Positions 1 to 64,000 of a stretch of 64,000 nt of DNA are shown here, piece after piece; the stretch's first letter is position 1, and each line of letters opens with the position of its first letter. The position numbers and the translations under genes were made by a program. The notes under the pieces were generated by a model that saw only the letters and a list, made by a program, of their open reading frames with translations, was not told where the DNA came from and searched no databases. The stretch is from an uncultured Candidatus Saccharibacteria bacterium (GTDB taxonomy: Bacteria > Patescibacteriota > Minisyncoccia > Phycocordibacterales > PALSA-1337). Where the stretch lies: the NCBI GenBank assembly GCA_964467225.1, contig CAYXPQ010000002.1, positions 7,901-71,900 of the forward strand. The letters are read 5' to 3'.

Positions 1-263
1 GAGAATAATGCGCCAACCAAGAATCCTAATGATGTCTCAAGTCCTAGTGTTCCCCATATAACAAAGAACAGAATTGCTGCAATTATCGCAATAGTCTTAT
101 ATTGTCTGTTTAGATATGCCTTTGCACCTTCCTGAATAGCATGTGCTATTTCTCTCATCCTATCGTTACCTGTTGGCTTTTTGATTATATTTAATATTAA
201 AATAAAGCCGTATATCAAAGCTATAACTGAACTTACAATTGCAAATATAACTGAAGAATTCAT
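1..263 (-). CDS. hppA: H+-translocating pyrophosphatase (V-PPase), N-terminal fragment running off the window start
   Basis: The reverse strand from ATG at 261-263 translates to MNSSVIFAIVSSVIALIYGFILI...REIAHAIQEGAKAYLNRQYKTIAII, a typical membrane PPase N-terminus. It is absent from the ORF track because no stop lies inside the window. Confidence 0.6.
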   Translation of the reverse strand, partial: MNSSVIFAIVSSVIALIYGFILILNIIKKPTGNDRMREIAHAIQEGAKAYLNRQYKTIAIIAAILFFVIWGTLGLETSLGFLVGALF

Positions 264-357
264 AATAAATATTGTTAATTGAAAACACTATTAATAATAG
301 CCAGAATATTAGCATATTTATTGAATTATGCCAGTATTTGCTGGGTTTATAATAAAT

Positions 358-924
358 CTAATACTTTCGTATTACACCCTTCACCACCGCAACAACATTT
401 AACTCGTTCTCTGGGTAAATAGGCTTATAGTTTTTATTGGCTGGCTCTAGATATACTTTATTACCCTTTCTTTTGAAATATTTCATTGTCCAACCACCAT
501 CAACCTCAGCAATGACAATATCATTCTCTTTAGGATTATTTGTTCTCTCTACTATTACATAATCCCCTTCCTTTATGCCCTCTTCGATCATAGAATCACC
601 CTTAACCTCAAGTATATATGTAGAACTTCTATCCTCAATCAAATATGAATCAAGGTTGAGTGTATCAAGTATTGATTCATCAGCAACAGTAGGTATTCCT
701 GCTTCTACTAATCCAAGTAAATTTACTTCAGGAGATATGCTATTGGGAATTAATTTGCCTGTACTATCCTTGCTTAGAATATTTGCTTCAATGAGTTTAT
801 TTACCAATTTATAAACTGCATTTTTGGACTTAAATCCAACTAACTCCATAATCTCACTGTAGCTCGGCATTCTTTTTTTCCTGTCATAGAAATTTAGAAT
901 GCTATTTTTATATTTCTCCATCAC
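358..924 (-). CDS. lexA: LexA repressor (N-terminal wHTH plus S24 peptidase domain)
   Basis: 188 aa. The S24 catalytic region VKGDSMIEEGI...VIAEV...KYFKRKG carries the Ser/Lys dyad context, and the N-terminal DNA-binding domain is present. Confidence 0.9.
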   Translation of the reverse strand: MMEKYKNSILNFYDRKKRMPSYSEIMELVGFKSKNAVYKLVNKLIEANILSKDSTGKLIPNSISPEVNLLGLVEAGIPTVADESILDTLNLDSYLIEDRSSTYILEVKGDSMIEEGIKEGDYVIVERTNNPKENDIVIAEVDGGWTMKYFKRKGNKVYLEPANKNYKPIYPENELNVVAVVKGVIRKY

Positions 925-1130
925 AGTAGTATACTTGTTAATAATCCCAATGTTCTCCTAAATATACTGAAATTAGACTGTCTCTCAAAACTATTGAACT
1001 GAGTCATTAGGAATTTGTGTCTTCTAGCTTCAGCTTTATATGGCAGACCTTTAATAATTTTTAAATCAATAGTGTTATTTAACTTTTTAATTTCCTTTTG
1101 AACATTGTATACAATTTTAAATTTACTCAT
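921..1130 (-). CDS. Small basic hypothetical protein, translationally coupled to lexA (ATGA overlap)
   Basis: 69-aa ORF whose stop overlaps the lexA start codon by 4 nt. The SOS box lies 47 bp upstream of its start. Confidence 0.4.
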   Translation of the reverse strand: MSKFKIVYNVQKEIKKLNNTIDLKIIKGLPYKAEARRHKFLMTQFNSFERQSNFSIFRRTLGLLTSILL

Positions 1131-1176
1131 ATATTTTGAAATTAAATATCTTGCTTATATGAGTATATTATATAGT

Positions 1177-1188
1177 GAACATTCGTTC
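1177..1188 (-). promoter_or_regulatory. Putative LexA/SOS (Cheo-type) box GAAC-N4-GTTC
   Basis: The sequence tGAACATTCGTTCa matches the Gram-positive-type GAAC-N4-GTTC LexA operator and lies in the promoter region of the small-ORF/lexA operon. Confidence 0.55.
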
Positions 1189-1215
1189 ACTGCAATGTGT
1201 AATTGTGGATAAGTA

Positions 1216-1788
1216 TTATTTAAATTGCATTTTCTCAATATAAACAGAAACAAAAGAGCCAATAAAAATTATTAATAGATACAAAGATATGATGCTGTAA
1301 TAATCTAAATTCAAATTATTTATTATCCCCAGAATGCATACAACAATCCACGATATTACTGATATAGCACCAGCGATAAATGCTAGACGCCTAACATTTC
1401 TTCTTTTATTTGAAATGAAGAAATCTTTTTTCAATAAATTATCCCAAATATAATTATTAAGTATATAACCATTTACAAGAAGAACTGCCATAATGGTCAT
1501 TTTAGCTAGAAATTTTGCTGATGATAAATATTTATCAATATCAGAAAGGAAAATTGCTATCCCTGATAAAATAATGAAGAATAAGCTGATCAAAACTACC
1601 TTTGACAATATTGATAGAGTGCTTATTTCCGTTTTATTTAATTTCTTATCTTTACTGAAGAAAGTAAAGAGTATATCAGAGATCAAAGCTGATCCCATGC
1701 CAAATATTACACTTATTACATGCAGAATAATTGCAGGTACTTTTGTACTTTCAAAAAATTCAACAAACTCCATTTTATTTTTTTGCAA
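1216..1788 (-). CDS. Hypothetical polytopic membrane protein
   Basis: 190 aa with multiple hydrophobic helices and no recognisable motif. Confidence 0.45.
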   Translation of the reverse strand: MQKNKMEFVEFFESTKVPAIILHVISVIFGMGSALISDILFTFFSKDKKLNKTEISTLSILSKVVLISLFFIILSGIAIFLSDIDKYLSSAKFLAKMTIMAVLLVNGYILNNYIWDNLLKKDFFISNKRRNVRRLAFIAGAISVISWIVVCILGIINNLNLDYYSIISLYLLIIFIGSFVSVYIEKMQFK

Positions 1789-2515
1789 ACCCTTCTAGAG
1801 CCTTTATTGCTTCAACTGGGACCATATAGACTACTGTATTACTTTGATCTGATGACATATCATTAATAGATTGTAGTGTTCTTAAATGTAACGCTCCTGG
1901 AGTCTTGGCTAGCATTTCTGCAGCTTTAGCGATATTTTCTGATGCAGCAAGCTCGCCTTCTGAGTTTATTATTACCGCCCTCTTCTCCCTCTCTGCTTCT
2001 GCCTGCTTACCTATTGTCCTTTCCATTTCTGCAGGTAGACTCACATCCTTTAACTCTACATTTTGAACCTTTAACCCCCAAGCATCTGTTTCTCGATCTA
2101 CTATCTCTCTAATTCTATCTGCTATCTTATCTCTACTTGAAAGTAATTCATCCAACGTTACCTCACCAACTATATTTCTCATTGTTGTCTGAGCATATTG
2201 AGATATAGCATATCTAAAATCTTCAACTTCGTTGATAGCCTTATCAGCATCACTGACTTTATAATAAATAACTGCATTAACCTTAACAGACACATTGTCT
2301 CTAGTAATTGCATTCTGATCTGGTACATCTACAGCTTTTGTTCTTATATCTACCTTTTGATAGCTTTGAATAATTGGCCAAACAATTCTCCACCCAGGTT
2401 CCATCACAGAACTGAATTTACCAAAAGTAAATTTGACTCCTCTCTGATATTGATTTATCTGGCGCACACTCGCAATAATTAGAAATATTGCAATATAGAT
2501 AATTATGTAGGACAT
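1775..2515 (-). CDS. SPFH/band-7 (stomatin/prohibitin/HflC-like) membrane protein
   Basis: 246 aa with an N-terminal TM, an SPFH core (RGVKFTFGKF..., VDVPDQNAITRDNVSVKVNAVIYYKV) and a C-terminal Ala/Glu-rich coiled coil. Confidence 0.85.
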   Translation of the reverse strand: MSYIIIYIAIFLIIASVRQINQYQRGVKFTFGKFSSVMEPGWRIVWPIIQSYQKVDIRTKAVDVPDQNAITRDNVSVKVNAVIYYKVSDADKAINEVEDFRYAISQYAQTTMRNIVGEVTLDELLSSRDKIADRIREIVDRETDAWGLKVQNVELKDVSLPAEMERTIGKQAEAEREKRAVIINSEGELAASENIAKAAEMLAKTPGALHLRTLQSINDMSSDQSNTVVYMVPVEAIKALEGFAKK

Positions 2516-2560
2516 ATTATTAAAATAATTTAGCTTATATACTTATATTTATACCATATT

Positions 2561-2590
2561 TATAAAAGAAAAGAACCGCCCGAAGGCGAT
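2561..2590 (-). terminator. Rho-independent terminator after the 75-aa GC-rich ORF
   Basis: On the minus strand, hairpin CGCC-TTCG-GGCG is followed by GTTCTTTTCTTTT. Confidence 0.4.
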
Positions 2591-2607
2591 TCGTGAAGGT
2601 TTGCTGA

Positions 2608-2835
2608 TCAAGTTTCGATAAGCTCTGCGTGACTGTTATTTAATTCACGCAAGTAGCTTAATGCTGCACCCACAGCGTTACGGCCACCTACATAAAACCA
2701 CGCATTAGACCTATCATGATTTTGAGGTGGTGGTCCAATCTGTCCTGGATACTCACCAGGCTCCAACTCATGAATCTTAGCTTTTCCTCCAGAGTGATCC
2801 ATGACTTGAAGCTTGCTTCTAACAATCAACTTCAT
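2608..2835 (-). CDS. Small hypothetical protein; gene is compositionally GC-rich relative to its surroundings
   Basis: 75-aa ORF (MKLIVRSKLQVMDHSGGKAKIHELEPGEYPGQIGPPP...). It has clearly higher GC than flanking DNA, its own terminator, and no family recognised. Confidence 0.4.
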   Translation of the reverse strand: MKLIVRSKLQVMDHSGGKAKIHELEPGEYPGQIGPPPQNHDRSNAWFYVGGRNAVGAALSYLRELNNSHAELIET

Positions 2836-2907
2836 ACTTATTATCCTCCGTATATATTTATATCACTAATTAAATTTGGGTCAATTGTTTGTTAATTTCA
2901 ATTTTAG

Positions 2908-2937
2908 AAAACAAAAAACCGCATAAAGCGGAATTTT
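2908..2937 (-). terminator. Rho-independent terminator downstream of the tRNA-like gene
   Basis: On the minus strand, CCGCTTTATGCGG is followed by TTTTTTGTTTT. Confidence 0.4.
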
Positions 2938-3042
2938 GCGAATTTAATATACGGTGTATATTTCCCTCTCGTCAATATACATATATTATTTCATTCTTAA
3001 TGATAAGTCAAGACTAATTTTGTAAATAATTACTTTTTCCTG

Positions 3043-3112
3043 TGGAGGTGAGGGGACTCGAACCCCCAAACTCCATTTGACGAGAAGGAATTGTGTACCG
3101 CACACCACCCCC
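3043..3112 (-). tRNA. Atypical tRNA-like gene, 70 nt; anticodon ambiguous (UCA or CGU depending on fold); possible degenerate tRNA or pseudogene
   Basis: Canonical acceptor stem (GGGGGTG/CACCTCC), a T-arm GGGGG-TTCGAGT-CCCCT and discriminator A are present, with no encoded CCA. The D-arm is only 3-4 bp with a 5-nt loop. The anticodon arm cannot be folded canonically: one fold gives G33 with anticodon UCA, the other a C.U mismatch with anticodon CGU and C37. Confidence 0.45.
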
Positions 3113-3251
3113 ATAGGAAAAAATAATCATTCTTGAATGAATGTTATCAAAGTGGGTATTAAGAAAAGCTTAAGAAGTTATTAAGATTTAATGAAGATTG
3201 GGGATAGGTTATTATAACTGTTTTGTTTTTCCGTAATGACTATTTGGATTA

Positions 3252-3773
3252 CTATTTTATACCTTGCTGATTACTATTTTTAATTTCCTCAATAATGTCA
3301 TACAGGAATATTGAAATTTCTGCTGAAATATCAATTAGAATATCTCTCAATAGGCCTTCTTTAGAATCAAAATTATATTTATTAATGATATAATTCTTAC
3401 CTCCAAACATTCCTAATTCATCAATGTCTGATTCTGAAAGATTATATTCTAATTCATGTCCAACTTTATTTCTAAGTTTATTCAATCTAAGCAATCTATC
3501 AGCTACTTTTTTACCATCTTGAAATGATTTCAAATTACTTTTAAAATCCTTTAATTTAGAAATCTTATGATGAAATCCACTTCTTTTAATTTCATCCATT
3601 GTAAATGCATCAACCAAAATAAGTACTTGATTTAAATAATACTCACAAATTAAATTAGCTTTGATTATTAGAACATCTGATGGTTTATCGGGCGATAAAA
3701 AATTTTTAACCTTATTCCTAAAAGAATCCAGATGATTTTTTATTGAATCTTGATTATTGTTATCATTTTGCAT
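3252..3773 (-). CDS. HEPN-domain protein (DUF4145/Abi-like; Rx4H motif RNKVGH)
   Basis: The track ORF 3252..3887 reads through tRNA-Glu. The first Met after the tRNA (MQNDNNNQ..., ATG at 3771-3773) gives 173 aa. It is alpha-helical and has the HEPN signature R-x4-H in LRNKVGHE. Confidence 0.55.
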   Translation of the reverse strand: MQNDNNNQDSIKNHLDSFRNKVKNFLSPDKPSDVLIIKANLICEYYLNQVLILVDAFTMDEIKRSGFHHKISKLKDFKSNLKSFQDGKKVADRLLRLNKLRNKVGHELEYNLSESDIDELGMFGGKNYIINKYNFDSKEGLLRDILIDISAEISIFLYDIIEEIKNSNQQGIK

Positions 3774-3788
3774 GATTTTATTTTCATG

Positions 3789-3860
3789 TGACCCTACAGG
3801 GAATCGAACCCTGCTTTGAGCCTTGAGAAGGCTCCGTCCTAGCCGATAGACGATAGGGCC
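3789..3860 (-). tRNA. tRNA-Glu (anticodon CTC)
   Basis: Full cloverleaf: acceptor GGCCCTA/TAGGGTC, D-stem GTCT/GGAC, anticodon stem GAGCC/GGCTC with loop TTCTCAA, T-arm CAGGG-TTCGATT-CCCTG. No encoded CCA. Confidence 0.85.
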
Positions 3861-3890
3861 ATAGGCACAACTAAAACAATAGAACAAAAT

Positions 3891-5141
3891 CTACTTCTTA
3901 GCAAGCCACTCTGGTTCTTGTCTAACCAATAAATCAGAAGCTCTGTCTGGATCAGACAACAAAATCTTTGTAGCTCTTTCTAATCTAATAGATTGAGAAC
4001 CCTTTAGTAAGACTATATCACCCTCCCCAATTATTCCTTTTACATATTCACCAGCATTTATTGATGAATCAAAATGTACTGAATCTTTACTCATTAGTTT
4101 AGCTCTTGGTCCAACTGTTACTAGAATATTGCAGACTTTCATTGCTTTCTCGCCAATTTTCCTATGTTCATCAGTAGAATATTTACCCAATTCCATCATA
4201 TCTCCTAATACTGCTATTTTTTTGCCTGTAGTCTCAATTTTAGATAAAGCATTCAACGCTTCGCTAACAGCATCTGGTGATGAATTGTATGTATCATCTA
4301 TAAGAGTACTACCATTTATTCCAGACAAAATATTCATTCTGCCCTTTGATGGAATATGATTTGGTATGGATTCAACTATTTTATTAATGGAAATATTTCT
4401 AGCAATTCCCACTACAGATGCAGCAAGAACTGGATAAATAAATTGATTACCAATAGCTCCCTTGATATTTACAGGAATACTGTTACCTTCATAATTTAAT
4501 TTAAATAATACTCCAGATTTTATATTCATAGATATATCTGATGCAGATATTGTTGCAGAGTTGTCTATACCAAATGTCATTACTTTCTGTTTATAATTTT
4601 TACTTGCCTCTACAAGACGCTTGTCATCAGCGGAAACAATCAGTGTTCCACTATTTTTCAAGGATTCTGCCAAGTATAATTTCTCTTTCAATACATCCTC
4701 AGGTGTAGGGAAAAATTCAGCATGAGCAGGAATTTCACTGACCTTTGTAATAACAGCAATATCCGTTTTCAACCATTTTGATACTTTTTTTATATCATTA
4801 GGATGATCTGCACCAACTTCCAGAACAAGACATTCTGGATATTTGGATTTAAATAAAATCAGCTCAAGACCATAGAAAATATTTTTTAACCAAATAGCAA
4901 AATCGCTCCAGCCATTTTGACAGCCAAGAATTGTTAGTGGTATACCAATATCACTGTTGAAACTCTTTTCGCTTTTCCTTACATATGAGTTATTGGTCAG
5001 AACAGTATAAATAGCATCTTTTGTTGATGTTTTTCCTACACTTCCAGTTACCGCTACTATAAATGGCTTATATTTCCTTATAATTAATTTTGACTCAAGT
5101 ATAAGTATAAATACAATTATTTTCTTTATTATAAATTTCAT
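3891..5141 (-). CDS. murF: UDP-MurNAc-tripeptide--D-Ala-D-Ala ligase
   Basis: 416 aa. The Mur ligase P-loop VAVTGSVGKTSTK and a C-terminal MurF-type domain are present. It lies in the dcw cluster. Confidence 0.85.
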   Translation of the reverse strand: MKFIIKKIIVFILILESKLIIRKYKPFIVAVTGSVGKTSTKDAIYTVLTNNSYVRKSEKSFNSDIGIPLTILGCQNGWSDFAIWLKNIFYGLELILFKSKYPECLVLEVGADHPNDIKKVSKWLKTDIAVITKVSEIPAHAEFFPTPEDVLKEKLYLAESLKNSGTLIVSADDKRLVEASKNYKQKVMTFGIDNSATISASDISMNIKSGVLFKLNYEGNSIPVNIKGAIGNQFIYPVLAASVVGIARNISINKIVESIPNHIPSKGRMNILSGINGSTLIDDTYNSSPDAVSEALNALSKIETTGKKIAVLGDMMELGKYSTDEHRKIGEKAMKVCNILVTVGPRAKLMSKDSVHFDSSINAGEYVKGIIGEGDIVLLKGSQSIRLERATKILLSDPDRASDLLVRQEPEWLAKK

Positions 5142-5142
5142 A

Positions 5143-6852
5143 TTATCTATCTGGTGGTAACTCGTAATAATTTATAAGGAATTTAGTAATCTGTATAAAT
5201 GGATCTGCCAAGGTTTCTGAAGCGAAATCAGCATTTTTAGGATAGACATGATATAAGAACACAATAAATCTAGGGTTATATGCTGGGAAATATCCAAAAA
5301 ATGAGTGCAGATATCTGTCTCTATAATAACCCCTGTTTATCCTATCTGCAATCTGAGCTGTTCCAGTCTTAGCAGCAATACTATAATGATCCATCTTGTA
5401 GGCTCCCTTTTTCAACGACTCATCTACAACCCTAACAAGCATTTTTGTAACATCATCTGCTGTCTCTTTACTGAGAACCTGAACCACAGGTGGTTCCAAT
5501 GTCTCAATAGTTCCATCAATATACTCAAATCTTGTTGTAAGATGAGGAGTGACTAATTTACCACCATTTGCTAATACAGACAATGCTCTAATGGTTGCAA
5601 TGGGAGTGAGAGCGATACCTTGCCCATAAGATGCTGTTGCTATTTCTACATCTCTTTTACTTTCAATATTTTTAATTATACTCAATTGTTCGTTCGGCTG
5701 ATCGATGCCAGATAGTTCAGAAAGTCCAAATTTTTTAAAATAATCTACAAAGGTAGTGTGCCCCATCTTCAATGCCACGTTTGCCGCTCCAATATTCAAT
5801 GACTGACTTAATATCTCTTGAACATTTGTCCTACCTCTTGCTCTACCATCAAAATTAGCAATCCTCTTTCCATTTAACTCCATTGTGCCAGTGTCTTCAT
5901 AAGTGTAATTTTTGTCTATTGTTTGAGAATCAATTCCAGCAGCAATTGTCAGTGGTTTTATAATGGAACCCATTTCAAAAACATTTTCAACTATTGCATT
6001 TGAGAAAATCTTAGGATCAGTAATTTCCTTTAAATTATTAGAATTAAAACTGGGTGATGATGATATGGCATATATTCTTCCATCATTAGGATCCATAATT
6101 ATAGCACCCATAGAATCTGAATTCCATTTAGATCTAACACTTGCAACAGTCTTATCTAAATAGTTCTGAACAGATGGTTCGATAGCTGTAACGATATCTC
6201 CAGAACGTTGCTCTGAATTAAACACGGAACTAGTAATAGTATTAAATATCTCAGCAAAAACATTTATAGAAGTATTTAAAGAAGTTCGTGAGAGAATTTC
6301 TTCATAATATCTTTCAAGTCCGTATCTACCAGCTATTTTATTGTTACTATCTGATCCAACAAGTCCTACAGAATGTGACGCCAGAGAATCTCCTGGATAT
6401 ACTCGCCAGGATTCTCTAGAGAGAATAACGCCCTTAATTCTTAAATCCAGAATTGAATTTCCAATACTCTTTTCAACTCTTTTTTGGATTTCCTCATATG
6501 GATCATTTCTCTTCATTGCCTTTACCAAAAAATTTTCTCTATCAAGATTAATATAAGTAGACAAAGTAAGATATACTGCTTCTGGATTCTCAATATTTTT
6601 TGGATTTATGGCCAAGGTATATCCTTCTTTAACTGTAGCAGCAGCGATTTTTGTACTATCTTTTAATTCAAAAAAAATAGAACCTCTATCGAAATTTGAA
6701 GACGTTGGCTTTTCATATTGCGCATTTGCCTTTTGAATATAAGTTTCCTTATTTATAATCTGTAAACTATATAATTTTGATACAATCAAAAGACCAAATA
6801 CACAAAATACAGCGAGAATGATTCTAATTCGTAAAACTGAATTTACATTCAT
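5143..6852 (-). CDS. ftsI: Penicillin-binding protein (FtsI/PBP3-type transpeptidase)
   Basis: 569 aa with an N-terminal TM, the motifs SxxK (GSIIKP) and KTGTA, and a dcw-cluster position. Confidence 0.85.
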   Translation of the reverse strand: MNVNSVLRIRIILAVFCVFGLLIVSKLYSLQIINKETYIQKANAQYEKPTSSNFDRGSIFFELKDSTKIAAATVKEGYTLAINPKNIENPEAVYLTLSTYINLDRENFLVKAMKRNDPYEEIQKRVEKSIGNSILDLRIKGVILSRESWRVYPGDSLASHSVGLVGSDSNNKIAGRYGLERYYEEILSRTSLNTSINVFAEIFNTITSSVFNSEQRSGDIVTAIEPSVQNYLDKTVASVRSKWNSDSMGAIIMDPNDGRIYAISSSPSFNSNNLKEITDPKIFSNAIVENVFEMGSIIKPLTIAAGIDSQTIDKNYTYEDTGTMELNGKRIANFDGRARGRTNVQEILSQSLNIGAANVALKMGHTTFVDYFKKFGLSELSGIDQPNEQLSIIKNIESKRDVEIATASYGQGIALTPIATIRALSVLANGGKLVTPHLTTRFEYIDGTIETLEPPVVQVLSKETADDVTKMLVRVVDESLKKGAYKMDHYSIAAKTGTAQIADRINRGYYRDRYLHSFFGYFPAYNPRFIVFLYHVYPKNADFASETLADPFIQITKFLINYYELPPDR

Positions 6853-7172
6853 TATTTTGTAACAAAGGCTGTTAGAGACTTCTTAGAAATAAAGTTACTA
6901 ACTTCACTATCCCTAAATCCCCTAGCATGAGCTAATTCAATATTTATCTCATTTTTTGTTTTAAAATATACACTCTCTAATTCACTAACCTTAGTAGATC
7001 TTTCTCTAATTTCCTTAACAATCTTCTCTTTTGCCACAACGTTTACTATAGTTGAGTGTATAATATAAACATAATATATACTAAAGATAGATATCAAAAC
7101 CACAAGTAAGCCGAATATTCTTTCCCTATACCTTAGAACTGTCTGCAAATTATCTACTATTACTTGTGTCAT
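6852..7172 (-). CDS. ftsL: FtsL-like cell-division membrane protein
   Basis: 106 aa with a single TM plus coiled coil, sitting between rsmH and ftsI as expected in dcw clusters. Confidence 0.5.
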   Translation of the reverse strand: MTQVIVDNLQTVLRYRERIFGLLVVLISIFSIYYVYIIHSTIVNVVAKEKIVKEIRERSTKVSELESVYFKTKNEINIELAHARGFRDSEVSNFISKKSLTAFVTK

Positions 7173-7173
7173 G

Positions 7174-8067
7174 TTATTTTATTTTTTCTATTATTCTTAA
7201 TTTTGCACTTCTTGATCTAGGATTCTCAATAATTTCATTTGCAGAAGGTACTATTGGTTTTTTGGTATGAATCAAGGCCCAACCTAACTCTTCCTTTTCC
7301 TTATTAAAATTTTTTACAATTCTATCTTCTAAACTATGAAATGATATTACAGAAATCCTTCCTCCTACTGCCAATCTACTAAAACCATCTTCTAATCCCT
7401 TTTTTAAAGTATTCAATTCATCATTTACTGCAATTCTTAAAGCTTGAAAGGTTCTTGTAGCTGGATGAATTCTTCCTCTTCTATAAAATATTGGTACAGA
7501 TTGAGAAATTATTTCTACCAATTCACTTGTCGATTCAATTGATTTTTTCTTTCTATAATTTACTATTGCTCTAGCGATTCTTCTTGCGTATTTCTCTTCT
7601 CCATATCCATAAATAATGTCAGCTATGCTTTCTTCTTGCCAAGTATTAACAATTTGATTTGCAGTTATGTCACTTTCAGAAGGACTCTGTTTAAATGTCA
7701 TTAACAAAGGTTCATCATTCTTAAATGTAAATCCTCTGCCAGACGTTTCAAATTGGTCTGATGATAGCCCCAAATCAAGCATTATTCTGTTTACTTTGTC
7801 TATCTTTAATTCATTGAGAACCTTAGAAATGTCTCCATAGCTTGCCTCTTTCAAAATTATATTATTTGAATCACCTAATCTTTCTCTTGATCTTTCTAAT
7901 GCACCAATATCTCTATCAAGTCCTATTATTGTGATTTTTCCATCTGCTTGTTTTAAAGCATATTCTGCATGTCCTGCACTACCAAGAGTTCCATCGAGAT
8001 AGATGTCTCCTGATTTTATAGCAAGTCCATCAATTGATTCATGTAAAAGAACTGTCTTATGTATCAT
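7174..8067 (-). CDS. rsmH: 16S rRNA m4C1402 methyltransferase RsmH (MraW)
   Basis: 297 aa with the motif DGTLGSAGHAE and conserved position after mraZ. Confidence 0.9.
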   Translation of the reverse strand: MIHKTVLLHESIDGLAIKSGDIYLDGTLGSAGHAEYALKQADGKITIIGLDRDIGALERSRERLGDSNNIILKEASYGDISKVLNELKIDKVNRIMLDLGLSSDQFETSGRGFTFKNDEPLLMTFKQSPSESDITANQIVNTWQEESIADIIYGYGEEKYARRIARAIVNYRKKKSIESTSELVEIISQSVPIFYRRGRIHPATRTFQALRIAVNDELNTLKKGLEDGFSRLAVGGRISVISFHSLEDRIVKNFNKEKEELGWALIHTKKPIVPSANEIIENPRSRSAKLRIIEKIK

Positions 8068-8069
8068 AG

Positions 8070-8528
8070 CTATAGTATTCCGACTGATCCTAATTTCTCT
8101 GCCAAGGCATCAGTCTTTTTCTCTACTGTCGTACGATACGATGACCAAACCTTCTCATCCCATATCTCAACCCTATTGAGCACACCAATAATTGCTACTT
8201 TTGACTTAATATTGGCATGCTCACAGAGATGAACCGGAATAAGTATTCGACCAATCGAATCAACTTCAACTTCGGTCGCTCGACCAAATATTATTCGGTT
8301 GAAATTACGATTGTCAGCCTGCAAAACCGATGAAGAATCTGGCCTCGATAGTCGCTCGGCGAATTCCTTCCATCCCTTCAATGTAAAAACGAAGAGACAG
8401 CTATCTATCCCTGGAGCTATAACAACTGTATTTCCCATTTCCTTTCTGAATTTTGACGGAAGTGAGACTCTACTTTTGTCGTCTATCGTGTGCAGATGTT
8501 CTCCGATTAGCATAGGCTGAGTGTTCAA
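8070..8528 (-). CDS. mraZ: Transcriptional regulator MraZ
   Basis: 152 aa with the duplicated MraZ fold, and it is the first gene of the dcw cluster. Confidence 0.9.
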   Translation of the reverse strand: MNTQPMLIGEHLHTIDDKSRVSLPSKFRKEMGNTVVIAPGIDSCLFVFTLKGWKEFAERLSRPDSSSVLQADNRNFNRIIFGRATEVEVDSIGRILIPVHLCEHANIKSKVAIIGVLNRVEIWDEKVWSSYRTTVEKKTDALAEKLGSVGIL

Positions 8529-8570
8529 GTTTCAGAGCTAATTTTAAAGTGTCGATAATTTAAAATTATT

Positions 8571-8667
8571 TCCTACTTCTTCCCACTTGCATACCATTTT
8601 ATCCCACTTCATTTAACTTTGCAAACAAAGTTATCCACTTTTTTACATAAAAAAATAAAATCCCACT
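8571..8667 (-). promoter_or_regulatory. Putative MraZ operator: direct repeats AGTGGGA x4-5 upstream of mraZ
   Basis: The plus strand carries TCCCACT at 8581, 8602 and 8661, plus TCCACT at 8634 and TCCTACT at 8571, spaced roughly by helical-turn multiples and lying 43-140 bp upstream of the mraZ start. This resembles known MraZ GTGGG-type repeat operators. Confidence 0.45.
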
Positions 8668-8708
8668 ATCTTATTTAGTGGAATTCTATTTCTTAGGATT
8701 TTGGAGAT

Positions 8709-9062
8709 TTAAGCGAAGGCTTCTTTCTCTAATTTAGTAATTCTAAACTTATGATCTTGAAGAATTGGTAGAATTTCTTGTTTTGTTACCATATTGTTAT
8801 TTATTTCAGCAACATTCAAGTTGATTTGAGTAATACTTAACTTAACTCCTGCCAAATCAAGCTTAATCTCAGAAATTTCCTCTCTTACATTACCAAATTC
8901 TTCATATACCTTCTTGAAGCTATTTGCTGTCATCACTGCTAAACCCTCAATCTCTTTTTCAATGTGAACTTCTAATGAATTAAATCTATTATCTACATGA
9001 TCCTTGAAATCTTTAAGATCATTTCTTAGGCTCATAATGTACTTTGGTTCCGTTTCATCCAT
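8709..9062 (-). CDS. Coiled-coil hypothetical protein; paralog of the 41108..41617 protein (shared C-terminus DHKxRIxxLEKxxFA)
   Basis: 117 aa and helical. Its C-terminal LQDHKFRITKLEKEAFA matches LNDHKARIVELEKVVFAI of the 41108..41617 product. Confidence 0.4.
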   Translation of the reverse strand: MDETEPKYIMSLRNDLKDFKDHVDNRFNSLEVHIEKEIEGLAVMTANSFKKVYEEFGNVREEISEIKLDLAGVKLSITQINLNVAEINNNMVTKQEILPILQDHKFRITKLEKEAFA

Positions 9063-9198
9063 ATTTTTTGTTTTTTAAAAATAATAATTTTCACGTAACA
9101 TTTGGGTACGAATGTTAATGTAATTATAAATTATATTATCTCGAATACAAGATAAAATAGCATCAAGAAATGAATTTGATTTGACGTAAATAGATAGA

Positions 9199-10653
9199 TT
9201 ATTTCTTCGGTCTCATTAGCGGAAACATCTGTAATTCTCTTAGAGGCTTGTCTGCAAGAAAGGCAAATAAGCGCTCACCAAAACCAAAACCACAAGTAGG
9301 AGGCATGCCATGCTCTAGCATCTCTACGAACTCTTCATCTGCCATCATAGCTTCTGTATCTCCAGAATCTATTAGTTTTTGTTGATTATCGAATCTTTGT
9401 TTCTGATCTATGGGATCATTTAACTCAGAATATCCTCTACCTTGTTCACTACCAGCGATTATTGGTTGAAACATTTGAACTATACCTTTGTTCTCAACGC
9501 TTTTAGCCAAAGGTGCAACTAAAACAGGATGATTGATGAGGAAAGCTGGGCCAGATATATTCTTTCTACAATATTTCCAAAGCGAATCTGTAAGTCTTTC
9601 TTTATTCTGACCTTCATAATTTACCTTTAAATCTTGCAACTTATTCATCATATCTTCCTCAGTAGCAGTCAAAATATCTATACCTGTTTGTTTTTTTATT
9701 TCTTCAGCATAATCTATCTTTGTCCATTCATCAGCCAAATCAAAAGTGTGACCTCTAGTAGTAAATTTTGTAGTGCCGAATACTTCTTTTGCAATTTTGA
9801 TATACATTTCTCTCACAAGCTCCATACCATCATTGTAATCAGCAAAAGACCAATAGAATTCCATATTTGTAAATTCTTGTGCATGTTCGGGACTTGAACC
9901 TTCATTTCGATATATTCTTCCTATTTCAAATGTCTTAGGGAATCCCGCAGACATAAGTCTCTTCTGCCATAATTCTCCAACTGAAATTCTTAGATAAACA
10001 TCTAGATCATAATCATTATGATGAGTCTTGAATGGAGTTGCCTCGGCTCCCCCTGTAGTAACTTCAAGAGTAGGTGTTTCAACTTCTAGGAATCCATTAT
10101 CCTTTAGGAAATTTCTAGTAACATCCCAGAATTTAGCTTTTTTGATAAATAAATCTCTAAGCTCATCATTCATCAAAATATCCAAATATCTCTTTCGATA
10201 CCTCTCATCATCATCTTTAATACCATGCCATTTCTCTGGTAATGGAAGTATAGATTTTGTAGCTATTGTCCAAGATTTCACCAATAAGCTTTGCTCTCCC
10301 CTCTGTGTATTAAAGAAGGTTCCCGTTACAGAAATAAAATCCCCAATATCAACAGCATCATTAAAAAGATTAAATAACTTCTCTTCTATTTCATCCTTTT
10401 TAAAAACAGCTTGGAATTTAGCTTTGCCATCATATAAAACAATAAATTGAATTGCACCTTGACCTCTTATGGCCATTATTCTTCCAGCAAGTGAGACTTC
10501 TTTATTTTCATTCTCATACTCAGAAAAATTAGCTTTAGCATCAGCCAAACAGAAAGTACGAGGAACCTTGCTTGGATAAGGATTCATTCCATACTTTTTT
10601 AATATTTCTAATTTAGCTAATCTAGTTGATCTTAGCTCTTCTATTGAAGCCAT
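9199..10653 (-). CDS. lysS: Lysyl-tRNA synthetase (class II)
   Basis: 484 aa with an OB anticodon-binding domain and class II motifs (FEIGRIYRNEG). Confidence 0.9.
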   Translation of the reverse strand: MASIEELRSTRLAKLEILKKYGMNPYPSKVPRTFCLADAKANFSEYENENKEVSLAGRIMAIRGQGAIQFIVLYDGKAKFQAVFKKDEIEEKLFNLFNDAVDIGDFISVTGTFFNTQRGEQSLLVKSWTIATKSILPLPEKWHGIKDDDERYRKRYLDILMNDELRDLFIKKAKFWDVTRNFLKDNGFLEVETPTLEVTTGGAEATPFKTHHNDYDLDVYLRISVGELWQKRLMSAGFPKTFEIGRIYRNEGSSPEHAQEFTNMEFYWSFADYNDGMELVREMYIKIAKEVFGTTKFTTRGHTFDLADEWTKIDYAEEIKKQTGIDILTATEEDMMNKLQDLKVNYEGQNKERLTDSLWKYCRKNISGPAFLINHPVLVAPLAKSVENKGIVQMFQPIIAGSEQGRGYSELNDPIDQKQRFDNQQKLIDSGDTEAMMADEEFVEMLEHGMPPTCGFGFGERLFAFLADKPLRELQMFPLMRPKK

Positions 10654-10673
10654 ATACTAATATGATAGCACAA

Positions 10674-11138
10674 TTACTCTACGGATATAAGTTTGTAATT
10701 AATCTTACCTTTTGGAGTATTAACTGCGATAGTATCACCTTTTTTTCTACCAATAAGAGATGAGCCAAGGGGTGAAATATTTGATATCTTGCCTGTAGTC
10801 ATATCTGACTCTTCTGAACCAACAATTGTATAAATTCTTGTATCTTTCTCTCCTTCCTTTTGTATTCCAACTTTTGAACCAATATTTACCAATTCACCAC
10901 CTTGTCCTGCAACTATTACTGCGCTCTTTATTAAGTTCTCTAAATGATTTATTCTATCTTCAACTTCAGCCTGGGCTTGTCTAGCCTCATGGTATTCTGC
11001 ATTCTCAGAAAGGTCTCCTAACTTCTTGGCATATTCTAGACTTTCAGCGACTTGTTTTCTCTTTTCGGTTTTTAAAAAATCTAATTCTTCTTTAAATTCA
11101 GACATCTTCTCGCTTGTTAGATATTTTACATCACTCAT
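10674..11138 (-). CDS. greA: Transcription elongation factor GreA
   Basis: 154 aa with the GreA N-terminal coiled coil and C-terminal FKBP-like domain. Confidence 0.9.
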   Translation of the reverse strand: MSDVKYLTSEKMSEFKEELDFLKTEKRKQVAESLEYAKKLGDLSENAEYHEARQAQAEVEDRINHLENLIKSAVIVAGQGGELVNIGSKVGIQKEGEKDTRIYTIVGSEESDMTTGKISNISPLGSSLIGRKKGDTIAVNTPKGKINYKLISVE

Positions 11139-11233
11139 GCTTTTATGTTGATTGATTTAATTATAAGGATTATATAATACCTTAAATAACATCAATAGTA
11201 AAGAAATATTGAAAGATCGAATTTAGTAAACTA

Positions 11234-12916
11234 CTATCTAAAATATTCAGGAGTGTTTACATTCATCCAATCCAATAACTCCCGCATTGCAGATCCAGCT
11301 CCAATGAGATTATGGACTGAACCTTTTTCTAAAAGAATAGCAAAGACATACTTGGGATTATCATATGGGAAATAGCCAGTCATCCATGAATTCACTTTTT
11401 CTTTTGTTATACCTAGTTCTGCAGTACCAGATTTTGTGGCAATTTTGACATATGGTAGATTTAATGATTGTCCCGTACCTTCTGTTACACCCATTCTCAT
11501 TCCCTCCTTTACAATTGCAAAATGCTCACTTGAAATATCAGCATAGCCATATATTGGACCAGGTACTCCTTTCACAATACTTGGATCTCTAATTAAACCA
11601 TTATTCACCACACCAGATAATGCCCTGACAACCTGTATTGGTGAAACTTGAAAACCATATTGACCTATTGAAGTATGGTATGTATTACCTAGAGTCCATG
11701 CTTCTCCCTTAAACTGGATCTTTTTCCATTCTGGAGACGGAATAACACCAGATAATCCAGTAAAGAAAGAATTTTCAATCTTACTTCCAAAACCAAACAT
11801 TTGCATATATTTATCAATTCTTGAGATTCCTAACCCCTTTTGGTCTTTATAGCCTCCACCAATTGCGTAGAAATAAACATCGGAGGAAACAGCTAATGCT
11901 TTTCTCATATCAGTATATCCATGTGCTTTCCAATCTCTAAAGATTGTTTTAAGATCTGGATAATATTGATTTTGAATTGAAATGGAACCTGTACTCAGTA
12001 TCTGTTTTTTAGGATCAATTATCTTTTCATTTAAAGCTGCCAAAGCCATAAAGGGTTTGGTAATAGATCCAGGAGTATATAAGCCATCCACAGCCCTATC
12101 TAGAAATGGCTTATCTTTACTGGTAAGATATTCTCTAACTTTTTTTACATCAGTTTTAGATGACATAATCTCTGAATCATACTCTGGATAACTTGTCATG
12201 GATATCACTTCACCAGTCCTAATATCCATCATTACACCAGCACCTCCTTCAAATCCTACTTTCTCTGAAATATCTTTCAGAGCCTTATACATTTCGGTTT
12301 GAATTCTCGAATCAATGGATAAATAAATATTCTGTCCTTCAACCGGTGGTAGTATAGTATTTTCTGATTGAACTTTACCTCTTGCATCAACCTCTATTAG
12401 TCTAGTTCCATTTTTGCCTTGCAATTCTTTGTTGAAATATTTCTCAACACCATCTACTCCCTCAAAGTCTTCTCTATAATAAAATCCAGCACTATCTTTA
12501 GATGGATATTGCACATAACCAACAACATGTGCTAATCCTAAATCTCCTTTATATCTTCTATTGGCAATTTCTGAATCCTCACTTGGTGAATTCCACGCCA
12601 GTTCTACTCCATTCCTATCATATATAACTCCTCTAGCAGCAAAGATTGGTATATGTCTTAATCTATTGTTTTCACTTCTATTTTTGTAAAGTTGACCGTT
12701 AGCTATTTGAAGATTCCAAATTTTAGTACCATAAACAATAAGAATAGCGACAAAAAAAGAGAATAGGATAACTAATGATAGTTTTGATATTGGCTTATCG
12801 AGCCGGCCCTCAAATTGTTGAATATCAAATTGTGGTAGATTCTGAGAGTCCAAAAATATTTCATCTGGATCAATTTCGTTATTAACTTTTTTTCTGGATT
12901 TAAGATTCATATACAA
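11234..12916 (-). CDS. mrdA: Penicillin-binding protein 2 (elongasome transpeptidase)
   Basis: 560 aa with an N-terminal TM, the motifs SITKPF and KSGTA, and a position directly downstream of mreBCD. Confidence 0.85.
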   Translation of the reverse strand: MYMNLKSRKKVNNEIDPDEIFLDSQNLPQFDIQQFEGRLDKPISKLSLVILFSFFVAILIVYGTKIWNLQIANGQLYKNRSENNRLRHIPIFAARGVIYDRNGVELAWNSPSEDSEIANRRYKGDLGLAHVVGYVQYPSKDSAGFYYREDFEGVDGVEKYFNKELQGKNGTRLIEVDARGKVQSENTILPPVEGQNIYLSIDSRIQTEMYKALKDISEKVGFEGGAGVMMDIRTGEVISMTSYPEYDSEIMSSKTDVKKVREYLTSKDKPFLDRAVDGLYTPGSITKPFMALAALNEKIIDPKKQILSTGSISIQNQYYPDLKTIFRDWKAHGYTDMRKALAVSSDVYFYAIGGGYKDQKGLGISRIDKYMQMFGFGSKIENSFFTGLSGVIPSPEWKKIQFKGEAWTLGNTYHTSIGQYGFQVSPIQVVRALSGVVNNGLIRDPSIVKGVPGPIYGYADISSEHFAIVKEGMRMGVTEGTGQSLNLPYVKIATKSGTAELGITKEKVNSWMTGYFPYDNPKYVFAILLEKGSVHNLIGAGSAMRELLDWMNVNTPEYFR

Positions 12917-13163
12917 TTAAAAGCCTTTTTATAAATAAAGAAAAAATAAATATCAAAATAGAGAATATAGTAAAAATATATTTTATATTCCAAAATTCTG
13001 GTATCTGTAAACCATATAAAGAATCATATATTATACCCCAAACTATTATTTCATAATATACAGGGAAATAAAAAAGAAATAAAATTGCCATAATCCAAGT
13101 TAGCCACCAATAGCCAAATAGTATTGAGATGAATATTAGCAAGCCAAGTATAATTCTAATCAT
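12900..13163 (-). CDS. mreD: MreD-like small membrane protein
   Basis: 87 aa and very hydrophobic, located between mreC and mrdA. Confidence 0.45.
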   Translation of the reverse strand: MIRIILGLLIFISILFGYWWLTWIMAILFLFYFPVYYEIIVWGIIYDSLYGLQIPEFWNIKYIFTIFSILIFIFSLFIKRLLIVYES

Positions 13164-13172
13164 ATTGTATTT

Positions 13173-13910
13173 CTATTTCTCTAATGATACTAAAACCCAC
13201 TTCTGTTCATATATATTTATCGGCTGATAAAACATAACAGTTGAGAAAGCTCTAGCGGGGTCAATTATAATCTTCTCAACTCTACCAAAAACTGAATTAG
13301 TAATATCAGGAACAAGTATAGAGTCACCTTCGGTAACCCTTACATCGCGTGGCACTATCGATATATAAGTTCCTCCACCATTTCCTGTAGCAACTGCTTC
13401 TACATTATTCTCACCGATCAAGATATCGAATTTATTTCCATATGAAGAATACAAACTAACTTTAGAAGAAGTATTGTTCACCTCAGCAACTGTACCAATT
13501 AGTATATTACCAGAAGCATAAACTTTATCACCTATTTTCACCCCATTTTTATATCCAACATCAATAATATATGAATCATAGGCAGTGAATGGAGGTTTTT
13601 TTAGGACATATGCAAGTAGTACATCTGTATTTTCTTTTCTATTCAAAATATTCTTTAATTCTATATTTTCCTTCTTTAATTCTGCAATAATAGCATTTTG
13701 AGTCTCTGGCAGAAGAGTCGAAATACTCACTGAATTGTCCTTATTTACAGACCATAGAGGCTGCGCAATTATCATTAATATATTAGAAACTAAATTCGGA
13801 GATATAAAATACAATATAATTGAAATAACAATTACAATAATAACTACTCTGGATGGCATATTTATTCTATTTCTTTTTATACTACTTTTGAGTTCGTAAT
13901 TCATCCTCAT
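13173..13910 (-). CDS. mreC: Rod shape-determining protein MreC
   Basis: 245 aa with an N-terminal TM, a coiled coil and a beta-rich C-terminal domain, positioned after mreB. Confidence 0.7.
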   Translation of the reverse strand: MRMNYELKSSIKRNRINMPSRVVIIVIVISIILYFISPNLVSNILMIIAQPLWSVNKDNSVSISTLLPETQNAIIAELKKENIELKNILNRKENTDVLLAYVLKKPPFTAYDSYIIDVGYKNGVKIGDKVYASGNILIGTVAEVNNTSSKVSLYSSYGNKFDILIGENNVEAVATGNGGGTYISIVPRDVRVTEGDSILVPDITNSVFGRVEKIIIDPARAFSTVMFYQPINIYEQKWVLVSLEK

Positions 13911-14940
13911 TTTGAATTAATACATCATTAAATTTCTCTAAGTCCTCAAGGATCATTCCTGTACCACGTGCAATAGCAGTTAACGGATCCTCTGCTATAT
14001 ATACCGGCATCTTAAGAGTTTCTGACAGGAGAATATCAAGTCCTTTAATCAAAGCCCCTCCACCAACAAGATGTATACCTCTATTCATCACATCAGCTAA
14101 TATCTCTGGTGGAGTTGTTTCAAGCACTTCTTTTGCAGAACTTAATAGACTATCAATCGATGATGACATTGCTTCTCTAATATCAGAATCAGTAATAACA
14201 ACCTCTCTAGGTAATCCCGTAATAAGATCCCTACCTCGTATAGTTGTTTCTAATGACTCACCCTGTATTACTGCACCTACTGACATTTTAATATATTCTG
14301 CTGTCTTTTCACCAATAAGAATTTTAAATTCACTTCTTATATATGAAATAATATCATTGTTAAATTTATCACCTGCTATTTTTAGATTTTTAGACCTTAC
14401 AATACCACCTAGAGAAATAATTGCTATATCAGTTGTACCGCCACCAATATCAATAATCATACTTCCAACAGGTTCATGGATCGGAAGTCTTATACCAATA
14501 GCTCCTGCCATTGGTTCTTCTACGATATAAACCTCTCTGGCACCAGCATTTCTTGTAGCATCTCTAACTGCTCTTATTTCTACATTTGTAACGCCAGAAG
14601 GCACACCCACGACAACTCTAGGTCCAAGTAATTTCTTGGAATACATCTCTGCCTTTTTAACCAAATATGCAATCATCTCTTCTGTAACCTCAAAATCAGA
14701 AATAACACCATCAACAAGTGGTCTAAGAGCAACAATATGAGTTGGGGTTCTACCTAACATATTTTTAGCTTCAGTGCCTACCGCCACCACTCTTCCGGTC
14801 TTTTGGTTTACTGCTACTACAGATGGTTCGTTTACAACAATGCCATGACCACGAAGATACACCAAGGTATTCGCTGTACCGAGATCGATTCCAATATCAT
14901 TGGATAAGTATTTATAGATTTTTTCTTTGAATTCTTTCAT
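13882..14940 (-). CDS. mreB: Rod shape-determining actin homolog MreB
   Basis: 352 aa with actin-fold phosphate motifs (DLGTANT, GGGTTD). Confidence 0.9.
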   Translation of the reverse strand: MKEFKEKIYKYLSNDIGIDLGTANTLVYLRGHGIVVNEPSVVAVNQKTGRVVAVGTEAKNMLGRTPTHIVALRPLVDGVISDFEVTEEMIAYLVKKAEMYSKKLLGPRVVVGVPSGVTNVEIRAVRDATRNAGAREVYIVEEPMAGAIGIRLPIHEPVGSMIIDIGGGTTDIAIISLGGIVRSKNLKIAGDKFNNDIISYIRSEFKILIGEKTAEYIKMSVGAVIQGESLETTIRGRDLITGLPREVVITDSDIREAMSSSIDSLLSSAKEVLETTPPEILADVMNRGIHLVGGGALIKGLDILLSETLKMPVYIAEDPLTAIARGTGMILEDLEKFNDVLIQNEDELRTQK

Positions 14941-16162
14941 ATAGTTTCGGTATTTCTATCATTTCAATTTTGCCAGTAGATCTCTCCTTCAGTTCAACTG
15001 AATTTGATTTTAGAGTCTTATCACTAATAACTATTCTAAATGGAATTCCAATCAAATCACTATCAGCAAATTTCTCTCCCGCCCTTACATCTCTATCATC
15101 ATACAAAACTTCAATTCCATTATCCTTGAGGTCATTGTAAATTTTTTCTGCTTTATCTGCAATGTCTCCTATTGAAATCAAATGACAATCAAATGGAGCA
15201 ATGCTTCTTGGCCATACCAAACCATCTTTATCGGATAATACTTCTGCCACAGTTCCCATAACTCTTCCTGGACCGATACCATAACTACCCATTATCACCG
15301 TCTTCTTATTACCGTCCTTATCAATATAATTAAGTTCAAAAGGATCAGAGTACTTAGTTCCCAAATTAAATATATTTCCAACCTCAACTGCTTTCTTTTC
15401 AATTAATTTATTTCTATCCACTCCTAATTCTTTAAGAATATCATCTTGCATTACCTCTTTGTTAATAGCTATTTTTTTGTCTTCATCGATAAAAATTATG
15501 TCTTCACCTGCATCAGTTATAGTTTGAAACTCGTGAGAGAATTTAGAAAAAGTACCTCCATTTGAAAAAGTCATGTATGTCTTATTTCCTAGTCCAACTC
15601 TTTCAAATATATTCATATATGCTTTTTGAGATTTCTTGTAGAATTCATCATGAGAAGCTTGATCAAGTGAGAATGAGTATAAATCTTTCATTATAAATTC
15701 TCTACATCTCATTATTCCACTTTTTGCTCTTGTTTCATTTCTAAATTTAGTTTGGAATTGATAGACATATCTTGGTAGATCTCTGTATGAAGCTATATAG
15801 TCTTTCATCAATGGACTGACCTGTTCTTCATGCGTAGATCCAAGTCCTAGTTCAGTGCCATTTTTTAATTGAGTCTTAAACCAAACATCTAGAATATTAT
15901 CATCCCAACGATTAGTCTTCTCCCAATTACTCTTATCTTGTAATGTGGTCATACTAATCTCTTGTCCTCCTATAGCATTCATCTCCTCCCGAATAATATT
16001 TATAATATTATTTATTACTCTTAGTCCCAAAGGCAAATATGAATACACACCAGACATCTCTTTGTGAATAAATCCAGCACGAATTAGTAATTGTGCATTC
16101 TTTGATACTTCATCCTTTGGTGCATCCTTGCGAGTCTTTGTAAAAAGTAATGATTGCTTCAT
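14912..16162 (-). CDS. proS: Prolyl-tRNA synthetase (short form)
   Basis: 416 aa with a class II core and a C-terminal anticodon-binding domain. The N-terminus QLLIRAGFIHK...GVYSYLPLG is typical of ProRS. Confidence 0.85.
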   Translation of the reverse strand: MKQSLLFTKTRKDAPKDEVSKNAQLLIRAGFIHKEMSGVYSYLPLGLRVINNIINIIREEMNAIGGQEISMTTLQDKSNWEKTNRWDDNILDVWFKTQLKNGTELGLGSTHEEQVSPLMKDYIASYRDLPRYVYQFQTKFRNETRAKSGIMRCREFIMKDLYSFSLDQASHDEFYKKSQKAYMNIFERVGLGNKTYMTFSNGGTFSKFSHEFQTITDAGEDIIFIDEDKKIAINKEVMQDDILKELGVDRNKLIEKKAVEVGNIFNLGTKYSDPFELNYIDKDGNKKTVIMGSYGIGPGRVMGTVAEVLSDKDGLVWPRSIAPFDCHLISIGDIADKAEKIYNDLKDNGIEVLYDDRDVRAGEKFADSDLIGIPFRIVISDKTLKSNSVELKERSTGKIEMIEIPKLYERIQRKNL

Positions 16163-16239
16163 ATAATCCTAATAATACTAGAAAATAAAGAAAAAGCCAC
16201 TCTTTACGAATGACTTTTCCTTTGACCTATCTATATTAT

Positions 16240-16440
16240 TTATACTTTTGAAACACCTGTAGCTGCCGGACCCTTTGGTCCATCAACTATCTCAAAGCTA
16301 ACAGTATCCCCTTCCTTCAATTCGTCAAAAGTTACTCCCTTTAACTCCTTTGAATGGAAAAAAAGATCCTTTGCCTCACCTTCTCGAGAAATGAAACCGA
16401 ATCCCTTTTCTCGCAATATTGTCTTTATTGTTCCTGTCAT
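16240..16440 (-). CDS. cspA: Cold-shock protein (CspA family)
   Basis: 66 aa carrying the RNP motifs KGFGFI and FFH. Confidence 0.9.
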   Translation of the reverse strand: MTGTIKTILREKGFGFISREGEAKDLFFHSKELKGVTFDELKEGDTVSFEIVDGPKGPAATGVSKV

Positions 16441-16631
16441 GTGATTTTTTATTTAATTAATATGTTCACGCCTAGAAACTCGACTCGGTTTCTTGTTCAA
16501 AACCTCATTAATTATATCCAATTAAGAAAAATACGCAATAACTCCAATATTATTTTAAATATACCCCTCAATTTGTCTAGTAAATATTTTAATGATATAA
16601 ATAAATGCAGAAATTTTGAAATTGAGATGTT

Positions 16632-17003
16632 ATGAAAATCATAATTAATACTCGGGAATTGGAGACTGCATGTGGTGTTCTGACAGAACAAGGAAGAATT
16701 CTGTCTAGCTTCATTGATGAGATCGCATGCATACTAAGTAATTGTTTTGCCAGTGAGGATTATATTGATCTACCTGATGGATTAAGATTCCAAAATCAAC
16801 CACCAAACAATTACAAATTAACATGTGATGCTGATAATATATGCATCACTAAGAACAGAAAGACTCTTAGAGAATTAAGGTACTTCTGTAGACTACTTCA
16901 TGATCGCTGGCTGGATAGACTTGTTGGACAAATAGATTCATCAGCGAGCGAGCTTAAGATTCCAATGAATTTGGATAAAATCCCAGAAAGCTTTGCCGAC
17001 TAG
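16632..17003 (+). CDS. Hypothetical Cys-containing protein
   Basis: 123-aa ORF followed by a strong bidirectional terminator. No family recognised. Confidence 0.4.
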   Translation: MKIIINTRELETACGVLTEQGRILSSFIDEIACILSNCFASEDYIDLPDGLRFQNQPPNNYKLTCDADNICITKNRKTLRELRYFCRLLHDRWLDRLVGQIDSSASELKIPMNLDKIPESFAD

Positions 17004-17022
17004 ATCATGATTTCACTCATGA

Positions 17023-17050
17023 ATCACACATAAGACCCCAAAAGGGTCTT
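17023..17050. terminator. Bidirectional rho-independent terminator between convergent genes
   Basis: Hairpin AGACCC-CAAAA-GGGTCT followed by TTGTTTTATTT, with an A-run on the other side. Confidence 0.5.
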
Positions 17051-17054
17051 TGTT

Positions 17055-17927
17055 TTATTTCACAAACACCTCCCCTTTGAAATTATCTGACTTTCTAAAT
17101 GCACCATCTCTATACAAAATCAGATACTCAAAATCATAATCACCTTTTAATTTTTCTGGCTCAACAAAGAATAGACAAGTAGCCATCATATCGGAAACAA
17201 TAGTTTTCTTACTCATTACCCATGTTGCAATTATATTTGTTGGTGATGATAAAGTTCTGGGATTAATAATATGAGTGAAATTCTGCCATGCTCTTCTATT
17301 CCCTGCAGAACCACAAATACTGGATGATGAGTATAATTCACAGACACCTATCACTTCTTCTAAATTATTAGGACTTTCTAAACCTATTCTTATAAAATTC
17401 CCACCATTATAATAAATATCACCTCCAGCATCTATACAATAACTTGTATACCCCTTTTCTTCCAATAATTTAGAAATTATATCTACTAAATATCCCTTGC
17501 CTGCTGCTCCAAAATCAAGTAATACTGGCTTTTTGATTTTTAGTTTGGGTAATTTAAATTCAACAGTATCTTCCCAAGTAGGAGGCATAACTAATTCTCT
17601 CTTTCGTTGCAAGGTATATTGCGCATCATAACCTGCATCAGAGATTAGATTCCCGATAAGAGGGGTGACAAGTCCATTTGTCTTCAAATATATATCATAA
17701 TAAATTTCAAACAGATCCTTTGAATCTTCTGGCATATCATACTCACCTTCTTTTTGAGACATTAAAGTCACAAGTGAATCTGACCTGAATCTAGAATAGT
17801 GTTTATCAAATATATCGATGCGCTCTTTAATATTAGAAAAAAGCAAATCCTCATCAGATTTACTTAATTCTATATATATATCTATTTGCCAACCAGTACC
17901 AATAGCATCAAAGTTAAATTGTGCCAT
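17055..17927 (-). CDS. apbE: FAD:protein FMN transferase (ApbE family flavin transferase)
   Basis: 290 aa. The ApbE fold is indicated by LDFGAAGKGYLVD and a C-terminal Mg-site region. Confidence 0.75.
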   Translation of the reverse strand: MAQFNFDAIGTGWQIDIYIELSKSDEDLLFSNIKERIDIFDKHYSRFRSDSLVTLMSQKEGEYDMPEDSKDLFEIYYDIYLKTNGLVTPLIGNLISDAGYDAQYTLQRKRELVMPPTWEDTVEFKLPKLKIKKPVLLDFGAAGKGYLVDIISKLLEEKGYTSYCIDAGGDIYYNGGNFIRIGLESPNNLEEVIGVCELYSSSSICGSAGNRRAWQNFTHIINPRTLSSPTNIIATWVMSKKTIVSDMMATCLFFVEPEKLKGDYDFEYLILYRDGAFRKSDNFKGEVFVK

Positions 17928-17939
17928 TGAAGTAGTTAA

Positions 17940-18395
17940 TTATATTTTTGCTTGTTGTTTAATCTTAGAGATTGCATCATTAAATCCTATTGAAGTTAAT
18001 GATGAACCAGAAACTTTATCCAACCTTACTGAAGTGATAGATTTGCCAACTACCAGAGACTTATAATTATCTGTAAATTCTTTCATAAACTTCTTTGACA
18101 CGTCATCACCTGGCTTAGCGATAGCAGTTGTATCTGTAATAATATTATCCTTAAGCGTAACTGTCACATCGATATCATCCTTACCTCCTGGAGACATATA
18201 TGATCCTGTAGCACTATATATACCATCTTTGTAATTAGTATTAATACTGGTATCTTCTAGAGTTATTGTAGGTTGTTGTTGAGCAACAATATCATCATCA
18301 TCTTTACCAGCGAACACCGCCACAACTACAACTAAAACAACTATTAACAAACCGAAGATTAAACCTGTCTTTTTTGAATTATTTTGTGGTTCCAT
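17940..18395 (-). CDS. Membrane-anchored FMN-binding domain protein (likely ApbE flavinylation substrate)
   Basis: 151 aa with an N-terminal TM and an Asp-rich linker, followed by an FMN_bind-type domain (YKDGIYSATGSY...VSGSSLTS). Confidence 0.7.
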   Translation of the reverse strand: MEPQNNSKKTGLIFGLLIVVLVVVVAVFAGKDDDDIVAQQQPTITLEDTSINTNYKDGIYSATGSYMSPGGKDDIDVTVTLKDNIITDTTAIAKPGDDVSKKFMKEFTDNYKSLVVGKSITSVRLDKVSGSSLTSIGFNDAISKIKQQAKI

Positions 18396-18396
18396 T

Positions 18397-18807
18397 TTAA
18401 ATTATTTTTTTATTTTCAAAAGAAAGTATATCAGAACCATTCATAAATACAACAAACAATGCTACAGCTAATCCAACATCTCTGATAGCAGTCTCGCTAT
18501 AGCCAAGACTAATTGCAATTTCTATTAAATGTAGTGATAGAAGTAATGCCGATAATCTAACCTTCCAACCAATTATCAACATCAATGTAAAGATTAACTC
18601 AAAAGTAGCATTCAAATACACCAAAGTAGTTGCACTTAGGCCGGTCATTTGTACAGCAAAATTAGGTACATAGGCAGTCCAAAATCCAGTATTTCTGAAT
18701 TGTTCAATACTAAACCAAAGAACAATCGCGCCCATACCTAGTCTTAATACACTTGATCCATATTTCTCAAGATTTAATATAATATTTTGCATATATACAT
18801 TATACAC
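18397..18807 (-). CDS. DoxX-like small membrane protein
   Basis: 136 aa with four hydrophobic helices; DoxX-like topology. Confidence 0.4.
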   Translation of the reverse strand: MYNVYMQNIILNLEKYGSSVLRLGMGAIVLWFSIEQFRNTGFWTAYVPNFAVQMTGLSATTLVYLNATFELIFTLMLIIGWKVRLSALLLSLHLIEIAISLGYSETAIRDVGLAVALFVVFMNGSDILSFENKKII

Positions 18808-18826
18808 TATTAGTTTTATAATATTA

Positions 18827-19345
18827 ATGATGAAGTTTCTAAAATTACTATTAGTATTATTGATTTCTTCATACTTTATTTATTATATTAACAGCTATAC
18901 AGAATGGCATTTTCTAGATTATGTTAATTTAATATTTCACGAATCTGGACATACTATATTCTTTTTCTTTGGCGACTTCTTTAGAATATTAGCTGGAAGC
19001 TGGTTCCAAATGTTATTACCCTTAATAATTACTTTATATTTTTTCTGGAACCAACAGTTCGTATCTGGATCAATATGTCTTATGTGGTTCGGGCAAAACA
19101 TTATAAATGTTTCAATCTATATTAAAGATGCAATAGTAATGCAATTACCATTATTAGGTGGAGATTCTGTAATTCATGATTGGAACTACATATTAAATAA
19201 ATTGGGTCTATTACATTTATCACCAAATATCGCCTCAATTTTCTATTATTGTGGAATAATATTTATTATGATTGGTATTCTTTCTGCTGTATATTTTACA
19301 ATGAAAAATTATGAGAAAGAATCAAGCATGCAAACCTATCTGTAA
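18827..19345 (+). CDS. Hypothetical membrane protein with an HExxH motif (possible intramembrane metalloprotease-like)
   Basis: 172 aa and polytopic. The motif HESGH sits at the edge of a TM helix. Confidence 0.4.
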   Translation: MMKFLKLLLVLLISSYFIYYINSYTEWHFLDYVNLIFHESGHTIFFFFGDFFRILAGSWFQMLLPLIITLYFFWNQQFVSGSICLMWFGQNIINVSIYIKDAIVMQLPLLGGDSVIHDWNYILNKLGLLHLSPNIASIFYYCGIIFIMIGILSAVYFTMKNYEKESSMQTYL

Positions 19346-21115
19346 TTCATAAAGTCTCTTATATTCCCCTCCTTCTATCTTCAATAGTTCATCATGTGTA
19401 CCTGATTCTATAATCTTTCCATCCTTAAATACCAAAATTATGTCTGCCTTTCTAACTGTACTTAGTCTGTGAGCAACTATAAATGTTGTTTTACCTTTCA
19501 TTAATTCATCTAGAGACTCCGTAATTATTTTTTCTGATCCTGCATCCAGAGCAGAAGTTGGCTCATCTAGTATAAGTATTTTTGGATTTCGGAGCATTGC
19601 ACGAGCGATAGCGATTCTTTGTTTCTGACCAACAGAAAGCTTGACCCCTCTTTCTCCGACAATCTGCTCCCATTTATTAGGAAATTTCTCAATAAAATCT
19701 AGTGCATGAGCTTTCTTTGCCACATCTTTCACTTGTTCATCTGTAACATTGAAATTACCATATTTAATATTCATTAATATTGTATCGTTGAATAGAACTA
19801 CTTCTTGAGGGACGACAGCGATCTGTTGTCTTAATGACTTAAGATTTACATCATGTATACTGTAATTATCAATCAATAATTCACCTTTATTTGGGAAATG
19901 ATATCCAGAGATCAAATCTATCAAAGTACTTTTACCTACGCCTGATTCACCAACTAAAGCTATAACATTTCCCGCTTTTGCTTTAAAAGAAATATTCTCA
20001 AGAACTTGCTTGCCTGATTCGTATTGGAAATTTACATTTTTTAATTCAATATCGCCCTTTATATCTAATTTAACTGAGCCCTTTTTATCATATGGTTCTG
20101 TATCCAATTCTAGAATTTTCTCTGTTTCTTGAATGTTAACTATACCATTTTGAATTGTCTGCCAATTTCGAGCGATAACAATGAACGGTCCGAAAACCAT
20201 AGCAGCATATGTATTGAAAGCTATCAATTCACCTATTGTCATACTACCTTGTTGAATATAGTAGACAGATAAAATAAAAATAAGGATTTGAGTTACTAGA
20301 ATAGTCATTCTCTGGTATAAAGTTAGACTTCCCCACAAATTTGTTAATTTCATCCAGAGCGGCACGGCACTTTTCATTTTTGTTGAAAGTCTTTCTCTTT
20401 CATAATCTTCTGCACTTGCTTGCTTTATTGCCAAGGCATTCTCTACAACTCCATAAGATTCGCCAAATACAAAACTCAAAACATCCCAGTATTCTTTCTG
20501 ATATGCAGCAGTATGCTTGATCTTAGAAGAGAAAATAAAGATATATACAATAATTCCAATCAAAAGAAATAAAGCTAGAACTGGCTTTAAATAAAATGCT
20601 ATAGCAAATGCAATCAGAATACTTAGAATTTGTGGACTTAGATCAATCACAATTCTTCCCGCTATTGTTTCAAGTGCACTTGCAGCTACATTGATTTTGC
20701 TACTTATTTCCCCTATTTTATTAGTTTTATGAAATGAAGCAGGCAAAAGCAATAAATATCCAAAACCCTTACTAAGATAATCAAGCCAAATTACATTTGA
20801 AAATTTTTCACTTAGAATATTTATTTTCCAATCTAATACATATGTAATTAACTGAATAATTGCCCATAATATCAATAAAGCCAGATAAACTGGTATGAAA
20901 TAGTCAAAAATATTTACTTTCTCTGTGCTACTTATAACATCAAAAAATCTACCAACAATATATGGCACGAATCCATTGCCAATGGCAGAGAGAATTCCCA
21001 TTACACTAAGAGTGATTATCTCCTTTTTGTATTGGCTTATATACTTGAGGAGGACTTTGATTCCTGTATATAGATTTTCTTTATTTATTTTTTCAACTGT
21101 TTGTTGTTGTTCCAC
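19322..21115 (-). CDS. ABC transporter, fused permease/ATPase (type I exporter, MsbA-like)
   Basis: 597 aa with a 6-TM domain followed by Walker A GESGVGKST, signature LSVGQKQR and Walker B ILILDEPTSALD. Confidence 0.85.
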   Translation of the reverse strand: MEQQQTVEKINKENLYTGIKVLLKYISQYKKEIITLSVMGILSAIGNGFVPYIVGRFFDVISSTEKVNIFDYFIPVYLALLILWAIIQLITYVLDWKINILSEKFSNVIWLDYLSKGFGYLLLLPASFHKTNKIGEISSKINVAASALETIAGRIVIDLSPQILSILIAFAIAFYLKPVLALFLLIGIIVYIFIFSSKIKHTAAYQKEYWDVLSFVFGESYGVVENALAIKQASAEDYERERLSTKMKSAVPLWMKLTNLWGSLTLYQRMTILVTQILIFILSVYYIQQGSMTIGELIAFNTYAAMVFGPFIVIARNWQTIQNGIVNIQETEKILELDTEPYDKKGSVKLDIKGDIELKNVNFQYESGKQVLENISFKAKAGNVIALVGESGVGKSTLIDLISGYHFPNKGELLIDNYSIHDVNLKSLRQQIAVVPQEVVLFNDTILMNIKYGNFNVTDEQVKDVAKKAHALDFIEKFPNKWEQIVGERGVKLSVGQKQRIAIARAMLRNPKILILDEPTSALDAGSEKIITESLDELMKGKTTFIVAHRLSTVRKADIILVFKDGKIIESGTHDELLKIEGGEYKRLYELQIGLHA

Positions 21116-21273
21116 CCAGACACGATAACACGAAATTTTATCTATTCAAATAGCTATCATTGCCCAAACTAGTATAAAGAAAACAAGTAATATATCAATA
21201 GTAACGAGAAAATTACTTCTCAAACCAAACTGAATAGGAGTAAAGATTAAATTAAAAATTATATTTAAAATAG

Positions 21274-21303
21274 AAAACCCGCAACACATTTGTCGCGGGT
21301 TTT
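21274..21303 (-). terminator. Rho-independent terminator of the GC-rich secreted-protein gene
   Basis: The palindrome AAAACCCGC...GCGGGTTTT is followed by a T-run on the minus strand. Confidence 0.5.
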
Positions 21304-21332
21304 GAAAACAAACGGCAGTCACCCAGATTACT

Positions 21333-21938
21333 CTACTGTGTCCGAGTCACCGAGTACGATCCATCAAAGTGGACCACAACACGATACTTCACAACAGCTG
21401 TACCGTTCGTGATGTAAATGGGAAAATTGATCTTCCCAATACTTTTTTCCTCAAGCTGAAGTGCCAAGGAGAAAACCGGCAAGTTATTTGGTCCTGTCGA
21501 GGTATTATAATATCCCGAAGGAAAAGTCAGAGTAACGATCACATCTCGGACGGTTCTATACGAAATTCCGTCCATGTAATCGGTCCCAAAGTACTTGAAA
21601 TAACAGAGGGTTTCCTTGACCTTTATCCAACTGATAGTCGGAAAATAGTAGTTGGGTACCTCGTACGAATATGATTCATACGGCAAGGTTTTTTTGACAT
21701 TTTCATGCTCAAGACCCCAAGAATTCAGGGTAATGTTTTTTCCATTTTCGGTGTACTGGATAATCGGTTCTGCCGTCTTTGCGGTGTAGAAAAGGGGTAA
21801 ATCATCCCCAGTGTACACCACCCCAGCAGTATCGAAATACCGAATCGTCAGATTCAGTCCGTAGGCGTAGCCAGAGACTGAACCAAACATGGCTATCATT
21901 GCCACCAATATCAAAACCAGCATCTTGATACTTTTCAT
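21333..21938 (-). CDS. Secreted hypothetical protein; GC-rich gene, probable horizontal acquisition
   Basis: 201 aa with a signal peptide (MKSIKMLVLILVAMIAMFGSVSGYA). The gene is visibly GC-richer than its neighbours and has a dedicated terminator. Confidence 0.45.
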   Translation of the reverse strand: MKSIKMLVLILVAMIAMFGSVSGYAYGLNLTIRYFDTAGVVYTGDDLPLFYTAKTAEPIIQYTENGKNITLNSWGLEHENVKKTLPYESYSYEVPNYYFPTISWIKVKETLCYFKYFGTDYMDGISYRTVRDVIVTLTFPSGYYNTSTGPNNLPVFSLALQLEEKSIGKINFPIYITNGTAVVKYRVVVHFDGSYSVTRTQ

Positions 21939-22219
21939 GCGTTGCTATCCTCTTAGCTTCTGTTGTTTTTGGTTGTCAAATGCACTCAAATGAAGATCCT
22001 CGTTCTTCTTAAGTGCAAAAAAGAACCTAACACACTCTATATAAAAAGTCAATATATACCCCTATTTCCTTTCTTGACTCATATAATTACTCCACAAAGC
22101 CTTAATACCCTCTCTATTTCTCTCCTCTTCTGACACATCTGTGTTTATATCTACATTCTGGATACAATTCCAGAATCTATCTCGGTTATCATAAAAAAAT
22201 TATAACACAAAGGCCGCCA

Positions 22220-22594
22220 CTAAATGACGGCCTTGAGTTCGAAGACCACGACTCCAAGATCTTCGTAGCACCTGGAGTAAAGTTGTCTCAACCCACTAAG
22301 CACTTGCTCTGCAGTCCATCCAGGCATTATTCTTCCAGGATTTTCTACTTTAAGCATTGAATCGAAATTTTCATATTTTCTAACACCCACCACCCTACAC
22401 TTCACAGTATCAGAAAATATGATGTTATCCCCAACAGCCACCTCACTAAAAAATCTTTGAGAGGTTCTAACTTCTAAATCCTTTTGACCAGATACTATGA
22501 GAGGGATTACTCTCTCAAACATACGGAAATGGTGAGTTTTCAATTTGTTCTCCTTTCTATAATAGAGAATATTACTTACGATATCTAAAGTCAA
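22220..22594 (-). CDS. ASCH (PUA-like) domain protein
   Basis: 124 aa. A beta-barrel ASCH-like pattern is present (LIVSGQKDLEVR...), and the gene is tightly linked to the MGMT-like gene. Confidence 0.55.
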   Translation of the reverse strand: MTLDIVSNILYYRKENKLKTHHFRMFERVIPLIVSGQKDLEVRTSQRFFSEVAVGDNIIFSDTVKCRVVGVRKYENFDSMLKVENPGRIMPGWTAEQVLSGLRQLYSRCYEDLGVVVFELKAVI

Positions 22595-22876
22595 TTAAAA
22601 TACCACACCCTCACTCAGTAATAATTTCCTTTTTTCTCCAGTACCTCCCTTACCAGAATAACCACCTAATTTACCATCATTCCTTATTACCCTATGACAT
22701 GGTATCTCCACAATCAACGGATTTGCACCTACCGCGTTTGCTACTGCTCTATATGCATTTGGCTTGCCTATTTTAATTGCTAATTCTTTATATGTAATAA
22801 TTTTACCTTTTGGAACTTTAGATATTTCTTTCCAAACCCTCTTTTGAAATTCTGTGCCTTTTAAGTTTTTGATCAT
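22595..22876 (-). CDS. ogt: Methylated-DNA--protein-cysteine methyltransferase (MGMT/Ogt) C-terminal domain protein
   Basis: 93 aa with the active-site motif IPCHRVI and a wHTH. Confidence 0.75.
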   Translation of the reverse strand: MIKNLKGTEFQKRVWKEISKVPKGKIITYKELAIKIGKPNAYRAVANAVGANPLIVEIPCHRVIRNDGKLGGYSGKGGTGEKRKLLLSEGVVF

Positions 22877-22956
22877 ACAAAATTTGTTGCCTATGCGGTG
22901 CGATGTTTGATATATTATACAATATAATTTATCTAGATACGAAGGTTGGGTATGAT

Positions 22957-23544
22957 TTAAGAAAACAAATCATTCACAAGAATTTCTTTTATATCAGGGA
23001 ATACTTCTTTAATAACACTAACTAATTTATCATATTTTCTATAGGAAACTGGATTTTTATAAAATCGAAGTTCATTGTATCTTTCGTTATGAAAAATATA
23101 CAAAGAGCATTCTGAGCTATCTCTTGAGATATTTACATTTTTGTTCTTAATTCTACTACCATCTTGTCTAATACGAACAAGTCCCCCTAAAAGATAAAGA
23201 ATACTTTGGAAGGTGAAATCATTAAAACGTATTATAACTGCAGACTCATACCCTTGGTAGTTTTTAAATTTATTATGAGCATCACTTATATCACTCTTAT
23301 AACGGTTAGACAAAGTCTCTAGATTTCTAGTGCGTATAAAAAGAGGATTTGAAAGATTTAATTCTGGTGGACTTTCTGAAAAATCATCTTTCACTTCAAT
23401 TACCAATTTCTCTGTGTGATTTACTAGATCTGCAGATTTAATGTTTTTATAATCTTCTTCCTTATCTCCCATTAACCAGCCATTATTAACCTTAATAAGA
23501 TTTTTTAATAAATTCTGTATGTATTCAATTTCTCCTATATTCAT
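22957..23544 (-). CDS. Hypothetical protein
   Basis: 195-aa ORF ending 3 bp from tRNA-Gln. No motif recognised. Confidence 0.4.
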   Translation of the reverse strand: MNIGEIEYIQNLLKNLIKVNNGWLMGDKEEDYKNIKSADLVNHTEKLVIEVKDDFSESPPELNLSNPLFIRTRNLETLSNRYKSDISDAHNKFKNYQGYESAVIIRFNDFTFQSILYLLGGLVRIRQDGSRIKNKNVNISRDSSECSLYIFHNERYNELRFYKNPVSYRKYDKLVSVIKEVFPDIKEILVNDLFS

Positions 23545-23547
23545 TCG

Positions 23548-23618
23548 GCTGCCGGACTTGGAATCGAACCAAAATTCTCGCTTTCAGAGAGCGATGTCCT
23601 ACCTTTAGACGATCCGGC
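23548..23618 (-). tRNA. tRNA-Gln (anticodon CTG)
   Basis: Cloverleaf with the bacterial Gln hallmark U1-A72, anticodon stem TCGCT/AGCGA, loop CTCTGAA and T-arm TTTGG-TTCGATT-CCAAG. Confidence 0.85.
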
Positions 23619-23712
23619 AATACCTCTATAAAATACATTAAAAATATAGATTGTTCAAGGAGGTAAAATGAGAAAGCACCCTATCATTTCTATATGATGC
23701 AGTCTTTAAATT

Positions 23713-24228
23713 TTAACAATTTACACAGTATCCTGGATATGACGCAGCTTCATCTACATGCGATCTACAGTAACCGGAAACACAGTAGTATAAAGCGCTG
23801 TTAACATTGAAGCCACTTGCCCATGACTCATTCGGAAATTTACAGGTAGAAATATTTCCACCAGCTGGACAAAACCTTACACTAATTTGATAGATTTTTT
23901 GTCCTACATGGTCTGGGTCATCCCAATTTTCCCAGTCATAATAACTACCAGGCCAAGATGGGCGTGGCCATGAACTGGTCGTAAGATATGATGTAAAAGC
24001 AGCGGGGAGGTCTCTTGCTGTATCTGGTGGATATACATAATTGTTGTCCATGAGGTATAAAGTCAAGGCTCTTTCTAAAGATCTAAATTCAAGCTTTGTT
24101 CTTGAGAGATTAGCTTTATTTTTTGCTGAACTCATTGAAGCCAATACAACTGTTGATAATAAGCCTATTATAGAGATGACAATTAAAAGTTCTATAAGAG
24201 TAAATCCGCCCTTTATGTTATACATCAT
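23713..24228 (-). CDS. Type IV pilin / pseudopilin (prepilin N-methylation motif)
   Basis: 171 aa. It has the class III signal GFTLIELLIVISIIGLL and a Cys-rich C-terminus, and its GC is above the local average. Confidence 0.75.
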   Translation of the reverse strand: MMYNIKGGFTLIELLIVISIIGLLSTVVLASMSSAKNKANLSRTKLEFRSLERALTLYLMDNNYVYPPDTARDLPAAFTSYLTTSSWPRPSWPGSYYDWENWDDPDHVGQKIYQISVRFCPAGGNISTCKFPNESWASGFNVNSALYYCVSGYCRSHVDEAASYPGYCVNC

Positions 24229-24238
24229 AAGTATATAT

Positions 24239-25918
24239 CTATTTTTTATTCCTCTTCAACCCCGCTTTTATAAATGCTGTAAACAAAGGATGAGGATTAA
24301 GTGGTCTAGCTAGAAATTCTGGGTGAAATTGGGTACCAAGAAAAAATGGATGCACTGATGATGGCAATTCAGCTATTTCACATAATTTGTGATCAGGAGA
24401 AACACCAGAGAAAACAAGCCCAGCATCTTCTAGACTCTTTACATATGCGGGATTTACTTCATAACGATGTCTGTGTCTCTCAAAAATAATATCTTTGCCA
24501 TATGCTTCACGAGCTATAGTTCCCTTTTTCAATCTAGCTTCATAACAACCCAATCTCATACTTCCACCGTAATCTTTCTCTAATAATTTCTTCTTTTGAT
24601 CTGGCATAATATCGATAATAATATGCTGTGACTTTGGATTGATCTCTGTAGTATGTGCTCCTACTAGACCGAGAACATTGCGCGCATATTCAATAGTCAT
24701 AAGTTGCATGCCATAACATAATCCAAAGTATGGAATTTTGTTCTCTCTAGCATATTTAATAACATTCAACTTTCCTTCAATTCCAGTCTCTCCGAACCCT
24801 CCTGGAACAAGTATTCCATCATATTTATCTAGAACAGAATAATCAGGCTTTCCTTTCTCAAAGTCTAAAGCATTAATAGTACTAATCTTTGCTTTTGCTC
24901 CTTGCGAACAAGCAGAGTATTTAATAGCTTCCAAAACCGAAAGATACGCATCCGTAAGTACAAAATCACCAGTATTAAAATACTTACCAACAATAGCTAT
25001 ATTTACTTCTTTTTTGCCATTTTTGATAGCACTTGCAAACTTTGACCATTCGAGCAGGCCTGTGCTCTTTTTCTTTTTTAGATTTAAAGATTTTAAAAGA
25101 GTATCGCCTAATTTATCCTTTTCAAAATTAATTGGTACATCATAAATACTTTCTATATCGGGTGCCGCAATAACATTCTCTTTCAAGATATTGCAAGTAA
25201 AAGCTAATTTTTCTTTCCTCTTTTCATCAATAGGCAATTCACTTCTTGCTATGATGAAATCCGCTTGAACTCCGCAAGAATTAAGCTGTTTAATAGCATT
25301 CTGAGTTGGTTTTGATTTCATTTCCCCAATTTTACTTGGAATTGGAAGAAATGAAACCATAATAAAAATCACATCCTTAGGATGGCGCAACTTAAGTACA
25401 CGTGCTGCTTCAATAAACATAATATTCTGATAGTCGCCAATAGTTCCACCGATCTCAACTATAGAAATATCACTATTATTTAATTTGGCAGAATGCTCTA
25501 TTCTTCTTACTATTTCTTCACGGACATTATCAGAATCTACACATTTACCTTTGTATTCAAGAGCTCTCTCTTTATCAATTACACTTTTATAAATCATTCC
25601 ACTGGTCATATAGTCATCATTGGTAAGATCATGATTTAGAAATCTTTCATAATTTCCCATATCTTGATCAGTTTCGAGACCAGAATTCAAAACAAAAACC
25701 TCACCATGTTCGGTGGGGTTCATCGTTCCTGCGTCGACGTTTAAATATGGATCAACTTTGACCAAATTTACCTTATATCCCTTCCCTTCTAAAATCGTAC
25801 CAATCGATGAAGTAGCTATTCCTTTACCGACTCCTGACATTACGCCTCCTACTACAAAAATATATTTATGATTTCCTTTCTGGTTTTTATCTTTCATAAA
25901 AACCATTGTATCAAACAC
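24239..25918 (-). CDS. pyrG: CTP synthase
   Basis: 559 aa with an N-terminal synthetase domain and a C-terminal GATase (GLCYGMQL, HPEF). Confidence 0.95.
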   Translation of the reverse strand: MFDTMVFMKDKNQKGNHKYIFVVGGVMSGVGKGIATSSIGTILEGKGYKVNLVKVDPYLNVDAGTMNPTEHGEVFVLNSGLETDQDMGNYERFLNHDLTNDDYMTSGMIYKSVIDKERALEYKGKCVDSDNVREEIVRRIEHSAKLNNSDISIVEIGGTIGDYQNIMFIEAARVLKLRHPKDVIFIMVSFLPIPSKIGEMKSKPTQNAIKQLNSCGVQADFIIARSELPIDEKRKEKLAFTCNILKENVIAAPDIESIYDVPINFEKDKLGDTLLKSLNLKKKKSTGLLEWSKFASAIKNGKKEVNIAIVGKYFNTGDFVLTDAYLSVLEAIKYSACSQGAKAKISTINALDFEKGKPDYSVLDKYDGILVPGGFGETGIEGKLNVIKYARENKIPYFGLCYGMQLMTIEYARNVLGLVGAHTTEINPKSQHIIIDIMPDQKKKLLEKDYGGSMRLGCYEARLKKGTIAREAYGKDIIFERHRHRYEVNPAYVKSLEDAGLVFSGVSPDHKLCEIAELPSSVHPFFLGTQFHPEFLARPLNPHPLFTAFIKAGLKRNKK

Positions 25919-25920
25919 AA

Positions 25921-26877
25921 TTAAAATCTCAAATATCTCTTTACGGCGATATAGCTAGATATTGCACCCAATACTACTCCAGAACCAACTATTAAGATAA
26001 AGATCTGCGTGAAATTATTAATAAAATATGATGAGAAAATATTCACTAATAGTTCAAAATCTTTTGCTCCTTGTACGCCTGCTAATTTTAGAATTAATAA
26101 ATCACTATAATAAGCAAAGACTCCAAGAATAACTAGAGTAAGAACAGAAGAGAATAGTCCGTACATAATACCTGAAACAACAAATGGGCCTCTTATATAG
26201 AAATTTGATGCACCGACAAGTCTCATAACAGATATTTCATCTTTTGCTGTGAAGATAATGAGCCTAATAGTATTCAAAGTGATTATCATCGCAACTATTA
26301 TCAAAATAAGAGCAATCATTGAACCAATCTTTTCAATCGCAGGAATTATTCTTCCTAATCTCTCAATTATTAATTTATTCTGATTATAATTTACTTTCTC
26401 TAATATACTTATTCCATCTTTTGTAGAGGAGTTCTTACTGTCCAAAAAATGTGCAATACCTGCATATTGAGAAGGCTCTTTTGCTTTGATATTAAGTACT
26501 GCAGGGAAAGGATTATCGCCGATTTCTTCTAAACCCTGTAATATAAGAGTATTGTCCTTCCATTTATTCTTAAAATCAGTAAGAGCTTGTGCTCGTGAAA
26601 TATATTCTACTCTATCCACCTCTGGCAAATTCTCAATAGTCTTTTTTAAAGAAAGTATATCAGTTTCAGGAGCATCCAGAGTGAAATATACATTTATATC
26701 CACCTTACTCTTTACTTCTGATATTAAAGCCCTTCCAAATGCTGAACCAAATATTAATGCTCCAAATACCACCAATGACAGAGTAATCACAACAATAGCT
26801 GAAAAAGATAGAAATCCATTTCTCCAAAAATTAATAAAGCCTGATTTAGTTATTCTCTTAAAATGTGTGAATATCAT
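25921..26877 (-). CDS. ftsX: Cell-division ABC permease FtsX
   Basis: 318 aa with 4 TM and a large extracellular loop, directly following ftsE. Confidence 0.8.
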   Translation of the reverse strand: MIFTHFKRITKSGFINFWRNGFLSFSAIVVITLSLVVFGALIFGSAFGRALISEVKSKVDINVYFTLDAPETDILSLKKTIENLPEVDRVEYISRAQALTDFKNKWKDNTLILQGLEEIGDNPFPAVLNIKAKEPSQYAGIAHFLDSKNSSTKDGISILEKVNYNQNKLIIERLGRIIPAIEKIGSMIALILIIVAMIITLNTIRLIIFTAKDEISVMRLVGASNFYIRGPFVVSGIMYGLFSSVLTLVILGVFAYYSDLLILKLAGVQGAKDFELLVNIFSSYFINNFTQIFILIVGSGVVLGAISSYIAVKRYLRF

Positions 26878-27554
26878 AATATATATTTACCATCTATATC
26901 ATCACGAATAATTTTACCCTTTTCCATTGTAATTACTCTGCCACTTACTTCATCAACCACTCCTTTATTATGAGTAGTTAATAGAACAGTTGTACCAAGA
27001 TTGTGGATTTTTTGTAGTATTTTAATTATTTCAAAAGTATTAATAGGATCAAGATTACCAGTTGGTTCATCAGCAATTATTATATCAGGCTGAGTGACAA
27101 TAGCACGAGCTATTGCTACTCTTTGTTTCTCTCCACCAGAGAGTTCATGTGGGAAATTCCAAATCTTATTACCCAGATCCACGAGTTCCAATACATGTGG
27201 CACATCAGAAGCTATTTCTGCATCTGTTCTACCTGAAGCCTCCATTGCAAAAGCAATATTTTCATATGCAGTTTTATTGGGTATAAGTCTAAAATCCTGA
27301 AAAACAGTACCAATTCTTCTTCTAAGCTTGTTCATTTCACCTTTTTTGAGTCGATGAATATTTGCAGATTCAAAGAATACAGTCCCATCACTAGGCCTAT
27401 CTTCTGCAATGAGCATCTTGATAAGAGTAGTCTTACCTGCCCCTGAGTGTCCGACAATAGTAATAAATTCATTAGGCTGAACACCGAAACTTACTTGATC
27501 GAGCGCAACAGAATCATCTGGATATACTTTTGAGACTTTATCAAAATAAATCAT
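26874..27554 (-). CDS. ftsE: Cell-division ABC ATPase FtsE
   Basis: 226 aa with Walker A GHSGAGKTT, signature LSGGEKQR and Walker B. Confidence 0.9.
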   Translation of the reverse strand: MIYFDKVSKVYPDDSVALDQVSFGVQPNEFITIVGHSGAGKTTLIKMLIAEDRPSDGTVFFESANIHRLKKGEMNKLRRRIGTVFQDFRLIPNKTAYENIAFAMEASGRTDAEIASDVPHVLELVDLGNKIWNFPHELSGGEKQRVAIARAIVTQPDIIIADEPTGNLDPINTFEIIKILQKIHNLGTTVLLTTHNKGVVDEVSGRVITMEKGKIIRDDIDGKYIL

Positions 27555-27561
27555 GAAATAA

Positions 27562-28449
27562 TTATATCATATTTTTCTCTGCTACAATAAATTCTTCAAT
27601 TTCACCATCCAAAACTTTCTCAACTTGGGAAGTTTCTACATTTGTTCTGTGGTCCTTCACCATTTTGTATGGATGAAAAACATATGAGCGAATTTGATTT
27701 CCCCATTCTATTGCAGTTGTCTTGCTAATATACATACCCTTTTCTTTAGCAATTCTTTCTTCCTCTATCTTTTTAAATAATTTACCCTTTAGAATATCCA
27801 TAGCTTTCTCCTTGTTCTGAACTTGAGATCTTTCTGATGTTACATGTACAGAAAGACCTGTAGGTTTGTGAACTATTCTTACTGCTGTCTCTCTTTTGTT
27901 CACATTTTGTCCTCCAGGGCCTCCTGACTTCGCAATTGAAATCTCCAAATCCTTCTCAGATAAATCTAGATCCGTGCTATTTGTCTTCTCAAACTTAGGA
28001 ATTACCTCAACCATGGAGAAGGAAGTATGGCGAAGTTGCTTGGCATTAAAGGGGGAAATTCTTACTAGACGATGAACTCCACTTTCATTCTTTAATATTC
28101 CATATACGCCCTTACCGACAAATTCTACTGTTATATTTCTGTAACCTCCATGATCATTATCATTACTGTGAATCAATTCCATTCCCCATCCATTCCTTTC
28201 TGCAAATTTTCTATACATTCTATATAGAATAGCTGAGAAATCTTCTGCATCATCCCCGCCTGCACCAGAGAAAATTGTCATGATCGCATTGCCTTTATCA
28301 AATTTACCTATACCTTCCAATGTGTCTTTGAGATCTTGAAGTTCCTTAATCATTGACTGAGCTTTATTGGGATTATTCCAAAAGTCAGGTGCCTGCATCG
28401 CTGATTCTATTTCTTCTATTCTTTTTTGGGTGTTTTGTTTTGAATCCAT
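27562..28449 (-). CDS. prfB: Peptide chain release factor 2 (short N-terminus, no +1 frameshift site)
   Basis: The SPF tripeptide (RISPFNAKQ) and GGQ motif (GGPGGQNVNK) are present. The track ORF starts at a TTG that overlaps tRNA-Thr, and the first ATG (MDSKQ...) gives 295 aa. Confidence 0.85.
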   Translation of the reverse strand: MDSKQNTQKRIEEIESAMQAPDFWNNPNKAQSMIKELQDLKDTLEGIGKFDKGNAIMTIFSGAGGDDAEDFSAILYRMYRKFAERNGWGMELIHSNDNDHGGYRNITVEFVGKGVYGILKNESGVHRLVRISPFNAKQLRHTSFSMVEVIPKFEKTNSTDLDLSEKDLEISIAKSGGPGGQNVNKRETAVRIVHKPTGLSVHVTSERSQVQNKEKAMDILKGKLFKKIEEERIAKEKGMYISKTTAIEWGNQIRSYVFHPYKMVKDHRTNVETSQVEKVLDGEIEEFIVAEKNMI

Positions 28450-28464
28450 GTTAATTATTCTGTG

Positions 28465-28535
28465 AGCCAAATGTGAGAATCGGACTCACGTTCCTACTTT
28501 ACGAAAGTAGTGTTCTGCCACTGAACTAATTTGGC
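28465..28535 (-). tRNA. tRNA-Thr (anticodon CGT)
   Basis: Cloverleaf with acceptor GCCAAAT/ATTTGGC, D-stem GTTC/GAAC, anticodon stem CTACT/AGTAG and loop TTCGTAA. No CCA. Confidence 0.85.
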
Positions 28536-28638
28536 AAATATATGCCTATATTATTTTATATTAACACATTTAATGACATTTACGTGACCCTAGTCAATTT
28601 GCATTTTTTCTGATACAGTATATTTTACCCTTAATACT

Positions 28639-30156
28639 ATGAACTCAAAAATAATTAAGCGTCCACCAATAGTAGTTATCATGGGTCACATCGACCATGG
28701 TAAATCTACCCTTCTAGACTATATAAGAAAGACAAATATAGTTGCTAGAGAAGCTGGGGGTATTACGCAACACTTAGGAGCATATGAAGTTATGCACATG
28801 ACAAATGAAGGCAAGCAGGGCAAAATAACTTTTTTAGATACCCCAGGTCATGAAGCTTTCTGTAGTATAAGAGAGAGAGGAGCACATTCAGCAGATGTTG
28901 CTGTATTAGTAGTGTCAGCAGAAGATGGAGTTAAACCACAGACTATAGAAGCATTAAAATGCATTATCACTGAGAAGATTCCTTATATTGTTGCAATAAA
29001 TAAAATTGATAGACCTAGCGCAAATATTGAACTTACAAAGCAGAGTTTAGCTGAGAATGAAATATATGTAGAAGGATATGGCGGTGACATACCTGTCGTC
29101 CATATTTCTGCTCTTAATGGAGAAGGGGTTCCTGAGCTATTGGATATGATTCTCTTGGTTACAGATCTACAAGATCTAAAGGCTAATACAGAAGTTAATG
29201 CAGAAGGATCAATTATAGAAGCAAAAAGAGATAGTAAGAAAGGCATCTCCGCAACACTCTTAATCAAAAATGGCACAATCAAAAGTGGAATGTATGTAGT
29301 AGTGGAGAATGCTATATCACCAGTAAGAATTTTGGAGGATTATCAAGGTAAATCTATCAAATCCGCAACTTTCTCAAGTCCAGTTAGAGTAATTGGTTTT
29401 GACAAAATACCTAGAGTTGGTGCGAATTTTATTACCTGTAATAATAAAAAAGACGCTGAAGAGATAGCTAATCAATTCAAAAACAATACAAAAGCAAAAG
29501 TAACTCAGTCAATCAAAAAGGATGACAATGACACAACAGTAATAATACCTATCATTATAAAAGCAGATGTAATAGGAAGTCTTGAAGGAATAAAATATGA
29601 ATTAGCTAAAATTAAAAACGATAAAGTTAAAATCAAAATAGTTTCAGAAAGTATTGGAGATATAAATGAGAATGATGTAAAAACAGCACAAAGTGATCCT
29701 AATATCATTATTCTCAGCTTCAATACAAAAGCCGATTCAAAAGCTAGTGGCATCATAGAAAGAAATAATATTCAGGTAAAAACATTTGATATTATCTACA
29801 ATCTAATAACTTATCTTAAAGATATTGTTACTTCAAAAATTCCAAAAGAATACATTGATGAAGTATCTGGTCTAGCAAAAATACTTGCAGTATTTAGTAA
29901 AAATAAAGACAAACAAATATTAGGAGGTAAAGTTCAATCTGGAAGCTTGGTAGTAGGATCAGAAGTTAAAATCTTAAGAAGAGATAGTGAAATCGGCCGA
30001 GGCAAAATAAAAGAGCTTCAACAACAAAAAGTCAAAACTGATGAGGTTAGAGAAGGTTATGAATTTGGCTGTATGATAGAGTCAAAAACCGAAATAGCTG
30101 AAGGTGATAAAGTCCAAGGTTTCATCACAATCGAAAAGATAAATTCAATTAAATAA
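28639..30156 (+). CDS. infB: Translation initiation factor IF-2 (short form, G-domain at N-terminus)
   Basis: 505 aa with G1 GHIDHGKST, DTPGHEAF and NKID, followed by beta-barrel domains. Confidence 0.9.
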   Translation: MNSKIIKRPPIVVIMGHIDHGKSTLLDYIRKTNIVAREAGGITQHLGAYEVMHMTNEGKQGKITFLDTPGHEAFCSIRERGAHSADVAVLVVSAEDGVKPQTIEALKCIITEKIPYIVAINKIDRPSANIELTKQSLAENEIYVEGYGGDIPVVHISALNGEGVPELLDMILLVTDLQDLKANTEVNAEGSIIEAKRDSKKGISATLLIKNGTIKSGMYVVVENAISPVRILEDYQGKSIKSATFSSPVRVIGFDKIPRVGANFITCNNKKDAEEIANQFKNNTKAKVTQSIKKDDNDTTVIIPIIIKADVIGSLEGIKYELAKIKNDKVKIKIVSESIGDINENDVKTAQSDPNIIILSFNTKADSKASGIIERNNIQVKTFDIIYNLITYLKDIVTSKIPKEYIDEVSGLAKILAVFSKNKDKQILGGKVQSGSLVVGSEVKILRRDSEIGRGKIKELQQQKVKTDEVREGYEFGCMIESKTEIAEGDKVQGFITIEKINSIK

Positions 30157-30157
30157 A

Positions 30158-30490
30158 ATGAGTAGTTCAAGAGATCAAAAATTAAAGGATGTAATAAAAG
30201 AAGCTGCTGCCCTTTTCCTCCAAAAAGAATCAAATTACACATCAATTCTTACCGTTACAGATGTGGCTTTGTCTGAGAAGAGCAATAATGCGACAATTTA
30301 TTTTACTGTTCTTCCTGATAATAAGGAGAAAGCTGCACTAGACTTTGTAAAAAGAAAAAGAGCAGAATTCAGGGAATATTTCAAAAGTCGTGCTAGAATG
30401 AGAGTTCTTCCATTTTTTGATTTTGAAATAGACAAGGGAGAAAAAAATCGTCAAAGAATAGACGAAATAGCTAGAAATGTTATAGAATAA
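30158..30490 (+). CDS. rbfA: Ribosome-binding factor A
   Basis: 110 aa of KH-like fold, in the conserved position immediately after infB. Confidence 0.8.
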   Translation: MSSSRDQKLKDVIKEAAALFLQKESNYTSILTVTDVALSEKSNNATIYFTVLPDNKEKAALDFVKRKRAEFREYFKSRARMRVLPFFDFEIDKGEKNRQRIDEIARNVIE

Positions 30491-30504
30491 TCAAAGTTAA
30501 CCAT

Positions 30505-30578
30505 GGCGTAGTGGCGAAGTTGGTCAACGCGACAGTCTGCAAAACTGTTATGCACCGGTTCGATCCCGGTCTACGCCT
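30505..30578 (+). tRNA. tRNA-Cys (anticodon GCA)
   Basis: Cloverleaf with acceptor GGCGTAG/CTACGCC, anticodon stem ACAGT/ACTGT, loop CTGCAAA and T-arm ACCGG-TTCGATC-CCGGT. Confidence 0.85.
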
Positions 30579-30587
30579 CAATATTAT

Positions 30588-30896
30588 TTATTCCCTGTGC
30601 AAACTCTTGAATACTGAACCAATAATAAAGAACACTAGTGACAATCCAATAATTACAATAGCTGCACCTTGTTGATAATCAGTGACTTTTAAATTGTCTG
30701 TAAAATAACCAACCACAGTAACAAAAACAGTTAGTAAAATAAATACAGAAAAAGTAGATTTAAAGGGGTACCTACTAACTTTAGTAGAATCATCTAATTT
30801 AAACATTGGATCAGGTTTTATAGCTCCTTCCTTTTCTAAGACAGTTATTTTCTCTTTAACTGATTTTGCTAATAAGTCCTCGCGTATATTTTGCAT
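30588..30896 (-). CDS. Hypothetical small membrane protein
   Basis: 102 aa with two TM helices, embedded in the tRNA cluster. Confidence 0.4.
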   Translation of the reverse strand: MQNIREDLLAKSVKEKITVLEKEGAIKPDPMFKLDDSTKVSRYPFKSTFSVFILLTVFVTVVGYFTDNLKVTDYQQGAAIVIIGLSLVFFIIGSVFKSLHRE

Positions 30897-30963
30897 ACTA
30901 TAATTCTAACATATAATATATTTTGATTATCAACAGCAAAAATGTTAGACTACATTTAGAAAT

Positions 30964-31045
30964 GCCCGAGTGGTGGAACTGGTATACACGCACGACTTAA
31001 AATCGTGTCCTTTACAGGATGTGGGTTCGATTCCCACCTCGGGCA
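30964..31045 (+). tRNA. tRNA-Leu (anticodon TAA)
   Basis: Class II tRNA with a long variable arm, anticodon stem CACGA/TCGTG, loop CTTAAAA and acceptor GCCCGAG/CTCGGGC. Confidence 0.85.
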
Positions 31046-31117
31046 CAGACATCATACAATTGCTAAATAACTATATTTCTGTTATATTTTTTATACAAAA
31101 TATAATAAATACAGTAT

Positions 31118-31190
31118 GCGTCCATAGCTCAGCTGGTAGAGCAGATCCCTCTTAAGGATAAGGTCGTAGGTTCGATCCCTACTGGACGCA
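31118..31190 (+). tRNA. tRNA-Lys (anticodon CTT)
   Basis: Cloverleaf with acceptor GCGTCCA/TGGACGC, D-stem GCTC/GAGC, anticodon loop CTCTTAA and T-arm GTAGG-TTCGATC-CCTAC. Confidence 0.8.
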
Positions 31191-31209
31191 CCCGTTATAT
31201 AACGGAAAT

Positions 31210-31291
31210 GCCGGGGTGGCGAAATTGGCAGACGCACTTGCCTTAGGAGCAAGCGGGGTAACCCATGGAGGTTCAAGTCCTCTCTCCGGCA
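31210..31291 (+). tRNA. tRNA-Leu (anticodon TAG)
   Basis: Class II tRNA with acceptor GCCGGGG/CTCCGGC, anticodon stem CTTGC/GCAAG, loop CTTAGGA and a long variable arm. Confidence 0.85.
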
Positions 31292-31453
31292 CTAGATTAT
31301 TACTATAATAAATATAGCAGCAATATGTGCCTTATTAACCATTGACTTTCATGGTCATTTATGATACATATCTAATGTAGATTTCCTTTACCAGATGTGA
31401 TGAACATTGGTTGAAAGGAAACGAAACTTTGACAACTAGTAGAAAGACATGTT

Positions 31454-32266
31454 ATGGCAAACCCAACAAATCCGCCTGGACCGACACCGAATCCGACACC
31501 AACTCCAGCGCCTGCTCCACAGCCTGCGCCGAATCCGACACCTGCTCCACAACCCCCAAGGAGAATCTCGAGAACTCTGCCTAGTTTGACTCAATTCTGG
31601 AACAAACATTACATGAAATTTTGGGGGGTGTTAGGGGTTTTCCTTGTACTGGTTTTTTTTGTTTCTGTATTTCTTATCATCGACCCTGTGGGAAGATATC
31701 AGAACTATAAGAAACAGCATACCGAAGAGGATTCGAAATCCCAAACTTCACCCAACACAAGCGATTTGGTAACAGTTCCGATAACCAACACCTCTCCCGA
31801 TTCGATCGTACTAGACAGCAACAGCAGAGAAGGTGTGTCTGTTAGTCACTCGACTAACGGCAATGCCATAAAAGTTGTGGGCAACAAAGATTCCCGAGTA
31901 ATAATCAGCATCGGGAGTGACAACCCCACGATTGCTCAATCTCGAAACCCCCTACTCAACCCGGACAGGGTGATCAAGCTCGATGCCTTGAGAGACGGGA
32001 AAATTGAAGCCATTACTGGCTTTTACTACATCACGAATACGGTAAATGCCCTGGAAAACGTTTTGTTCCAGATACCGACGGGATGGGCTATGCAAGCCTC
32101 TACTCTTCCATATCCACCAGGGATGGTGAAGGCGTTAGATGAGCGAGGAAATCCGCTTAATGGTAAGTTGGTAAGTGGAGGTTGCATGTTGGTTCAGAAT
32201 TGCAGTTCCACAATCGATGTAGAACTAAGATGGGAGTGTATGATAATTGCCACAAGTGGCAAGTAA
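31454..32266 (+). CDS. Membrane-anchored protein with Pro-rich N-terminal low-complexity tail (GC-rich island gene 1)
   Basis: 270 aa with a PTPNPTPTPAPAPQPAPNPTPAPQPP tract, one TM, and an extracytoplasmic domain ending in a Cys cluster. The gene is GC-rich. Confidence 0.5.
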   Translation: MANPTNPPGPTPNPTPTPAPAPQPAPNPTPAPQPPRRISRTLPSLTQFWNKHYMKFWGVLGVFLVLVFFVSVFLIIDPVGRYQNYKKQHTEEDSKSQTSPNTSDLVTVPITNTSPDSIVLDSNSREGVSVSHSTNGNAIKVVGNKDSRVIISIGSDNPTIAQSRNPLLNPDRVIKLDALRDGKIEAITGFYYITNTVNALENVLFQIPTGWAMQASTLPYPPGMVKALDERGNPLNGKLVSGGCMLVQNCSSTIDVELRWECMIIATSGK

Positions 32267-32425
32267 CTTCCATCACTCAAAGGGGCGTCACGCAAGTGGC
32301 GCCCTTACTTTTTATATTTAATCATTTATCAATTTATAATGATTTTTCATCATTGACTTACATCAAAAATCATGCTATTATACTAAGTAGACTTTAGTGA
32401 CTTATCCAAGTCTCCTCTACACTTT

Positions 32426-33418
32426 GTGTATTGGGAAATGAGGAAAAGTTTTGACAATCACTGGAAAGAGAGAATGAAAAATAATGACATTTCATACCTA
32501 GGAGCATTCCTTAGGTTCATCCTACTTGGAGGTATTGTGTCGGTAGTCATCTGGTTGATTCTCGGAACAAACACCAAGAATACCCTGTTCATAGGGTTCT
32601 TGGTATGGGGATCACTGTACTTCTTTGTTTTGTTTGATCGCTTTTGGATTAACCCAGACGCAAACACCCAGGTCATACTACAAAATTATTTCCAAAAACC
32701 CAGTAACGGTGGTTATGGAAATATGGTAGACGATCTTGAAATACCAAAAGGACAAAGAGTGGTGGGTACCGGCTGGTCACCAAAGAGGTTCTTTGAGTAT
32801 CCAGTTGGAAATCCAATAGCTACCAAGAATGAGGAAGTTAGAAAACCGATTGAAATCAGGGATAAAAATAACATACCGTTTTCTATTACTCTTCGATTCT
32901 TCTTGAGACCAATCAAAGGTCACTATCTGGCTCGATATCCTTTAATACCAGATGATGTAGCGAAAGACTACTTTACTGGGAGATTCACACAATACATGGA
33001 AGGTGTATTGGCTGACAAAGACGGGGACAAAGATGTCATCAACAAACTTGAAGATGCCAAGAGTGACTTTGCATTAGGTCTTGAGGCAATCTTCGGTGGT
33101 TCAAATACCATTAGTGATGATGAAAAAAGGTATGCAAGAACCGTTCATGACATTGCAATTGTTGAGATTGCAAAAGGAAAAACCGCTCAAGCTGCAGCAC
33201 AAGTCGAGGTGATGGCTCAACAACTGGCCACCGCAACGGAAACTCTTATTAGGAAGGGGGTAGATCCGAGCATAGCAGCTTCCATATCAGCAGCATTAGC
33301 TGAAACTAATGCTGATATAAGGATATTTGGCATCAGTGGTGCAGAACATCTCACACACCTTGGACTCGGTGCTGACACTGATAAATCCAAAGGTCAGAAG
33401 GGAGGCAAATCAAAATGA
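32426..33418 (+). CDS. Membrane protein with SPFH/band-7-like domain and Ala/Gln-rich coiled coil (GC-rich island gene 2)
   Basis: 330 aa with two N-terminal TM helices, a mixed alpha/beta domain, and a C-terminal AKGKTAQAAAQVEVMAQQLATATE coiled coil with a Lys-rich tail. Confidence 0.45.
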   Translation: MYWEMRKSFDNHWKERMKNNDISYLGAFLRFILLGGIVSVVIWLILGTNTKNTLFIGFLVWGSLYFFVLFDRFWINPDANTQVILQNYFQKPSNGGYGNMVDDLEIPKGQRVVGTGWSPKRFFEYPVGNPIATKNEEVRKPIEIRDKNNIPFSITLRFFLRPIKGHYLARYPLIPDDVAKDYFTGRFTQYMEGVLADKDGDKDVINKLEDAKSDFALGLEAIFGGSNTISDDEKRYARTVHDIAIVEIAKGKTAQAAAQVEVMAQQLATATETLIRKGVDPSIAASISAALAETNADIRIFGISGAEHLTHLGLGADTDKSKGQKGGKSK

Positions 33419-33786
33419 ATACTAAGAAATTAGGAAAATGGCTTGGTGCCGCATTCCTACTACTGATGTGGATGCTTTACAGATCTAGCACGTGGTCAAA
33501 TACTGAGAAATCAGATCAAGCCACCACCTTCACCACCCCCATCACCCCCAGCGAATGGACCTGCATACCCACCAAAGGTAAAGACCTCCATTTCTCAATC
33601 ACCCCAACCAATGGGGTGAAACTCAAATACACCGTTGTACTCGACGGCAATATGAGCAACAAGTTTGTCTTTCCAGGGACAAACATACCGCCACACTTGT
33701 ACTATGGTGTGACAAATCTCTGGGTCAAGCTTAATAGTGGACAGATCCATAATGTTGGATACTTGTCCTACTATTGGACTGACTAG
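33415..33786 (+). CDS. Small secreted protein (GC-rich island gene 3)
   Basis: 123 aa with a signal peptide (MNTKKLGKWLGAAFLLLMWMLYRSSTWS). It overlaps the previous gene by 4 nt. Confidence 0.45.
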   Translation: MNTKKLGKWLGAAFLLLMWMLYRSSTWSNTEKSDQATTFTTPITPSEWTCIPTKGKDLHFSITPTNGVKLKYTVVLDGNMSNKFVFPGTNIPPHLYYGVTNLWVKLNSGQIHNVGYLSYYWTD

Positions 33787-33793
33787 AGACCAA

Positions 33794-33830
33794 GAGACCT
33801 GCACGCGAGCGTGCAGGTCTCCTTTCTTTT
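33794..33830. terminator. Strong GC-rich bidirectional terminator at the island/pilin-array boundary
   Basis: Perfect 12-bp stem GAGACCTGCACG-CGAG-CGTGCAGGTCTC followed by CTTTCTTTT. Confidence 0.6.
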
Positions 33831-33852
33831 AAATTTTTTAGTAATTCAGTAA

Positions 33853-34152
33853 CTAGAATGGTAATACTTCGGGCTGTCCAACTGTATTAGCGACAAATCT
33901 TATTATTCCATATACAGACACCATAATGAATATTCCCACTACTCCCCATAATATATGATTCTTGGATTGATTCCTTCTATCTTCATCTCCCCTGAAGAAT
34001 CCATACAATCCCCATATAAATACTAGAATTGTGACCCCAAATAAAACTTGAATTACAGGCATAACAATATTATCTACAATTTTTGGTACTATAGCATTAA
34101 GAGCCGCATCTGCATTTGAGGCACCATAAACAATTGTAAATAATGGAAACAT
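33853..34152 (-). CDS. Small two-TM pilin-like protein, paralog 1 (VirB2/TrbC-like architecture)
   Basis: 99 aa with two hydrophobic helices separated by the charged loop RGDEDRRNQSK. It is similar to the four upstream paralogs. Confidence 0.5.
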   Translation of the reverse strand: MFPLFTIVYGASNADAALNAIVPKIVDNIVMPVIQVLFGVTILVFIWGLYGFFRGDEDRRNQSKNHILWGVVGIFIMVSVYGIIRFVANTVGQPEVLPF

Positions 34153-34158
34153 ATAAAC

Positions 34159-34530
34159 TTATCTACTTACATTAGTATTTGGATCTATTGTCTTTGGGAA
34201 AAATTGAGTTGGAACTGTATCATCTGTTCTAAATGATCTCTTAAGTATATTTACAAGACCCCAAATAGATAGAATAACAAATAATCCAATAACACCATAT
34301 AATATAGCACGTCCACCTTCTTTTCTTTGATCTTCACCACCTGCGATCAAATACCTTACAACATTCACAACAATCCAAATAACAGAGAATGAAATAAGGA
34401 GAATTATTATTGTATCGCCGATCGTTGTTGCCTTTCGAGTTACATCATCAAGATTATTTATTTGACCAGTAACTTGAGCAAAAACTGATACAGGCACGAG
34501 AGAAATCAAAAACGCAATGAATTTTTTCAT
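34159..34530 (-). CDS. Small secreted two-TM pilin-like protein, paralog 2
   Basis: 123 aa: signal peptide, TM1, loop IAGGEDQRKEGGR, then TM2 ending WGLVNIL. Confidence 0.5.
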   Translation of the reverse strand: MKKFIAFLISLVPVSVFAQVTGQINNLDDVTRKATTIGDTIIILLISFSVIWIVVNVVRYLIAGGEDQRKEGGRAILYGVIGLFVILSIWGLVNILKRSFRTDDTVPTQFFPKTIDPNTNVSR

Positions 34531-34626
34531 AATTAATTATTTAATAATAAACTTCTAATACAGTCCATATTGTAACATTTAGATACCCATTTACAAACTT
34601 ATCTGTGGAAAGAAAGAATAGTGATA

Positions 34627-35181
34627 TTACATATCTCTATTACTATCATAATCAGTATTTGATCCAGAACCAGGATTTGAAACACCACCAAGATTTGTCG
34701 AGCCACCAGTATTAGATACTCCACCCAAATTTGTGGATCCACCTGTATTTGAAACACCACCAAGATTTGTTCTAGAACCTCCTCCTGAATTAAAGATAGG
34801 ATTTGAACTACTATTGTTACTAGATCTAAAACTTCCAAATATAGTATTAGGTGGCAAGTTATTATCTAACTTGAAGCTATTCATCAATATATTTACCAAA
34901 CCCCAAAAAGAAAGCATAACAAAGAAACCTATCACACTCCACATTACATATAGTCCAGCCTCTTTCTTTGCAGTTACATCATCACTACCAGAAATAAAAT
35001 ATTTGTAAACATTGTATACAAACATGAGTACAGCTAATGAAAGTATAAGATATATTGCAATTTGTATATAATCAGTTATTACTCCTGCCAAACCCCTTAA
35101 ATCTTTAGTTTGTTGAGCATAAGATAGGAATGGTATAAAAAATAATGAAGTTATAATTGTTTTTAATTTAAAATTTTTCAT
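34627..35181 (-). CDS. Small secreted two-TM pilin-like protein, paralog 3, with a C-terminal Gly/Ser/Asn repeat tail
   Basis: 184 aa: signal peptide, TM1, loop ISGSDDVTAKKEAG, TM2 ending WGLVNIL, then 3x GGVSNTGGSTNL. Confidence 0.5.
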   Translation of the reverse strand: MKNFKLKTIITSLFFIPFLSYAQQTKDLRGLAGVITDYIQIAIYLILSLAVLMFVYNVYKYFISGSDDVTAKKEAGLYVMWSVIGFFVMLSFWGLVNILMNSFKLDNNLPPNTIFGSFRSSNNSSSNPIFNSGGGSRTNLGGVSNTGGSTNLGGVSNTGGSTNLGGVSNPGSGSNTDYDSNRDM

Positions 35182-35186
35182 ATTTA

Positions 35187-35645
35187 TTATTTTATTGGAC
35201 TATTAAGAATACCCTCTTTCACCACTCCAGCTTGCTTCAAAGTATTTTGTACTATAGTAACGATTACCTTGGAACTTATCAGTACTGCTAATCCTATTAT
35301 TATATATGTAAATTTCTTTTTTGCATCTTCTATCTCTTTTGGATTTCCTTGAGCCAAGACGAATTTGAAACCTGTGAATATAATTGCAAATACTGCATAT
35401 AGTATTCCTATATAAATTAGTATGTCTATGCCTAAATAAATAACTTCTTCAACGCTATCAACCTTTAGAGGGTTCTGAAGCTTCACTAACTGCTGAACTG
35501 GTGTTGTTTTATTTGGATCAGGTTTACCACTAACCGAACCATCAGACACCTTTCCACTGACACTTCCATCGGACTGTGCTAGAACAATATTGGATGCAGA
35601 TAATAATAATATTGTTATTAAAAAAATTTTAATTAATTTATTCAT
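35187..35645 (-). CDS. Small secreted two-TM pilin-like protein, paralog 4, with an N-terminal SDGSVSGK repeat
   Basis: 152 aa: signal peptide, 2x SDGSVSGK, TM1, loop AQGNPKEIEDAKKK, TM2. Confidence 0.5.
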   Translation of the reverse strand: MNKLIKIFLITILLLSASNIVLAQSDGSVSGKVSDGSVSGKPDPNKTTPVQQLVKLQNPLKVDSVEEVIYLGIDILIYIGILYAVFAIIFTGFKFVLAQGNPKEIEDAKKKFTYIIIGLAVLISSKVIVTIVQNTLKQAGVVKEGILNSPIK

Positions 35646-35646
35646 A

Positions 35647-36072
35647 TTATTTTAAATTAGACAGTGTATCTATTCCAGTAAAATTAGGATTCTTTATCCA
35701 ATCTACCAATGTTGTAACAATAAACCATGCTGTCAATGCAATTATAAAACCTATAATTGCATTTTTCATTATCTCTCGAGACCTCTTCAGATCTGTCTCG
35801 GAACCACTAATATGCAGATAACCTGCGTATGCGAACATTCCGGCTACTACTGGAAGTGAAAGTGTAAATGCCCAATTTATCAGTTGATTTATTATTACTA
35901 TAAGATTATAGAAATTACATGATATATTCCTATCTGGTTCAACTAGTTCATTAACCACTCCATCGCATTTTACTAATCCACTATAATCAAGTGAGGCTCC
36001 AACACCCTGAGCCGAAGAGTCATTTGGTATTAGAACTAGTGATAATAGAAATATTAATAATAACTTTTTCAT
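35647..36072 (-). CDS. Small secreted two-TM pilin-like protein, paralog 5
   Basis: 141 aa: signal peptide, mature region with 2 Cys, TM1 (VVAGMFAYAGYL), loop ISGSETDLKRSRE, TM2. Confidence 0.5.
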   Translation of the reverse strand: MKKLLLIFLLSLVLIPNDSSAQGVGASLDYSGLVKCDGVVNELVEPDRNISCNFYNLIVIINQLINWAFTLSLPVVAGMFAYAGYLHISGSETDLKRSREIMKNAIIGFIIALTAWFIVTTLVDWIKNPNFTGIDTLSNLK

Positions 36073-37379
36073 ATATTATTTAAAACAATATCATATTCAT
36101 CACTACCATCCTGCAACGCTTGCAATGAATTCTTCCTTCCACTTGTTACTGATTCAACAATATTCTTAAATAATTTTGTCGATTCATTCTTATTAGTGTC
36201 TAACCATCCCTTGGAGATAACTGCTGAATCGTAGAATATAGATAAATATGGATCTGTAGTTCCAGAAATAATCAGGTCAATTTTGACTGGTGGTAAATAT
36301 GCTAAATCTATCATCTCTTGAAGTGCATCACTGGATATCAGTGAAGAAAGTACAGTAAATGCAGATGCAGGATCTGCTGAACTCCTAACAATAGAAAATC
36401 CATACATAGCTCCATATGTAGCACGGTTCTGTGCACCTCGAGCTTGAGGGATAGGTGCAATATCGAAGTTTAAATTTGGATTTTTATTTCTCAAATCAGA
36501 AATCTCGGAAGCAAAACCAAAATATGTTGCAAGATTACCAGACAAAAAGGAACTCTTAGAATTTGCTATAGAACGATTCCAAGAATAATTAGGATCAGTT
36601 GGATTTGAGAATTGAGTAAAGAAATCCAATGCAGGTTTTGAAGTCTTAGTACCATCAAATCCTCTACTACCTAGTGAGCTGGCTAATGAAATTGGAGCAT
36701 TAGTATCAAAATTTGTCTTATATGTTATAGGATTACCTGCTTGAAGAAATAGTGTACCTAGTATTTCTCTAGCATGAGAAATATTTGTAAATTCACCCAT
36801 AGCTATGGCACTCTTTCTTACATTTGAATTTACATCTTTGATTGTTAACTTATTATTTAGATTTGTAAATTCATCCCAATATTTAGGGTAAGTTGGTATA
36901 CCTGCATTAATAAATGTATCCCTATTCCAATACATTACCATAGGGTCAATTACGAAAGGCAAAGCCAGTGTACCTCCTGACACAAGATACAATTCTGCTT
37001 GCGATATAAAACTACTTTTAAAATCTCTTTCTGTAAGAGCTGTTGGTGGAATCAGAGTAATCTTGTCTACATATCTAGATATTAAATCTTGAGACACCAA
37101 TATCGCATCTGGTCCTTGTCCTCGTGCCAAAGCCTCTATAAATGTTTTGTCAAAATTTAATTCTGATATTTCTGTATAATTTATTTTTAATTGTATTGCT
37201 CTTGTTGAATTAATTCTGCCAACATAATCATTAAAAACCCTAGCTGGAAATGTCCCCCATACAGCTATTGTGGGCAATTCAGTCTTCTGGCTTGCCCCTT
37301 TATAGGTGGCAAATAATGCCACACCAATGATTGCAAAAACTACAAATATTGCTGTTAAAATTGCTTGAAATTTACTCAT
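36069..37379 (-). CDS. Membrane-anchored extracellular solute-binding protein (SBP family 1, MalE-like); orphan, no permease adjacent
   Basis: 436 aa with an N-terminal TM anchor and SBP_bac_1-like motifs (GQGPDAILV, MYWNRDTF). Confidence 0.65.
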   Translation of the reverse strand: MSKFQAILTAIFVVFAIIGVALFATYKGASQKTELPTIAVWGTFPARVFNDYVGRINSTRAIQLKINYTEISELNFDKTFIEALARGQGPDAILVSQDLISRYVDKITLIPPTALTERDFKSSFISQAELYLVSGGTLALPFVIDPMVMYWNRDTFINAGIPTYPKYWDEFTNLNNKLTIKDVNSNVRKSAIAMGEFTNISHAREILGTLFLQAGNPITYKTNFDTNAPISLASSLGSRGFDGTKTSKPALDFFTQFSNPTDPNYSWNRSIANSKSSFLSGNLATYFGFASEISDLRNKNPNLNFDIAPIPQARGAQNRATYGAMYGFSIVRSSADPASAFTVLSSLISSDALQEMIDLAYLPPVKIDLIISGTTDPYLSIFYDSAVISKGWLDTNKNESTKLFKNIVESVTSGRKNSLQALQDGSDEYDIVLNNI

Positions 37380-37927
37380 GGTTTTTTAAATATAATTCCA
37401 TAATGATGGTCGCCTGCATCAAAACTTTTTTCTAATTCCATTCCAACCTTTTGGAAAATACCTTCAGCCAACAAGCGCGGAACTAAAGTCTTAGGACTTA
37501 GTGTGGTACCTTGAGCCCAATCGATCACCATTAATTTGCCACCGGATTTTAAAAGTCTTTTGATCTCAAGAGCTAAATTTTCCCTATCAGCAGATTCAAC
37601 TTGAAACAATGTATTGGAAAGTATTACTCGATCAGCAATAGATTCTCTTAATTTTGTCCCACCAATTTTTTCTATATTTCCCCAAACAACTTCCACATTA
37701 TGCAGACCCATGAGGCCCGCAGATGTCTTGATTTTAGATAGTAAATCTTGCTGAACATCTACTGCATATACCATTCCACGAGGTCCGACTTTCTTGGCAG
37801 ATTCAATAACATAAAAACCTGACCCTGCACCAAGATCAACAACCCTCATGCCATCTGTAATACCACATTCAGCAATATTTTTTTGCGGATCAGAAAACAT
37901 AGGTATATTATACCCTTTTATAGACAA
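37376..37927 (-). CDS. Class I SAM-dependent methyltransferase
   Basis: 183 aa with motif [12 protein letters not shown] and an acidic post-I residue in AVDV. Confidence 0.7.
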
Positions 37928-40392
37928 ATAAGTGAAGCCAAGGAATCCCCATCTCTTAATTTCATTACTCTAACACCTTGAGTTGATCTTCCTAATGTTG
38001 GAATCTCTTTTAGATTAACTCTAATTACTTGACTTTTTTTGGACATTGCAACTATTTCCTCTATATCATCAGTCACAACTTTTGCAGCCATAAGTGCACC
38101 CGTCTTGTCAGTTACATTCATTGTAAGTATTCCGGATCCGCCTCTATTCTGGACTTTATATTCATCAAGTGTTGTTTTCTTTCCATAGCCATGTTCACCC
38201 ATCACAAATAGTGCTGGATTCTTAGCATCTTTTGAGACAACATCTGCACTAATTACTGCATCATCTTTACCAAGTTTTATTATTCTAACTCCTGTTGCAT
38301 TTCTACCCATTTCTCTTACATCACTTTCATCAAATCTGATTGACTGACCATCCCGAGTTGCTATAACTACAGAATCACTCTTTGAAACAAATGATGCAGA
38401 GATTAGTTCATCTCCACTTTCAAGAGTAATAGCAATAAGTCCCGATCTCCTTACATCATGGAAATGCTTGGCTGAGCTCTTCTTGCCTGTACCATTTCTT
38501 GTAACCATCATAAGAGACAGTCCATCTGCTTCCTTTTTATTCTTTGGCATAGGAAGTATTGAGGTGATTTTCTCACCATCTGAAAGAGAAAGAAAATTCA
38601 TTACAGACTTGCCTCTTGTGGCTCTTTTGCCTTCTGGAATATCATACATTTTGATCTGATAAGCCTTACCCTTGTCCGTAAAGAACAAGATATCATTATG
38701 GGAGCTTGCATATACAAGATGAGTAATGAAATCTTCTTCTTTTGTATCAAGGTCTACAACCCCAACGCCCCCACGCTTCTGTTGGCGATATTCATCCGGA
38801 TTTGTTCTTTTTATATATCCACCCTTTGTTAGAACAAGAACACTTTCTTCATCTGCTATCAAATCCTCTGGATTGAAGTCCTTTAGTGCATGCTTTACTA
38901 ATCTCGTTCTTCTTTCATCACCGTATTTAGATTTAATCTCTGTTAATTCATCTTTGATAATACCCCTAACCTTCTTCTCACTACCGAGAATTTCTTTTAA
39001 TTTAATAATCAATTCTTGTATTTCTTTTAATTCATCTAGAACTTTCTTTCTCTCAAGACCAGCTAACTTCTGTAGTCTCATTTCAAGAATTGCTGTTGCC
39101 TGCTTATCTGAGAATTTGAATTTCTTCATCAAATTTGCATGTGCTTCTATAGCATCCTTTGATTCTCGTATCAAAGTAATTATTTCATCAATATGATCAA
39201 GAGCCTTTTTCAAGCCTAACAAGATATGCTCTCGGTCTTCTGCTTTTGTAAGATCAAACTGTGTTCTTCTTCTTACAACCTCTATTCTATGAGTCACAAA
39301 TTCTTCCAAAAGAGATTTTAGAGAAAGAGTTTGAGGAACTCCATTTACAAGTGCAACAATATTTACATGAAAAGTATCTTCTAATTGAGTATGCTTATAT
39401 ATAAAATTAAGAACTTTCTCAGGATATGCACCAGATTTGAGATCAATAACGATTCTCATTTCCTTATCTGATTCATCTCTAAGGCCCTTTATACCATCAA
39501 TAACCTTATCTCTTACAAGATCGGCAATTTTGATAATTAAATCAGACTTTGTAACTCTGAATGGTATTGACTTGATAATTATTTGGAATTGACCCTTTTT
39601 GTCTTCTACAACCTCAGCTTCACCTCTTACAACGATACCTCCTCTACCTGTGGTATATGCATGGTGAATGTCTTTCTCTCCATACATTATTCCTCCAGTT
39701 GGAAAATCAGGACCTTTTATAAACTGTAATAAATCTTCATTTGTTGCACTCTTGTTATCAATAAGATGTGTTGTAGCATCAATAACCTCACCAAGATTAT
39801 GAGGGGCAATATTTGTTGCCATACCAACTGCAATACCTAGAGTTCCATTTAGTAGAAGATTCGGTACAGCTGTAGGCAAGACTGTAGGTTCCTTTCTTGT
39901 ACCATCATAATTTGGATTAAAATTTACTGTATTCTTCTCAATATCCTTTAATAATTCGGATGCAAGCTTTGACATTCTTGCTTCTGTATAACGCATAGCA
40001 GCTTGTGGATCTCCATCAATATTACCGAAGTTACCTTGACCCTGAATAAGTGGGTATCTCATCTTGAAGTCCTGTGCCATACCTACCATAGAATCATAGA
40101 CAGCCACATCTCCATGTGGGTGATAATTTCCCAGGACATCTCCTACTACCACGGCTGATTTACGGAATTTAGCTGAGGAAGTCAAACCTTTCTCATGCAT
40201 TGAATATAGTATTCTTCTATGTACTGGTTTTAATCCATCTCTTACATCTGGTAATGCACGATCTGTAATAACTGACATAGCATAGTCAAGAAATGACTCT
40301 CTCATCTCTGTAGTGATATTTCTTCCAATTATACCCTTTGCTGGATCTCTTGGGATCTGATTTTCAGTATTATCAGTTTGTTTTTTAGCCAT
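37918..40392 (-). CDS. gyrA: DNA gyrase subunit A
   Basis: 824 aa containing [14 protein letters not shown], the active-site Tyr region, and C-terminal beta-pinwheel repeats. Confidence 0.95.
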
Positions 40393-40503
40393 ATTTGTCA
40401 GACTATTATAGCAAAATCATTAATAATTGTCATATTAAATTAGTATTGACTTATACATATTTTTGTGATAGGTTTTGATTGGCGTTCAGTAGTTCTAGAC
40501 ACA

Positions 40504-40535
40504 AACCAAACAGGCGCAGTGAGCCTTAATCACTG
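40504..40535. repeat. Outer inverted repeat, left copy (32 bp; shared 5' leader of the 40550 gene)
   Basis: AACCAAACAGGCGCAGTGAGCCTTAATCACTG is the exact reverse complement of 44554..44585 and contains the palindrome CAGTGA-N7-TCACTG. Confidence 0.85.
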
Positions 40536-40549
40536 GGAAAGGTAGAATT

Positions 40550-41053
40550 ATGCTTTGGGTAATTATTACAGCCATATTCACTTCCTTCTTTGCTGGAATT
40601 CTGTCGGTTTTTTCCTGCAGGACTTTTGAGAAGCGAGCTGCGGGCTTAAGGATTTTCTTTGTATCAGGATTCACTCTGGTAGCAGTTCTTCTTACATGTA
40701 AAGTCTGTTACGATAGAAGTTTTGAGGAAGGCGCTATAACGCGTGAAGGAATTTCAATTCCGGCCGCGCTTCGCCCTGAGCTTGAAGGTAAGGTTATCAC
40801 ACCGTTGGGTGTAGTCTGTCACGGTGAAGTGATATTTGTAATCGCAAATGACAAGTTATACACATTGCTTGGCACCGTCCTAGAGAAAGATCTCACCCCC
40901 ACCAACATGGTCGGTAGAAAATTAATCTTCTACCAGAAAGGTAAAGTCACTCACATCGGTGTCGTGCAACCTGAAGCACAGGCAGTCCCCACCCAAATCG
41001 GCTATACGAACACGAATGAGCATTATCAAAATGCTCTACCGAAGGTGAAATAA
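40550..41053 (+). CDS. GC-rich small membrane protein A (2 N-terminal TM helices plus soluble C-terminal domain)
   Basis: 167 aa. The gene is GC-rich, preceded by the outer repeat and an RBS, and followed by the inner-repeat terminator. Confidence 0.45.
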   Translation: MLWVIITAIFTSFFAGILSVFSCRTFEKRAAGLRIFFVSGFTLVAVLLTCKVCYDRSFEEGAITREGISIPAALRPELEGKVITPLGVVCHGEVIFVIANDKLYTLLGTVLEKDLTPTNMVGRKLIFYQKGKVTHIGVVQPEAQAVPTQIGYTNTNEHYQNALPKVK

Positions 41054-41064
41054 CACCCTCATAC

Positions 41065-41110
41065 ACCCCGTCAGCAAATCTGAAAAGAAATGCTCACGGG
41101 GTGGTTTTTA
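41065..41110. repeat. Inner inverted repeat, left copy (46 bp; hairpin terminator)
   Basis: ACCCCGTCAGCAAATCTGAAAAGAAATGCTCACGGGGTGGTTTTTA is the exact reverse complement of 44155..44200. It forms a long hairpin plus T-run, giving a terminator in both orientations. Confidence 0.85.
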
Positions 41111-41617
41111 TATTGCAAAAACAACTTTCTCTAATTCTACAATTCTAGCCTTATGATCATTTAATAAAGTTTGCTCTAAATTTGTTGATCTGACCTCATA
41201 TCTACCAATATGAGCTTCTATCTTAGTCATTTCCTCTTTTATTTCCTGAGTAGTAGATTCTAATCTGTCTAATCTATTATCAATAATTTCAAATTCAACA
41301 GAATGTTCATCTAATTTTTCATTTACTCTTCTAAATTCATTTTCATTTATAAGTGCCAAATCGTTAATTTCTTTGCTAATTTCGTTGAATCTAGAATCAA
41401 TTGTGGAGAATTTAGAATCTATTGAAGAAAATTTTGAGTCAATTTTATCAAACTTTTCATCTATTTTAGAGAATTTCTCATCGATCTTATCAAATTTTTC
41501 GTCTATAATATCAAATTTCTTATCCATCTTATCGAATTTCTCATCTATCTTATCGAATTTTATATCTAACTTCTTATTTAAATCTATAATGTAATTTGGT
41601 ACTGTTTCTATCATCAT
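41108..41617 (-). CDS. Coiled-coil protein with tandem heptad (21-nt) repeats KFDKIDE; paralog of 8709..9062
   Basis: 169 aa containing about 9 tandem repeats (KFDKIDE/KFSKIDE/KFSSIDS) and a C-terminus shared with the 8709 protein. Confidence 0.5.
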   Translation of the reverse strand: MMIETVPNYIIDLNKKLDIKFDKIDEKFDKMDKKFDIIDEKFDKIDEKFSKIDEKFDKIDSKFSSIDSKFSTIDSRFNEISKEINDLALINENEFRRVNEKLDEHSVEFEIIDNRLDRLESTTQEIKEEMTKIEAHIGRYEVRSTNLEQTLLNDHKARIVELEKVVFAI

Positions 41618-41750
41618 TATTTTTAATTAGTAATTAATAATCGCACGTAACATTGGGTACTTATGTTGAGTGAATTATAAACTACTTAAATATGACAATG
41701 CAAATAAAATTACAGATAAGACACAGAAAAATTAATTAGTGAAATTATGA

Positions 41751-42056
41751 TTATCTATTACCTGGTAAAATCTCTATTGAATCATTTGTAAATTCAACTT
41801 TATTAGAACCAAAAAATACACTCTTGATATCACTCCAAGCATCTAATGCGGTAGCAGTGAGACTAGAAACAGGTGCATCAACTTTAACAGCAGTATTTTT
41901 TAAATCTTTTGCAATTTTTGTATTTGAGACAAAACCAAATGAGGCGATCCATCCAGCAAATACGACAAATGTAAATGCAGATGCAAACATAAATGCTACA
42001 CGTCTTCGAATGTGTTCTGGTTTAGATTTTAAATTATTTACATAATCTATCATCAA
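41751..42056 (-). CDS. Hypothetical small membrane protein
   Basis: 101 aa with one TM helix. Confidence 0.4.
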   Translation of the reverse strand: MMIDYVNNLKSKPEHIRRRVAFMFASAFTFVVFAGWIASFGFVSNTKIAKDLKNTAVKVDAPVSSLTATALDAWSDIKSVFFGSNKVEFTNDSIEILPGNR

Positions 42057-42066
42057 TATAATTATA

Positions 42067-42717
42067 CTATTCTTTTGATGAATCTAGAAGCATCACATCA
42101 CCCTCTTTACCCTCCAAATCTTTCTTCTTCAATGTTAGCTTTGATTCTGGACTTGGATTCTCACCAGCCTCCTTCAAAAACTGTTTTAATGAGTCTTTCT
42201 CTCCAATATCTCCATAATGCATCGGTATAATTATCTTTGGCTGTAATGATACAGCGAGCTTATATGCTTTTGCAGGATCTAGAACTCCTTCACCACCGAT
42301 AGGTACAAATAATATATCTATCTCATCAAGAGCTTCAATAGTTTCTGCTTTTAATTCTGAATTATTGATAGCACCTAGAAAGCAAATATTCATATTTTCA
42401 AGAGAAACAGTATATATAGTATTTATTAAATCCTTACCACCGTATTTAGACTCCGAAGGAAGACCCTTAATAAATACATCATTAACCTCATATTCGCCAG
42501 GACCAGAAATAATAAAAGGCTTCTTGTCACCATGAGCTACTTGATCGAATCCAATAAAATCTTCATGGTATGTAGTATTGAGAACTATATCAGTACCAAA
42601 TCTACTAGATTTCAACTTTGAATCTTTGGATATTGGATTAAATGCAATTGTTGTATTACCAAACTGAACCTTGAAAAATTCCGCTCCGAAATATGTAATA
42701 ATCATAAGTAATGGCAT
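42067..42717 (-). CDS. MBL-fold metal-dependent hydrolase (Lactamase_B_3-like)
   Basis: 216 aa with an HxHxDH-like region around TYHEDF/H and a C-terminal IIIPMHYG typical of UlaG-like MBL-fold proteins. Confidence 0.6.
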   Translation of the reverse strand: MPLLMIITYFGAEFFKVQFGNTTIAFNPISKDSKLKSSRFGTDIVLNTTYHEDFIGFDQVAHGDKKPFIISGPGEYEVNDVFIKGLPSESKYGGKDLINTIYTVSLENMNICFLGAINNSELKAETIEALDEIDILFVPIGGEGVLDPAKAYKLAVSLQPKIIIPMHYGDIGEKDSLKQFLKEAGENPSPESKLTLKKKDLEGKEGDVMLLDSSKE

Positions 42718-42747
42718 TATAACAGAAATCTATGATATCGTTAAGAT

Positions 42748-43431
42748 ATGCAAGATAATACATGGGAAAAGGAATACAGAGACCCAAAACTCATATCACT
42801 CAGTGATGAGCCGATAAAATGCTTGAAGGATTTTGTAAGATATTTAAGAAAAGAAGAAAAAATTGAATTAAATAATTTAAATATCCTAGATCTTGGCTGT
42901 GGTAATGCAAAAAATAGCATTTATATTGCTAATCAGGGAGACAATAACAAAGTCTTTGGAATAGATATATCTCCCACCGCTATCAACTTAGCTAGAAATG
43001 CATATACTGCTGGTAATTTCCAAGTTGGTAATATCGGACAATCATTTACTTTTCCTGATAGAAATTTTGACATTATTCTAGACATAACTTCATCAAATTC
43101 TCTTACAGAAAGTGAAAGAGGTATCTATCTTTCAGAAATTAATAGAACAATTAAGAATAAAGGTTATTTATTCGTACGAGCTTTATGTAAAGACGGCGAT
43201 TCTAATGCCAAGAATTTATTAAAATCAAATCCAGGTAAAGAAAAAGATACCTATATAATGCCCGAGCTTGGACTGACTGAAAGAGTTTTTTCAAAAGACG
43301 ATTTAATTTCCTTTTATTCTGACTCATTTGAATTATTGTATTTAGATAAAGAGACACATTATACTAAGTTTAATAATAGATCCTACAAAAGGAATTTCTG
43401 GGTGAGTGCGTGGACGCATACACTAAATTGA
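42748..43431 (+). CDS. Class I SAM-dependent methyltransferase
   Basis: 227 aa with motif I ILDLGCGNAKNS and a post-I GIDIS. Confidence 0.7.
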   Translation: MQDNTWEKEYRDPKLISLSDEPIKCLKDFVRYLRKEEKIELNNLNILDLGCGNAKNSIYIANQGDNNKVFGIDISPTAINLARNAYTAGNFQVGNIGQSFTFPDRNFDIILDITSSNSLTESERGIYLSEINRTIKNKGYLFVRALCKDGDSNAKNLLKSNPGKEKDTYIMPELGLTERVFSKDDLISFYSDSFELLYLDKETHYTKFNNRSYKRNFWVSAWTHTLN

Positions 43432-43559
43432 CATAGGAATAAAATTTGATATGATAGTAGTAGCACTTGGATGGGCTTGCCCTCTCACGGTCAATGTTTA
43501 TCCAAACCGTAGCCAAGTGCCGACAAAACGTATCACTTTAATTAGTGGTATTTTTTGTT

Positions 43560-44042
43560 TTAATCTATTTCCGAATCACCATCATACAATTTCCTATTGT
43601 TTAAAATTTTATTTTGCTTCCAAAATGGAATTATGCTCCAGAAATATGGTTGTGAATCATTAATCTGCTTTACAATAATTTTGATTCTTATCTTTCTATC
43701 AATTACAGCAATAAACTCATAGTATGTAACATCAACAAGAATCCTCTCATTTCTCTGATTACTTCTATTTAGTTCAAACATTCTTGTTTCATTAATTCCT
43801 TGTAAAGTTTTCGAATCTTGGATTACTAAGGGAGCATATTTAAAGAGTCTTAGTCTGGTATATTGATCTAATATAGATCTTGCTTTGTGTCTATCTTTAA
43901 ATTTTAAGTGCTCCTTGCCCTTTGAGTTAAAAGTGATTTTACTTCTCAGATACGGACACCATACTTCGCCAATATTTGAGTATAAATATTCTGCCTTGTC
44001 TTTAATCTCATCAAAATCCATTGGTGTTTTACTATTCTCCAT
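43560..44042 (-). CDS. Hypothetical protein (beta-rich, basic)
   Basis: 160-aa ORF with no family recognised. Confidence 0.4.
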   Translation of the reverse strand: MENSKTPMDFDEIKDKAEYLYSNIGEVWCPYLRSKITFNSKGKEHLKFKDRHKARSILDQYTRLRLFKYAPLVIQDSKTLQGINETRMFELNRSNQRNERILVDVTYYEFIAVIDRKIRIKIIVKQINDSQPYFWSIIPFWKQNKILNNRKLYDGDSEID

Positions 44043-44154
44043 GTATTTGTAATCATTAATTACTAATCCTATAACCCTACCAAATCAGTTATTAAGAAAA
44101 GCTTAAGAAAAGTGTTGTTTTCACCATTCAGCAACAATTTTTAAAATATGTAAA

Positions 44155-44200
44155 TAAAAACCACCCCGTGAGCATTTCTTTTCAGATTTGCTGACGGGGT
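44155..44200. repeat. Inner inverted repeat, right copy (46 bp; hairpin terminator)
   Basis: Exact reverse complement of 41065..41110. Confidence 0.85.
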
Positions 44201-44229
44201 GGGTGTTAAGAGGATAATCCAAAACAACT

Positions 44230-44538
44230 TCACCCTCTGTTCACTTCATCGACTGGAGAAGGTTTGGTAGTACAATAATGCTTTTCAGCAAGCTCATATC
44301 CTTCTATCTTTCCATCCTGCTTCCCTCTTGCGTATCCACCATTAAATCCCAAAATCCTCGCCTTCATGTGAATACACTCTGCATAAACATACAAAAGCAG
44401 TAATAAGACTGGGGATTTAACATTGGCACTCAGTGTGCAAAAATAACTTGAAATACAAAACAAAATAATTACCAGCCACATTGTTAATGCACACTTACCC
44501 CAAAAATTCGCAGAGCGAGATTGCAGAAACTTTGTCAT
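44230..44538 (-). CDS. GC-rich small membrane protein B (distant paralog of protein A)
   Basis: 102 aa. The internal MWLVIILFCISSYF resembles MLWVIITAIFTSFF of protein A. It is flanked by the same leader and terminator repeats as gene A. Confidence 0.45.
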   Translation of the reverse strand: MTKFLQSRSANFWGKCALTMWLVIILFCISSYFCTLSANVKSPVLLLLLYVYAECIHMKARILGFNGGYARGKQDGKIEGYELAEKHYCTTKPSPVDEVNRG

Positions 44539-44553
44539 AACTCTTTTCCTCCT

Positions 44554-44585
44554 CAGTGATTAAGGCTCACTGCGCCTGTTTGGTT
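44554..44585. repeat. Outer inverted repeat, right copy (32 bp; shared 5' leader of the 44538 gene)
   Basis: Exact reverse complement of 40504..40535, followed on the minus strand by AGGAGG and ATG. Confidence 0.85.
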
Positions 44586-44780
44586 GTTGTTTGAACGAAC
44601 TAAATACAAAATTAACTTATCATAAATATATGAGGTAGTCAATAGCAATTTTATGCATTTTATATTATAGTATGTCAACGGTTAGATTAACTTAAATTAA
44701 CCGATTATTAACAAATCCTATACGCTAAAACCGCACCTTTTATCATTAATAATTAAAAAGCGGATCGTATAGATATAAAT

Positions 44781-45932
44781 ATGCCTAGAAAAACAAAAGA
44801 AGAATCAGTAGTAGAAGCAACAGAAACAAAGAAAGTTAAAAAAGAGAAGGTTGCTGTGGAGCCAAAATTAGACACAGTAATGGACAGAATTATTTTTAAT
44901 TCTGCTAATCCCCCATTAACTGGAGATCTAGTTGAAGGTCCAGTTATAAATATAGAGAAATCAGCAGTATATATTGACCTAGCACCATTTGGTACAGGTA
45001 TTATATTTGGTCGTGAATATTTAACAGCAAGAGATATTATCAAGAAGATAAATATTGGTGATGTTGTTGCTGCAAAGGTAGTAGATACAAATAACAAAGA
45101 AGGTTATATTGAGCTTTCTCTAAAAGAAGCAAGACAAGCCCTTATCTGGAGTGAAGCAGAAGCTGCAATTAATAATAAAGCAATACTAGAATTACCAATT
45201 GTTGAAGCTAACAAAGGAGGTTTGATAATACAATGGCAAGGTATTTCAGGATTCCTTCCTGCATCACAACTAAAAACAGAACATTATCCAAGAGTAGCTG
45301 ATGGAGACAAGGATAAGATTCTTGAAGAATTAAAGAAATTAATCGGAACAAAGATTTCTGTTTCAATAATTTCTGCTGTACCAAAGGAAGGTAAGCTTAT
45401 CTTCTCAGAGAAGAGTCCAGAGCAGAAAGACAAGGAACATATAATTGGCAAATACAAAGTTAACGATACAGTTGAAGGAACAGTTACAGGAATTGTAGAC
45501 TTCGGAGTATTTGTTAAATTAGAAGATGGCTTAGAAGGACTTGTACATATTTCAGAAATAGACTGGTCTCTTGTAGAAGATCCTAGATCTCTATTTAAAG
45601 TAGGTCAGAAGATCAAGGTTAAGGTAATTGAAATTAAGGAAGGCAAGGTTTCTCTATCAATCAAAGCATTGAAGGAGAATCCATGGATGGAAGCTTCAAA
45701 GAAATACAAGAAAGATATGCTAGTTGAAGGAGTTGTAATCAAATTCAATAAGCATGGAGCTCTTGCATCTATAGAAGAAGGAATCGCTGGACTTGTTCAT
45801 GTTAGTGAATTCGGTTCAGAAGAGAAATTAAGAAAGAATCTTGAACTTGGCAAGTCATACAATTTCAAGATCACTCTATTCGATGTGAAGGAACAAAAGA
45901 TGGCATTATCTTTCACTGGGGAGAAGAAATAA
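44781..45932 (+). CDS. rpsA: 30S ribosomal protein S1 (short, 4 S1 domains)
   Basis: 383 aa with repeated S1 OB-fold motifs (GxVxGxVxxIxDFGxFVxL). Confidence 0.85.
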   Translation: MPRKTKEESVVEATETKKVKKEKVAVEPKLDTVMDRIIFNSANPPLTGDLVEGPVINIEKSAVYIDLAPFGTGIIFGREYLTARDIIKKINIGDVVAAKVVDTNNKEGYIELSLKEARQALIWSEAEAAINNKAILELPIVEANKGGLIIQWQGISGFLPASQLKTEHYPRVADGDKDKILEELKKLIGTKISVSIISAVPKEGKLIFSEKSPEQKDKEHIIGKYKVNDTVEGTVTGIVDFGVFVKLEDGLEGLVHISEIDWSLVEDPRSLFKVGQKIKVKVIEIKEGKVSLSIKALKENPWMEASKKYKKDMLVEGVVIKFNKHGALASIEEGIAGLVHVSEFGSEEKLRKNLELGKSYNFKITLFDVKEQKMALSFTGEKK

Positions 45933-46643
45933 TCTCTTTATAGAGTAAGCCAAAGCAGGTACATTATGATCAATACCTATATTATGAGCTAAAGTTCTCA
46001 TATAGGTACCACTGGAACATCTCACTTTAAGCTTAAGAATAGTGAAATAAGAATCAGAAATTTCTTGAGAAATACTGCTCCAACGAGCAGTTATTTCTTT
46101 TTGACGGAAATCTCCCTTCACCAAATTTACCTTAGCTAGGATTTCATTTATTAAATCACTTCCCTTAATTTTCCTTTTACCTAAAATCTCAATAAAATAA
46201 ATCTCAACTTCTCTACTGGGCATTTCTTCTGGAATCTCTTTCATTGCAATAACCTTGGATGAATAACGAGGATATTCTTGTTTAAATCGCTTAATATATA
46301 CCGAGAAATCCGTGCCGGAGAGACTTTTTGATACGCGGAGCGAAGCAAAAAGTTCTACGGCAGCAAGAGATTTCTCGGGCAATAAACCTAGAACATCATA
46401 ACTATCAGTTGAGAAACCAAAAAGAATTTCTACTTCATATTCTTTATCATAATCAAGATACTTCTCCTTATTCCTACACTCATCACCAACAAGAATAATC
46501 ATTTGACCCTCTGCAAGCGGATCAAGACGTCCTGCGTATGTCATAGGAATATCATTTGAAATTCCCTCTTGAATTCTCACTCTTTCAAGACATTCAAGTG
46601 GCGTTTCTCCTATATTTTTGTTTGTAATAATGACATTTTTCAT
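45906..46643 (-). CDS. truB: tRNA pseudouridine-55 synthase TruB
   Basis: 245 aa. The catalytic Asp motif AGRLDPLAEG and a PUA-like C-terminus are present. Confidence 0.8.
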   Translation of the reverse strand: MKNVIITNKNIGETPLECLERVRIQEGISNDIPMTYAGRLDPLAEGQMIILVGDECRNKEKYLDYDKEYEVEILFGFSTDSYDVLGLLPEKSLAAVELFASLRVSKSLSGTDFSVYIKRFKQEYPRYSSKVIAMKEIPEEMPSREVEIYFIEILGKRKIKGSDLINEILAKVNLVKGDFRQKEITARWSSISQEISDSYFTILKLKVRCSSGTYMRTLAHNIGIDHNVPALAYSIKRLFLLPSER

Positions 46644-46663
46644 AATTTTGTTACAATACTACC

Positions 46664-47935
46664 ATGAAATTATCAACAGACTCATACAAGGGTGTTCGTG
46701 ACTTTTATCCAGATGATATGGCAATTCAAAACCAAATATTTACTATTTGGAAAGGGGTTGTAGAGAAATACGGCTATCAGGAATACAGTGCATCAGTCCT
46801 TGAGCCAGCAGATCTATATAGAGCAAAGTCTGGTGAAGAAATAGTAAATGAGCAGACATATACTTTCAAGGATCGAGGAGATAGAGAGGTTACATTGAGA
46901 CCGGAAATGACACCTACAGTTGCTCGTATGGTAGCAGGCAAAAAACGAGAATTAGCTTTCCCTCTTAGATGGTTCTCAATTCCCAATCTATTCCGATACG
47001 AGCAACCTCAAAGAGGAAGATTGCGAGAACACTGGCAATTAAATGTTGATATATTTGGTGTAGAAAGTCTTCAAGCAGAAGTTGAAATAATTCAAATGGC
47101 ATATGACATAACTCTTGCCTATGGACTTAAGCCTGCAGATTTTGAAATTAGAATAAATAATCGTAAATTAATGAATTACATCACTAAAGATATATTCGCG
47201 CTTGATGAGGACAAAGCCAAGAAACTTTCGAAGTTGATAGACAAAAGAGAGAAGCTACCAAAGGATACATTTGAATTATTGGCTCAAGAAATATTGGATA
47301 ATAAAAGTCAGCAATTTTTAACATTAATTAATTCTAATAATTTTGAAGAATTTACAACCCACCTACAGCAGACCAAGGAAGAGCATGAAGGAATTAAGGA
47401 AATAAAATCAGTAATAGAATCACTTGAAAAATTAGGTATAACAAACGCTCGTTTTGATCAGACACTTATGAGAGGTTTTGATTATTACACTGGAATAGTT
47501 TTTGAAGTTTTTGACAAGAATCCACTTAACAGAAGATCAGTATTCGGTGGCGGTAGATATGATGATTTACTTTCCCTATTTGGTGGAGAGAAAGTACCAG
47601 CGTTTGGATTTGGTGCGGGAGATGTGGTTGCTAGAGATTTGATGGAAACATATGGCAAGATAAATAAGGAGAATAGACCTTCACCGGCAGACATATATCT
47701 ATGTCTGTTGAACAAGGATGTTGTAGGATTTGCGCAAGACTTAGCTCAAGACATTAGAAGTAAGGGCAAGAAAGTAGCAATTGATTTCTCATTCAGGAAG
47801 ATTGGCGATCAGATCAAGAATGCAGACAAAATGAATATACCAAATGTGATCTGTATTGGAGAGGAAGAAGTCAAATCAGGTAAATTAAAAATAAAGAATC
47901 TAAAAACAAGTCAGGAGAATGAATTTGTAAATTAA
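46664..47935 (+). CDS. hisS: Histidyl-tRNA synthetase
   Basis: 423 aa with class II motifs and a C-terminal anticodon-binding domain. Confidence 0.9.
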   Translation: MKLSTDSYKGVRDFYPDDMAIQNQIFTIWKGVVEKYGYQEYSASVLEPADLYRAKSGEEIVNEQTYTFKDRGDREVTLRPEMTPTVARMVAGKKRELAFPLRWFSIPNLFRYEQPQRGRLREHWQLNVDIFGVESLQAEVEIIQMAYDITLAYGLKPADFEIRINNRKLMNYITKDIFALDEDKAKKLSKLIDKREKLPKDTFELLAQEILDNKSQQFLTLINSNNFEEFTTHLQQTKEEHEGIKEIKSVIESLEKLGITNARFDQTLMRGFDYYTGIVFEVFDKNPLNRRSVFGGGRYDDLLSLFGGEKVPAFGFGAGDVVARDLMETYGKINKENRPSPADIYLCLLNKDVVGFAQDLAQDIRSKGKKVAIDFSFRKIGDQIKNADKMNIPNVICIGEEEVKSGKLKIKNLKTSQENEFVN

Positions 47936-48520
47936 ATGCGCAAGATCACATTTGATGTTGAAACAAGAAATATATTCCAAGATGTAGGTTCAACAGAATC
48001 TACAGCTTTGGATATTTCAGTTGTATGCATACATGACTCACTGACTAATGAGTATTCTAGTTATTTGCAGGAGGATTTCCCTAAGCTTTGGCCTATTATT
48101 GAACAAGCTGATATGTTGATTACATTCAATGGAGATCATTTTGATATTCCCCTTTTAAATAAATATTACTCGGGTGATTTAACTAAAATTAAAAGTCTAG
48201 ATTTACTAGTTGAAATTAAAAAATCACTAGGAAGAAGAATTAAATTGGACACAATAGCTGAAGCAACTCTTGGAATCAAAAAGAGTGGTCACGGACTTGA
48301 AGCAGTAACTTGGTGGAAAGAAGGACAAATAGATAAAATAATTAAATATTGTATTGATGATGTAAAAATCACCAAGGATATTTATGATTATGCTATCAAG
48401 AATGGTAAATTAAAATACAAAGATCTTGGACTAAATGGAGAAATTAAAGATATAAAATTAGATACAAAAAACTGGGAAAAAGCAGAAGAGAATGTGATGA
48501 ATTTCACTTTACCCTTCTAG
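47936..48520 (+). CDS. DEDD-type 3'-5' exonuclease (PolB-exo-like, RNase H-fold)
   Basis: 194 aa. The acidic motifs FDVET, FNGDHFD and CIDDV are consistent with DEDDh exonucleases. Confidence 0.55.
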   Translation: MRKITFDVETRNIFQDVGSTESTALDISVVCIHDSLTNEYSSYLQEDFPKLWPIIEQADMLITFNGDHFDIPLLNKYYSGDLTKIKSLDLLVEIKKSLGRRIKLDTIAEATLGIKKSGHGLEAVTWWKEGQIDKIIKYCIDDVKITKDIYDYAIKNGKLKYKDLGLNGEIKDIKLDTKNWEKAEENVMNFTLPF

Positions 48521-48522
48521 AT

Positions 48523-49245
48523 TTAAACTCCAGCCAATGTTATAGCTGTATAAAGCACAGCTATTCCAAGAATAGTCATAAATGTAGTCCAGAATGTTGG
48601 ATGCTGATGATGACTCTCTGGTAATAAATCACTCGCACCAAGATACAAGAAGAAACCACAAAACAAAGATAATATTATTCCCAACACTGATCCTGGTAAG
48701 ACAATAAATGTTGAGACAATAATACCTACAACTGGAGCCAGAGCATCAACAACAAGCCATCTTAATGCCTTTTTGATTGAACCCCCATTTTTGATTATTA
48801 GACCTACAGTATTTATACCATCAGAGAAGCCATGTGTAAGCACTGCTATAGCCACAATTATTCCAACCGCTGTAGACACTTGAAACGCTAAACCAATTGC
48901 AATACCATCCAAAAGGCTATGTATGGAAATGCTACCTGCGCCAATACGACCCCTATGACTTTCATTCTCGCAATGATCATCACCATGATGATGAGGCGCA
49001 ACAAATCTATCAATAATCATAAAGATAACAAAACCAAGAGCTACACATGCAGTTATTGTTGAAATATCATATACAGATTCTGCAAGCTCTATTGCTTCAG
49101 GTAATAAGTCAAAAAAAGCAACTCCAATAATAGCACCGGCGCTAAATCCTAAGACCAAGTGTAATTTATCTCTAAATCTTAAAGCCAATAAACCACCAGT
49201 AAAAGTTGAAATGAATGCTCCAATAGCTATGAATGTTAGTACCAT
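48523..49245 (-). CDS. ZIP-family metal (zinc) transporter
   Basis: 240 aa with 8 TM, a His-rich loop HHHGDDHCENESH, and ZIP signature helices (HSLLDGIAIG). Confidence 0.8.
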   Translation of the reverse strand: MVLTFIAIGAFISTFTGGLLALRFRDKLHLVLGFSAGAIIGVAFFDLLPEAIELAESVYDISTITACVALGFVIFMIIDRFVAPHHHGDDHCENESHRGRIGAGSISIHSLLDGIAIGLAFQVSTAVGIIVAIAVLTHGFSDGINTVGLIIKNGGSIKKALRWLVVDALAPVVGIIVSTFIVLPGSVLGIILSLFCGFFLYLGASDLLPESHHQHPTFWTTFMTILGIAVLYTAITLAGV

Positions 49246-49288
49246 ATGTTATAATTGTTTATATTAACAAGAATAAGCATAACATAGT

Positions 49289-50125
49289 ATGGAATCAACA
49301 CAAGAAACAAGAACAAACCCACTAAACATACCAACAGCAATTGTCATTGCAGGTGCGATTATAGCAATAGCAATAATCTGGACAAAATCTCCATCAATAC
49401 CTAAACAAACAGCTTCAGTAGCTGATTCTTTTGAAACTCAGGTAAAGCCACTTTCAGACACTGATTATATAATCGGCAATCCAAGTGCTCGCGTAAAAAT
49501 AATTGAATATTCTGACCCTTCATGTCCTTTCTGCAAAGTATTCCACAATACAATGAGGAAAATTATGAGTGAATATGGAGCAACTGGCAATGTAGCTTGG
49601 GCATATAGACATTACACATTAGACAAACCAGATGCTACAGGTTTCGTCTTACACCCAAATGCAGGTCGTGAAGCACAAGCCATGGAATGTGCAGGATCTC
49701 TAGGTGGCAATGATAAATTCTGGAAATTCACTAATAGACTTTATGAAATAACACCATCAGTTACAGGTCAGAATCCTAAAGGTCTAGACCCTAAGGAATT
49801 ACCTAAAATAGCAGAATACTCAGGTATTAATGTTACAGATTTCAATAATTGTCTAGCTACAGAGAAATTCAAGGAGAAGGTTGAATCAGACTTTACTGAC
49901 GGAATCAACATTGGTATTCAAGGTACTCCTTCAAGCATAATAGTATTGGACAAGGCCTTCCCTGCATCAATCAAAGAGAAATTAATGCAAATTTATGAAC
50001 CATACAAAAATTCTCAAGGTGAGTATCCAATTAGATTAAGTTCAGATTCAAAAATGATACTTATGGGAGGTGCATTACCTATAGAGACTGTTAAAGCAAC
50101 CATAGACTTACTCTTTACCTACTAA
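49289..50125 (+). CDS. DsbA-like thiol:disulfide oxidoreductase (membrane-anchored)
   Basis: 278 aa with an N-terminal TM and the thioredoxin CxxC motif CPFC. Confidence 0.7.
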   Translation: MESTQETRTNPLNIPTAIVIAGAIIAIAIIWTKSPSIPKQTASVADSFETQVKPLSDTDYIIGNPSARVKIIEYSDPSCPFCKVFHNTMRKIMSEYGATGNVAWAYRHYTLDKPDATGFVLHPNAGREAQAMECAGSLGGNDKFWKFTNRLYEITPSVTGQNPKGLDPKELPKIAEYSGINVTDFNNCLATEKFKEKVESDFTDGINIGIQGTPSSIIVLDKAFPASIKEKLMQIYEPYKNSQGEYPIRLSSDSKMILMGGALPIETVKATIDLLFTY

Positions 50126-53002
50126 GCTAGTACTGAGTTTACAGAATTCACATTCTTTATCATCACAATTTTTATCCCAGAAGGCTAATGAATAGATTTC
50201 ATTAGCTTTTTCTGATATTAATTTCTTTAATTGTTCTATATCATTATCTGTAACCTCAACAACTTCTTTTTTTTGTGATTCAATAAAATCCAATTCACCA
50301 GATCTCATTATGTATTTCTTCTTATCATCTAACTCTAGTAATAATTTATAGAAAATAACTTGCCTCCTATAATTGTCTTTGTTTTCGGATTTCTTTTTGC
50401 CAGTCTTATAATCAATAACATTCACCTCTCTATCATTATAGAACTCGAGCTTATCTATATTTCCTTTTAGAATTAGATCGAATACTCCAGTGTTTAAATG
50501 AACGCCTCTAATACTATATTCTGTGATTAAATTCCTATTCCATATACCCTTATACTTACTATAATATTTAGATAATGTATCTTTACCCTTTGCTAGACTT
50601 TCTTTTATATCAGCAACTGACATAGGAGTCTTTTTTAAATTAAATTCAAAAAGATCTATTAATTCAGCTTCACTAAGATCCTGCTCTTCTCTGTATTTGT
50701 TGAAGAAAATTTGCAATGTATTGTGTATAGCTGTTCCATACATTTGATACTTGGTCTGTGACATTGGTAGTCTTATCAAATTCTTGAAAAAATATTCCCA
50801 AGGACATTTAAGATAATTATTTAATGCTGTAACTGCTAGACCTTGCTCAAGGAATAGCTCTTGCAGGTACTTCTTATTTTTAATTTCATGATTTAAATGT
50901 GTAATAGATTCTGAATGAATATTGATTTTGTGCTTTATCTCATGTTTAGCATTTATTTTATACTCATCTGATATTTCTGAAATGAATTGACAAGGTAACA
51001 TATCCCTGCCACTACTACTAACCTTAGAATAACTTATATTTACAAGCTTTCTAGCTCTCGTTAATGCAACATAGAACAGTCTTCTCTCATCATCAATACT
51101 ATTGTCTTCCACCGAAGCCACAGTAGAGAAATATCTTCTCCTTGTTTTATTGCTCCAATGTCCATCGTTAGCACCAACTATATAGACAATATCAAATTCT
51201 AAACCTTTTGATCTGTGAGCTGTCATAAGCTTCACACTATCATTATTATTTGAATCCTTATTTACTCTAGTTGAGATTCCATGCTCTCTCACTCTATCTA
51301 TATGAACAATAAAGTCTGATAAGAAATATTCCCTCTTGGATCCAGTTAAATTCTTTATCTCAGTAAAAAATGATTCAAGAATAGACATTCTATCTAAAGA
51401 ATCTGATTCAGATAGAATGTAATCAATATATCCAGACTCCCTAACTATCAGACTAAATAATTCAATAAATGAAATATTCTTAGACTTGCTAGACCAAGAA
51501 GATAATCTGTGAGCTAAATCAGGGAACTTCTGAAGTATTATATCTATTAATATTATTTTATTGCGTCTTGATTCTTCTATTGCCTTATATATTTCTATAA
51601 TATTAAGATCAAAAAAATCAATAAATAATATCTTTGCTAATTTCTCCTCATTTGATAAATCATCAATACTATCAAAAATCAGTAGTAATTTTCTAATGTC
51701 ATTATTTTTTAAAATATCATTGTCTGACTCAATAACATAAGGAATATCGGTTTTGCTTAGCAACTCTGCAATAGGAAACGCATCTACATTATCTCTAAAT
51801 AATATTGCAATTTCATTTGCCTTAATACCTTGATTTATTTTTGATTTTATATCCTGGATTAGAAAATTATATTCATCATCACTAGTATTAAATTCATAAA
51901 TATTGACTGGTTCAAGATTATTTTGTGATTTTGACTTTAATTTTACTCTTTCTAAATTATCAATTTTTCTATTATTATCAATCACAGAATGTGAGGCGTC
52001 CAATATGGTTTGAGTTGATCTGTAATTCTCTTCTAGATTTATTATTTTTGCATCTTTATATAATTTTTTGAAATAAAGGAAATTATCCAGTGAAGCACCT
52101 TGAAATTTGTATATTGCTTGCTTCTCATCACCGACAATAAACAAATTTGGATTTGAATGAAAATTAGATAATAATTCTAAAATTGCATTCTGAATATTAT
52201 TGGCATCTTGATGTTCATCTGCGAGTATGTATTGATAACTCTCTTGAAGAATTAATAATAGATCAGAATCACTTCTCAATGTCCTCACAACCTCAACAAT
52301 CATATCCTCAAAATCATAGAATTTATTGATAACTAATGCCTTCTCATATTCAGAATATAATTTATATAATTCTTTATTTTTATTTATTCTATCTCTCAAC
52401 TTTATAAATTCCCCTTTCATCTTGCCCTTATGAACACCCTTGGCATGCACCTTGTCAGGAATATTATCAAAATCAAATTGTTGCTTGCTTATTATTTCTT
52501 CGAATTTTTCTGGGCTAATATCATCTTTTTTTAAATTTTTGATCTCACTTAATGCGGGTTTTATATAGTAATAAATATCTCCAAACGGTTTAATGATTGA
52601 AAAATCATTATTATCAATTATCTTCTCCATTATTGAAATCTGATCAATCTCGGTGATAGATGTAGAACCGATTATTCTTGGGAATTTCTCAGGGAATTGC
52701 TTTATTATTTCATTACAAAATCCATGAAATGTATTTATATTTACCTTATATGCAGAAGTACCTATAAGTTCCAACAACTTCTTCCTCATAGCAAATACTC
52801 CTGATTCAGTAAAAGTTAAAGCCAAAATATTCTCAGGTGATGTATCTGTTTTATCTAAAATATTTGCAATTCTTAATGTTAGGATTGAGGTTTTACCTGT
52901 TCCTGGACCTGCAATAACCATCACTGGACCCTCTATAGTGTCCACTGCGTCCTTCTGGGCCTTATTAAGGCGTTTGTATTGTTCTGTGAAAATTTGTTGC
53001 AT
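50108..53002 (-). CDS. UvrD/PcrA-family helicase fused to a C-terminal PD-(D/E)xK nuclease with a Cys4 (AddB/Cas4-type Fe-S) cluster
   Basis: 964 aa. Helicase motif I is AGPGTGKTS. The C-terminus carries the RecB-nuclease motif VIDYKTGK, and Cys residues at CPWEYF and CDDKECEFC frame the nuclease domain. Confidence 0.8.
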   Translation of the reverse strand: MQQIFTEQYKRLNKAQKDAVDTIEGPVMVIAGPGTGKTSILTLRIANILDKTDTSPENILALTFTESGVFAMRKKLLELIGTSAYKVNINTFHGFCNEIIKQFPEKFPRIIGSTSITEIDQISIMEKIIDNNDFSIIKPFGDIYYYIKPALSEIKNLKKDDISPEKFEEIISKQQFDFDNIPDKVHAKGVHKGKMKGEFIKLRDRINKNKELYKLYSEYEKALVINKFYDFEDMIVEVVRTLRSDSDLLLILQESYQYILADEHQDANNIQNAILELLSNFHSNPNLFIVGDEKQAIYKFQGASLDNFLYFKKLYKDAKIINLEENYRSTQTILDASHSVIDNNRKIDNLERVKLKSKSQNNLEPVNIYEFNTSDDEYNFLIQDIKSKINQGIKANEIAILFRDNVDAFPIAELLSKTDIPYVIESDNDILKNNDIRKLLLIFDSIDDLSNEEKLAKILFIDFFDLNIIEIYKAIEESRRNKIILIDIILQKFPDLAHRLSSWSSKSKNISFIELFSLIVRESGYIDYILSESDSLDRMSILESFFTEIKNLTGSKREYFLSDFIVHIDRVREHGISTRVNKDSNNNDSVKLMTAHRSKGLEFDIVYIVGANDGHWSNKTRRRYFSTVASVEDNSIDDERRLFYVALTRARKLVNISYSKVSSSGRDMLPCQFISEISDEYKINAKHEIKHKINIHSESITHLNHEIKNKKYLQELFLEQGLAVTALNNYLKCPWEYFFKNLIRLPMSQTKYQMYGTAIHNTLQIFFNKYREEQDLSEAELIDLFEFNLKKTPMSVADIKESLAKGKDTLSKYYSKYKGIWNRNLITEYSIRGVHLNTGVFDLILKGNIDKLEFYNDREVNVIDYKTGKKKSENKDNYRRQVIFYKLLLELDDKKKYIMRSGELDFIESQKKEVVEVTDNDIEQLKKLISEKANEIYSLAFWDKNCDDKECEFCKLSTSLVGKE

Positions 53003-53076
53003 ATGGATTGGATTAATGATATATTAACATTACAAACGGCTTTTAGCCCTCCCCGCAAGGGGTAAAAAGGGAAATC

Positions 53077-53466
53077 TCATACAAGTAATTGTGTGAGATT
53101 TTTCTTTATTTCAATAAAATCGCCTTTTGATAAAATACCCATTTTATACTGAAGCCTCTTTCCGTCAATTAAGCGAATTTGTGAAAGTATTGCTGTACTA
53201 ATTAAATTATCCATATTGAATGAAAAATAATATGGTCCCTTTTTGTTATTTTTTGTCAGTGGAACACCCCATAAGATCTCATTATTGAATTTTTTAACTA
53301 CCACAATTGGTCTCAAGAACTGAGGTCCTCTACCATCCTGTTCAAAACCAACATTTAATCCCATAGAACATGACCATATCTCTGCTTCACGGAAATGTGG
53401 CCTTGCCTTATCATTTTGTAGTATTGTTTTATTATTGTGCCAATTGAGATATTCTTTAGACTCCAT
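53077..53466 (-). CDS. MazF/PemK-like endoribonuclease toxin homolog (orphan, no adjacent antitoxin ORF)
   Basis: 129 aa carrying a PemK-like pattern (GFEQDGRGPQFLRPIVVV...GVPLT). No small upstream ORF lies in the 120-bp gap before rpoD. Confidence 0.45.
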   Translation of the reverse strand: MESKEYLNWHNNKTILQNDKARPHFREAEIWSCSMGLNVGFEQDGRGPQFLRPIVVVKKFNNEILWGVPLTKNNKKGPYYFSFNMDNLISTAILSQIRLIDGKRLQYKMGILSKGDFIEIKKNLTQLLV

Positions 53467-53585
53467 GAATTAATATTTAGATAAATAATATATCAATTAT
53501 ACCCCCTCAATTTTGCTTGTGAAGTTACATTAACAAAGTATTTGTGTTGGAAGTATTAAACCCTATACCACCCCACCCTATAGCC

Positions 53586-54785
53586 TTAGTAATTCCTCAA
53601 TCTATTTATCTTCTCATGCTGTCTTATCTTCTCATGCGCCTTTGCCTCAATCTGTCTTATTCTTTCTCGAGTTACACCAAATTCTTTACCCACTTCTTCT
53701 AGTGTATGTGTTATACCATCATTTAGTCCATGTCTCATCTCAAGTATTCTCTTCTCCTTCTCTGATAGATCATCTAGAATTTCATTTACTTGATCACGCA
53801 ATATTCTATGTGAAGATTCTTGATCGGGAGATAGAATCTTATCATCAGAAATAAAGTCTCCAAGTGTAGACTTACCATCATCACTATCATCTCCTACTGG
53901 ACTTTCTAGTGATACAACATCCTGATCTATCTTCTCAATATTGTAAATCTTATCTACATCTAGACCCATTTCTGTAGCTATCTCCTCTGGTAATGGATCA
54001 CGTCCAAGATCTTGAGTCAGTCTTCTTACTACTTGCTTATATTTAGCTATTGTCTCAACCATGTGAACTGGAACACGGATTGTTCTGCTCTGATCTGCAA
54101 GAGCACGAGTAATAGCTTGTCTAATCCACCAAGTAGCATAAGTTGAGAATTTATAACCCTTTGTCCAATCAAACTTGTCTACTGCCTTGAATAGACCAAG
54201 ATTACCTTCTTGAATAAGATCAAGAAGTGTTAGATCTGGACTTCTACCTACATATTTCTTTGCAATTGATACTACAAGTCTAAGATTCGCTCTAGCTAAA
54301 AGATTTTTTGCTTCATTATCGCCTTGTTGTATTCTTCTTGCTAATTCCTTCTCATTTGAAGCAGAAATAAGAGAGTACTGACCTATCTCCTTCAAATACA
54401 TTTGTATTGAATCATAAGATGAATCACTAACACTTCTTGATCCATATGAGTACTTCTTAGAACTTGGGGCCACCTCTGGCTCAACCTCAAGCAGACCTCC
54501 ACCTTCCAATATATCAATTCCGGCCACTGAAAATTTACTATATAGATCATCCAAGAAAGTTATATCTTGTTCTACATTTGGGAACTCCTTAAGAATCTCA
54601 TCGTATGTTACGAATCCTCTTTCTCTACCCTTTGTAATTAATTTTTGAGATTTTGTTTCGAATTCTTTATTTTTGTTTTGCTTTGGTGATGATTTTTGAG
54701 ATTTTGCTTTTGTTACTGATTTTTTATTTACCTTTTTGCTTGATGACTTCTTAATTATTTTCTTATTTTTTTTAATTTTTTTCAT
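53586..54785 (-). CDS. rpoD: RNA polymerase sigma-70 factor RpoD
   Basis: 399 aa with regions 1.2-4.2 and a basic Lys-rich N-terminus. Confidence 0.9.
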
Positions 54786-54787
54786 AA

Positions 54788-56521
54788 TTATTTTTTAAAT
54801 AAATTTTGTTTTCTTTTTTCTAAATCTGATCTTCTTTTTATCAAATCATTTAATTTATTTGCATCAATATCATTTACATCACCTCTTATCTCAGAGAATT
54901 CTTCTCTAATGATATTGTCCTCAAAATTGAGCATAAGCTCAGATAACTCAGCACGATAATCAGATTTTAAACCATATGTGATCTCTGCTTCTAATATCAT
55001 TTCATCTTTATATGGTTCTATGCTTAATATTAAATTGTTGTATTTATCCTTGGTAATATTCTTGATGGTAGTTTTGTAACTATCAACATCAATACCAAGA
55101 TCTGGATTTTTGTCCAAAAAATAAAGTAAGCCAAGTAATTTCCTTGTTATAGAATCAAGTTGTGAAGAAATATTATTTTGCCTTTCAACAATCTTATATT
55201 CTTTAACTTCACTGTTAATTGCTGATTCTGTTGATTTCAGATCTGCAATTATTGATTCCTCAGAAAGTCCTGTTCTTTCCTTTATTAACTTTATATAGTG
55301 TGCCTTTTCCATTGCTCCTGTAAGAGGCGCTATAAATGGAAATACATTGTCCCTTAATGCCTTTGGCAATTTCCTTGGGTCCAATTTTTGTGAAAGCACA
55401 GTATCAAGTTGAAATTCTACCACAGGTTTAGAATTACGCAAGACATTTTTCCACGATTCAGGATCATTCAATACAAGATCGGCAGGGTCTTTACCATCAG
55501 GTAAATCTGCAATTTTTACATCCATACCGAGTCCAAGGGCAATACTGGCTGATCTCATTGCAGCTTTCCTACCAGCATTATCAGAATCAAAAGCTAAAAT
55601 TATATTATTTGATAGTCTTTTTACAATACCAAGATTATTTACAATATTCTCCTTTGAGACAAGAGTATCTGCAAGTGCAGTACCAGAGACTGCTACAGTA
55701 TTTCTTATACCCGATTGATGTGAGAGTACTAAATCCATTTGACCTTCTACTAAAATAGAATAATTCTTGATTCTTATGTCTTGTTTTGCCTTATCAATTC
55801 CATACAATACTGTTGATTTGTTAAATAGAACAGTATCAGGACTATTCAAATACTTTGCAGATTTTCCATCATCAACAAGAATTCTTCCAGAGAAAGCTAT
55901 TACTCTTCCACTTGAATCAGATATTGGAAACATAACTCTTCCTCGAAATCTATCATAGTACCCCTTGCTAGGATCATCGGGCTTTTTTGTTAGACCAGCC
56001 TTCTCGATATCAGAATCAGAATATTTTTTGTTTTTTAAATATGTATATAACAATCTCCAATCCAATGGAATATATCCAATTCTAAATTTCTTAATTGTAT
56101 CCTGTGTTAAACCTCTATTCTTTAGATAATTCTGAGCCTCATTTGATTTAGATAAATTGGATTCAAAAAATTCAGTAGCGTGCTCCATTATCGCAAGTAA
56201 TCTTTCTTTCTCACTTTTGCTTTCTTGATTATTTCTATCAAATTCAAGTGGTATTCCAGCTCTCTCTGCCAGCAACTTAAGTGCACCCATAAAATCTAAA
56301 CCTTCGAACTGTTCAACAAAACTGAATATATCTCCTTTAGCACCGCATCCGAAGCAATAGTAACTTCCCCTCTCCGGAGTCACGAAGAAAGAAGGAGTCT
56401 TCTCATTGTGAAATGGGCATTTGCCTTTTAGATTTTTGCCAGCTGTTTCTAGCTTAATATATGAGCTAATAACCTCCTCAATCCCAAGCTTTTCCTTGAT
56501 TTTATCTATATTAGTCGACAT
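54788..56521 (-). CDS. dnaG: DNA primase
   Basis: 577 aa with a zinc ribbon ([11 protein letters not shown]...CFGC) and TOPRIM (EGQMD, DSDNAG). Confidence 0.9.
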
Positions 56522-56537
56522 ATAAATGCCATTATAA

Positions 56538-59500
56538 CTAAATTATCTGCTTAACTCCACTAAGTATGCGCACTGGGATCTGTTTGATGAATTCAGCAAT
56601 TTTATTTAATATTCCTTTGATATATTGAACAAACACATCATTATATGATAAGGGATCAAAATTAAAGTATTCGGAATCATCATTGAATATATAGTCAGTC
56701 ATTTTATCTGGAGTAGGATTAGTAGATTTTATGTTTTTAGTTGAAACACCAGTCGGATTATTTGTCGAAGTATTCTTTACTGGAGTTACTTTTATATTTA
56801 CTTGTTTGACTGTTGGTACAATAGTACCGAGACCAGCCTTTATTGGTGTATAAACAATATTTGGTGCAATATTTGGAACATAATTTGCCCCTCCTTCTAT
56901 TACTTCGTACACAGAGAATCCATCGACGTTAAATACTAATGTTTTATTTATGAATGAAATAATACTACAAGTTGTACATGGAGTTCCGTCCTTCAAGATC
57001 TTAGGTTTTATTACATTTACATTGTACATAGTAATAATGGCTCTCTTATTTAATTGTGGTAGATTTTTAGAATTTAGTGAGACCTTATTTTGTGAGAATA
57101 CAAGATTAGAATCAATATCTAATTGATTAATAATTGATGAATCATCGTTATATAATTTTGTTGGTTGTCTAAAATTAATTTTTCCAAGTGTGCTTTTGCC
57201 AATTATGAAGTCCGGATAATATGATAGATCTTGATCGAAATTTGGCTTTATATCAAAATTATCGACTTTTGGCTTTGGACATCCATATTTATTAACTACC
57301 GATCTTAATGATGCAGAAGTATTCTGACACATATCAGAAGAATCCATAACTCCATCTAAATCTGTGTCGACAGTAATTAATATTCTTGTAGTAAATGTAT
57401 TATCTGTTGAAACAGAAACATTGCCAGATGCATCCTTAGTTATTACTCTATAGTGGTACAAAGTATTTGGATTCAATCCTGAAATTGATATTGAATGAGA
57501 ATTTACAAGAGTTTGACTAAATGAAGTACTATTGCCATAAGAATCAGTCAAACCATATTCTATCTGAGCATATGTTGGCTCATTAGTCTGGAATGTAATT
57601 GTTGTTTCTCCAGCAGTTACAGAAGGTGCAGCAACATTATTTATTATTGGAGGAATACTATCTATTTCGACAATTACATTAGCAATTGTAACGTTTACTG
57701 GATTAGATATTGCGGTATTACCATTTATATCTGTAGCTTGAGCAGTTAATATATGATTACCATTTGTAACTCCTACAGTATTCCATGCACCAGAATATGG
57801 AGGTTGAGTAAATAAACCTCCAAAATTCACACCGTCCAATTTAAATTGAACACTTTGTACTGCTATATTATCAGTAGCAATAGCCAGAATTGGAACAGAA
57901 TCTTTTATAATAGAATCATTTGTTGGTGAAGAAATAGAAATAGTGGGAGGAGTTGTATCAGCCGCGATAATATTGAAAGAACATGAAGCATTTGTACCAC
58001 CATTTGACTCAACACAAGACCAAAGATTTTGAGTTGCAGAATCTGGCAAATCAGAGAATGCTCCAGAGACACATTGGTTAAGAATCGCTGAGCATTGTCC
58101 AGTAACAACAATAGGGGTTGGAGGCGGATCTTCAGGTAGTGTTGGTGCTGAATAATTTACAGCACTATTCTTTATTGCTGTTCTAGTAGTTGTATTACCT
58201 ATGAATTCTGTAAACCAATAATAAGTTTTACCAGAATTTAATTTATACCGATTATATATTTCACTATATGTTAAAGCTTTTTTGTACATCACAAACTCAT
58301 CAATAAAACCGTTAAATGAAGCCCCGGAGCCAGAATATCCCAGTACAAATAGATTGTTGTTGTCAGACTTTGTAAATGCAGGAATTTGGCATGCAGGAGC
58401 TGGAGTAAGTCTTGGTGTAGGACAATTTGTGTCTTTCGTACCTCCAAGATTTCCATTTACATTCTTACCATCTAGATATATGTCCATTTTTCTTAATTCT
58501 TGCTGAAAACCAGAACCATCAAATACAAAGACTAGGTGATGATAGGTGTTATCTGCTGGGAATTTAATATTGCTATATCTTTCTCTAGTAATTGTTCCAT
58601 CAGAGACTTGAAATATTATCTCCCTACCTGTCTCACGTATTCTAGCTGCATAAGGTGAGAAATCTAATGAGAAACTACTAACATCGCCCTTTGAAAATAG
58701 TCGAGAAGAACCATTCAAAGATGGGGATTTGAGCCACATCTCAATAGTGAATTGATTTAAGTTATTTAAACTTAAATCATTTGGAATTCTAATGCTCTTT
58801 GAATTAGTTGTACCATCAGATTTTAATCCGCCAGCAAATTTTCCATATGAATCTCCATACTCAAGTGTTCCAGCAACTGTGTTTACCAAAGTGGCATTTC
58901 TAGCATAAGAGCTGAAATCCTTTACACTAGTTGTAGTCTCAGCCATCTCTGCTCTTTTGTCAAAATGATACAACATTAAGGTATTTGAATCAGAAGTACG
59001 AATAGGAGCATCCCACGGATAAGTTATTGTACTTCCATTTGCCACATCTTGAGCAAACAATAGATCATTAATTCCAGGTGATGGATTTTCACTTCCAAAA
59101 ACTCTTACTCTCATAGGGTTTTTGTCACCATTTACTGCTTCACTAATTAGTATACTGTCATTACTTGCAACAGTGCCAAATTGGAAGAAAGTTTTATTAA
59201 CTAAATTGGGATCATATGTATTTACTGTAATATAAACTGGGTTATTATTGAGAGTATAGCTAAATCTTTGTCCTGAAGAATAATTACCCAATACCTTACC
59301 AAACATATCATAAATTGTAATTGCTGCAGGTAATGAGTTATTCTCTATTACAACTGTCTTGCCGGGTACATCTGTCCACGCAACCATCACACTATTATTT
59401 GTATCCTTAATGAACTGCATCATTACAATACTCTCGTCATCCACAAAATCGCCTTTAGCAACATAACCTTTAAATTTAATATTCGCACCATCAAGAAAAT

Positions 59501-62500
59501 ACGCTGAGTTCGCAATTGCAACTGCAGTTGCCTTTAGACTTGTATCATATTCATTTAATGTCCATGTATATGAATATCCAGGCGAATGATCACCAGTTGA
59601 AGGGAAATTCAACCAGTAATAGTATAATGGAGAGTCAGCAGCTTTATGATTAGCTAAATACCTTACTGAGTCTGCCGCATGGCCATTTCTATCATCATTT
59701 GGATCAAAATCTGCTTTTGTTTTATAGAAAGTTCCCCCACCTAAAGCACCTCCCTCAGTATTCCACACCCTCATACTACCTCCACTTATTACTTGAGTGT
59801 GATTTTTTAGCGTGTCATAGAAATTAGTACCCATTAATGTTGCATGAGTAGCATAATAATGAGCTGATAGAATATCCAGTTGGGAAATTAATTGATCCTT
59901 AACATCTTTATATGAATAATTCTGTCCAGGAATTAAAGAAACGGTACCTGACCAGCCCACTAATTTTGCTGAAGGATCAGCTCTGCTTGCACCTCTCTTT
60001 GCGGCTTGTACCAGTGATAAATATTCAGGACCAGTCATATGCTGGATACCATTTGATGGATCAACAGAAAAAGTCTCATTATAAATTTCCCACTCTTTAA
60101 TATCGTTTTTATAACGATCGACAATTCTATATACATAATTTTCCCAATCAGAAAGGGAATTCGGCATTGACTTACTTGTAGCACCCGCCCAAGAAGGTGT
60201 CACGCTCAAGAATCCATATGGCTGTAGTCCCATTGCTATGGTTCTATTTATTCTAAAATCTGGGAAATCAAAGACTCCCTTTGTCTTCTCAACTACCCCC
60301 CATGCCAAATCTCCATGAGGTCTAATTCTAGTTAAGCCCAATTTTTTGACCAACTTTACACTTCCAGCATTTAAATTTGAATCAATACCATAAATAGAAT
60401 CACTTGGATTGATATTTTTTTGTACAGGTATTGTTGAGAATACCTTCTCTGATTTAATTACACCATTTACCTTAGCTATTATCCTATAGTGACCTCTCAA
60501 ATTTGTACCAAAAGAGGTATTTTGTCTTACTCTTTGTTTTGATGGAACATTAAATGAAATTGATTTTTGAGAAACAATACTTCCAAAAAAGTCTTCTAGG
60601 GTCAGATCAACTGTGTCTGAAAATGTCTGATCAGAATTATTAGCTAAATATACACCAACTAAGGTGTCTGCACCCCATTGAAATGCATTAAATTCACTTT
60701 CTGGATACATACCAACTTCAATTGGATTAGTTGTATAGTTTGTTAAATTACCCTTCTCAAATTTTATAGCATCTATCAAACCAGCAAACCTTGGGTTTGT
60801 AGGGTATGGATTTTGCCATGGTGGATCACCTGGGAAGACTATCCTAATGACATATTTACCACTAGCTGATGAAGGTAGAGTAAATGTCCAGTCATACCTA
60901 TTCCATGTATTTGTAAGAGTAAATTTTGGACTTTTTGCAAGAAGAGAACCAAAGCCACCTCTACCTCTTGTAGAGTCGTATATTTGATACTCAACTTGAC
61001 CACCACCGACAATATATTTAATACTTGCACTGAGAGTATAAACAGATCCAGCATCGGCAATAACGGGCTGATATGATAATGTATTTTGATATTCACCTGT
61101 ATAAGGAGAATTGAATGGTAAATCATTTGCATTATTCACATATGGCCATTTCAAACTATACATACCATGAACAGAATCAGCAGATAATTCACTTTCAGAT
61201 ATTTTACTGCCTCCAAAACCCCAAAAATTATCTCCAGGTGTTTCAAAACTACTATTATCTAACAAATTATTATTATTTAATAATTGTAACGTTGCTCTAG
61301 TCTTTTCTGTTACAATAGTAGATTTTGCAGAAATATTATTTGAAGTGTCGTAGGCATATACAGTGTAGGAATATGATGTATCAGGACTTAAGGAAATATT
61401 TGAAAAAGTGAGATTTGTAGTGGTAGCAATATCAACACCATCTCTAGAGATCACATATCCAGCAATAGCCACATTGTCAGTACAAGCACCCCAATCCAGC
61501 TTTATTTCAGAGCTTGAAATAGCAGTAGCAATTAACCCTGTTGGAACTGTTGGTGGAGTATTATCAGTCACTGCTACAGGATTTACAGTTATTACAATAT
61601 CTGAATTTGTTGTTGCAATTGAATCCGTAGCCGTCAATCTTAAGGTATAGGTTCCAGAAGTTGAGAATGTAGCTGATGTATTCAAACTATTTGAATTAGC
61701 AAATGTAACAGTGCCAGGGCCCTGAACCATACTCCATGTAGTTGTTAGGATTGAACCACTTGGCTGACCATCATCATTTGCTGTACCACTCAAGGCAGCA
61801 TTGGCAGGCAAGGTAATTGTCTGATTACTACCAGCAGATACAGTTGGAGCTTGATTTGTTGGTGAAGAAGGTGGAGGGGATGAGGATTCTGTATAACTAT
61901 ATACTTCAGAAATTTCTGAAGATGATAATGCTCTATCATAAATCCTCACATCATCTATTAATCCATTAAATGATAGTCCCGCTGCTGTATTATGCTCCCA
62001 TCCCACAACCAAATTGAAAGAAGTATCAGGCAAAAAAGCTGGAAAATTTCCAGTATAATTTGCAGTTCTTTCAGAACCATTTATATATATTTTTGCCTTT
62101 AAAGAATTGGTTGATTGAGTTCCATCAAATACTATAGCAACATGGGTCCATGCATTAGCACTCAAAAATGAACCAGTTGTATATGCATCGACTACTGCAC
62201 CTGAAATATCTCTAGTTTGGAATCTAATATCATTAGTATCATCGGTAGCATGCACAGCCCATCCGAATGCTGCTGCTGCAGCATTCGCTTTTGTGACATG
62301 GTATGCTCTCAATTTCAAGGTAGCAGGATTGATCCAATAGGTTACAGTCATTTGCTGTAATCCATCAACAGCACCCACATCACCTACTCTTACATAATCA
62401 TTTGTACCATCAAATTGAATAGCTCCTGACCCAACTTTACCCGATGTCCAAGTAGGACCATTTATCAAACTGCCTGTATTACTCATTGCACTATCATTGG

Positions 62501-62690
62501 CTATAGTCCCTATACTTTCATCAAATTTATAATAAGCGACTAGTCCATTGCCTATAGACGACGATACCTGTGCAACTTGATAATGCACAGGTATGTCGAA
62601 ATTTGAATAGGAATAAATCAGCGTTAAAGATAATAACAAAGTAGAAAAAATCAATGCTATTCCGTATGATGTATGTATCCTCGTTTTCAA
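56538..62690 (-). CDS. Giant secreted/membrane-anchored multidomain surface protein: 2x LamG (concanavalin-like) domains, a clan GH-A glycoside hydrolase TIM barrel, multiple Ig/FN3-like beta domains
   Basis: 2050 aa with an N-terminal signal/anchor. LamG_3-like motifs (LVAYYKFDE...DDVRIYDRALS) occur twice. A GH-A catalytic acid motif EIYNE sits in a TIM-barrel-like region, and the tail is long, beta-rich and Thr/Ser/Asn-rich. Confidence 0.7.
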   Translation of the reverse strand: MKTRIHTSYGIALIFSTLLLSLTLIYSYSNFDIPVHYQVAQVSSSIGNGLVAYYKFDESIGTIANDSAMSNTGSLINGPTWTSGKVGSGAIQFDGTNDYVRVGDVGAVDGLQQMTVTYWINPATLKLRAYHVTKANAAAAAFGWAVHATDDTNDIRFQTRDISGAVVDAYTTGSFLSANAWTHVAIVFDGTQSTNSLKAKIYINGSERTANYTGNFPAFLPDTSFNLVVGWEHNTAAGLSFNGLIDDVRIYDRALSSSEISEVYSYTESSSPPPSSPTNQAPTVSAGSNQTITLPANAALSGTANDDGQPSGSILTTTWSMVQGPGTVTFANSNSLNTSATFSTSGTYTLRLTATDSIATTNSDIVITVNPVAVTDNTPPTVPTGLIATAISSSEIKLDWGACTDNVAIAGYVISRDGVDIATTTNLTFSNISLSPDTSYSYTVYAYDTSNNISAKSTIVTEKTRATLQLLNNNNLLDNSSFETPGDNFWGFGGSKISESELSADSVHGMYSLKWPYVNNANDLPFNSPYTGEYQNTLSYQPVIADAGSVYTLSASIKYIVGGGQVEYQIYDSTRGRGGFGSLLAKSPKFTLTNTWNRYDWTFTLPSSASGKYVIRIVFPGDPPWQNPYPTNPRFAGLIDAIKFEKGNLTNYTTNPIEVGMYPESEFNAFQWGADTLVGVYLANNSDQTFSDTVDLTLEDFFGSIVSQKSISFNVPSKQRVRQNTSFGTNLRGHYRIIAKVNGVIKSEKVFSTIPVQKNINPSDSIYGIDSNLNAGSVKLVKKLGLTRIRPHGDLAWGVVEKTKGVFDFPDFRINRTIAMGLQPYGFLSVTPSWAGATSKSMPNSLSDWENYVYRIVDRYKNDIKEWEIYNETFSVDPSNGIQHMTGPEYLSLVQAAKRGASRADPSAKLVGWSGTVSLIPGQNYSYKDVKDQLISQLDILSAHYYATHATLMGTNFYDTLKNHTQVISGGSMRVWNTEGGALGGGTFYKTKADFDPNDDRNGHAADSVRYLANHKAADSPLYYYWLNFPSTGDHSPGYSYTWTLNEYDTSLKATAVAIANSAYFLDGANIKFKGYVAKGDFVDDESIVMMQFIKDTNNSVMVAWTDVPGKTVVIENNSLPAAITIYDMFGKVLGNYSSGQRFSYTLNNNPVYITVNTYDPNLVNKTFFQFGTVASNDSILISEAVNGDKNPMRVRVFGSENPSPGINDLLFAQDVANGSTITYPWDAPIRTSDSNTLMLYHFDKRAEMAETTTSVKDFSSYARNATLVNTVAGTLEYGDSYGKFAGGLKSDGTTNSKSIRIPNDLSLNNLNQFTIEMWLKSPSLNGSSRLFSKGDVSSFSLDFSPYAARIRETGREIIFQVSDGTITRERYSNIKFPADNTYHHLVFVFDGSGFQQELRKMDIYLDGKNVNGNLGGTKDTNCPTPRLTPAPACQIPAFTKSDNNNLFVLGYSGSGASFNGFIDEFVMYKKALTYSEIYNRYKLNSGKTYYWFTEFIGNTTTRTAIKNSAVNYSAPTLPEDPPPTPIVVTGQCSAILNQCVSGAFSDLPDSATQNLWSCVESNGGTNASCSFNIIAADTTPPTISISSPTNDSIIKDSVPILAIATDNIAVQSVQFKLDGVNFGGLFTQPPYSGAWNTVGVTNGNHILTAQATDINGNTAISNPVNVTIANVIVEIDSIPPIINNVAAPSVTAGETTITFQTNEPTYAQIEYGLTDSYGNSTSFSQTLVNSHSISISGLNPNTLYHYRVITKDASGNVSVSTDNTFTTRILITVDTDLDGVMDSSDMCQNTSASLRSVVNKYGCPKPKVDNFDIKPNFDQDLSYYPDFIIGKSTLGKINFRQPTKLYNDDSSIINQLDIDSNLVFSQNKVSLNSKNLPQLNKRAIITMYNVNVIKPKILKDGTPCTTCSIISFINKTLVFNVDGFSVYEVIEGGANYVPNIAPNIVYTPIKAGLGTIVPTVKQVNIKVTPVKNTSTNNPTGVSTKNIKSTNPTPDKMTDYIFNDDSEYFNFDPLSYNDVFVQYIKGILNKIAEFIKQIPVRILSGVKQII

Positions 62691-62772
62691 GATAATTTAT
62701 TAAAATTGTTTAATAAATTATAACATTGAATCAACAATAATTTTAGATTGATATGTTGATAAAAAATTAAAA

Positions 62773-64000
62773 TTAATAGCTTTCTTCTTCCTTTGGCCTT
62801 ACATCTTCAATCATTCTGTTCTTAACACTTCCAATAAAGCCAGAACCTGCTGGAATTAACCTACCTATAATGACATTTTCCATTAGTCCAATCAGATTAT
62901 CTTCTCCACCTCTTACAGCACTATTTATTAGTACTTTTGTTGTATCTTGGAATGAAGCAGCTGACAAGAAGCTCTTTCTTGATAGAGAAACTTTTGTTAT
63001 ACCCATTACTACTGGTATAGCCTTAGCAACTTCTCCATCATTCTTCTTTACTCTTTCATTCTCTTCTCTTAATTGTAATTCATCTACAATCATACCTTCT
63101 GCAAGATTTGTATCGCCTGCATTCTCCACTCTTCTTCTTGAGAACATTTGTTTAACAATAATTTCAATATGCTTTCGTGCTACGGTTTCTCCTTGAAGTT
63201 CATAGATCTTTGCAATTTCACCGATAACATAATCCTTTGCTCTTTCAGCACCTCCAAAATCGAATACTTCATCTATATCTGCTGATCCATCTGTTAATAG
63301 ATCTCCTTTATGAACTGTATCTCCAACTCTTACTAGAGCTGTTCTCTTAACATGGAATAGATACTCAACCTCGCTTGCCTTTTTACCCTTTGCTCTATCT
63401 TCTAATTCTGGCATCACTCTTATAACCTTCTCTTTACCAAGATCCTTTACTTCTGTGACTGCACCATCAACTGTAGCAACTACAGCAGGATTCTTTGGTC
63501 TTCTCTTCTCAAATATTTCTTCAACTCTTGGAAGACCTTGAGTAATATCTCCACCCACAGAAGCTGTACCTCCGGCATGGAATGTTCTCATCGTTAGCTG
63601 TGTTCCTGGTTCACCGATAGCTTGTCCAGCTACTGTACCTACTGCCTCGCCGATTTCTACTAGTTTATTCTTTCCTAGATCAGCTCCATAACATTGAGCA
63701 CATACACCTTGTATACTCTTACATGAAAGAGGAGATCGGACTTTAACTATAGTTATTCCACTCTCTTCGATTTGCATCGCTTCAAGCTTAGTTAGTAAAT
63801 GATTTTTCTTAAATAGGACCTTTCCTTTATCATCAACAAGATCTTCAGCCAATACTCTTCCTCTAATATTCTTAGATAATGGGATATTAATTCCCGAAGC
63901 TGTTTGTTTCTTTATTACAATAAAATCTTTTGTACCACAATCATCTTCATTAATCATCACATCTTGAGCCACAACGAAAAGCTTTCTTGTAAGATAACCA
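62773..64000 (-). CDS. rpoC: RNA polymerase beta' subunit, C-terminal part (gene continues beyond the window end)
   Basis: Matches beta' C-terminal conserved blocks (CAQCYG, GEAVGTVAGQAIGEPGTQLTMRTFH, NVIIGRLIPAGSG). There is no start codon inside the window. Confidence 0.85.
   Translation of the reverse strand, partial: GYLTRKLFVVAQDVMINEDDCGTKDFIVIKKQTASGINIPLSKNIRGRVLAEDLVDDKGKVLFKKNHLLTKLEAMQIEESGITIVKVRSPLSCKSIQGVCAQCYGADLGKNKLVEIGEAVGTVAGQAIGEPGTQLTMRTFHAGGTASVGGDITQGLPRVEEIFEKRRPKNPAVVATVDGAVTEVKDLGKEKVIRVMPELEDRAKGKKASEVEYLFHVKRTALVRVGDTVHKGDLLTDGSADIDEVFDFGGAERAKDYVIGEIAKIYELQGETVARKHIEIIVKQMFSRRRVENAGDTNLAEGMIVDELQLREENERVKKNDGEVAKAIPVVMGITKVSLSRKSFLSAASFQDTTKVLINSAVRGGEDNLIGLMENVIIGRLIPAGSGFIGSVKNRMIEDVRPKEEESY

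Follow-up and report, generated by a model that had tools for sequence, protein, structure and literature searches.

Beyond defense, HEPN domains are found also in toxin-antitoxin and RNA-processing proteins. Enzymes of the superfamily act as metal-independent RNases with an active site that is composite across a dimer (PMC3710099). Single-protein HEPN RNases of abortive infection were elucidated only in 2026, in enterobacteria (HepS, PMC13043305; RAZR, PMC13017515). HepS (STM14_3211), encoded by the Salmonella prophage Gifsy-1 (PDB 9oij/9oik), is a solo HEPN anticodon nuclease whose default state is inactive; once a peptide of the phage tail tip opens it, it cuts tRNA anticodon loops (PMC13043305). 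The features listed for it are a tetramer, trigger-dependent activation, and abortive infection; its disordered termini form a beta-sheet with the tail-tip trigger, and 393 homologues have been counted (PMC13043305). HEPN RNases linked to defense also include the DUF4145 proteins; RAZR, which acts in abortive infection as a single-protein RNase, has a DUF4145-like HEPN domain (PMC13017515).

The 173-aa protein analyzed here, from a Patescibacteria genome, shares much with HepS. Both are small single-domain proteins (HepS has 188 aa) of less than 250 aa with no other domain, both lack a conserved partner gene, and both have an accessory distribution. Their R-N-x3-H motifs align (R101/N102/H106 here, R100/N101/H105 in HepS), and they have in common an upstream I-K-x-N-L-I-x-E helix and an E-Y-x-[IL]-[ST]-[DE]-x-D segment past the motif. 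However, the similarity is confined to residues 35 to 122, at about 31% identity. The N and C termini of our protein are unrelated to those of HepS and are predicted to form long helices, leaving the trigger-binding termini of HepS without a counterpart; any trigger must therefore differ. HepS is also prophage encoded, whereas our gene is chromosomal and follows a tRNA gene.

The DUF4145 clade supplies the nearest Pfam model for our protein and the commonest Pfam match in its family. Unlike RAZR, our protein has no zinc-finger domain, and the REase, helicase, and TM fusions typical of DUF4145 proteins are missing. With HEPN-MNT (DUF86) pairs it shares a HEPN domain carrying the Rx4-6H motif, but no MNT or other nucleotidyltransferase gene adjoins it in the window or at homologue loci, and Pfam searches found no DUF86 match in the window protein or in family members.

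The locus and its HEPN protein

All coordinates refer to the window, the whole 64,000-nt stretch that we analyzed, and all genes of the locus lie on the - strand (Table 1). On that strand the order is mraW, a small ftsL-like ORF, ftsI, and murF. The last of these ends the mraW-ftsL-ftsI-murF block and forms the conserved left flank of a variable slot. A tRNA-Glu(CTC) gene follows 30 nt past the murF stop and, lying immediately before the HEPN gene, serves as a conserved anchor. The ATG of the latter is at 3773, 14 nt from the tRNA and not 15 bp as initially annotated. The ORF together with the ARAGORN and Rfam calls for the tRNA bears out the annotation of a 173-aa protein next to tRNA-Glu. 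A 211-aa ORF starting from TTG 3887 was rejected as the gene start because its reading frame crosses the tRNA-Glu gene.

Table 1. Features of the murF-tRNA-Glu locus, in window coordinates
Feature	Position	Strand	Basis or remark
mraW	8067-7174	-	ORF listing and Pfam
PBP/ftsI	6852-5143	-	ORF listing and Pfam
murF-like Mur ligase	3891..5141	-	Pfam Mur_ligase_M and Mur_ligase_C
tRNA-Glu(CTC)	3788..3860	-	ARAGORN; Rfam tRNA, 53.6 bits
Stand-alone HEPN-domain protein, 173 aa (HepS-like/DUF4145-like)	3252..3773	-	translation
Rx4H catalytic motif codons (R101-N102-K103-V104-G105-H106)	3456..3473	-	alignment
AT-rich spacer, 139 nt, HEPN stop to tRNA-like element	3113..3251	-	GC 25.9%
Aberrant tRNA-like element, tRNA-Thr(CGT), 71 nt	3042..3112	-	ARAGORN
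Terminator-like weak hairpin, CCGC-TTTAT-GCGG then TTTTTTGTTTT	2908..2931	-	read by eye
ORF, 75 aa, function not assigned by Pfam	2608..2835	-	GC 43.9%
Canonical intrinsic-terminator-like hairpin and T-run	2573..2592	-	terminator scan; single canonical site

Downstream of the HEPN stop, the spacer contains no ORF of at least 20 aa in six-frame translation. It leads to the tRNA-like element, which was described in the initial annotation as a degenerate tRNA, and rightly so: the tRNA-Thr(CGT) that ARAGORN finds there is aberrant and reaches the gathering score of no Rfam family. A single nucleotide separates its acceptor and D stems, its anticodon stem contains a C.U mismatch, and a G3.U70 pair is present. 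About 19 bp are added to the acceptor stem by the flanks at 3025-3041 and 3113-3131. Part of the element also recurs at the locus as an inverted copy; a normal tRNA-Thr(CGT), unrelated to the aberrant one, is found at 28464-28535.

Two terminators had been proposed for this region. The canonical hairpin comes after the 75-aa ORF, which has no Pfam match and forms the edge of the variable region, and it marks that region's end. The other candidate, directly past the tRNA-like element, is weaker: a 4-bp GC stem and T-run that the consensus terminator scan does not report, though it is kept in the closest relative (at 7855-7878 of locus L010). The neighbors of the HEPN gene are murF, tRNAs, and an SPFH gene, a chromosomal and not a prophage setting, and searches turned up no phage genes.

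Is the 173-aa protein a HEPN protein? Residues 100 to 107 read LRNKVGHE, in which R101, N102, and H106 form the Rx4-6H motif of the superfamily with its polar residue after R. All 122 family members have R101 and H106, and conservation of N102 is at least 90%. The AF2 model (pLDDT 93) has eight helices and no strands, the all-alpha helical-bundle core of the superfamily (clan CL0291). Foldseek against the PDB returned mostly HEPN proteins among its best matches: HepS chains stood at ranks 1, 2, 4, and 5 (prob 1.0, TM 0.48-0.55, E about 0.01-0.09) and Csm6' at rank 7, while MtlR (6kcr) took ranks 3 and 6, the former being the MtlR-HPr complex 6kcr_C (prob 0.99). HepS was also the sole PDB sequence match of the family profile (E 6.5e-12). 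With a full-length HepS query, reassembled from two split database entries, BLASTP gave 31% identity over 93 aa (E 6e-6) and hhalign an E value of 4.5e-5 at a probability of 69%; a HepS fragment searched for in the phage collection was not found.

PADLOC, NCBIfam, and Pfam scans gave no significant match, and the best Pfam model, DUF4145 (PF13643), reached 13.4 bits (E 0.086, residues 68-119) against a gathering cutoff of 23.1 bits. The protein is therefore not a formal DUF4145 member; of the proposed DUF4145/Abi-like assignment, what stands is that DUF4145 is the nearest model. Across the 122 family members, HEPN models do match: DUF4145 in 17 (at E <= 0.01, best 4.5e-5), HEPN_Cthe2314 in 15, HEPN_RiboL-PSP in 7, and Abi_2 in 3. 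Judged from the alignments and the predicted fold, we conclude that the 173-aa protein is a genuine HEPN domain. The invariant motif, the confident model, HepS as the only PDB relative, and the HEPN Pfam matches of the family all agree with the initial identification.

We also considered whether the gene could be a decaying or noncatalytic remnant without present function. This is very improbable: there is debris nearby (the aberrant tRNA-like element, its inverted partial copy, and a small ORF that diverges fast), within its subfamily the window protein stands furthest apart, sharing 41-49% identity with every other member, and N40 replaces the H carried by at least 90% of relatives, but HepS likewise has N at the equivalent position, the reading frame is intact and full length, the structure prediction is confident, and all 29 of the 29 invariant subfamily positions are retained, including R101, N102, and H106.

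A variable slot behind murF and tRNA-Glu

We compared 80 orthologous murF loci from related species. ARAGORN placed a same-strand tRNA-Glu within about 370 nt past murF in roughly 60 of them, with the anticodon CTC everywhere except at two loci with TTC; blastn recovered about 55 of these tRNA-Glu loci. The mraY, murD, and ftsW families were absent from the 25 commonest Pfam families of ORFs after murF-tRNA-Glu. The HEPN gene had been thought to replace the continuation of the dcw cluster; instead, the murF-tRNA-Glu(CTC) end is itself conserved in about 60 related species.

The sequence past this conserved end is hypervariable among the related species. Serine recombinases occupy the slot at three or four loci and a DNA methyltransferase at one or more. 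A HEPN homologue was present within 6 kb of murF at none of the 80 loci. The gene is thus not universally syntenic after murF, and the locus comparison yields the presence/absence variation that the initial annotation anticipated.

The closest relative shows the replacement most clearly. Its locus, L010, encodes a MurF 94% identical to ours and is about 85% nt identical and collinear on either side, with a HAD-like gene in the HEPN slot. murF is 85-92% nt identical and tRNA-Glu(CTC) is 100% identical; the HAD-like gene abuts that tRNA at 2-3 nt. Of the tRNA-like element L010 holds just the 3' part (from about 3070). Around the 75-aa ORF nt identity is 56-68%, and the L010 orthologue of that ORF is 47% identical, next to an SPFH protein that is 99% identical; below about 2557, nt identity is back to 87-97%. 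Of the two junctions of the swapped cassette, one is within a few nt of the 3' end of tRNA-Glu, and the right-hand one falls in the T-arm region of the tRNA-like element.

The HEPN gene has a GC content of 24.7% (GC3 16%), compared with 31-34% for its neighbors and 33.8% for the window. We found no integrase in the window and no recombinase between 2560 and 3890; when we looked near the gene for att-like direct repeats matching the 3' end of tRNA-Glu, just short AT-rich chance repeats came up. Hence, the locus resembles tRNA-gene islands in having a gene directly 3' of a tRNA, presence/absence in close relatives, and atypical GC, and it departs from them in that the cassette is only about 0.7-1.2 kb and has neither an integrase nor a tRNA 3'-end repeat. 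Of the tRNA-flanked islet originally proposed, the accessory, swapped nature of the gene at this locus is upheld, and the classic signature is incomplete. These observations support the conclusion that the HEPN gene is an accessory islet gene, and from the junction pattern we infer that homology-anchored replacement fits better than site-specific integration.

Relatives and the recurrent position behind tRNA-Glu and tRNA-Gln

Clustered at 90% identity, the close family amounts to only 38 clusters in a set of 5.8 billion proteins, its 37 homologues sharing 41-49% identity with the window protein; the wider family comprises 416 clusters at 50% identity. Several relatives keep defense or mobile company. 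One homologue begins 20 nt past a Shedu SduA gene (L002), another adjoins SMODS+S_4TM, a methylase, and a serine recombinase (L005), and further ones lie close to NYN/HNH genes and a LAGLIDADG gene. In the wider family, a mobilizable plasmid of Bacillus carries one member next to DUF262 and an integrase, a mycobacteriophage carries another, and in E. coli a third, WP_001547061.1, comes first in an island at the tRNA-Leu gene leuX (41/5426 genomes). Relatives of the window protein were absent from IMG/VR viral contigs, BFVD viral structures, and INPHARED phages. The family is sparsely distributed and horizontally mobile, and HepS is its sole characterized relative.

A tRNA-Glu or tRNA-Gln on the same strand precedes the HEPN gene by no more than 131 nt in 6 of 14 homologue contexts, against a background of 2.8%. 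The spacing ranges from 8 to 131 nt, with four of the six at 8-17 nt. In two additional contexts one gene intervenes, and no other tRNA type occupies the adjacent upstream position. Where homologues lack such a tRNA, we searched for a remnant of a tRNA-Glu/Gln 3' end; no score exceeded the 95th percentile of the background, and this idea was rejected. Elsewhere in the window, an ORF at 22957-23544 also sits tightly after a tRNA-Gln.

Perhaps, then, the position reflects function rather than mobility, and the protein is a housekeeping or regulatory RNase of tRNA-Glu/tRNA-Gln biology, acting for example in transcript processing or quality control? The enrichment is in line with this, as are the short spacing, which implies cotranscription, and the persistence of the gene in one lineage at a shared tRNA-Glu(TTC) locus: L002, L102, and L005 share flanks there, the gene looks vertically retained, and a housekeeping gene could also show this pattern. 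However, the spread is patchy (38 close clusters, none at the 80 orthologous loci), the GC of the gene is low, and wider-family members reside on plasmids, islands, and one phage. Moreover, the unrelated HAD-like gene abuts the same tRNA in L010, as the ORF at 22957-23544 does a tRNA-Gln; since the HAD-like gene lies so close, tight post-tRNA spacing is general in these compact genomes. We consider this reading unlikely. A functional placement in place of an integration footprint, whether because a shared tRNA-mRNA transcript couples the nuclease dose to tRNA-Glu/Gln synthesis or because the tRNAs are substrates and the linked copy cushions self-damage, strikes us as improbable too; if true, ultra-small symbiotic bacteria would possess an immune or regulatory RNase coupled to tRNA.

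A second alternative makes the protein the toxin of a toxin-antitoxin or addiction module with an unrecognized antitoxin, be it a small RNA, the tRNA-like element, or the 75-aa ORF. HEPN RNases are common as such toxins (Anantharaman 2013, PMC3710099), the gene is in a variable region, and 139 nt past it comes an unusual RNA gene resembling a tRNA. Against this, the HEPN ORF alone is common to all 14 contexts compared: no neighbor gene, MNT or other, is conserved, consistent with the stand-alone status first assigned. The 75-aa ORF occurs with and without the HEPN gene, L010 having the orthologue but no HEPN gene, and is therefore not a dedicated partner. Nor did the tRNA-like element hold up as a conserved partner RNA: homologues elsewhere have none beside them, and L010 keeps its 3' part without the HEPN gene. 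The spacer offers no antitoxin ORF of at least 20 aa, and HepS is a precedent for an antitoxin-free, nontoxic solo HEPN protein (PMC13043305). We regard an addiction module as improbable.

A candidate abortive-infection RNase

We think it probable that the ORF encodes a single-domain HEPN ribonuclease of a sparse, mobile, HepS-related family that acts as a trigger-activated abortive-infection RNase. By analogy with HepS, such an RNase is the most likely identity of the 173-aa protein; its activity, target, trigger, and defense role are predicted from that relationship. A lone HEPN gene, related to HepS and located in a fast-changing post-tRNA slot, is therefore likely to be an additional member of a known defense-gene class.

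How might it work? The gaps upstream (14 nt after the tRNA, 30 nt between murF and the tRNA) leave no room for a promoter, so transcription probably reaches the gene by readthrough from the dcw operon and tRNA-Glu, with constitutive production of the protein. At rest the protein would form an inactive oligomer. Its nonconserved terminal regions may be bound by a protein of a phage or another mobile element, which would open the composite R/H active sites. The opened enzyme would then cleave RNA, tRNA anticodon loops being the most plausible target, as with HepS, and the resulting halt in translation would abort the infection. Recombination that used the highly conserved tRNA-Glu gene as its anchor, and no integrase, probably brought in the cassette itself.

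Patescibacteria have tiny genomes and few recognized defense systems and are hard to culture. The locus reveals a distant, unannotated branch of the HepS-type family in these bacteria. The wider family of 416 clusters is missing from Pfam and PADLOC and is therefore overlooked by present defense-finding pipelines. The locus also offers a clear case, found in nature, of a hypervariable slot for cargo genes that is anchored to a conserved tRNA where a cell wall operon ends. The link to tRNA-Glu and tRNA-Gln suggests either that defense genes spread by homology-anchored exchange without integrases or that the family has a functional tie to those tRNAs.

HEPN identity and relationship to HepS

The ORF following tRNA-Glu(CTC) encodes a protein with the HEPN fold and motif. 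Its sole Pfam match, to DUF4145, was sub-threshold (13.4 bits against a cut-off of 23.1), and PADLOC and NCBIfam gave none. Hence the initial annotation of the protein as DUF4145/Abi-like holds in part: DUF4145 is the nearest Pfam model, but the protein is not a true member. A database search recovered 37 homologues (127-186 aa, 41-49% identical), the only named entry coming from a Patescibacteria MAG. The subfamily alignment contains an invariant block, L97-N98-x-L100-R101-N102-x-x-G105-H106-E107-L108-E109. An exhaustive profile search enlarged the family to 416 clusters at 50% identity, nearly all single-domain proteins of 120-220 aa, with some shorter entries that look like fragments; named members come from Acidobacteriota, Planctomycetota, Gemmatimonadota and several gammaproteobacteria. 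When 122 of the 416 clusters were aligned, E44, R101 and H106 were the sole invariant residues and N102 was nearly so. Several of these 122 matched Pfam HEPN models (DUF4145, 17; HEPN_Cthe2314, 15; HEPN_RiboL-PSP, 7; Abi_2, 3). The AlphaFold2 model of the window protein is confident and all-helical (pLDDT 93, pTM 0.87).

The closest characterised relative is HepS (PDB 9oij), from Salmonella prophage Gifsy-1. HepS was the best PDB sequence for the subfamily profile (E 0.007) and the sole PDB match of the wider-family profile (E 6.5e-12). Foldseek placed its chains at ranks 1, 2, 4 and 5 (prob 1.0, TM 0.48-0.55, E ~0.01-0.09), with the MtlR-HPr complex 6kcr_C at rank 3. Using a 188-aa HepS sequence reassembled from two split entries, we obtained 31% identity over 93 residues by BLASTP and E 4.5e-5 (69% probability) by hhalign. 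R101, N102 and H106 of the window protein align with HepS R100, N101 and H105. However, the likeness is limited to the catalytic core (residues 35-122 of the window protein): nothing in the window protein corresponds to the trigger-binding HepS termini, and its own ends are predicted to be helical. The invariant R101/H106 motif, the helical model and the homology to HepS thus bear out the original HEPN assignment.

The slot after murF and tRNA-Glu

Features of the murF-HEPN locus in the window
Feature	Position	Strand	Remarks
mraW	8067-7174	-	
Small ftsL-like ORF	between mraW and class B PBP	-	
Class B PBP	6852-5143	-	
Mur ligase/murF	5141-3891	-	
tRNA-Glu(CTC)	3860-3788	-	30 nt past murF stop; Rfam tRNA, 53.6 bits
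HEPN ORF	3773-3252	-	173 codons; ATG (3773) 14 nt past tRNA-Glu
AT-rich spacer	between HEPN ORF and tRNA-like element	-	139 nt; no ORF
tRNA-like element	3112-3042	-	71 nt; ARAGORN: tRNA-Thr(CGT)
Weak hairpin and T-run	2931-2908	-	after tRNA-like element
75-aa ORF	2835-2608	-	no Pfam match
Canonical terminator-like site	2592-2573	-	after 75-aa ORF

A 211-aa ORF from TTG 3887 reads through tRNA-Glu(CTC) and was discarded as an artefact. Elsewhere in the window, an ORF at 56538-62690 (minus strand) is very large, at 2050 aa.

In the closest relative's locus, L010 (MurF 94% identical), collinearity with the window extends from 9000 to 3775, ending two bases short of the HEPN ATG, and resumes from ~3070 downwards. 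The two flanks are 80-97% identical at the nucleotide level, and identity drops sharply between ~3775 and ~2560. In L010 the slot is filled by a 127-aa HAD-like gene (L010 7316-7699) starting 2-3 nt past an identical tRNA-Glu; it looks truncated, and its HAD_2 match is sub-threshold. Of the tRNA-like element, L010 retains the 3' part alone, and ahead of the 75-aa ORF it has an additional GNAT acetyltransferase gene (7891-8418), missing from the window. Since the first ~12 nt past the window tRNA-Glu (ATGAAAATAAAA) resemble the start of the L010 HAD gene, there is a hint that the HAD gene occupied the slot before the HEPN gene. The 75-aa ORF, at the margin of the variable slot, encodes a small, rapidly evolving protein. 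The ORF has 44% GC within a 34% GC genome, and its product is only 47% identical to its L010 orthologue (8480-8707), against 99% for the neighbouring SPFH protein.

Scanning MurF in one genome per species yielded 80 orthologous loci from Taylorbacteria/Paceibacteria-type MAGs. A same-strand tRNA-Glu lies within ~370 nt past murF in ~60 of the 80 by ARAGORN (CTC in all but two); blastn recovers it in ~55. The first two ORFs past the tRNA (135 proteins) match 129 different Pfam families, and content differs almost everywhere; serine recombinases (3-4 loci), DNA methyltransferases, GNATs, sigma factors and Ddl are among them, and mraY, murD and ftsW families are absent from the 25 commonest. We conclude that the cluster ends at murF-tRNA-Glu in this lineage, so the HEPN gene does not replace a dcw continuation, as had been proposed, and that the tRNA-Glu after murF is a general hotspot for flexible genes. 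The family HMM detected no HEPN homologue within 6 kb of murF at any of the 80 loci; the gene is therefore not universally syntenic there. This absence, the HAD-like gene at the L010 position and a GC content of 24.7% (GC3 16%), against 33.8% for the window, uphold its description as an islet.

The tRNA-like element scores under the gathering threshold of every Rfam family. A single nucleotide separates its acceptor and D stems, and it has an anticodon-stem C.U mismatch and a G3.U70 pair. Given this score and these features, "degenerate tRNA" was a fair label. An ordinary tRNA-Thr(CGT) at 28464-28535 is unrelated to it. The element sits inside a longer hairpin (3025-3131, minus strand), its flanks pairing for ~19 bp past the acceptor stem (26-nt arms, 85% complementary), and, with its G3.U70 pair and an A discriminator, it is similar to both ends of tmRNA, though the scores are sub-threshold (15.5-24 bits against 47). 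About 100 nt downstream, a 24-nt stretch at 2952-2975 repeats its D/anticodon-arm part (3077-3100) in inverted orientation with 79% complementarity, overlapping a promoter-like TTGACG-18-TATATT site; this copy could have been left by a rearrangement or could provide an alternative pairing.

Association with tRNA-Glu and tRNA-Gln

We read 14 homologue contexts. As in the window, the HEPN ATG closely follows a tRNA in L102 (Glu-TTC, 8 nt), L006 (Gln-CTG, 16 nt), L103 (Gln-CTG, 17 nt), L101 (Gln-TTG, truncated at the contig edge, ~70 nt) and L096 (Glu-CTC, ~108 nt, with a convergent murF ~600 nt beyond); one gene intervenes in L002 (Glu-TTC; SduA) and L094 (Gln-TTG; a 176-aa TM ORF). A same-strand tRNA-Glu/Gln within 131 nt upstream thus occurs in 6/14 contexts, the window among them, against a background of 2.8% (25/879 genes in the Patescibacteria sequence sampled; binomial P ~1e-6, with contexts that are only partly independent). 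The tRNAs upstream of the HEPN gene in these contexts were of these two types alone. Two homologues without an upstream tRNA (L005 7935-7958, L105 3944-3967) share a conserved motif, GGGTCGCATC(T/A)CGATTAGGCTCAC, which lies 35-65 nt ahead of the ATG and resembles a tRNA-Glu 3' end no more than expected from background.

D-arm and T-arm sequences are common to tRNA-Glu and tRNA-Gln, and tRNA-Glu(CTC) is 81-100% identical among species whose MurF is ~50% identical. We prefer the reading that the conserved tRNA would serve as a homology anchor for cassette replacement. Consistent with this, no integrase or att repeat was found around the gene, one junction lies within a few nt of the tRNA 3' end and the other is located inside the tRNA-like element, in its T-arm region. 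Alternatively, the adjacency could reflect a functional link, through co-transcription with tRNA-Glu/Gln or use of those tRNAs as substrate. A housekeeping RNase linked to these tRNAs seems unlikely to us: tight abutment is not specific to the HEPN gene, being shared by the L010 HAD-like gene and a 195-aa ORF after tRNA-Gln(CTG). That unannotated ORF (22957-23544, minus strand), the second gene in the window abutting a Glu/Gln-type tRNA, starts 2 nt past the tRNA (23547-23619) and is followed by MGMT-like and ASCH-domain genes; the HEPN gene holds the equivalent position in L006 and L103.

Genomic neighbours and a proposed mechanism

Compared all-against-all, the 14 contexts had only the HEPN ORF in common, except L002, L102 and L005, which share a wider neighbourhood. 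This agrees with the earlier view that no partner gene is visible, and we consider an unrecognised toxin-antitoxin pair improbable. In L102 the HEPN gene directly follows the tRNA-Glu(TTC) found in the related L002, where a Shedu SduA nuclease gene (5973-7546) lies between the two and ends 20 nt before the ATG; L002 has gained a second defence gene, nested within that slot. Other neighbours are a SMODS+S_4TM pair, a methylase and a serine recombinase (L005), NYN and HNH genes (L099) and a LAGLIDADG gene (L103). A mobilizable plasmid of Bacillus mycoides carries an HMM-confirmed wider-family member next to DUF262 and integrase genes, and a mycobacteriophage holds a putative member, a weak tblastn match to a wider-family protein. 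In E. coli (NZ_AP022222.1, L108 7060-7632), WP_001547061.1, annotated as hypothetical (HMM E 3.5e-19, Z 1e6; motif LNKLRNALAH), is the first gene of an island at a tRNA-Leu gene, accompanied by DUF3800, recombinase and DEAD-box helicase genes, and is found in 41/5426 complete E. coli genomes. The family is thus accessory, mobile and solo, with frequent defence or mobile-element neighbours. We give very little credence to a decaying remnant.

HepS is a solo HEPN abortive-infection protein that rests as a closed, non-toxic tetramer; a phage tail-tip peptide opens it, and it then cleaves the anticodon loops of tRNA-Thr, tRNA-Ile and tRNA-Ser (PMC13043305). With moderate confidence, we favor the window protein being likewise a solo HEPN RNase, a trigger-activated abortive-infection protein. 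It would be expressed by read-through from the dcw operon and tRNA-Glu and rest as an inactive oligomer. A phage or mobile-element protein might then activate it via the family-specific termini, whereupon it would cleave RNA, probably tRNA anticodon loops, leading to abortive infection. WP_001547061.1 offers a tractable stand-in for experiments on what is a new, unannotated HEPN protein of the HepS-like sort.

Follow-up and report, generated by a model that had tools for sequence, protein, structure and literature searches.

A GC-rich three-gene module with a divergent SPFH-like protein, conserved in position and probably exchanged between strains, adjoins a VirB2-like pilin array in one Patescibacteria clade

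Why should three genes whose base composition departs strongly from that of their surroundings lie directly beside a cluster of tRNA genes? The window analyzed here, a stretch of 64,000 nucleotides (64 kb) from an uncultured Candidatus Saccharibacteria bacterium, raises this question, and an initial annotation had answered it with an island lacking visible mobility genes. Four plus-strand tRNA genes, tRNA-Cys(GCA) (30505-30579), tRNA-Leu(TAA) (30964-31046), tRNA-Lys(CTT) (31117-31193) and tRNA-Leu(TAG) (31210-31292), were found by ARAGORN and also by Rfam, and they are followed on the same strand by three ORFs, g1 (31454-32266, 270 aa), g2 (32474-33418, 314 aa) and g3 (33415-33786, 123 aa). 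The tRNA and ORF calls thus reproduced the annotated order of tRNA cluster and genes. The annotation had also opposed the block to an almost entirely minus-strand genome. The block is indeed on the plus strand, but the plus-strand stretch begins at IF-2 (28639), and the three genes are co-stranded with IF-2, RbfA and the tRNAs. A minus-strand ORF of 102 aa (30588-30896) lies between tRNA-Cys and tRNA-Leu(TAA).

The reported GC excess was confirmed. At 0.435, the GC content of the block was the highest among all 2333-nt sliding windows in the 64 kb, compared to a mean of 0.333 (sd 0.016, maximum 0.358) over 25 non-overlapping windows (z = 6.5). The excess extended to third codon positions, where g1, g2 and g3 reached a GC3 of 0.47, 0.37 and 0.56, respectively, versus 0.245 ± 0.063 in the 62 other ORFs. 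For the block as a whole, GC3 was 0.439, while 0.224 was expected under background synonymous usage, and its GC3 excess was +0.23.

To see what occupies this site elsewhere, we compared the related loci. A three-gene module of the same architecture was present in the same slot in all 15 of the 15 loci covering the site, in relatives ranging down to 48% identity in the flanking solute-binding protein (SBP), and none of the 15 offered an empty site. It is carried by L001-L008 and also by L018, L020, L022, L024 and L025. In L013-L017, the order GyrA, methyltransferase (MT), SBP, pilins, slot, tRNAs, RbfA and IF-2 is kept, with ORFs of the same architecture in the slot. On its left, the slot is bounded by the conserved tRNA cluster (30505-31292, plus strand), with the same four tRNAs in L003, L015, L016 and L017. 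Furthermore, g2, g3, pilins, SBP and MT remain together as a core despite altered outer flanks, both around P0037 (NusB/RNase III and Ddl/UvrC) and in L024, which has an IS66 transposase in its outer flank. As the annotation had stated, there was neither an integrase or recombinase among the neighbors (PrfB, IF-2, RbfA, pilins, SBP, methyltransferase and GyrA) nor a repeat of the tRNA-Leu(TAG) 3' end, of which 26-nt and 15-nt queries occurred only once in the 64 kb with 2 to 3 mismatches allowed. Likewise, no direct repeat flanking the block was seen, and phage, plasmid and IMG/VR collections yielded no relatives of the module.

The GC excess persisted in every AT-rich relative among the 15 loci, which argues against a recent import. 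Module GC3 was about 0.41-0.51, and 0.61-0.64 in L016 and L017, against 0.21-0.50 in the flanks; it holds whatever the GC3 of the host genome is. Since the L016 and L017 modules also exceed their own genomes, simple averaging over a shared pool does not account for the whole effect. Within one clade of ultrasmall bacteria (CPR/Patescibacteria), the three genes form an envelope module that is ancestral and fixed in position. A homologous or architecturally equivalent block, equally GC-enriched, at this site in all recovered relatives is also the outcome that the annotation itself had named as speaking against an island. Of the island reading, the part that stood is an exchange of alleles between strains, especially of g1, and the part that did not is an insertion at the tRNA. 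Recent insertion is largely ruled out by the occupied sites and by the lack of att sequences and integrase, and we consider it highly probable that the block is a conserved, strain-exchanged SPFH module rather than an island.

On its right-hand side, the module faces five VirB2-like T4SS pilin genes (PF18895; 33853-36072, minus strand; Pfam E values from 1e-10 to 3e-7), followed on the same strand by Pfam-assigned genes for an SBP_bac_1 solute-binding protein (36069-37379) and a class I methyltransferase (37376-37927). SBP and MT overlap head-to-tail with the pilin array and gyrA, and the array is co-oriented with gyrA, MT and SBP. The g2-g3 pair is convergent with three to five PF18895 genes in every locus reaching that far, and even distant loci with other outer flanks retain the linkage of SBP and MT to the module. 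This association is one of gene neighborhood within a single clade of generally conserved synteny, the outer flanks having changed in two contexts only. No virB4 was found among the window ORFs scanned against Pfam, and g1-g3 showed no homology to described T4SS protein families in Pfam, NCBIfam or PHROG, g2 being recognizable as SPFH only. VirB2 arrays are known in CPR/Patescibacteria (10.1101/2025.01.22.634366), and a VirB2-like array is essential in the saccharibacterium Ca. Southlakia epibionticum (PMC10633639). Text searches of 10.1101/2025.01.22.634366 and PMC10633639 gave no mention of SPFH, band 7, flotillin or prohibitin beside the arrays.

We then considered the products of the module. 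The initial annotation had described g2 as a protein with two transmembrane (TM) segments, a band-7-like domain, a coiled coil and a Lys-rich tail, and the family profile, the AlphaFold2 (AF2) model and Foldseek all supported this layout: an N-terminal TM hairpin, an SPFH domain, a coiled-coil helix and a disordered Gly/Lys tail. The window protein itself had no Pfam match at E<=1, and Band_7 (PF01145) was matched by three of five close relatives and by 11 of 59 family members (best E value, 6e-16). The family is small, with 5 matches among 5.8 billion clusters and 76 representative clusters, and its profile retrieved prohibitin 1 from the PDB (E value, 2e-5). The AF2 prediction, made for the monomer (pLDDT 85.7), comprised helices 2-42 and 46-69, a β-sheet with helices, and helix 248-272. 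It matched PHB1/2, HflK/C, stomatin and QmcA at E values from 6e-9 to 1e-5, and the top 48 PDB matches at E<=1e-3 all had the SPFH fold, including flotillin, erlin and major vault protein. Family profile and predicted structure thus identify g2 as a divergent SPFH (prohibitin/stomatin/HflK-like) protein. Because its anchor is a two-helix membrane hairpin, the SPFH domain should face the cytoplasm.

The other two products, g1 and g3, lie outside all known families. As annotated, g3 is small; it begins with a hydrophobic anchor, and in its AF2 model (pLDDT 78.5), the anchor helix precedes a seven-strand β-sandwich. Foldseek found no significant PDB match for it (best E value, 9e-3; cupin, nucleoplasmin and GOLD folds), and it is an orphan, with no Pfam family in 11 positional homologues and no NCBIfam or PHROG family. 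The possibility that g3 is an NfeD protein was rejected, the β-sandwich having no NfeD/OB match in the PDB; NfeD (PF01957) was absent from the 11 positional homologues of g3 and from the 11 of g1, even at permissive E values. The annotated layout of g1 was likewise recovered, Cys residues in the C-terminal domain included: TM scans and alignments delineated a Pro-rich N-tail (residues 1-51), a TM segment (58-76) and a hypervariable ectodomain of about 190 aa. The N-tail, which is modular in alignments, is probably cytoplasmic. No Pfam, NCBIfam or PHROG family was found for g1, which is also an orphan. From just hydrophobicity and a weak charge asymmetry, we infer that g1 and g3 are membrane anchored with their C-terminal domains outside the cell.

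As read from the DNA, the module is predicted to form two transcription units, g1 alone and g2 together with g3, each with a near-consensus sigma-70 promoter, a homologous hairpin leader and a strong putative terminator. The g1 promoter and its leader of about 85 nt (31342-31453, plus strand), delineated by reading the sequence and comparing upstream regions, consist of TTGACT (31342-31347), a 17-nt spacer and TACATA, followed by a hairpin in the minimum-free-energy fold (UUUCCUUUACC...GGUUGAAAGGAAA) and then CTTTGACAA (31427-31435). The g2 promoter and leader (32353-32473, plus strand) consist of TTGACT-17-TATTAT with a TG (32353-32381) and a leader which, in the alignment, is homologous to that of g1 and harbors TTTTGACAA (32449-32457). 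The leader model R1 matched the g1 leader, one of its training sequences (31365-31451; E value, 2e-20), the g2 leader (32392-32473; E value, 1e-18) and also the untrained g2 leaders of L004 (4e-7) and L006 (5e-8). Support for an RNA structure was weak in RNAalifold (covariation, -0.84 kcal/mol), and single-sequence z-scores ranged from -0.2 to -3.1. Candidate g2 starts in the ORF list are 32426, 32438 and 32474. The longest ORF begins at GTG 32426, but its upstream "codons" are conserved leader, and ATG 32474 is therefore the most likely start. The 4-nt overlap (ATGA) of g2 and g3 is consistent with translational coupling. An intrinsic g1 terminator (32281-32306, plus strand; 11-bp stem and T-run) recurs as a near-identical hairpin in L007, and the GC hairpin said to close the block was found at 33794-33821, between the convergent g3 and first pilin gene (12 pairs, 8 of them G-C, with a T-rich tail). 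This g3-pilin intergenic region is 92% identical to that of L003. Further GC3-rich ORFs of the window (21333-21938, 40550-41053 and 22220-22594) have upstream ATTGACTT promoters.

How the module varies between strains was the next question. Compared to L004, the window was 91% identical in MT, 76% in SBP and 57-92% in the pilins but 31%, 50% and 31% in g1, g2 and g3, respectively. The dN/dS ratios were 0.28-0.45 for g1, 0.09-0.18 for g2, 0.07-0.23 for g3 and 0.02-0.14 for the flanks. Judging by these alignments, the coding sequences of the module diverge far faster than the flanks. The non-coding linkers, in turn, are better conserved than the genes between them: against L007, identity was 83% in the g1-g2 intergenic region, 63% in g2 and 75% in the first pilin gene. 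In addition, whole alleles seem to have been replaced between near-identical strains. Against L003, nucleotide identity was 90-100% up to about 31300, about 45-65% over g1 and 91-95% from about 32366; the drop coincides exactly with the g1 coding sequence, with breakpoints at about 31434 and 32366, and g1 dS was 2.87 versus 0.2-0.8 in the flanks. L016 and L017 share 92% identity in SBP, and their g2 proteins gave no pairwise match. Overall, SBP and g2 identities correlated poorly (Spearman 0.22, p = 0.10), and the g1 N-tail was of type A in the window and L006 and of type B in L003 and L004, contrary to the flank relationships. No silent donor copies of the module were seen in the window.

We thus favor, with somewhat better than even confidence, an envelope module that has an SPFH scaffold as its base, is exchanged by recombination and possibly serves the pilin array, a function that we infer. 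This grade blends the high probability given above to a conserved, exchanged SPFH module that is not an island with a much lower one for the second part, since the scaffold function together with the cause of the GC excess is a tentative proposal. According to it, g2 would assemble into an oligomeric SPFH cage at the cytoplasmic side of the membrane. The cage would corral g3, g1 (via its variable tail in the cytoplasm) and perhaps the VirB2-like pilins pooled in the membrane. Diversifying selection by host cells or phages would act on the exposed domains of g1 and g3. New alleles would enter by homologous recombination, with homology arms provided by the tRNA cluster, the pilin gene and the conserved linkers; natural competence can occur in CPR bacteria, and Saccharibacteria are naturally competent (PMC10187176). 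Either such exchange of alleles or a recombination hot spot with GC-biased gene conversion might then uncouple the composition of the module from its AT-drifting genome.

The GC excess could also be explained without exchange or foreign origin, as codon-usage or mRNA selection in very highly expressed, independently transcribed genes. This idea fits g1 and g2 in that both have promoters close to the consensus, a 5' leader with a hairpin and strong terminators, and ATTGACTT promoters precede other GC3-rich ORFs of the window too. The codon shift itself could reflect such selection, being greatest for C-ending codons (NNC in two-fold pyrimidine-ending codons, 0.40-0.53 versus 0.12-0.33) and absent for Lys, Glu and Gln. 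However, four-fold families also shift to G and C (CCG, 0.29 versus 0.06; GGG, 0.20 versus 0.05; CTG, 0.14 versus 0.04), and genes expected to be highly expressed have ordinary GC3 (pilins, 0.17-0.24; rpoC fragment, 0.20; sigma-70, 0.23; IF-2, 0.21). As it also leaves the sharp breakpoints and incongruent alleles unexplained, we regard this explanation as rather unlikely.

Slightly less probable still is an anti-phage or exclusion system, in which variable sensors or receptors would partner a membrane-bound SPFH protein and the module would evolve and be exchanged like a defence-island gene, the pilins being incidental neighbors. Quick divergence, allele replacement among close strains, a variable slot adjoining tRNAs and three predicted membrane-anchored products, with probably exposed g1 and g3 domains, would suit such a system. 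Yet g1, g2 and g3 had zero PADLOC-DB 2.0 matches at E<=1 and no PHROG match with a meaningful E value, neither a nuclease or ATPase nor any other effector domain was detected, and the module is in every relative recovered, unlike typical defence systems, which are patchy.

We also think it improbable that the module is a classical quality-control operon of the SPFH-NfeD or HflK/C-FtsH type, diverged past recognition, with g3 or g1 as the NfeD-like partner. It is true that g2 is an SPFH protein, that QmcA-YbbJ is among its structural matches and that it overlaps g3 by ATGA, as is common in SPFH-NfeD gene pairs. Against this stand the PF01957-free homologues and the g3 model described above, the missing adjacent protease gene and the predicted topology, which would place the g3 domain outside the cell and the SPFH domain in the cytoplasm. 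Finally, a horizontally acquired island beside tRNA-Leu, its mobility genes lost and its GC that of a foreign donor, is very improbable despite the strong GC excess, the adjoining tRNAs, the orphans g1 and g3 and the tiny g2 family, given that the site is always occupied, that att repeats, a neighboring integrase and phage, plasmid or viral relatives are lacking and that a GC excess in every AT-rich relative is not what recent acquisition and subsequent amelioration would predict. A one-time, ancient acquisition by the ancestor of the clade, though conceivable, would not account for the present-day composition.

The exchanged SPFH module that we favor shares features with several known systems. 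Like tRNA-linked islands and integrative elements, it lies beside tRNA genes and combines deviant GC with orphan genes, but integrase, att repeat and presence/absence polymorphism among relatives are lacking here. With the QmcA-YbbJ, FloA/FloT-NfeD and HflK/C-FtsH operons, it has in common the SPFH fold, N-terminal anchor and C-terminal coiled-coil helix of g2, and a 4-nt overlap of g2 with the gene for a small membrane protein. It differs from them in that g2 is very divergent (below Pfam Band_7, matched by 11 of 59 family members) and anchored by a two-helix hairpin, the partners are neither NfeD nor a protease, and the module is hypervariable and strain exchanged. In Staphylococcus aureus, the flotillin FloA scaffolds a secretion system, the T7SS (PMC5718613). 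This offers a functional analogy for g2 and the pilins, in which an SPFH protein is proposed to assist in building a secretion or pilus machinery in the membrane, although the link there is experimental and the genes are unlinked, whereas here it is a conserved gene neighborhood only. The PF18895 genes at 33853-36072 represent a VirB2-like array of the kind found in Patescibacteria, with the module as its constant neighbor; a difference is the co-orientation of this array with gyrA, MT and SBP. At capsule/O-antigen and pilin variation loci, alleles for surface structures are replaced between conserved flanking genes. Instead of glycan-synthesis enzymes or pilins, the exchanged unit here would be an SPFH scaffold with two small membrane proteins. 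The module resembles such loci in its conserved linkers and flanks, in the deeply diverged alleles that close strains carry in the same slot and in its mosaic breakpoints.

The block comprises three plus-strand genes that follow a cluster of four tRNA genes (Cys-GCA, Leu-TAA, Lys-CTT and Leu-TAG; 30505-31292, + strand), called by ARAGORN in agreement with Rfam. The first gene, g1 (31454-32266, 270 aa), is followed by a strong terminator hairpin (32281-32306). The second, g2, spans 32426-33418 as its longest open reading frame (ORF), with ATG 32474 as the likeliest start from leader comparison, and overlaps g3 (33415-33786, 123 aa) in an ATGA; a second strong terminator hairpin lies 3' of g3 (33794-33821). 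With a GC content of 0.435, the block represents the highest 2.3 kb in the window (z = 6.5 against 25 non-overlapping windows at 0.333 ± 0.016, maximum 0.358). Third-codon-position GC (GC3) reached 0.47, 0.37 and 0.56 in g1, g2 and g3, compared to 0.245 ± 0.063 in the other window ORFs, and the overall value of 0.439 was well above the 0.224 expected from the block's amino acids and background synonymous usage. The initial annotation had noted the tRNA cluster and the GC-rich three-gene block, and both are borne out, as is the GC deviation once computed. As it had also stated, the tRNA-Leu 3' end has no repeat: neither a second copy nor a bracketing direct repeat was found in the window.

The block had, however, been read as an island, a reading that a homologous block at the same site in relatives would contradict. 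We found only five g2 relatives among 5.8 billion protein clusters, and all contigs encoding them carried the same three genes, convergent with a PF18895 "T4SS pilin" array. In the near-identical strain L003 (pilin gene 1 96% identical), the gene order was that of the window: IF-2, RbfA, a 102-aa ORF, the four tRNAs, g1, g2, g3 and a pilin gene. Using SBP, encoded beyond the pilin array, as a query against one genome per species, we recovered nine CPR genome bins, five of which (L013 to L017) spanned the site in the order GyrA-methyltransferase (MT)-SBP-five pilins-slot of 2.5 to 3.7 kb-tRNA-Leu(TAG)-Lys-Leu(TAA)-Cys-RbfA-IF-2. A tblastn search with g1 to g3 gave no match in the slots of these distant loci, and comparison of architecture and profile searches were therefore needed. 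These slots encode a long protein with a single transmembrane (TM) segment and a C-terminal domain, a protein of 290 to 405 aa with N-terminal TM helices and a tail rich in Gly, Lys and Asn, and a protein of 109 to 156 aa with an N-terminal anchor. One of them (L014) harbors an extra, very GC-rich ORF between the module and the tRNAs (11341-11937, - strand; 198 aa, GC3 0.68, no Pfam family), so that the set of genes in the slot can vary.

An exact look-up with the 330-aa g2 ORF gave no match because the real start lies further downstream, and g3 was used as the search handle instead; search patterns could not be derived from alignment A5, a broad one whose sequences were too diverse. After an exhaustive profile search, the g2 family comprised 76 representative clusters. 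Sampled members (E values from 1e-52 to 1e-5) showed the same gene context, except for P0053, whose 1.8-kb contig is too short to reveal it. The context was kept at P0037 despite other outer flanks (NusB/RNase III upstream, Ddl/UvrC downstream) and at L024, which has an IS66 transposase upstream. Scans of a phage collection, a plasmid collection and IMG/VR for a mobile origin returned no match. Since a block of the same architecture occupies the same site in relatives and no empty site was seen among the related loci recovered, the island reading is not supported; gene order suggests instead an ancestral module at a fixed site in the clade. GC deviation and tRNA adjacency alone are thus insufficient as proof of an island, which calls for caution in island calling.

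The constant neighbours of the module are five tandem VirB2-like T4SS pilin genes (PF18895; 33853-36072, - strand), which share their orientation with the SBP, methyltransferase and gyrA genes and overlap head to tail with them. The C-terminal tail of the third pilin carries 18-nt tandem repeats (6 aa, GGVSNTGGSTNL-type; 34651-34770). On the tRNA side, tRNA-Cys and tRNA-Leu(TAA) are separated by the 102-aa ORF (30588-30896, - strand), which has hydrophobic stretches and runs on the strand opposite to theirs. This ORF is kept in L003 (94% aa identity, dN/dS 0.06) and absent from L015, where these two tRNA genes are 4 nt apart; tRNA-Leu(TAA) is inverted in L016 and L017. Further out, IF-2 (28639-30156, + strand) is short, with 505 aa and without the long N-terminal region, and the longest ORF of an RF2-like gene (27562-28470, - strand) starts with TTG and reaches 7 nt inside tRNA-Thr(CGT) (28464-28535). 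A 2,050-aa protein with LamG, PKD, Big_7, fn3 and GH10-like segments (56538-62690, - strand) is predicted to be a giant surface protein of the kind typical of episymbiotic CPR bacteria.

Although the g2 protein of the window fails Pfam, 11 of 59 family members matched Band_7 (best E value 6e-16), and the family profile matched prohibitin 1 in the PDB (E = 2e-5). In the AlphaFold model (pLDDT 85.7), an N-terminal pair of hydrophobic helices precedes an α/β SPFH domain, which is followed by a long helix (248-272) and a Gly/Lys tail that is disordered. Its best Foldseek matches (E values from 6e-9 to 1e-5) were prohibitin, HflK/C, stomatin, QmcA, flotillin, erlin and the vault protein. The positional g2 proteins of the distant loci matched the family profile or, weakly, Band_7. 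The number of TM helices was even in every member inspected, and some members have long Lys-rich N termini without signal peptides, which suggests that the SPFH domain is probably cytoplasmic. The earlier descriptive calls, "SPFH-like" included, were correct. The g3 model (pLDDT 78.5, built from 9 sequences) has a β-sandwich of seven strands after an anchor helix and is without significant match in the PDB, and the NfeD signature was absent from 11 g3 homologues. g1 has a Pro-rich N-terminal tail, a single TM segment (58-76) and a C-terminal domain of about 190 aa; this domain is predicted to be extracellular, since the g1 equivalent of L017 begins with a lipoprotein-like signal. Neither g1 nor g3 belongs to a known family, and PADLOC, PHROGs and NCBIfam searches with the module proteins gave nothing meaningful.

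Divergence is far more rapid in the module than in its flanks. Between the window and L004, a related locus, identities were 91% for MT, 76% for SBP and 57 to 92% for the pilins, compared to 31%, 50% and 31% for g1, g2 and g3. Similarly, dN/dS was 0.02 to 0.14 in the flanks, 0.09 to 0.18 in g2, 0.07 to 0.23 in g3 and 0.28 to 0.45 in g1. Allele replacement, rather than change in place, accounts for much of this divergence. Indeed, nucleotide identity between the window and L003 was 90 to 100% through the tRNAs, fell to about 45 to 65% over the g1 coding sequence and returned to 91 to 95%. BLAST placed the breakpoints at 31434 and 32366, and a second dip was seen at 33200-33650; dS was 2.87 (saturated) in g1 versus 0.2 to 0.8 in the flanks. 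L016 and L017 share SBPs that are 92% identical and g2 proteins without pairwise similarity, and across loci SBP identity barely correlated with g2 identity (Spearman 0.22, p = 0.10). Furthermore, flank relatedness yields the pairs window-L003 and L004-L006, whereas the g1 N-terminal tails cut across these pairs: a Pro-rich type of about 50 aa occurs in the window and L006, and a type of about 108 aa in L003 and L004. The metagenomic contigs of eight loci (L001, L004, L006, L007 and L009 to L012) end at or just outside the module, either towards tRNA-Leu(TAG) or within the pilin array, which fits strain-level variation or repeats confounding assembly.

Conservation is higher in the linkers, leaders included, than in the genes on either side: between the window and L007, identity was 83% in the g1-g2 intergenic region, 63% in g2 and 75% in pilin gene 1. 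g1 and g2 have one promoter each (TTGACT-N17-TAnnAT, usually with an upstream TG), followed by twin homologous leaders of about 85 nt (31365-31453 and 32388-32473). Each contains a hairpin whose 5' arm is rich in pyrimidines and whose 3' arm is rich in purines, and then CTTTGACAA, at about 20 nt from the start codon. A leader sequence model matched two g2 leaders outside its training set, those of L004 (E = 4e-7) and L006 (E = 5e-8), and the window yielded no copy beyond the leaders of g1 and g2; the similar-looking leader of the ORF at 21333-21938 thus cannot be shown to be the same element. Rfam has no family at the twin leaders and RNAalifold gave weak covariation support (-0.84 kcal/mol), so we claim homology of the leader sequences and not a defined RNA fold. 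The "RKSFDN" N terminus of long g2 ORF calls is translated leader, a false N terminus from gene callers. The g2 start is thus most likely ATG 32474, to which the start of P0001, a 314-aa relative, corresponds. Neither YTTTGAMAR (15 found, 15.5 expected) nor ATTGACTT (7 found, 5.5 expected) was enriched in the window, and only their positions are informative; five of the seven ATTGACTT sites lie upstream of GC-enriched genes.

Across 15 loci, module GC3 stayed at 0.41 to 0.51, except in L016 and L017 (0.61 to 0.64), while flank GC3 varied from 0.21 to 0.50; the excess disappeared only in L024 and L025, where genome GC3 reaches 0.50. The module thus keeps a composition of its own, uncoupled from that of the genome around it. 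Selection on codon usage is one candidate explanation, and the codon data are mixed: C-ending codons rose most (2.7-fold versus 1.5-fold for G-ending ones) and Lys, Glu and Gln codons were unshifted, but four-fold families shifted to C and G alike, and the presumably highly expressed pilins, rpoC fragment, sigma-70 and IF-2 have ordinary GC3. Fast evolution in place should follow the AT-biased mutation pressure rather than resist it, and recent import would not be common to all relatives. Strand bias is rejected, since IF-2 and RbfA, on the same strand, have a GC3 of 0.21. We favour a recombination-linked cause, which would be either a pool of alleles shared among strains or GC-biased gene conversion. 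The module offers a clean natural example of base composition uncoupled from the genome without recent import, and could be used to test for GC-biased gene conversion in reduced genomes. Four further ORFs of the window are GC3 rich: 21333-21938 (-, 0.52), 40550-41053 (+, 0.44), 22220-22594 (-, 0.38) and 44230-44538 (-, 0.36). The third encodes an ASCH domain; the others have N-terminal hydrophobic segments and no Pfam family. The first three have a ATTGACTT-type promoter upstream, and a strong hairpin terminator closes 40550-41053. Like g1 to g3, these ORFs may belong to a class of envelope genes that are transcribed independently and deviate in composition.

Overall, we observed a conserved SPFH-centred membrane module of two transcription units, constantly linked to a VirB2-like array, that diverges rapidly and exchanges alleles. 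A g2 cage at the cytoplasmic face could organise g1, g3 and possibly the membrane pilin pool; hosts or phages would impose diversifying selection on the exposed parts of g1 and g3, and homologous recombination via the conserved tRNAs, linkers and pilin gene would exchange alleles. It is possible, though we consider it unlikely, that the slot is a clade-wide cassette-exchange locus working with the VirB2-like pilus, its GC maintained by recombination. The tRNAs, twin leaders and terminators would then serve naturally competent CPR cells as homology arms for swapping deeply diverged alleles of g1, as surface specificity protein, and of g2-g3, as SPFH scaffold and partner. Module and pilus would set which host cell or phage the episymbiont can engage, and sustained GC-biased gene conversion would hold the locus GC-rich as the rest of the genome drifts to AT.

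Natural competence is known in Saccharibacteria (PMC10187176). VirB2 arrays are documented in CPR (10.1101/2025.01.22.634366), and in Ca. Southlakia epibionticum the pilin subunit genes that lie within the T4SS cluster are essential, among the few envelope features shown to be so in a cultivated member (PMC10633639); term searches of these two papers gave no mention of an SPFH module beside pilin arrays. A constant array neighbour, fast evolution, exchange by recombination and an SPFH scaffold with exposed variable proteins mark the module as a concrete candidate: it may determine host or phage specificity, and it may organise pilin assembly. It bears on how CPR/Patescibacteria recognise and hold host cells, here in an uncultivated episymbiont lineage. 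In Staphylococcus aureus, the T7SS is scaffolded by a flotillin (PMC5718613). The block is of the same kind as the prokaryotic SPFH operons, of which it is a very divergent form with non-canonical partners and unusual population behaviour.

Follow-up and report, generated by a model that had tools for sequence, protein, structure and literature searches.

Few envelope systems have been demonstrated to be essential to a cultivated Patescibacterium living as an epibiont, and arrays of VirB2-like pilins are one of them. A row of five small genes (pil1 to pil5) in a 64-kb stretch of DNA, referred to here in its entirety as the window, raises the question of whether they code for such pilins and what they are associated with where no type IV secretion system (T4SS) genes are at hand. 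The five genes probably code for pilins of the VirB2/TrbC superfamily, specialized subunits that would be assembled by a VirB4-type T4SS encoded elsewhere in the genome. The locus is not a new kind of system and arrays of this type are already known in Patescibacteria; what is added here is the genomic context. Within a clade resembling Nomurabacteria, the array lies apart from T4SS genes, is strictly tied to an orphan sugar-type solute-binding protein (SBP), in most cases with a small methyltransferase as well, and is composed of positionally fixed, non-interchangeable paralogues, two of which (pil4 and pil5) form an apparently separately promoted pair. These features provide hypotheses for filament building and sensing, in which subunits divide into major and minor ones and the SBP is a partner.

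Family membership and architecture of the five proteins

The open reading frame (ORF) listing of the window contains five adjacent minus-strand ORFs that form a tandem array at 33853 to 36072, in agreement with the five consecutive genes coding for 99- to 184-aa proteins reported in a preliminary description of this DNA (Table 1). All five proteins are members of the T4SS_pilin family PF18895, with whole-protein HMM scores of 30.9 to 42 bits against a gathering cutoff of 26.6 bits, and these shared matches are not chance. They align as a single family with a mean pairwise identity of 23.5% (range, 11 to 37.5%); PF18895 is likewise assigned by Pfam search to 148/148 pilin ORFs of related loci, and it is the annotation of every one of 360 database homologues at E ≤ 1e-5. 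Matches to TrbC (PF04956) are also present, although the best score in the window, 25.7 bits for pil2 (E = 1.3e-5), is under the cutoff of 27.9 bits and pil5 reaches 15.7 bits; 23 of the 148 related pilin ORFs match TrbC at E ≤ 0.001, the best at 8.2e-10. The alignment and the profile scores thus bear out both the family relationship and the VirB2/TrbC-like reading that had been proposed.

Table 1. Coordinates of the pilin array and flanking features in the window
Feature	Coordinates	Strand	Description
gyrA	37918-40392	-	Leads the block of closely spaced, co-oriented genes; GyrA from translation and from Pfam in relatives
Promoter-like site by gyrA	40405-40433		Consensus scan, 11/12 with TG
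Class I SAM-dependent methyltransferase	37376-37900	-	174 aa from gene-caller ATG; Methyltransf_11/25/31 and Ubie matches
Membrane-anchored family-1 (sugar/maltodextrin-type) SBP	36069-37379	-	436 aa; SBP_bac_1 55.8 bits
pil1	35647-36072	-	141 aa; VirB2-like pilin; PF18895 42.0 bits
pil2	35187-35645	-	152 aa; VirB2-like pilin; PF18895 38.0 bits; TrbC PF04956 25.7 bits
pil3	34627-35181	-	184 aa; VirB2-like pilin; PF18895 30.9 bits
Promoter-like element 5' of pil4	34569-34609	-	Consensus scan and sequence read
pil4	34159-34530	-	123 aa; VirB2-like pilin; PF18895 35.3 bits
pil5	33853-34152	-	99 aa; VirB2-like pilin, shortest; PF18895 36.0 bits
Terminator-like hairpin	33794-33821	.	GC-rich, 12-bp stem; between convergent pil5 and the 123-aa gene
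Three convergent genes	31454-33786	+	270-aa Pro-rich TM protein; 330-aa divergent SPFH/Band-7 membrane protein; 123-aa secreted or anchored protein

By hydropathy, each of the five proteins has two hydrophobic helices separated by a positively charged Gly/acidic/basic loop with 3 to 5 K/R and 3 D/E residues, and every loop previously quoted (IAGGEDQRKEGG, ISGSDDVTAKKEAG, RGDEDRRNQ, AQGNPKEIED, and ISGSETDLKRS) was found, as was the WGLVNIL motif in two members, the 123-aa pil4 and the 184-aa pil3. The proposed plan of a signal peptide plus two transmembrane (TM) segments, assigned here from hydropathy and the -3/-1 rule, stands for all five with regard to the helices and the loop, but a classical signal peptide (MKK/MNK n-region, hydrophobic core, and A-x-A↓Q site) is present in only four, pil1 to pil4; pil5 and its orthologues have in its place a short conserved leader, M-x-F-L-P-K-I-A-H-A↓ASSADAVVN, which is kept across 25 orthologues. 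In pil1 the signal peptide ends SSA↓Q, a Cys pair (C36 and C52) lies in the mature N-terminal region, and TM1 is weakly hydrophobic (Kyte-Doolittle maximum of 1.69). The low-complexity tails said to differ among members are evident in pil3, which has a Gly/Ser/Asn-rich tail in which GGVSNTGGSTNL is coded by a 36-nt tandem repeat of 2.8 copies (34669 to 34770), but the two SDGSVSGK copies of pil2, which follow its signal peptide, and the pil1 Cys pair are features of mature N-terminal regions and not tails.

Solved conjugative pilins are helical hairpins that bind phospholipid in the filament. The AF2 model of pil4 has a signal helix and a helical hairpin (residues 28-62/66-100; pLDDT of 72.6), for which a Foldseek search of the PDB returned generic helical hairpins alone, none with an E value below 1, and the pilins, searched against PDB sequences by HMM and by phmmer, gave no VirB2, TraA, or other conjugative pilin. 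Type IV pilins and pseudopilins are rejected as an identity, the N-terminal G-F/Y-T-L-I/V-E prepilin peptidase motif (N_methyl) being absent from all five proteins, and holins and bacteriocin-type peptides are opposed by the signal peptides and the PF18895 membership. A true N_methyl pilin gene is located elsewhere in the window, at 23713 to 24228.

A conserved block detached from T4SS genes

The array is the distal part of a block organized as gyrA, methyltransferase, SBP, pil1, pil2, pil3, an internal promoter-like gap, pil4, and pil5, in which the methyltransferase stop overlaps the SBP start, and the end of the SBP gene shares 4 nt with the start of pil1. The SBP profile matches sugar-binding proteins in the PDB (4r9f, 5e-22). 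A pilin array begins directly after the SBP gene in all 71 related metagenome loci with downstream sequence, the methyltransferase adjoins the SBP gene in 60/68 related loci, and of the 45 related loci whose upstream sequence extends for 3.5 kb or more, 39 include gyrA. Synteny is kept at 79%, 46%, and 28% pilin identity. The labelled relatives include, among the matches listed, 'Candidatus Saccharibacteria', 'Patescibacteria group bacterium', and 'Candidatus Nomurabacteria', with identical synteny in 'Candidatus Nomurabacteria' assembly GCA_016199805.1, and the window looks like chromosomal DNA from a bacterium of the Patescibacteria (CPR) that resembles Nomurabacteria. JGI Ga0642625_00004 is another syntenic relative. 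A prophage or defense-island origin of the array is rejected, as the orthologues are syntenic within the core chromosome.

The three convergent genes beyond the terminator-like hairpin occupy the same positions in five related loci (L004, L011, L012, L095, and L096) and are hypervariable, the 330-aa and 123-aa proteins being 24% and 56% identical, respectively, where GyrA is 97.6% identical. Their GC content is 0.39 to 0.415, versus ∼0.33. Relationships between the SPFH-like neighbor families receive weak support from hhalign (P of 8e-4 to 0.013), PADLOC and PHROGs searches of the convergent genes gave nothing beyond a generic methyltransferase-domain match to mad2, regarded as uninformative, and an Rfam scan of the region gave no RNA family. 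The positions of the convergent genes beside the array are conserved, and any link to the pilins is putative.

TrbC/VirB2 pilins of T4SSs form a VirB4-dependent extracellular pilus, and their genes are located beside those for VirB3, VirB4, and VirB6. This placement is not seen in the window, in which no VirB4, VirB6, VirB3/PrgI, VirB8, or VirD4 was found; the earlier observation that no T4SS ATPase is nearby therefore extends to the entire 64 kb, with the array >25 kb from any T4SS gene. Twenty Pfam-scanned representatives of the large flanking-ORF families of ∼45 long related loci (±7 to 10 kb) also included no T4SS machinery, with the exception of a T4CP-like family in two loci. In L021, the gene immediately upstream of the methyltransferase codes for a T4CP-like ATPase, for which a phmmer search of the PDB was without a match. 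A T4SS elsewhere in the genome is nevertheless the simpler assumption, because VirB4 is present in 19 of the 20 Nomurabacteria assemblies listed, and we infer that this organism has one too.

With such a system, pil1 to pil4 would be exported by Sec and cleaved after A-x-A, and pil5 would be inserted via its short N-tail. In VirB2 and TraA both termini face outward and the charged loop is cytoplasmic, and by analogy all five proteins may sit in the membrane in the same way. A VirB4/VirB6/VirB3-type T4SS encoded elsewhere would then extract the pilins and polymerize them into a pilus-like filament serving contact or exchange with a host cell, to which the SBP may be coupled as a ligand sensor or receptor. 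The cited literature on Patescibacteria pilins has no visualized pilus of PF18895 proteins in any Patescibacterium.

It is possible, if doubtful, that the methyltransferase-SBP-pilin block is a functional unit of its own, with the orphan SBP working directly with a five-subunit VirB2-like filament. If so, the SBP may be a host-glycan receptor or sensor, or an assembly partner; a coupling of this type with conjugative-type pilins, possibly T4SS independent, would be previously undescribed. A fully T4SS-independent arrangement, in which the SBP and the five two-TM proteins make up a self-contained envelope device (an SBP-coupled receptor, an uptake or sensing complex, or a filament built without VirB4) with the methyltransferase as an accessory, is unlikely. 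It would accommodate the invariant adjacency of the overlapping or near-abutting SBP and pilin genes, which outlasts a change of upstream neighbor (RNase HII in L010, and a recombinase and Rep insertion in L095) and persists in the distant locus L009, where SBP identity is 26% and the methyltransferase is also present, as well as the scarcity of T4SS machinery around the long loci and the lack of an ABC permease adjoining the SBP gene. However, the proteins are homologous to TrbC/VirB2 pilins, in Candidatus Southlakia epibionticum the homologous array is part of an essential T4SS cluster that includes no SBP, nearly all listed Nomurabacteria assemblies encode VirB4, and a T4CP-like ATPase abuts the module in two loci. 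Distance from the machinery is itself common, as a recent survey counts 813 assemblies, of 1,948 with both VirB4 and pilins, in which pilin genes lie apart from virB4 (PMC12102498).

Fixed paralogues and a candidate major subunit

Four of the five paralogues have a preferred place in the related arrays. The best match of pil1 is at the first array position in 45/45 related loci, pil2 corresponds to position 2 in 43 of 46, pil4 to the penultimate position in 31 of 42, and pil5 to the last in 36 of 43; pil3, which is 39% identical to pil4, varies in position and is the pilin type whose copy number differs between relatives. Orthologue identities are 67 to 95% to a relative with 97.6% GyrA identity, with pil2 evolving fastest (67.5%; dN/dS of 0.16) and pil4 the most conserved (95%; dN/dS of 0.049). 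Values of dN/dS for the pilins against the closest relative are 0.05 to 0.16 and are approximate, because dS is partly saturated (0.6 to 2.3), but are low and indicate purifying selection; comparison of identities and dN/dS gave no signs of homogenization or shuffling among the paralogues. As judged by these comparisons, the five are of long standing, each in a fixed place with its own 1:1 orthologues, and diversification is not ongoing. The suggestion in the preliminary description that the family is diversifying is unsupported, because each paralogue has a 1:1 positional orthologue and a dN/dS in the range given above.

The promoter-like element upstream of pil4 has a TCCACAG box and, after it, TTGTAA and TACAAT separated by 16 nt, the latter with a TG in front. 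In relatives, too, the penultimate pilin gene is the one that follows a long gap (median of 102 nt versus 5 to 19 nt), TTGnnn-N16-18-TAnnnT is present in 29 of 37 such gaps, and a YCC[AC]CA box is present in 21 of 34 unique gaps where 0.74 would be expected, so that pil4 and pil5 appear to have their own conserved promoter-like gap. The five proteins would be non-redundant subunits, of which pil4 is the likely candidate for the major subunit, given its conservation, its low dS, and the consensus promoter match it shares with pil5; pil1, pil2, pil3, and pil5 may be minor, initiating, or tip subunits.

That the paralogues are instead interchangeable major pilins serving antigenic or host range variation, an idea put forward for the VirB2 copies of Bartonella and Anaplasma and raised for Patescibacteria as well (PMC12102498), is improbable here. 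The paralogues are highly divergent and evolve faster than the flanking housekeeping genes, and the low-complexity tail and copy number of pil3 are variable, but each paralogue retains, in loci with SBP identities as low as 40%, its place, its length class, and a 1:1 orthologue, selection is purifying without homogenization or shuffling, and the architectures differ, with pil5 lacking a classical signal peptide and pil1 having a Cys-pair domain. Fixed, differing paralogues are the pattern expected of distinct structural roles. The notion that these ORFs are spurious or code for unrelated small membrane proteins, resembling pilins by hydrophobic composition alone, has almost no probability and is refuted in practice, for although short two-helix hydrophobic proteins match many unrelated Pfam membrane families weakly and helical hairpins are beyond Foldseek discrimination, all five exceed the curated cutoff of one single family, to which every related ORF and database homologue also belongs, and the orthologues are conserved under purifying selection.

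Relationship to known VirB2-like arrays

Tandem pilin genes have been surveyed in Patescibacteria, and that study reports 441 VirB2 arrays of 2 to 11 genes across 3,035 genomes, centered on ±20 CDS of virB4 and commonest in Microgenomatia and Saccharimonadia (Quinonero-Coronel et al. 2025, PMC12102498). An array is defined there as 2 to 11 pilin genes in tandem or one gene apart, with a mean identity of ∼25% and a maximum of 54%, and the five contiguous genes of the window are a VirB2 array by this published definition; gene number, low identity, and signal peptides all fit the survey arrays and the 'Sec-secreted array' of TM7x (bioRxiv 10.1101/258137). The available part of the survey text contains neither 'solute' nor 'substrate-binding', its single 'methyltransferase' is KsgA near virB4, and it describes no positional orthology of paralogues (PMC12102498). 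A family specific to this lineage, as had been suggested, is unsupported, because arrays of this kind occur widely and have already been published in Patescibacteria (PMC12102498, PMC10633639, and bioRxiv 10.1101/258137).

The essential VirB2-like pilin array of Candidatus Southlakia epibionticum ML1 (SEML1_0014 to SEML1_0019; Wang et al. 2023, PMC10633639) is similarly a tandem set of five to six small, divergent PF18895 proteins, some matching TrbC, in a Patescibacterium, and both arrays are in monoderms without a relaxase context. However, the Southlakia array, from the Saccharimonadia, is within a VirB4/VirB6/PrgI T4SS cluster and has no SBP_bac_1 or methyltransferase partner, whereas the window array is remote from T4SS genes and joined to the gyrA-methyltransferase-SBP block.

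The diderm TrbC/VirB2 pilins (PF04956), such as Agrobacterium VirB2, RP4 TrbC, and F TraA, are also small proteins with a leader and two helices around a short charged loop, and the homology is at the profile level. They differ in being coded in virB/trb operons beside VirB3/VirB4, usually with one gene per system, and some are cyclised or acetylated; the window pilins are just under the PF04956 cutoff and have no solved relative. The Mbov_0395 family pilin-like protein (NF045849) of Mycoplasma ICEs shares an 80-residue two-helix core and belongs to the T4SS of a wall-less monoderm, and all five window proteins match it weakly (E of 1e-7 to 5e-3; 16 to 31 bits, below the 40-bit cutoff), although NF045849 genes are single and inside an ICE, and those of the window form a chromosomal array.

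Bartonella and Anaplasma also have several divergent tandem virB2 copies, which are read, in work cited in the survey, as antigenic or host range variants in intracellular animal pathogens (PMC12102498), but those of the window keep fixed positions as orthologues and evolve under purifying selection. Detachment from T4SS genes, coupling to an SBP, and fixed paralogues argue against the antigenic-variation reading for the arrays of this clade.

Pilin family and membrane topology

The five open reading frames (ORFs) of the array, numbered pil1 to pil5 in transcriptional order, lie on the minus strand exactly at the borders proposed in the preliminary description, and every loop sequence quoted there, as well as the WGLVNIL motif, is found in the translations. 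They form a single alignable family, as had been proposed, with pairwise identities of 11 to 37.5% (mean, 23.5%) and invariant glycines in the loop and TM2; no further pilin-like ORF is present in the window. All five exceed the curated cut-off of Pfam family PF18895 (T4SS_pilin; 30.9 to 42 bits, cut-off 26.6), and pil2 scores 25.7 bits on TrbC/VirB2 (PF04956), slightly below the 27.9-bit cut-off, upholding the VirB2/TrbC-like reading. Weak sub-threshold matches to NF045849 (NCBIfam), a "pilin-like conjugal transfer protein" of a Mycoplasma ICE, are obtained with all five. A pil1-pil5 profile matches 360 database proteins at E <= 1e-5, including one named "pilin [Patescibacteria group bacterium]" and another from "Candidatus Nomurabacteria bacterium," and PF18895 is present on all 120 matches listed. 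Type IV pilins are ruled out for pil1-pil5, none of which has an N-methylation motif.

The proposed plan of a signal peptide followed by two TM segments holds in part. By hydropathy each protein has two TM segments (TM1 is weak in pil1), and classical signal peptides ending A-x-A|Q are present in pil1 to pil4, with a nearly invariant -1 alanine in the pil4 family; pil5 and 24 orthologues share a short leader, M-x-F-L-P-K-I-A-H-A|ASSADAVVN, in place of the classical signal peptide. The TM1-TM2 loops contain three to five Lys/Arg and by the positive-inside rule are predicted to be cytoplasmic, with both termini outside, which is also the established topology of VirB2 and TraA. An AlphaFold2 model of pil4 (107 sequences; pLDDT 72.6) shows a signal helix plus a helical hairpin (28-62 and 66-100). 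Foldseek of this model against the PDB gives no match with E below 1, and sequence-profile searches of the PDB find no solved pilin.

Coordinates of the pilin array and other features of the window
Feature	Position	Strand	Description
LexA-like protein	358-924	-	188 aa; Peptidase_S24; N-terminal HTH-like region; at window edge
tRNA-Thr(CGT)	3042-3112	-	ARAGORN call; doubtful, because an Rfam gathering-threshold scan confirms 28464-28535 alone
Type IV pilin or pseudopilin	23713-24228	-	171 aa; class III signal peptide MMYNIKGGFTLIELLIV; Pfam N_methyl
tRNA-Thr(CGT)	28464-28535	-	ARAGORN call
Four tRNAs	30505-31292		Cys, Leu, Lys, Leu; cluster bordering the variable three-gene region
Three genes convergent to array	31454-33786	+	270-aa Pro-rich TM; 330-aa divergent SPFH/Band_7 (c330); 123-aa secreted/anchored (c123)
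Hairpin	33794-33821		12 bp, GC-rich; closes array
pil5	33853-34152	-	99 aa
pil4	34159-34530	-	123 aa
Promoter-like site before pil4	34596-34569	-	TTGTAA, 16-nt spacer, TACAAT with TG before
TCCACAG box	34603-34609	-	5 nt upstream of the -35 element of the pil4 site
pil3	34627-35181	-	184 aa
Tandem repeat	34669-34770		36 nt, 2.8 copies; GGVSNTGGSTNL tail of pil3
pil2	35187-35645	-	152 aa
pil1	35647-36072	-	141 aa
Solute-binding protein (SBP)	36069-37379	-	436 aa; SBP_bac_1; N-terminal membrane anchor
Methyltransferase (MTase)	37376-37900	-	174 aa; class I, SAM-dependent
gyrA	37918-40392	-	Head of block
UvrD helicase-nuclease	within 50108-53466	-	964 aa; AddA-like UvrD helicase fused to PD-(D/E)XK nuclease
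PemK/MazF-type toxin	within 50108-53466	-	129 aa; adjoins the UvrD-nuclease gene; the pair is directly downstream of rpoD
Giant predicted surface protein	56538-62690	-	2,050 aa; between dnaG and rpoC

Paralogue age and predicted transcription units

Window pil1 finds its best match in the first array gene at 45/45 related loci, pil2 in the second at 43/46, pil4 in the penultimate at 31/42, and pil5 in the last at 36/43; copy number varies for the pil3 type only, with arrays of five, six, and seven genes in 15, 14, and 6 loci, respectively. Between the window and its closest relative (locus L004), amino-acid identities and dN/dS values, the latter approximate because dS is partly saturated, are 97.6% and 0.023 for gyrA, 86.7% and 0.042 for the MTase, 83.5% and 0.079 for the SBP, 79% and 0.147 for pil1, 67.5% and 0.162 for pil2, 79% and 0.092 for pil3, 95% and 0.049 for pil4, and 85% and 0.075 for pil5. 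By these values the pilins evolve faster than housekeeping genes, yet under purifying selection. The family had been described as diversifying; dN/dS of 0.049 to 0.162 and positional orthology argue against ongoing diversification or cassette shuffling, and the comparisons point to pil1-pil5 being old, specialised paralogues.

The sole sizeable gap within the array is the 96 nt between pil3 and pil4. In relatives a long gap likewise precedes the penultimate pilin (median 102 nt, versus 5 to 19 nt elsewhere), and TTGnnn-N16-18-TAnnnT is matched in 29 of 37 such gaps. A YCC[AC]CA box, lying 4 to 9 nt upstream of the -35 element in the window and the corresponding gaps of loci L015 to L094, occurs in 21 of 34 unique gaps versus 0.74 expected from shuffles, and this conserved box could be a regulator-binding site. 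We infer two transcription units, one reading through from gyrA to pil3 and the other, pil4-pil5, separately promoted. Because of its separate predicted promoter, high conservation, and low dS, pil4 would be the leading candidate for the role of major subunit.

The gyrA-MTase-SBP-pilin block and its surroundings

The window is ordinary low-GC chromosome, and genes identified include gyrA, rpoD, dnaG, rpoC, infB, rbfA, PBPs, mreBC, a murE-like gene, aminoacyl-tRNA synthetases, ftsEX, and CTP synthase. A compact block of same-strand genes begins with gyrA and ends with the array; within it, the SBP gene has 4-nt overlaps with both the MTase stop and the pil1 start. Searched against the PDB, the SBP profile matches binding proteins for sugars and maltodextrin (4r9f, 5e-22), and no ABC permease gene is near the SBP gene. 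The earlier statement that no T4SS ATPase is nearby extends to the whole 64-kb window: all ORFs of 90 aa or longer were scanned, and VirB4, VirD4, VirB11, VirB6, VirB3/PrgI, and VirB8 are absent among them.

The gyrA-MTase-SBP-five-pilin order is also present in contigs with pil1 79% identical, and MTase-SBP-pilins are kept at 46% identity, even with RNase HII replacing gyrA upstream. A distant "Patescibacteria group bacterium" contig (SBP 26%, MTase 35%, and pilins 28% identical) has the order SBP, one pilin, MTase, and six more pilins. A metagenome scan with an SBP alignment yielded 80 loci (39 to 59% SBP identity), which were screened with custom HMMs built from pilins, SBPs, and methyltransferases. 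A same-strand pilin ORF starts at the SBP stop in all 71 loci that extend 400 nt or more past the SBP gene, the MTase adjoins the SBP gene in 60 of 68 with enough upstream sequence, and gyrA is present in 39 of 45 with at least 3.5 kb upstream; sampled pilin calls from related loci are PF18895 by Pfam in 148/148. NCBI assembly GCA_016199805.1, whose pilin one source labels Candidatus Nomurabacteria, has the layout of the window: S1 gene, gyrA, MTase, SBP, six pilins, a convergent Band_7 gene, rbfA, and infB. Judged by synteny and such labels, the window most likely belongs to a Nomurabacteria-like bacterium of the Paceibacteria.

T4SS components were sought in relatives by Pfam on 20 representatives of large flanking-ORF families from 45 long loci. 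The sole family among these that looks T4SS-related is a T4CP-like P-loop ATPase, present in L021 (3597-6365; 922 aa) and L067 (3' end). In L021 it is directly upstream of the MTase-SBP-pilin block and after a VWA-domain protein; the L021 protein scores 24 bits on TrwB_AAD_bind (cut-off 20.5) and 21.6 bits on TraG-D_C, also matches DUF87, and is the only T4SS-type motor protein observed adjoining the module. An extra solitary pilin gene lies between gyrA and MTase in L012 (3266-3703; 64% identical to window pil4), L017 (5464-6012), and L086 (4946-5389), divergent in the first two and same-strand in the third. In L095 (an 825-kb JGI contig), insertion of a rolling-circle Rep-like gene and a large serine recombinase immediately before MTase (4089-6325) has left the MTase-SBP-five-pilin unit intact.

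In all relatives the three genes convergent to the array stay in place, with the rbfA/tRNA cluster on one side and the pilins on the other, but are hypervariable, with c330 and c123 24% and 56% identical in a relative with GyrA at 97.6%. The region has a GC of 0.39 to 0.415 versus ~0.33 for the window and resembles a variable slot for surface proteins that has undergone allelic replacement; neither PADLOC nor PHROGs yields an informative match for the three genes. The giant predicted surface protein, a candidate for adhesion or glycan binding, contains Laminin_G_3, PKD, fn3, and Big_7 domains; its GH10-like match is weak, and those to CBM_4_9 and TSP_3 are weaker still, falling below threshold. 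The N_methyl pilin is not related to the VirB2-like array and gives the genome an additional filament protein, of T4P or T2SS type.

Proposed assembly and comparison with known systems

Pil1-pil5 are probably specialised VirB2-like subunits of a Patescibacteria T4SS-type apparatus. Encoded at a distance from the motor genes, they would enter the Sec pathway, reside in the membrane as hairpins, and depend for assembly on a VirB4-type machine whose genes lie elsewhere in the genome. In a survey of 3,035 genomes, 1,948 assemblies have both pilins and VirB4, of which only 1,135 have pilin genes close to virB4; the first part of its Table S1 records VirB4 in 19 of 20 Nomurabacteria assemblies (PMC12102498).

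A T4SS-independent SBP-pilin module is doubtful; in its favor, the SBP and pilin genes adjoin throughout the loci and the window has no motor gene, and against it, the six PF18895 pilins of Southlakia epibionticum are encoded within a VirB4/VirB6/PrgI cluster that is essential (PMC10633639). Unlikelier still is a repertoire of variant pilins that are interchangeable, which variable array size would favor and retained array positions oppose. Chance resemblance to pilins is highly improbable, with all five proteins in PF18895.

On the favored reading of a T4SS-type apparatus, the SBP may couple to the pilin system as a ligand sensor or receptor. PrgZ, an SBP homologue that is encoded alongside the pCF10 conjugation system, captures the inducing pheromone and is a precedent for such a role. 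Within the literature searched, SBP-pilin coupling appears previously undescribed, because the survey text contains neither "solute" nor "substrate-binding" (and "methyltransferase" solely for KsgA near virB4; PMC12102498) and no paper links Patescibacteria, a solute-binding protein, and a T4SS. Arrays of four to six small VirB2-related proteins with signal peptides were described in Saccharibacteria in 2018 (bioRxiv 10.1101/258137), the survey lists 441 arrays of 2 to 11 genes with a mean identity of 25% (PMC12102498), and a 2025 review presents Patescibacteria systems as the single monoderm exception having VirB2-like pilins (PMC12857230). The array is of this known type, in a genomic context that is possibly new.
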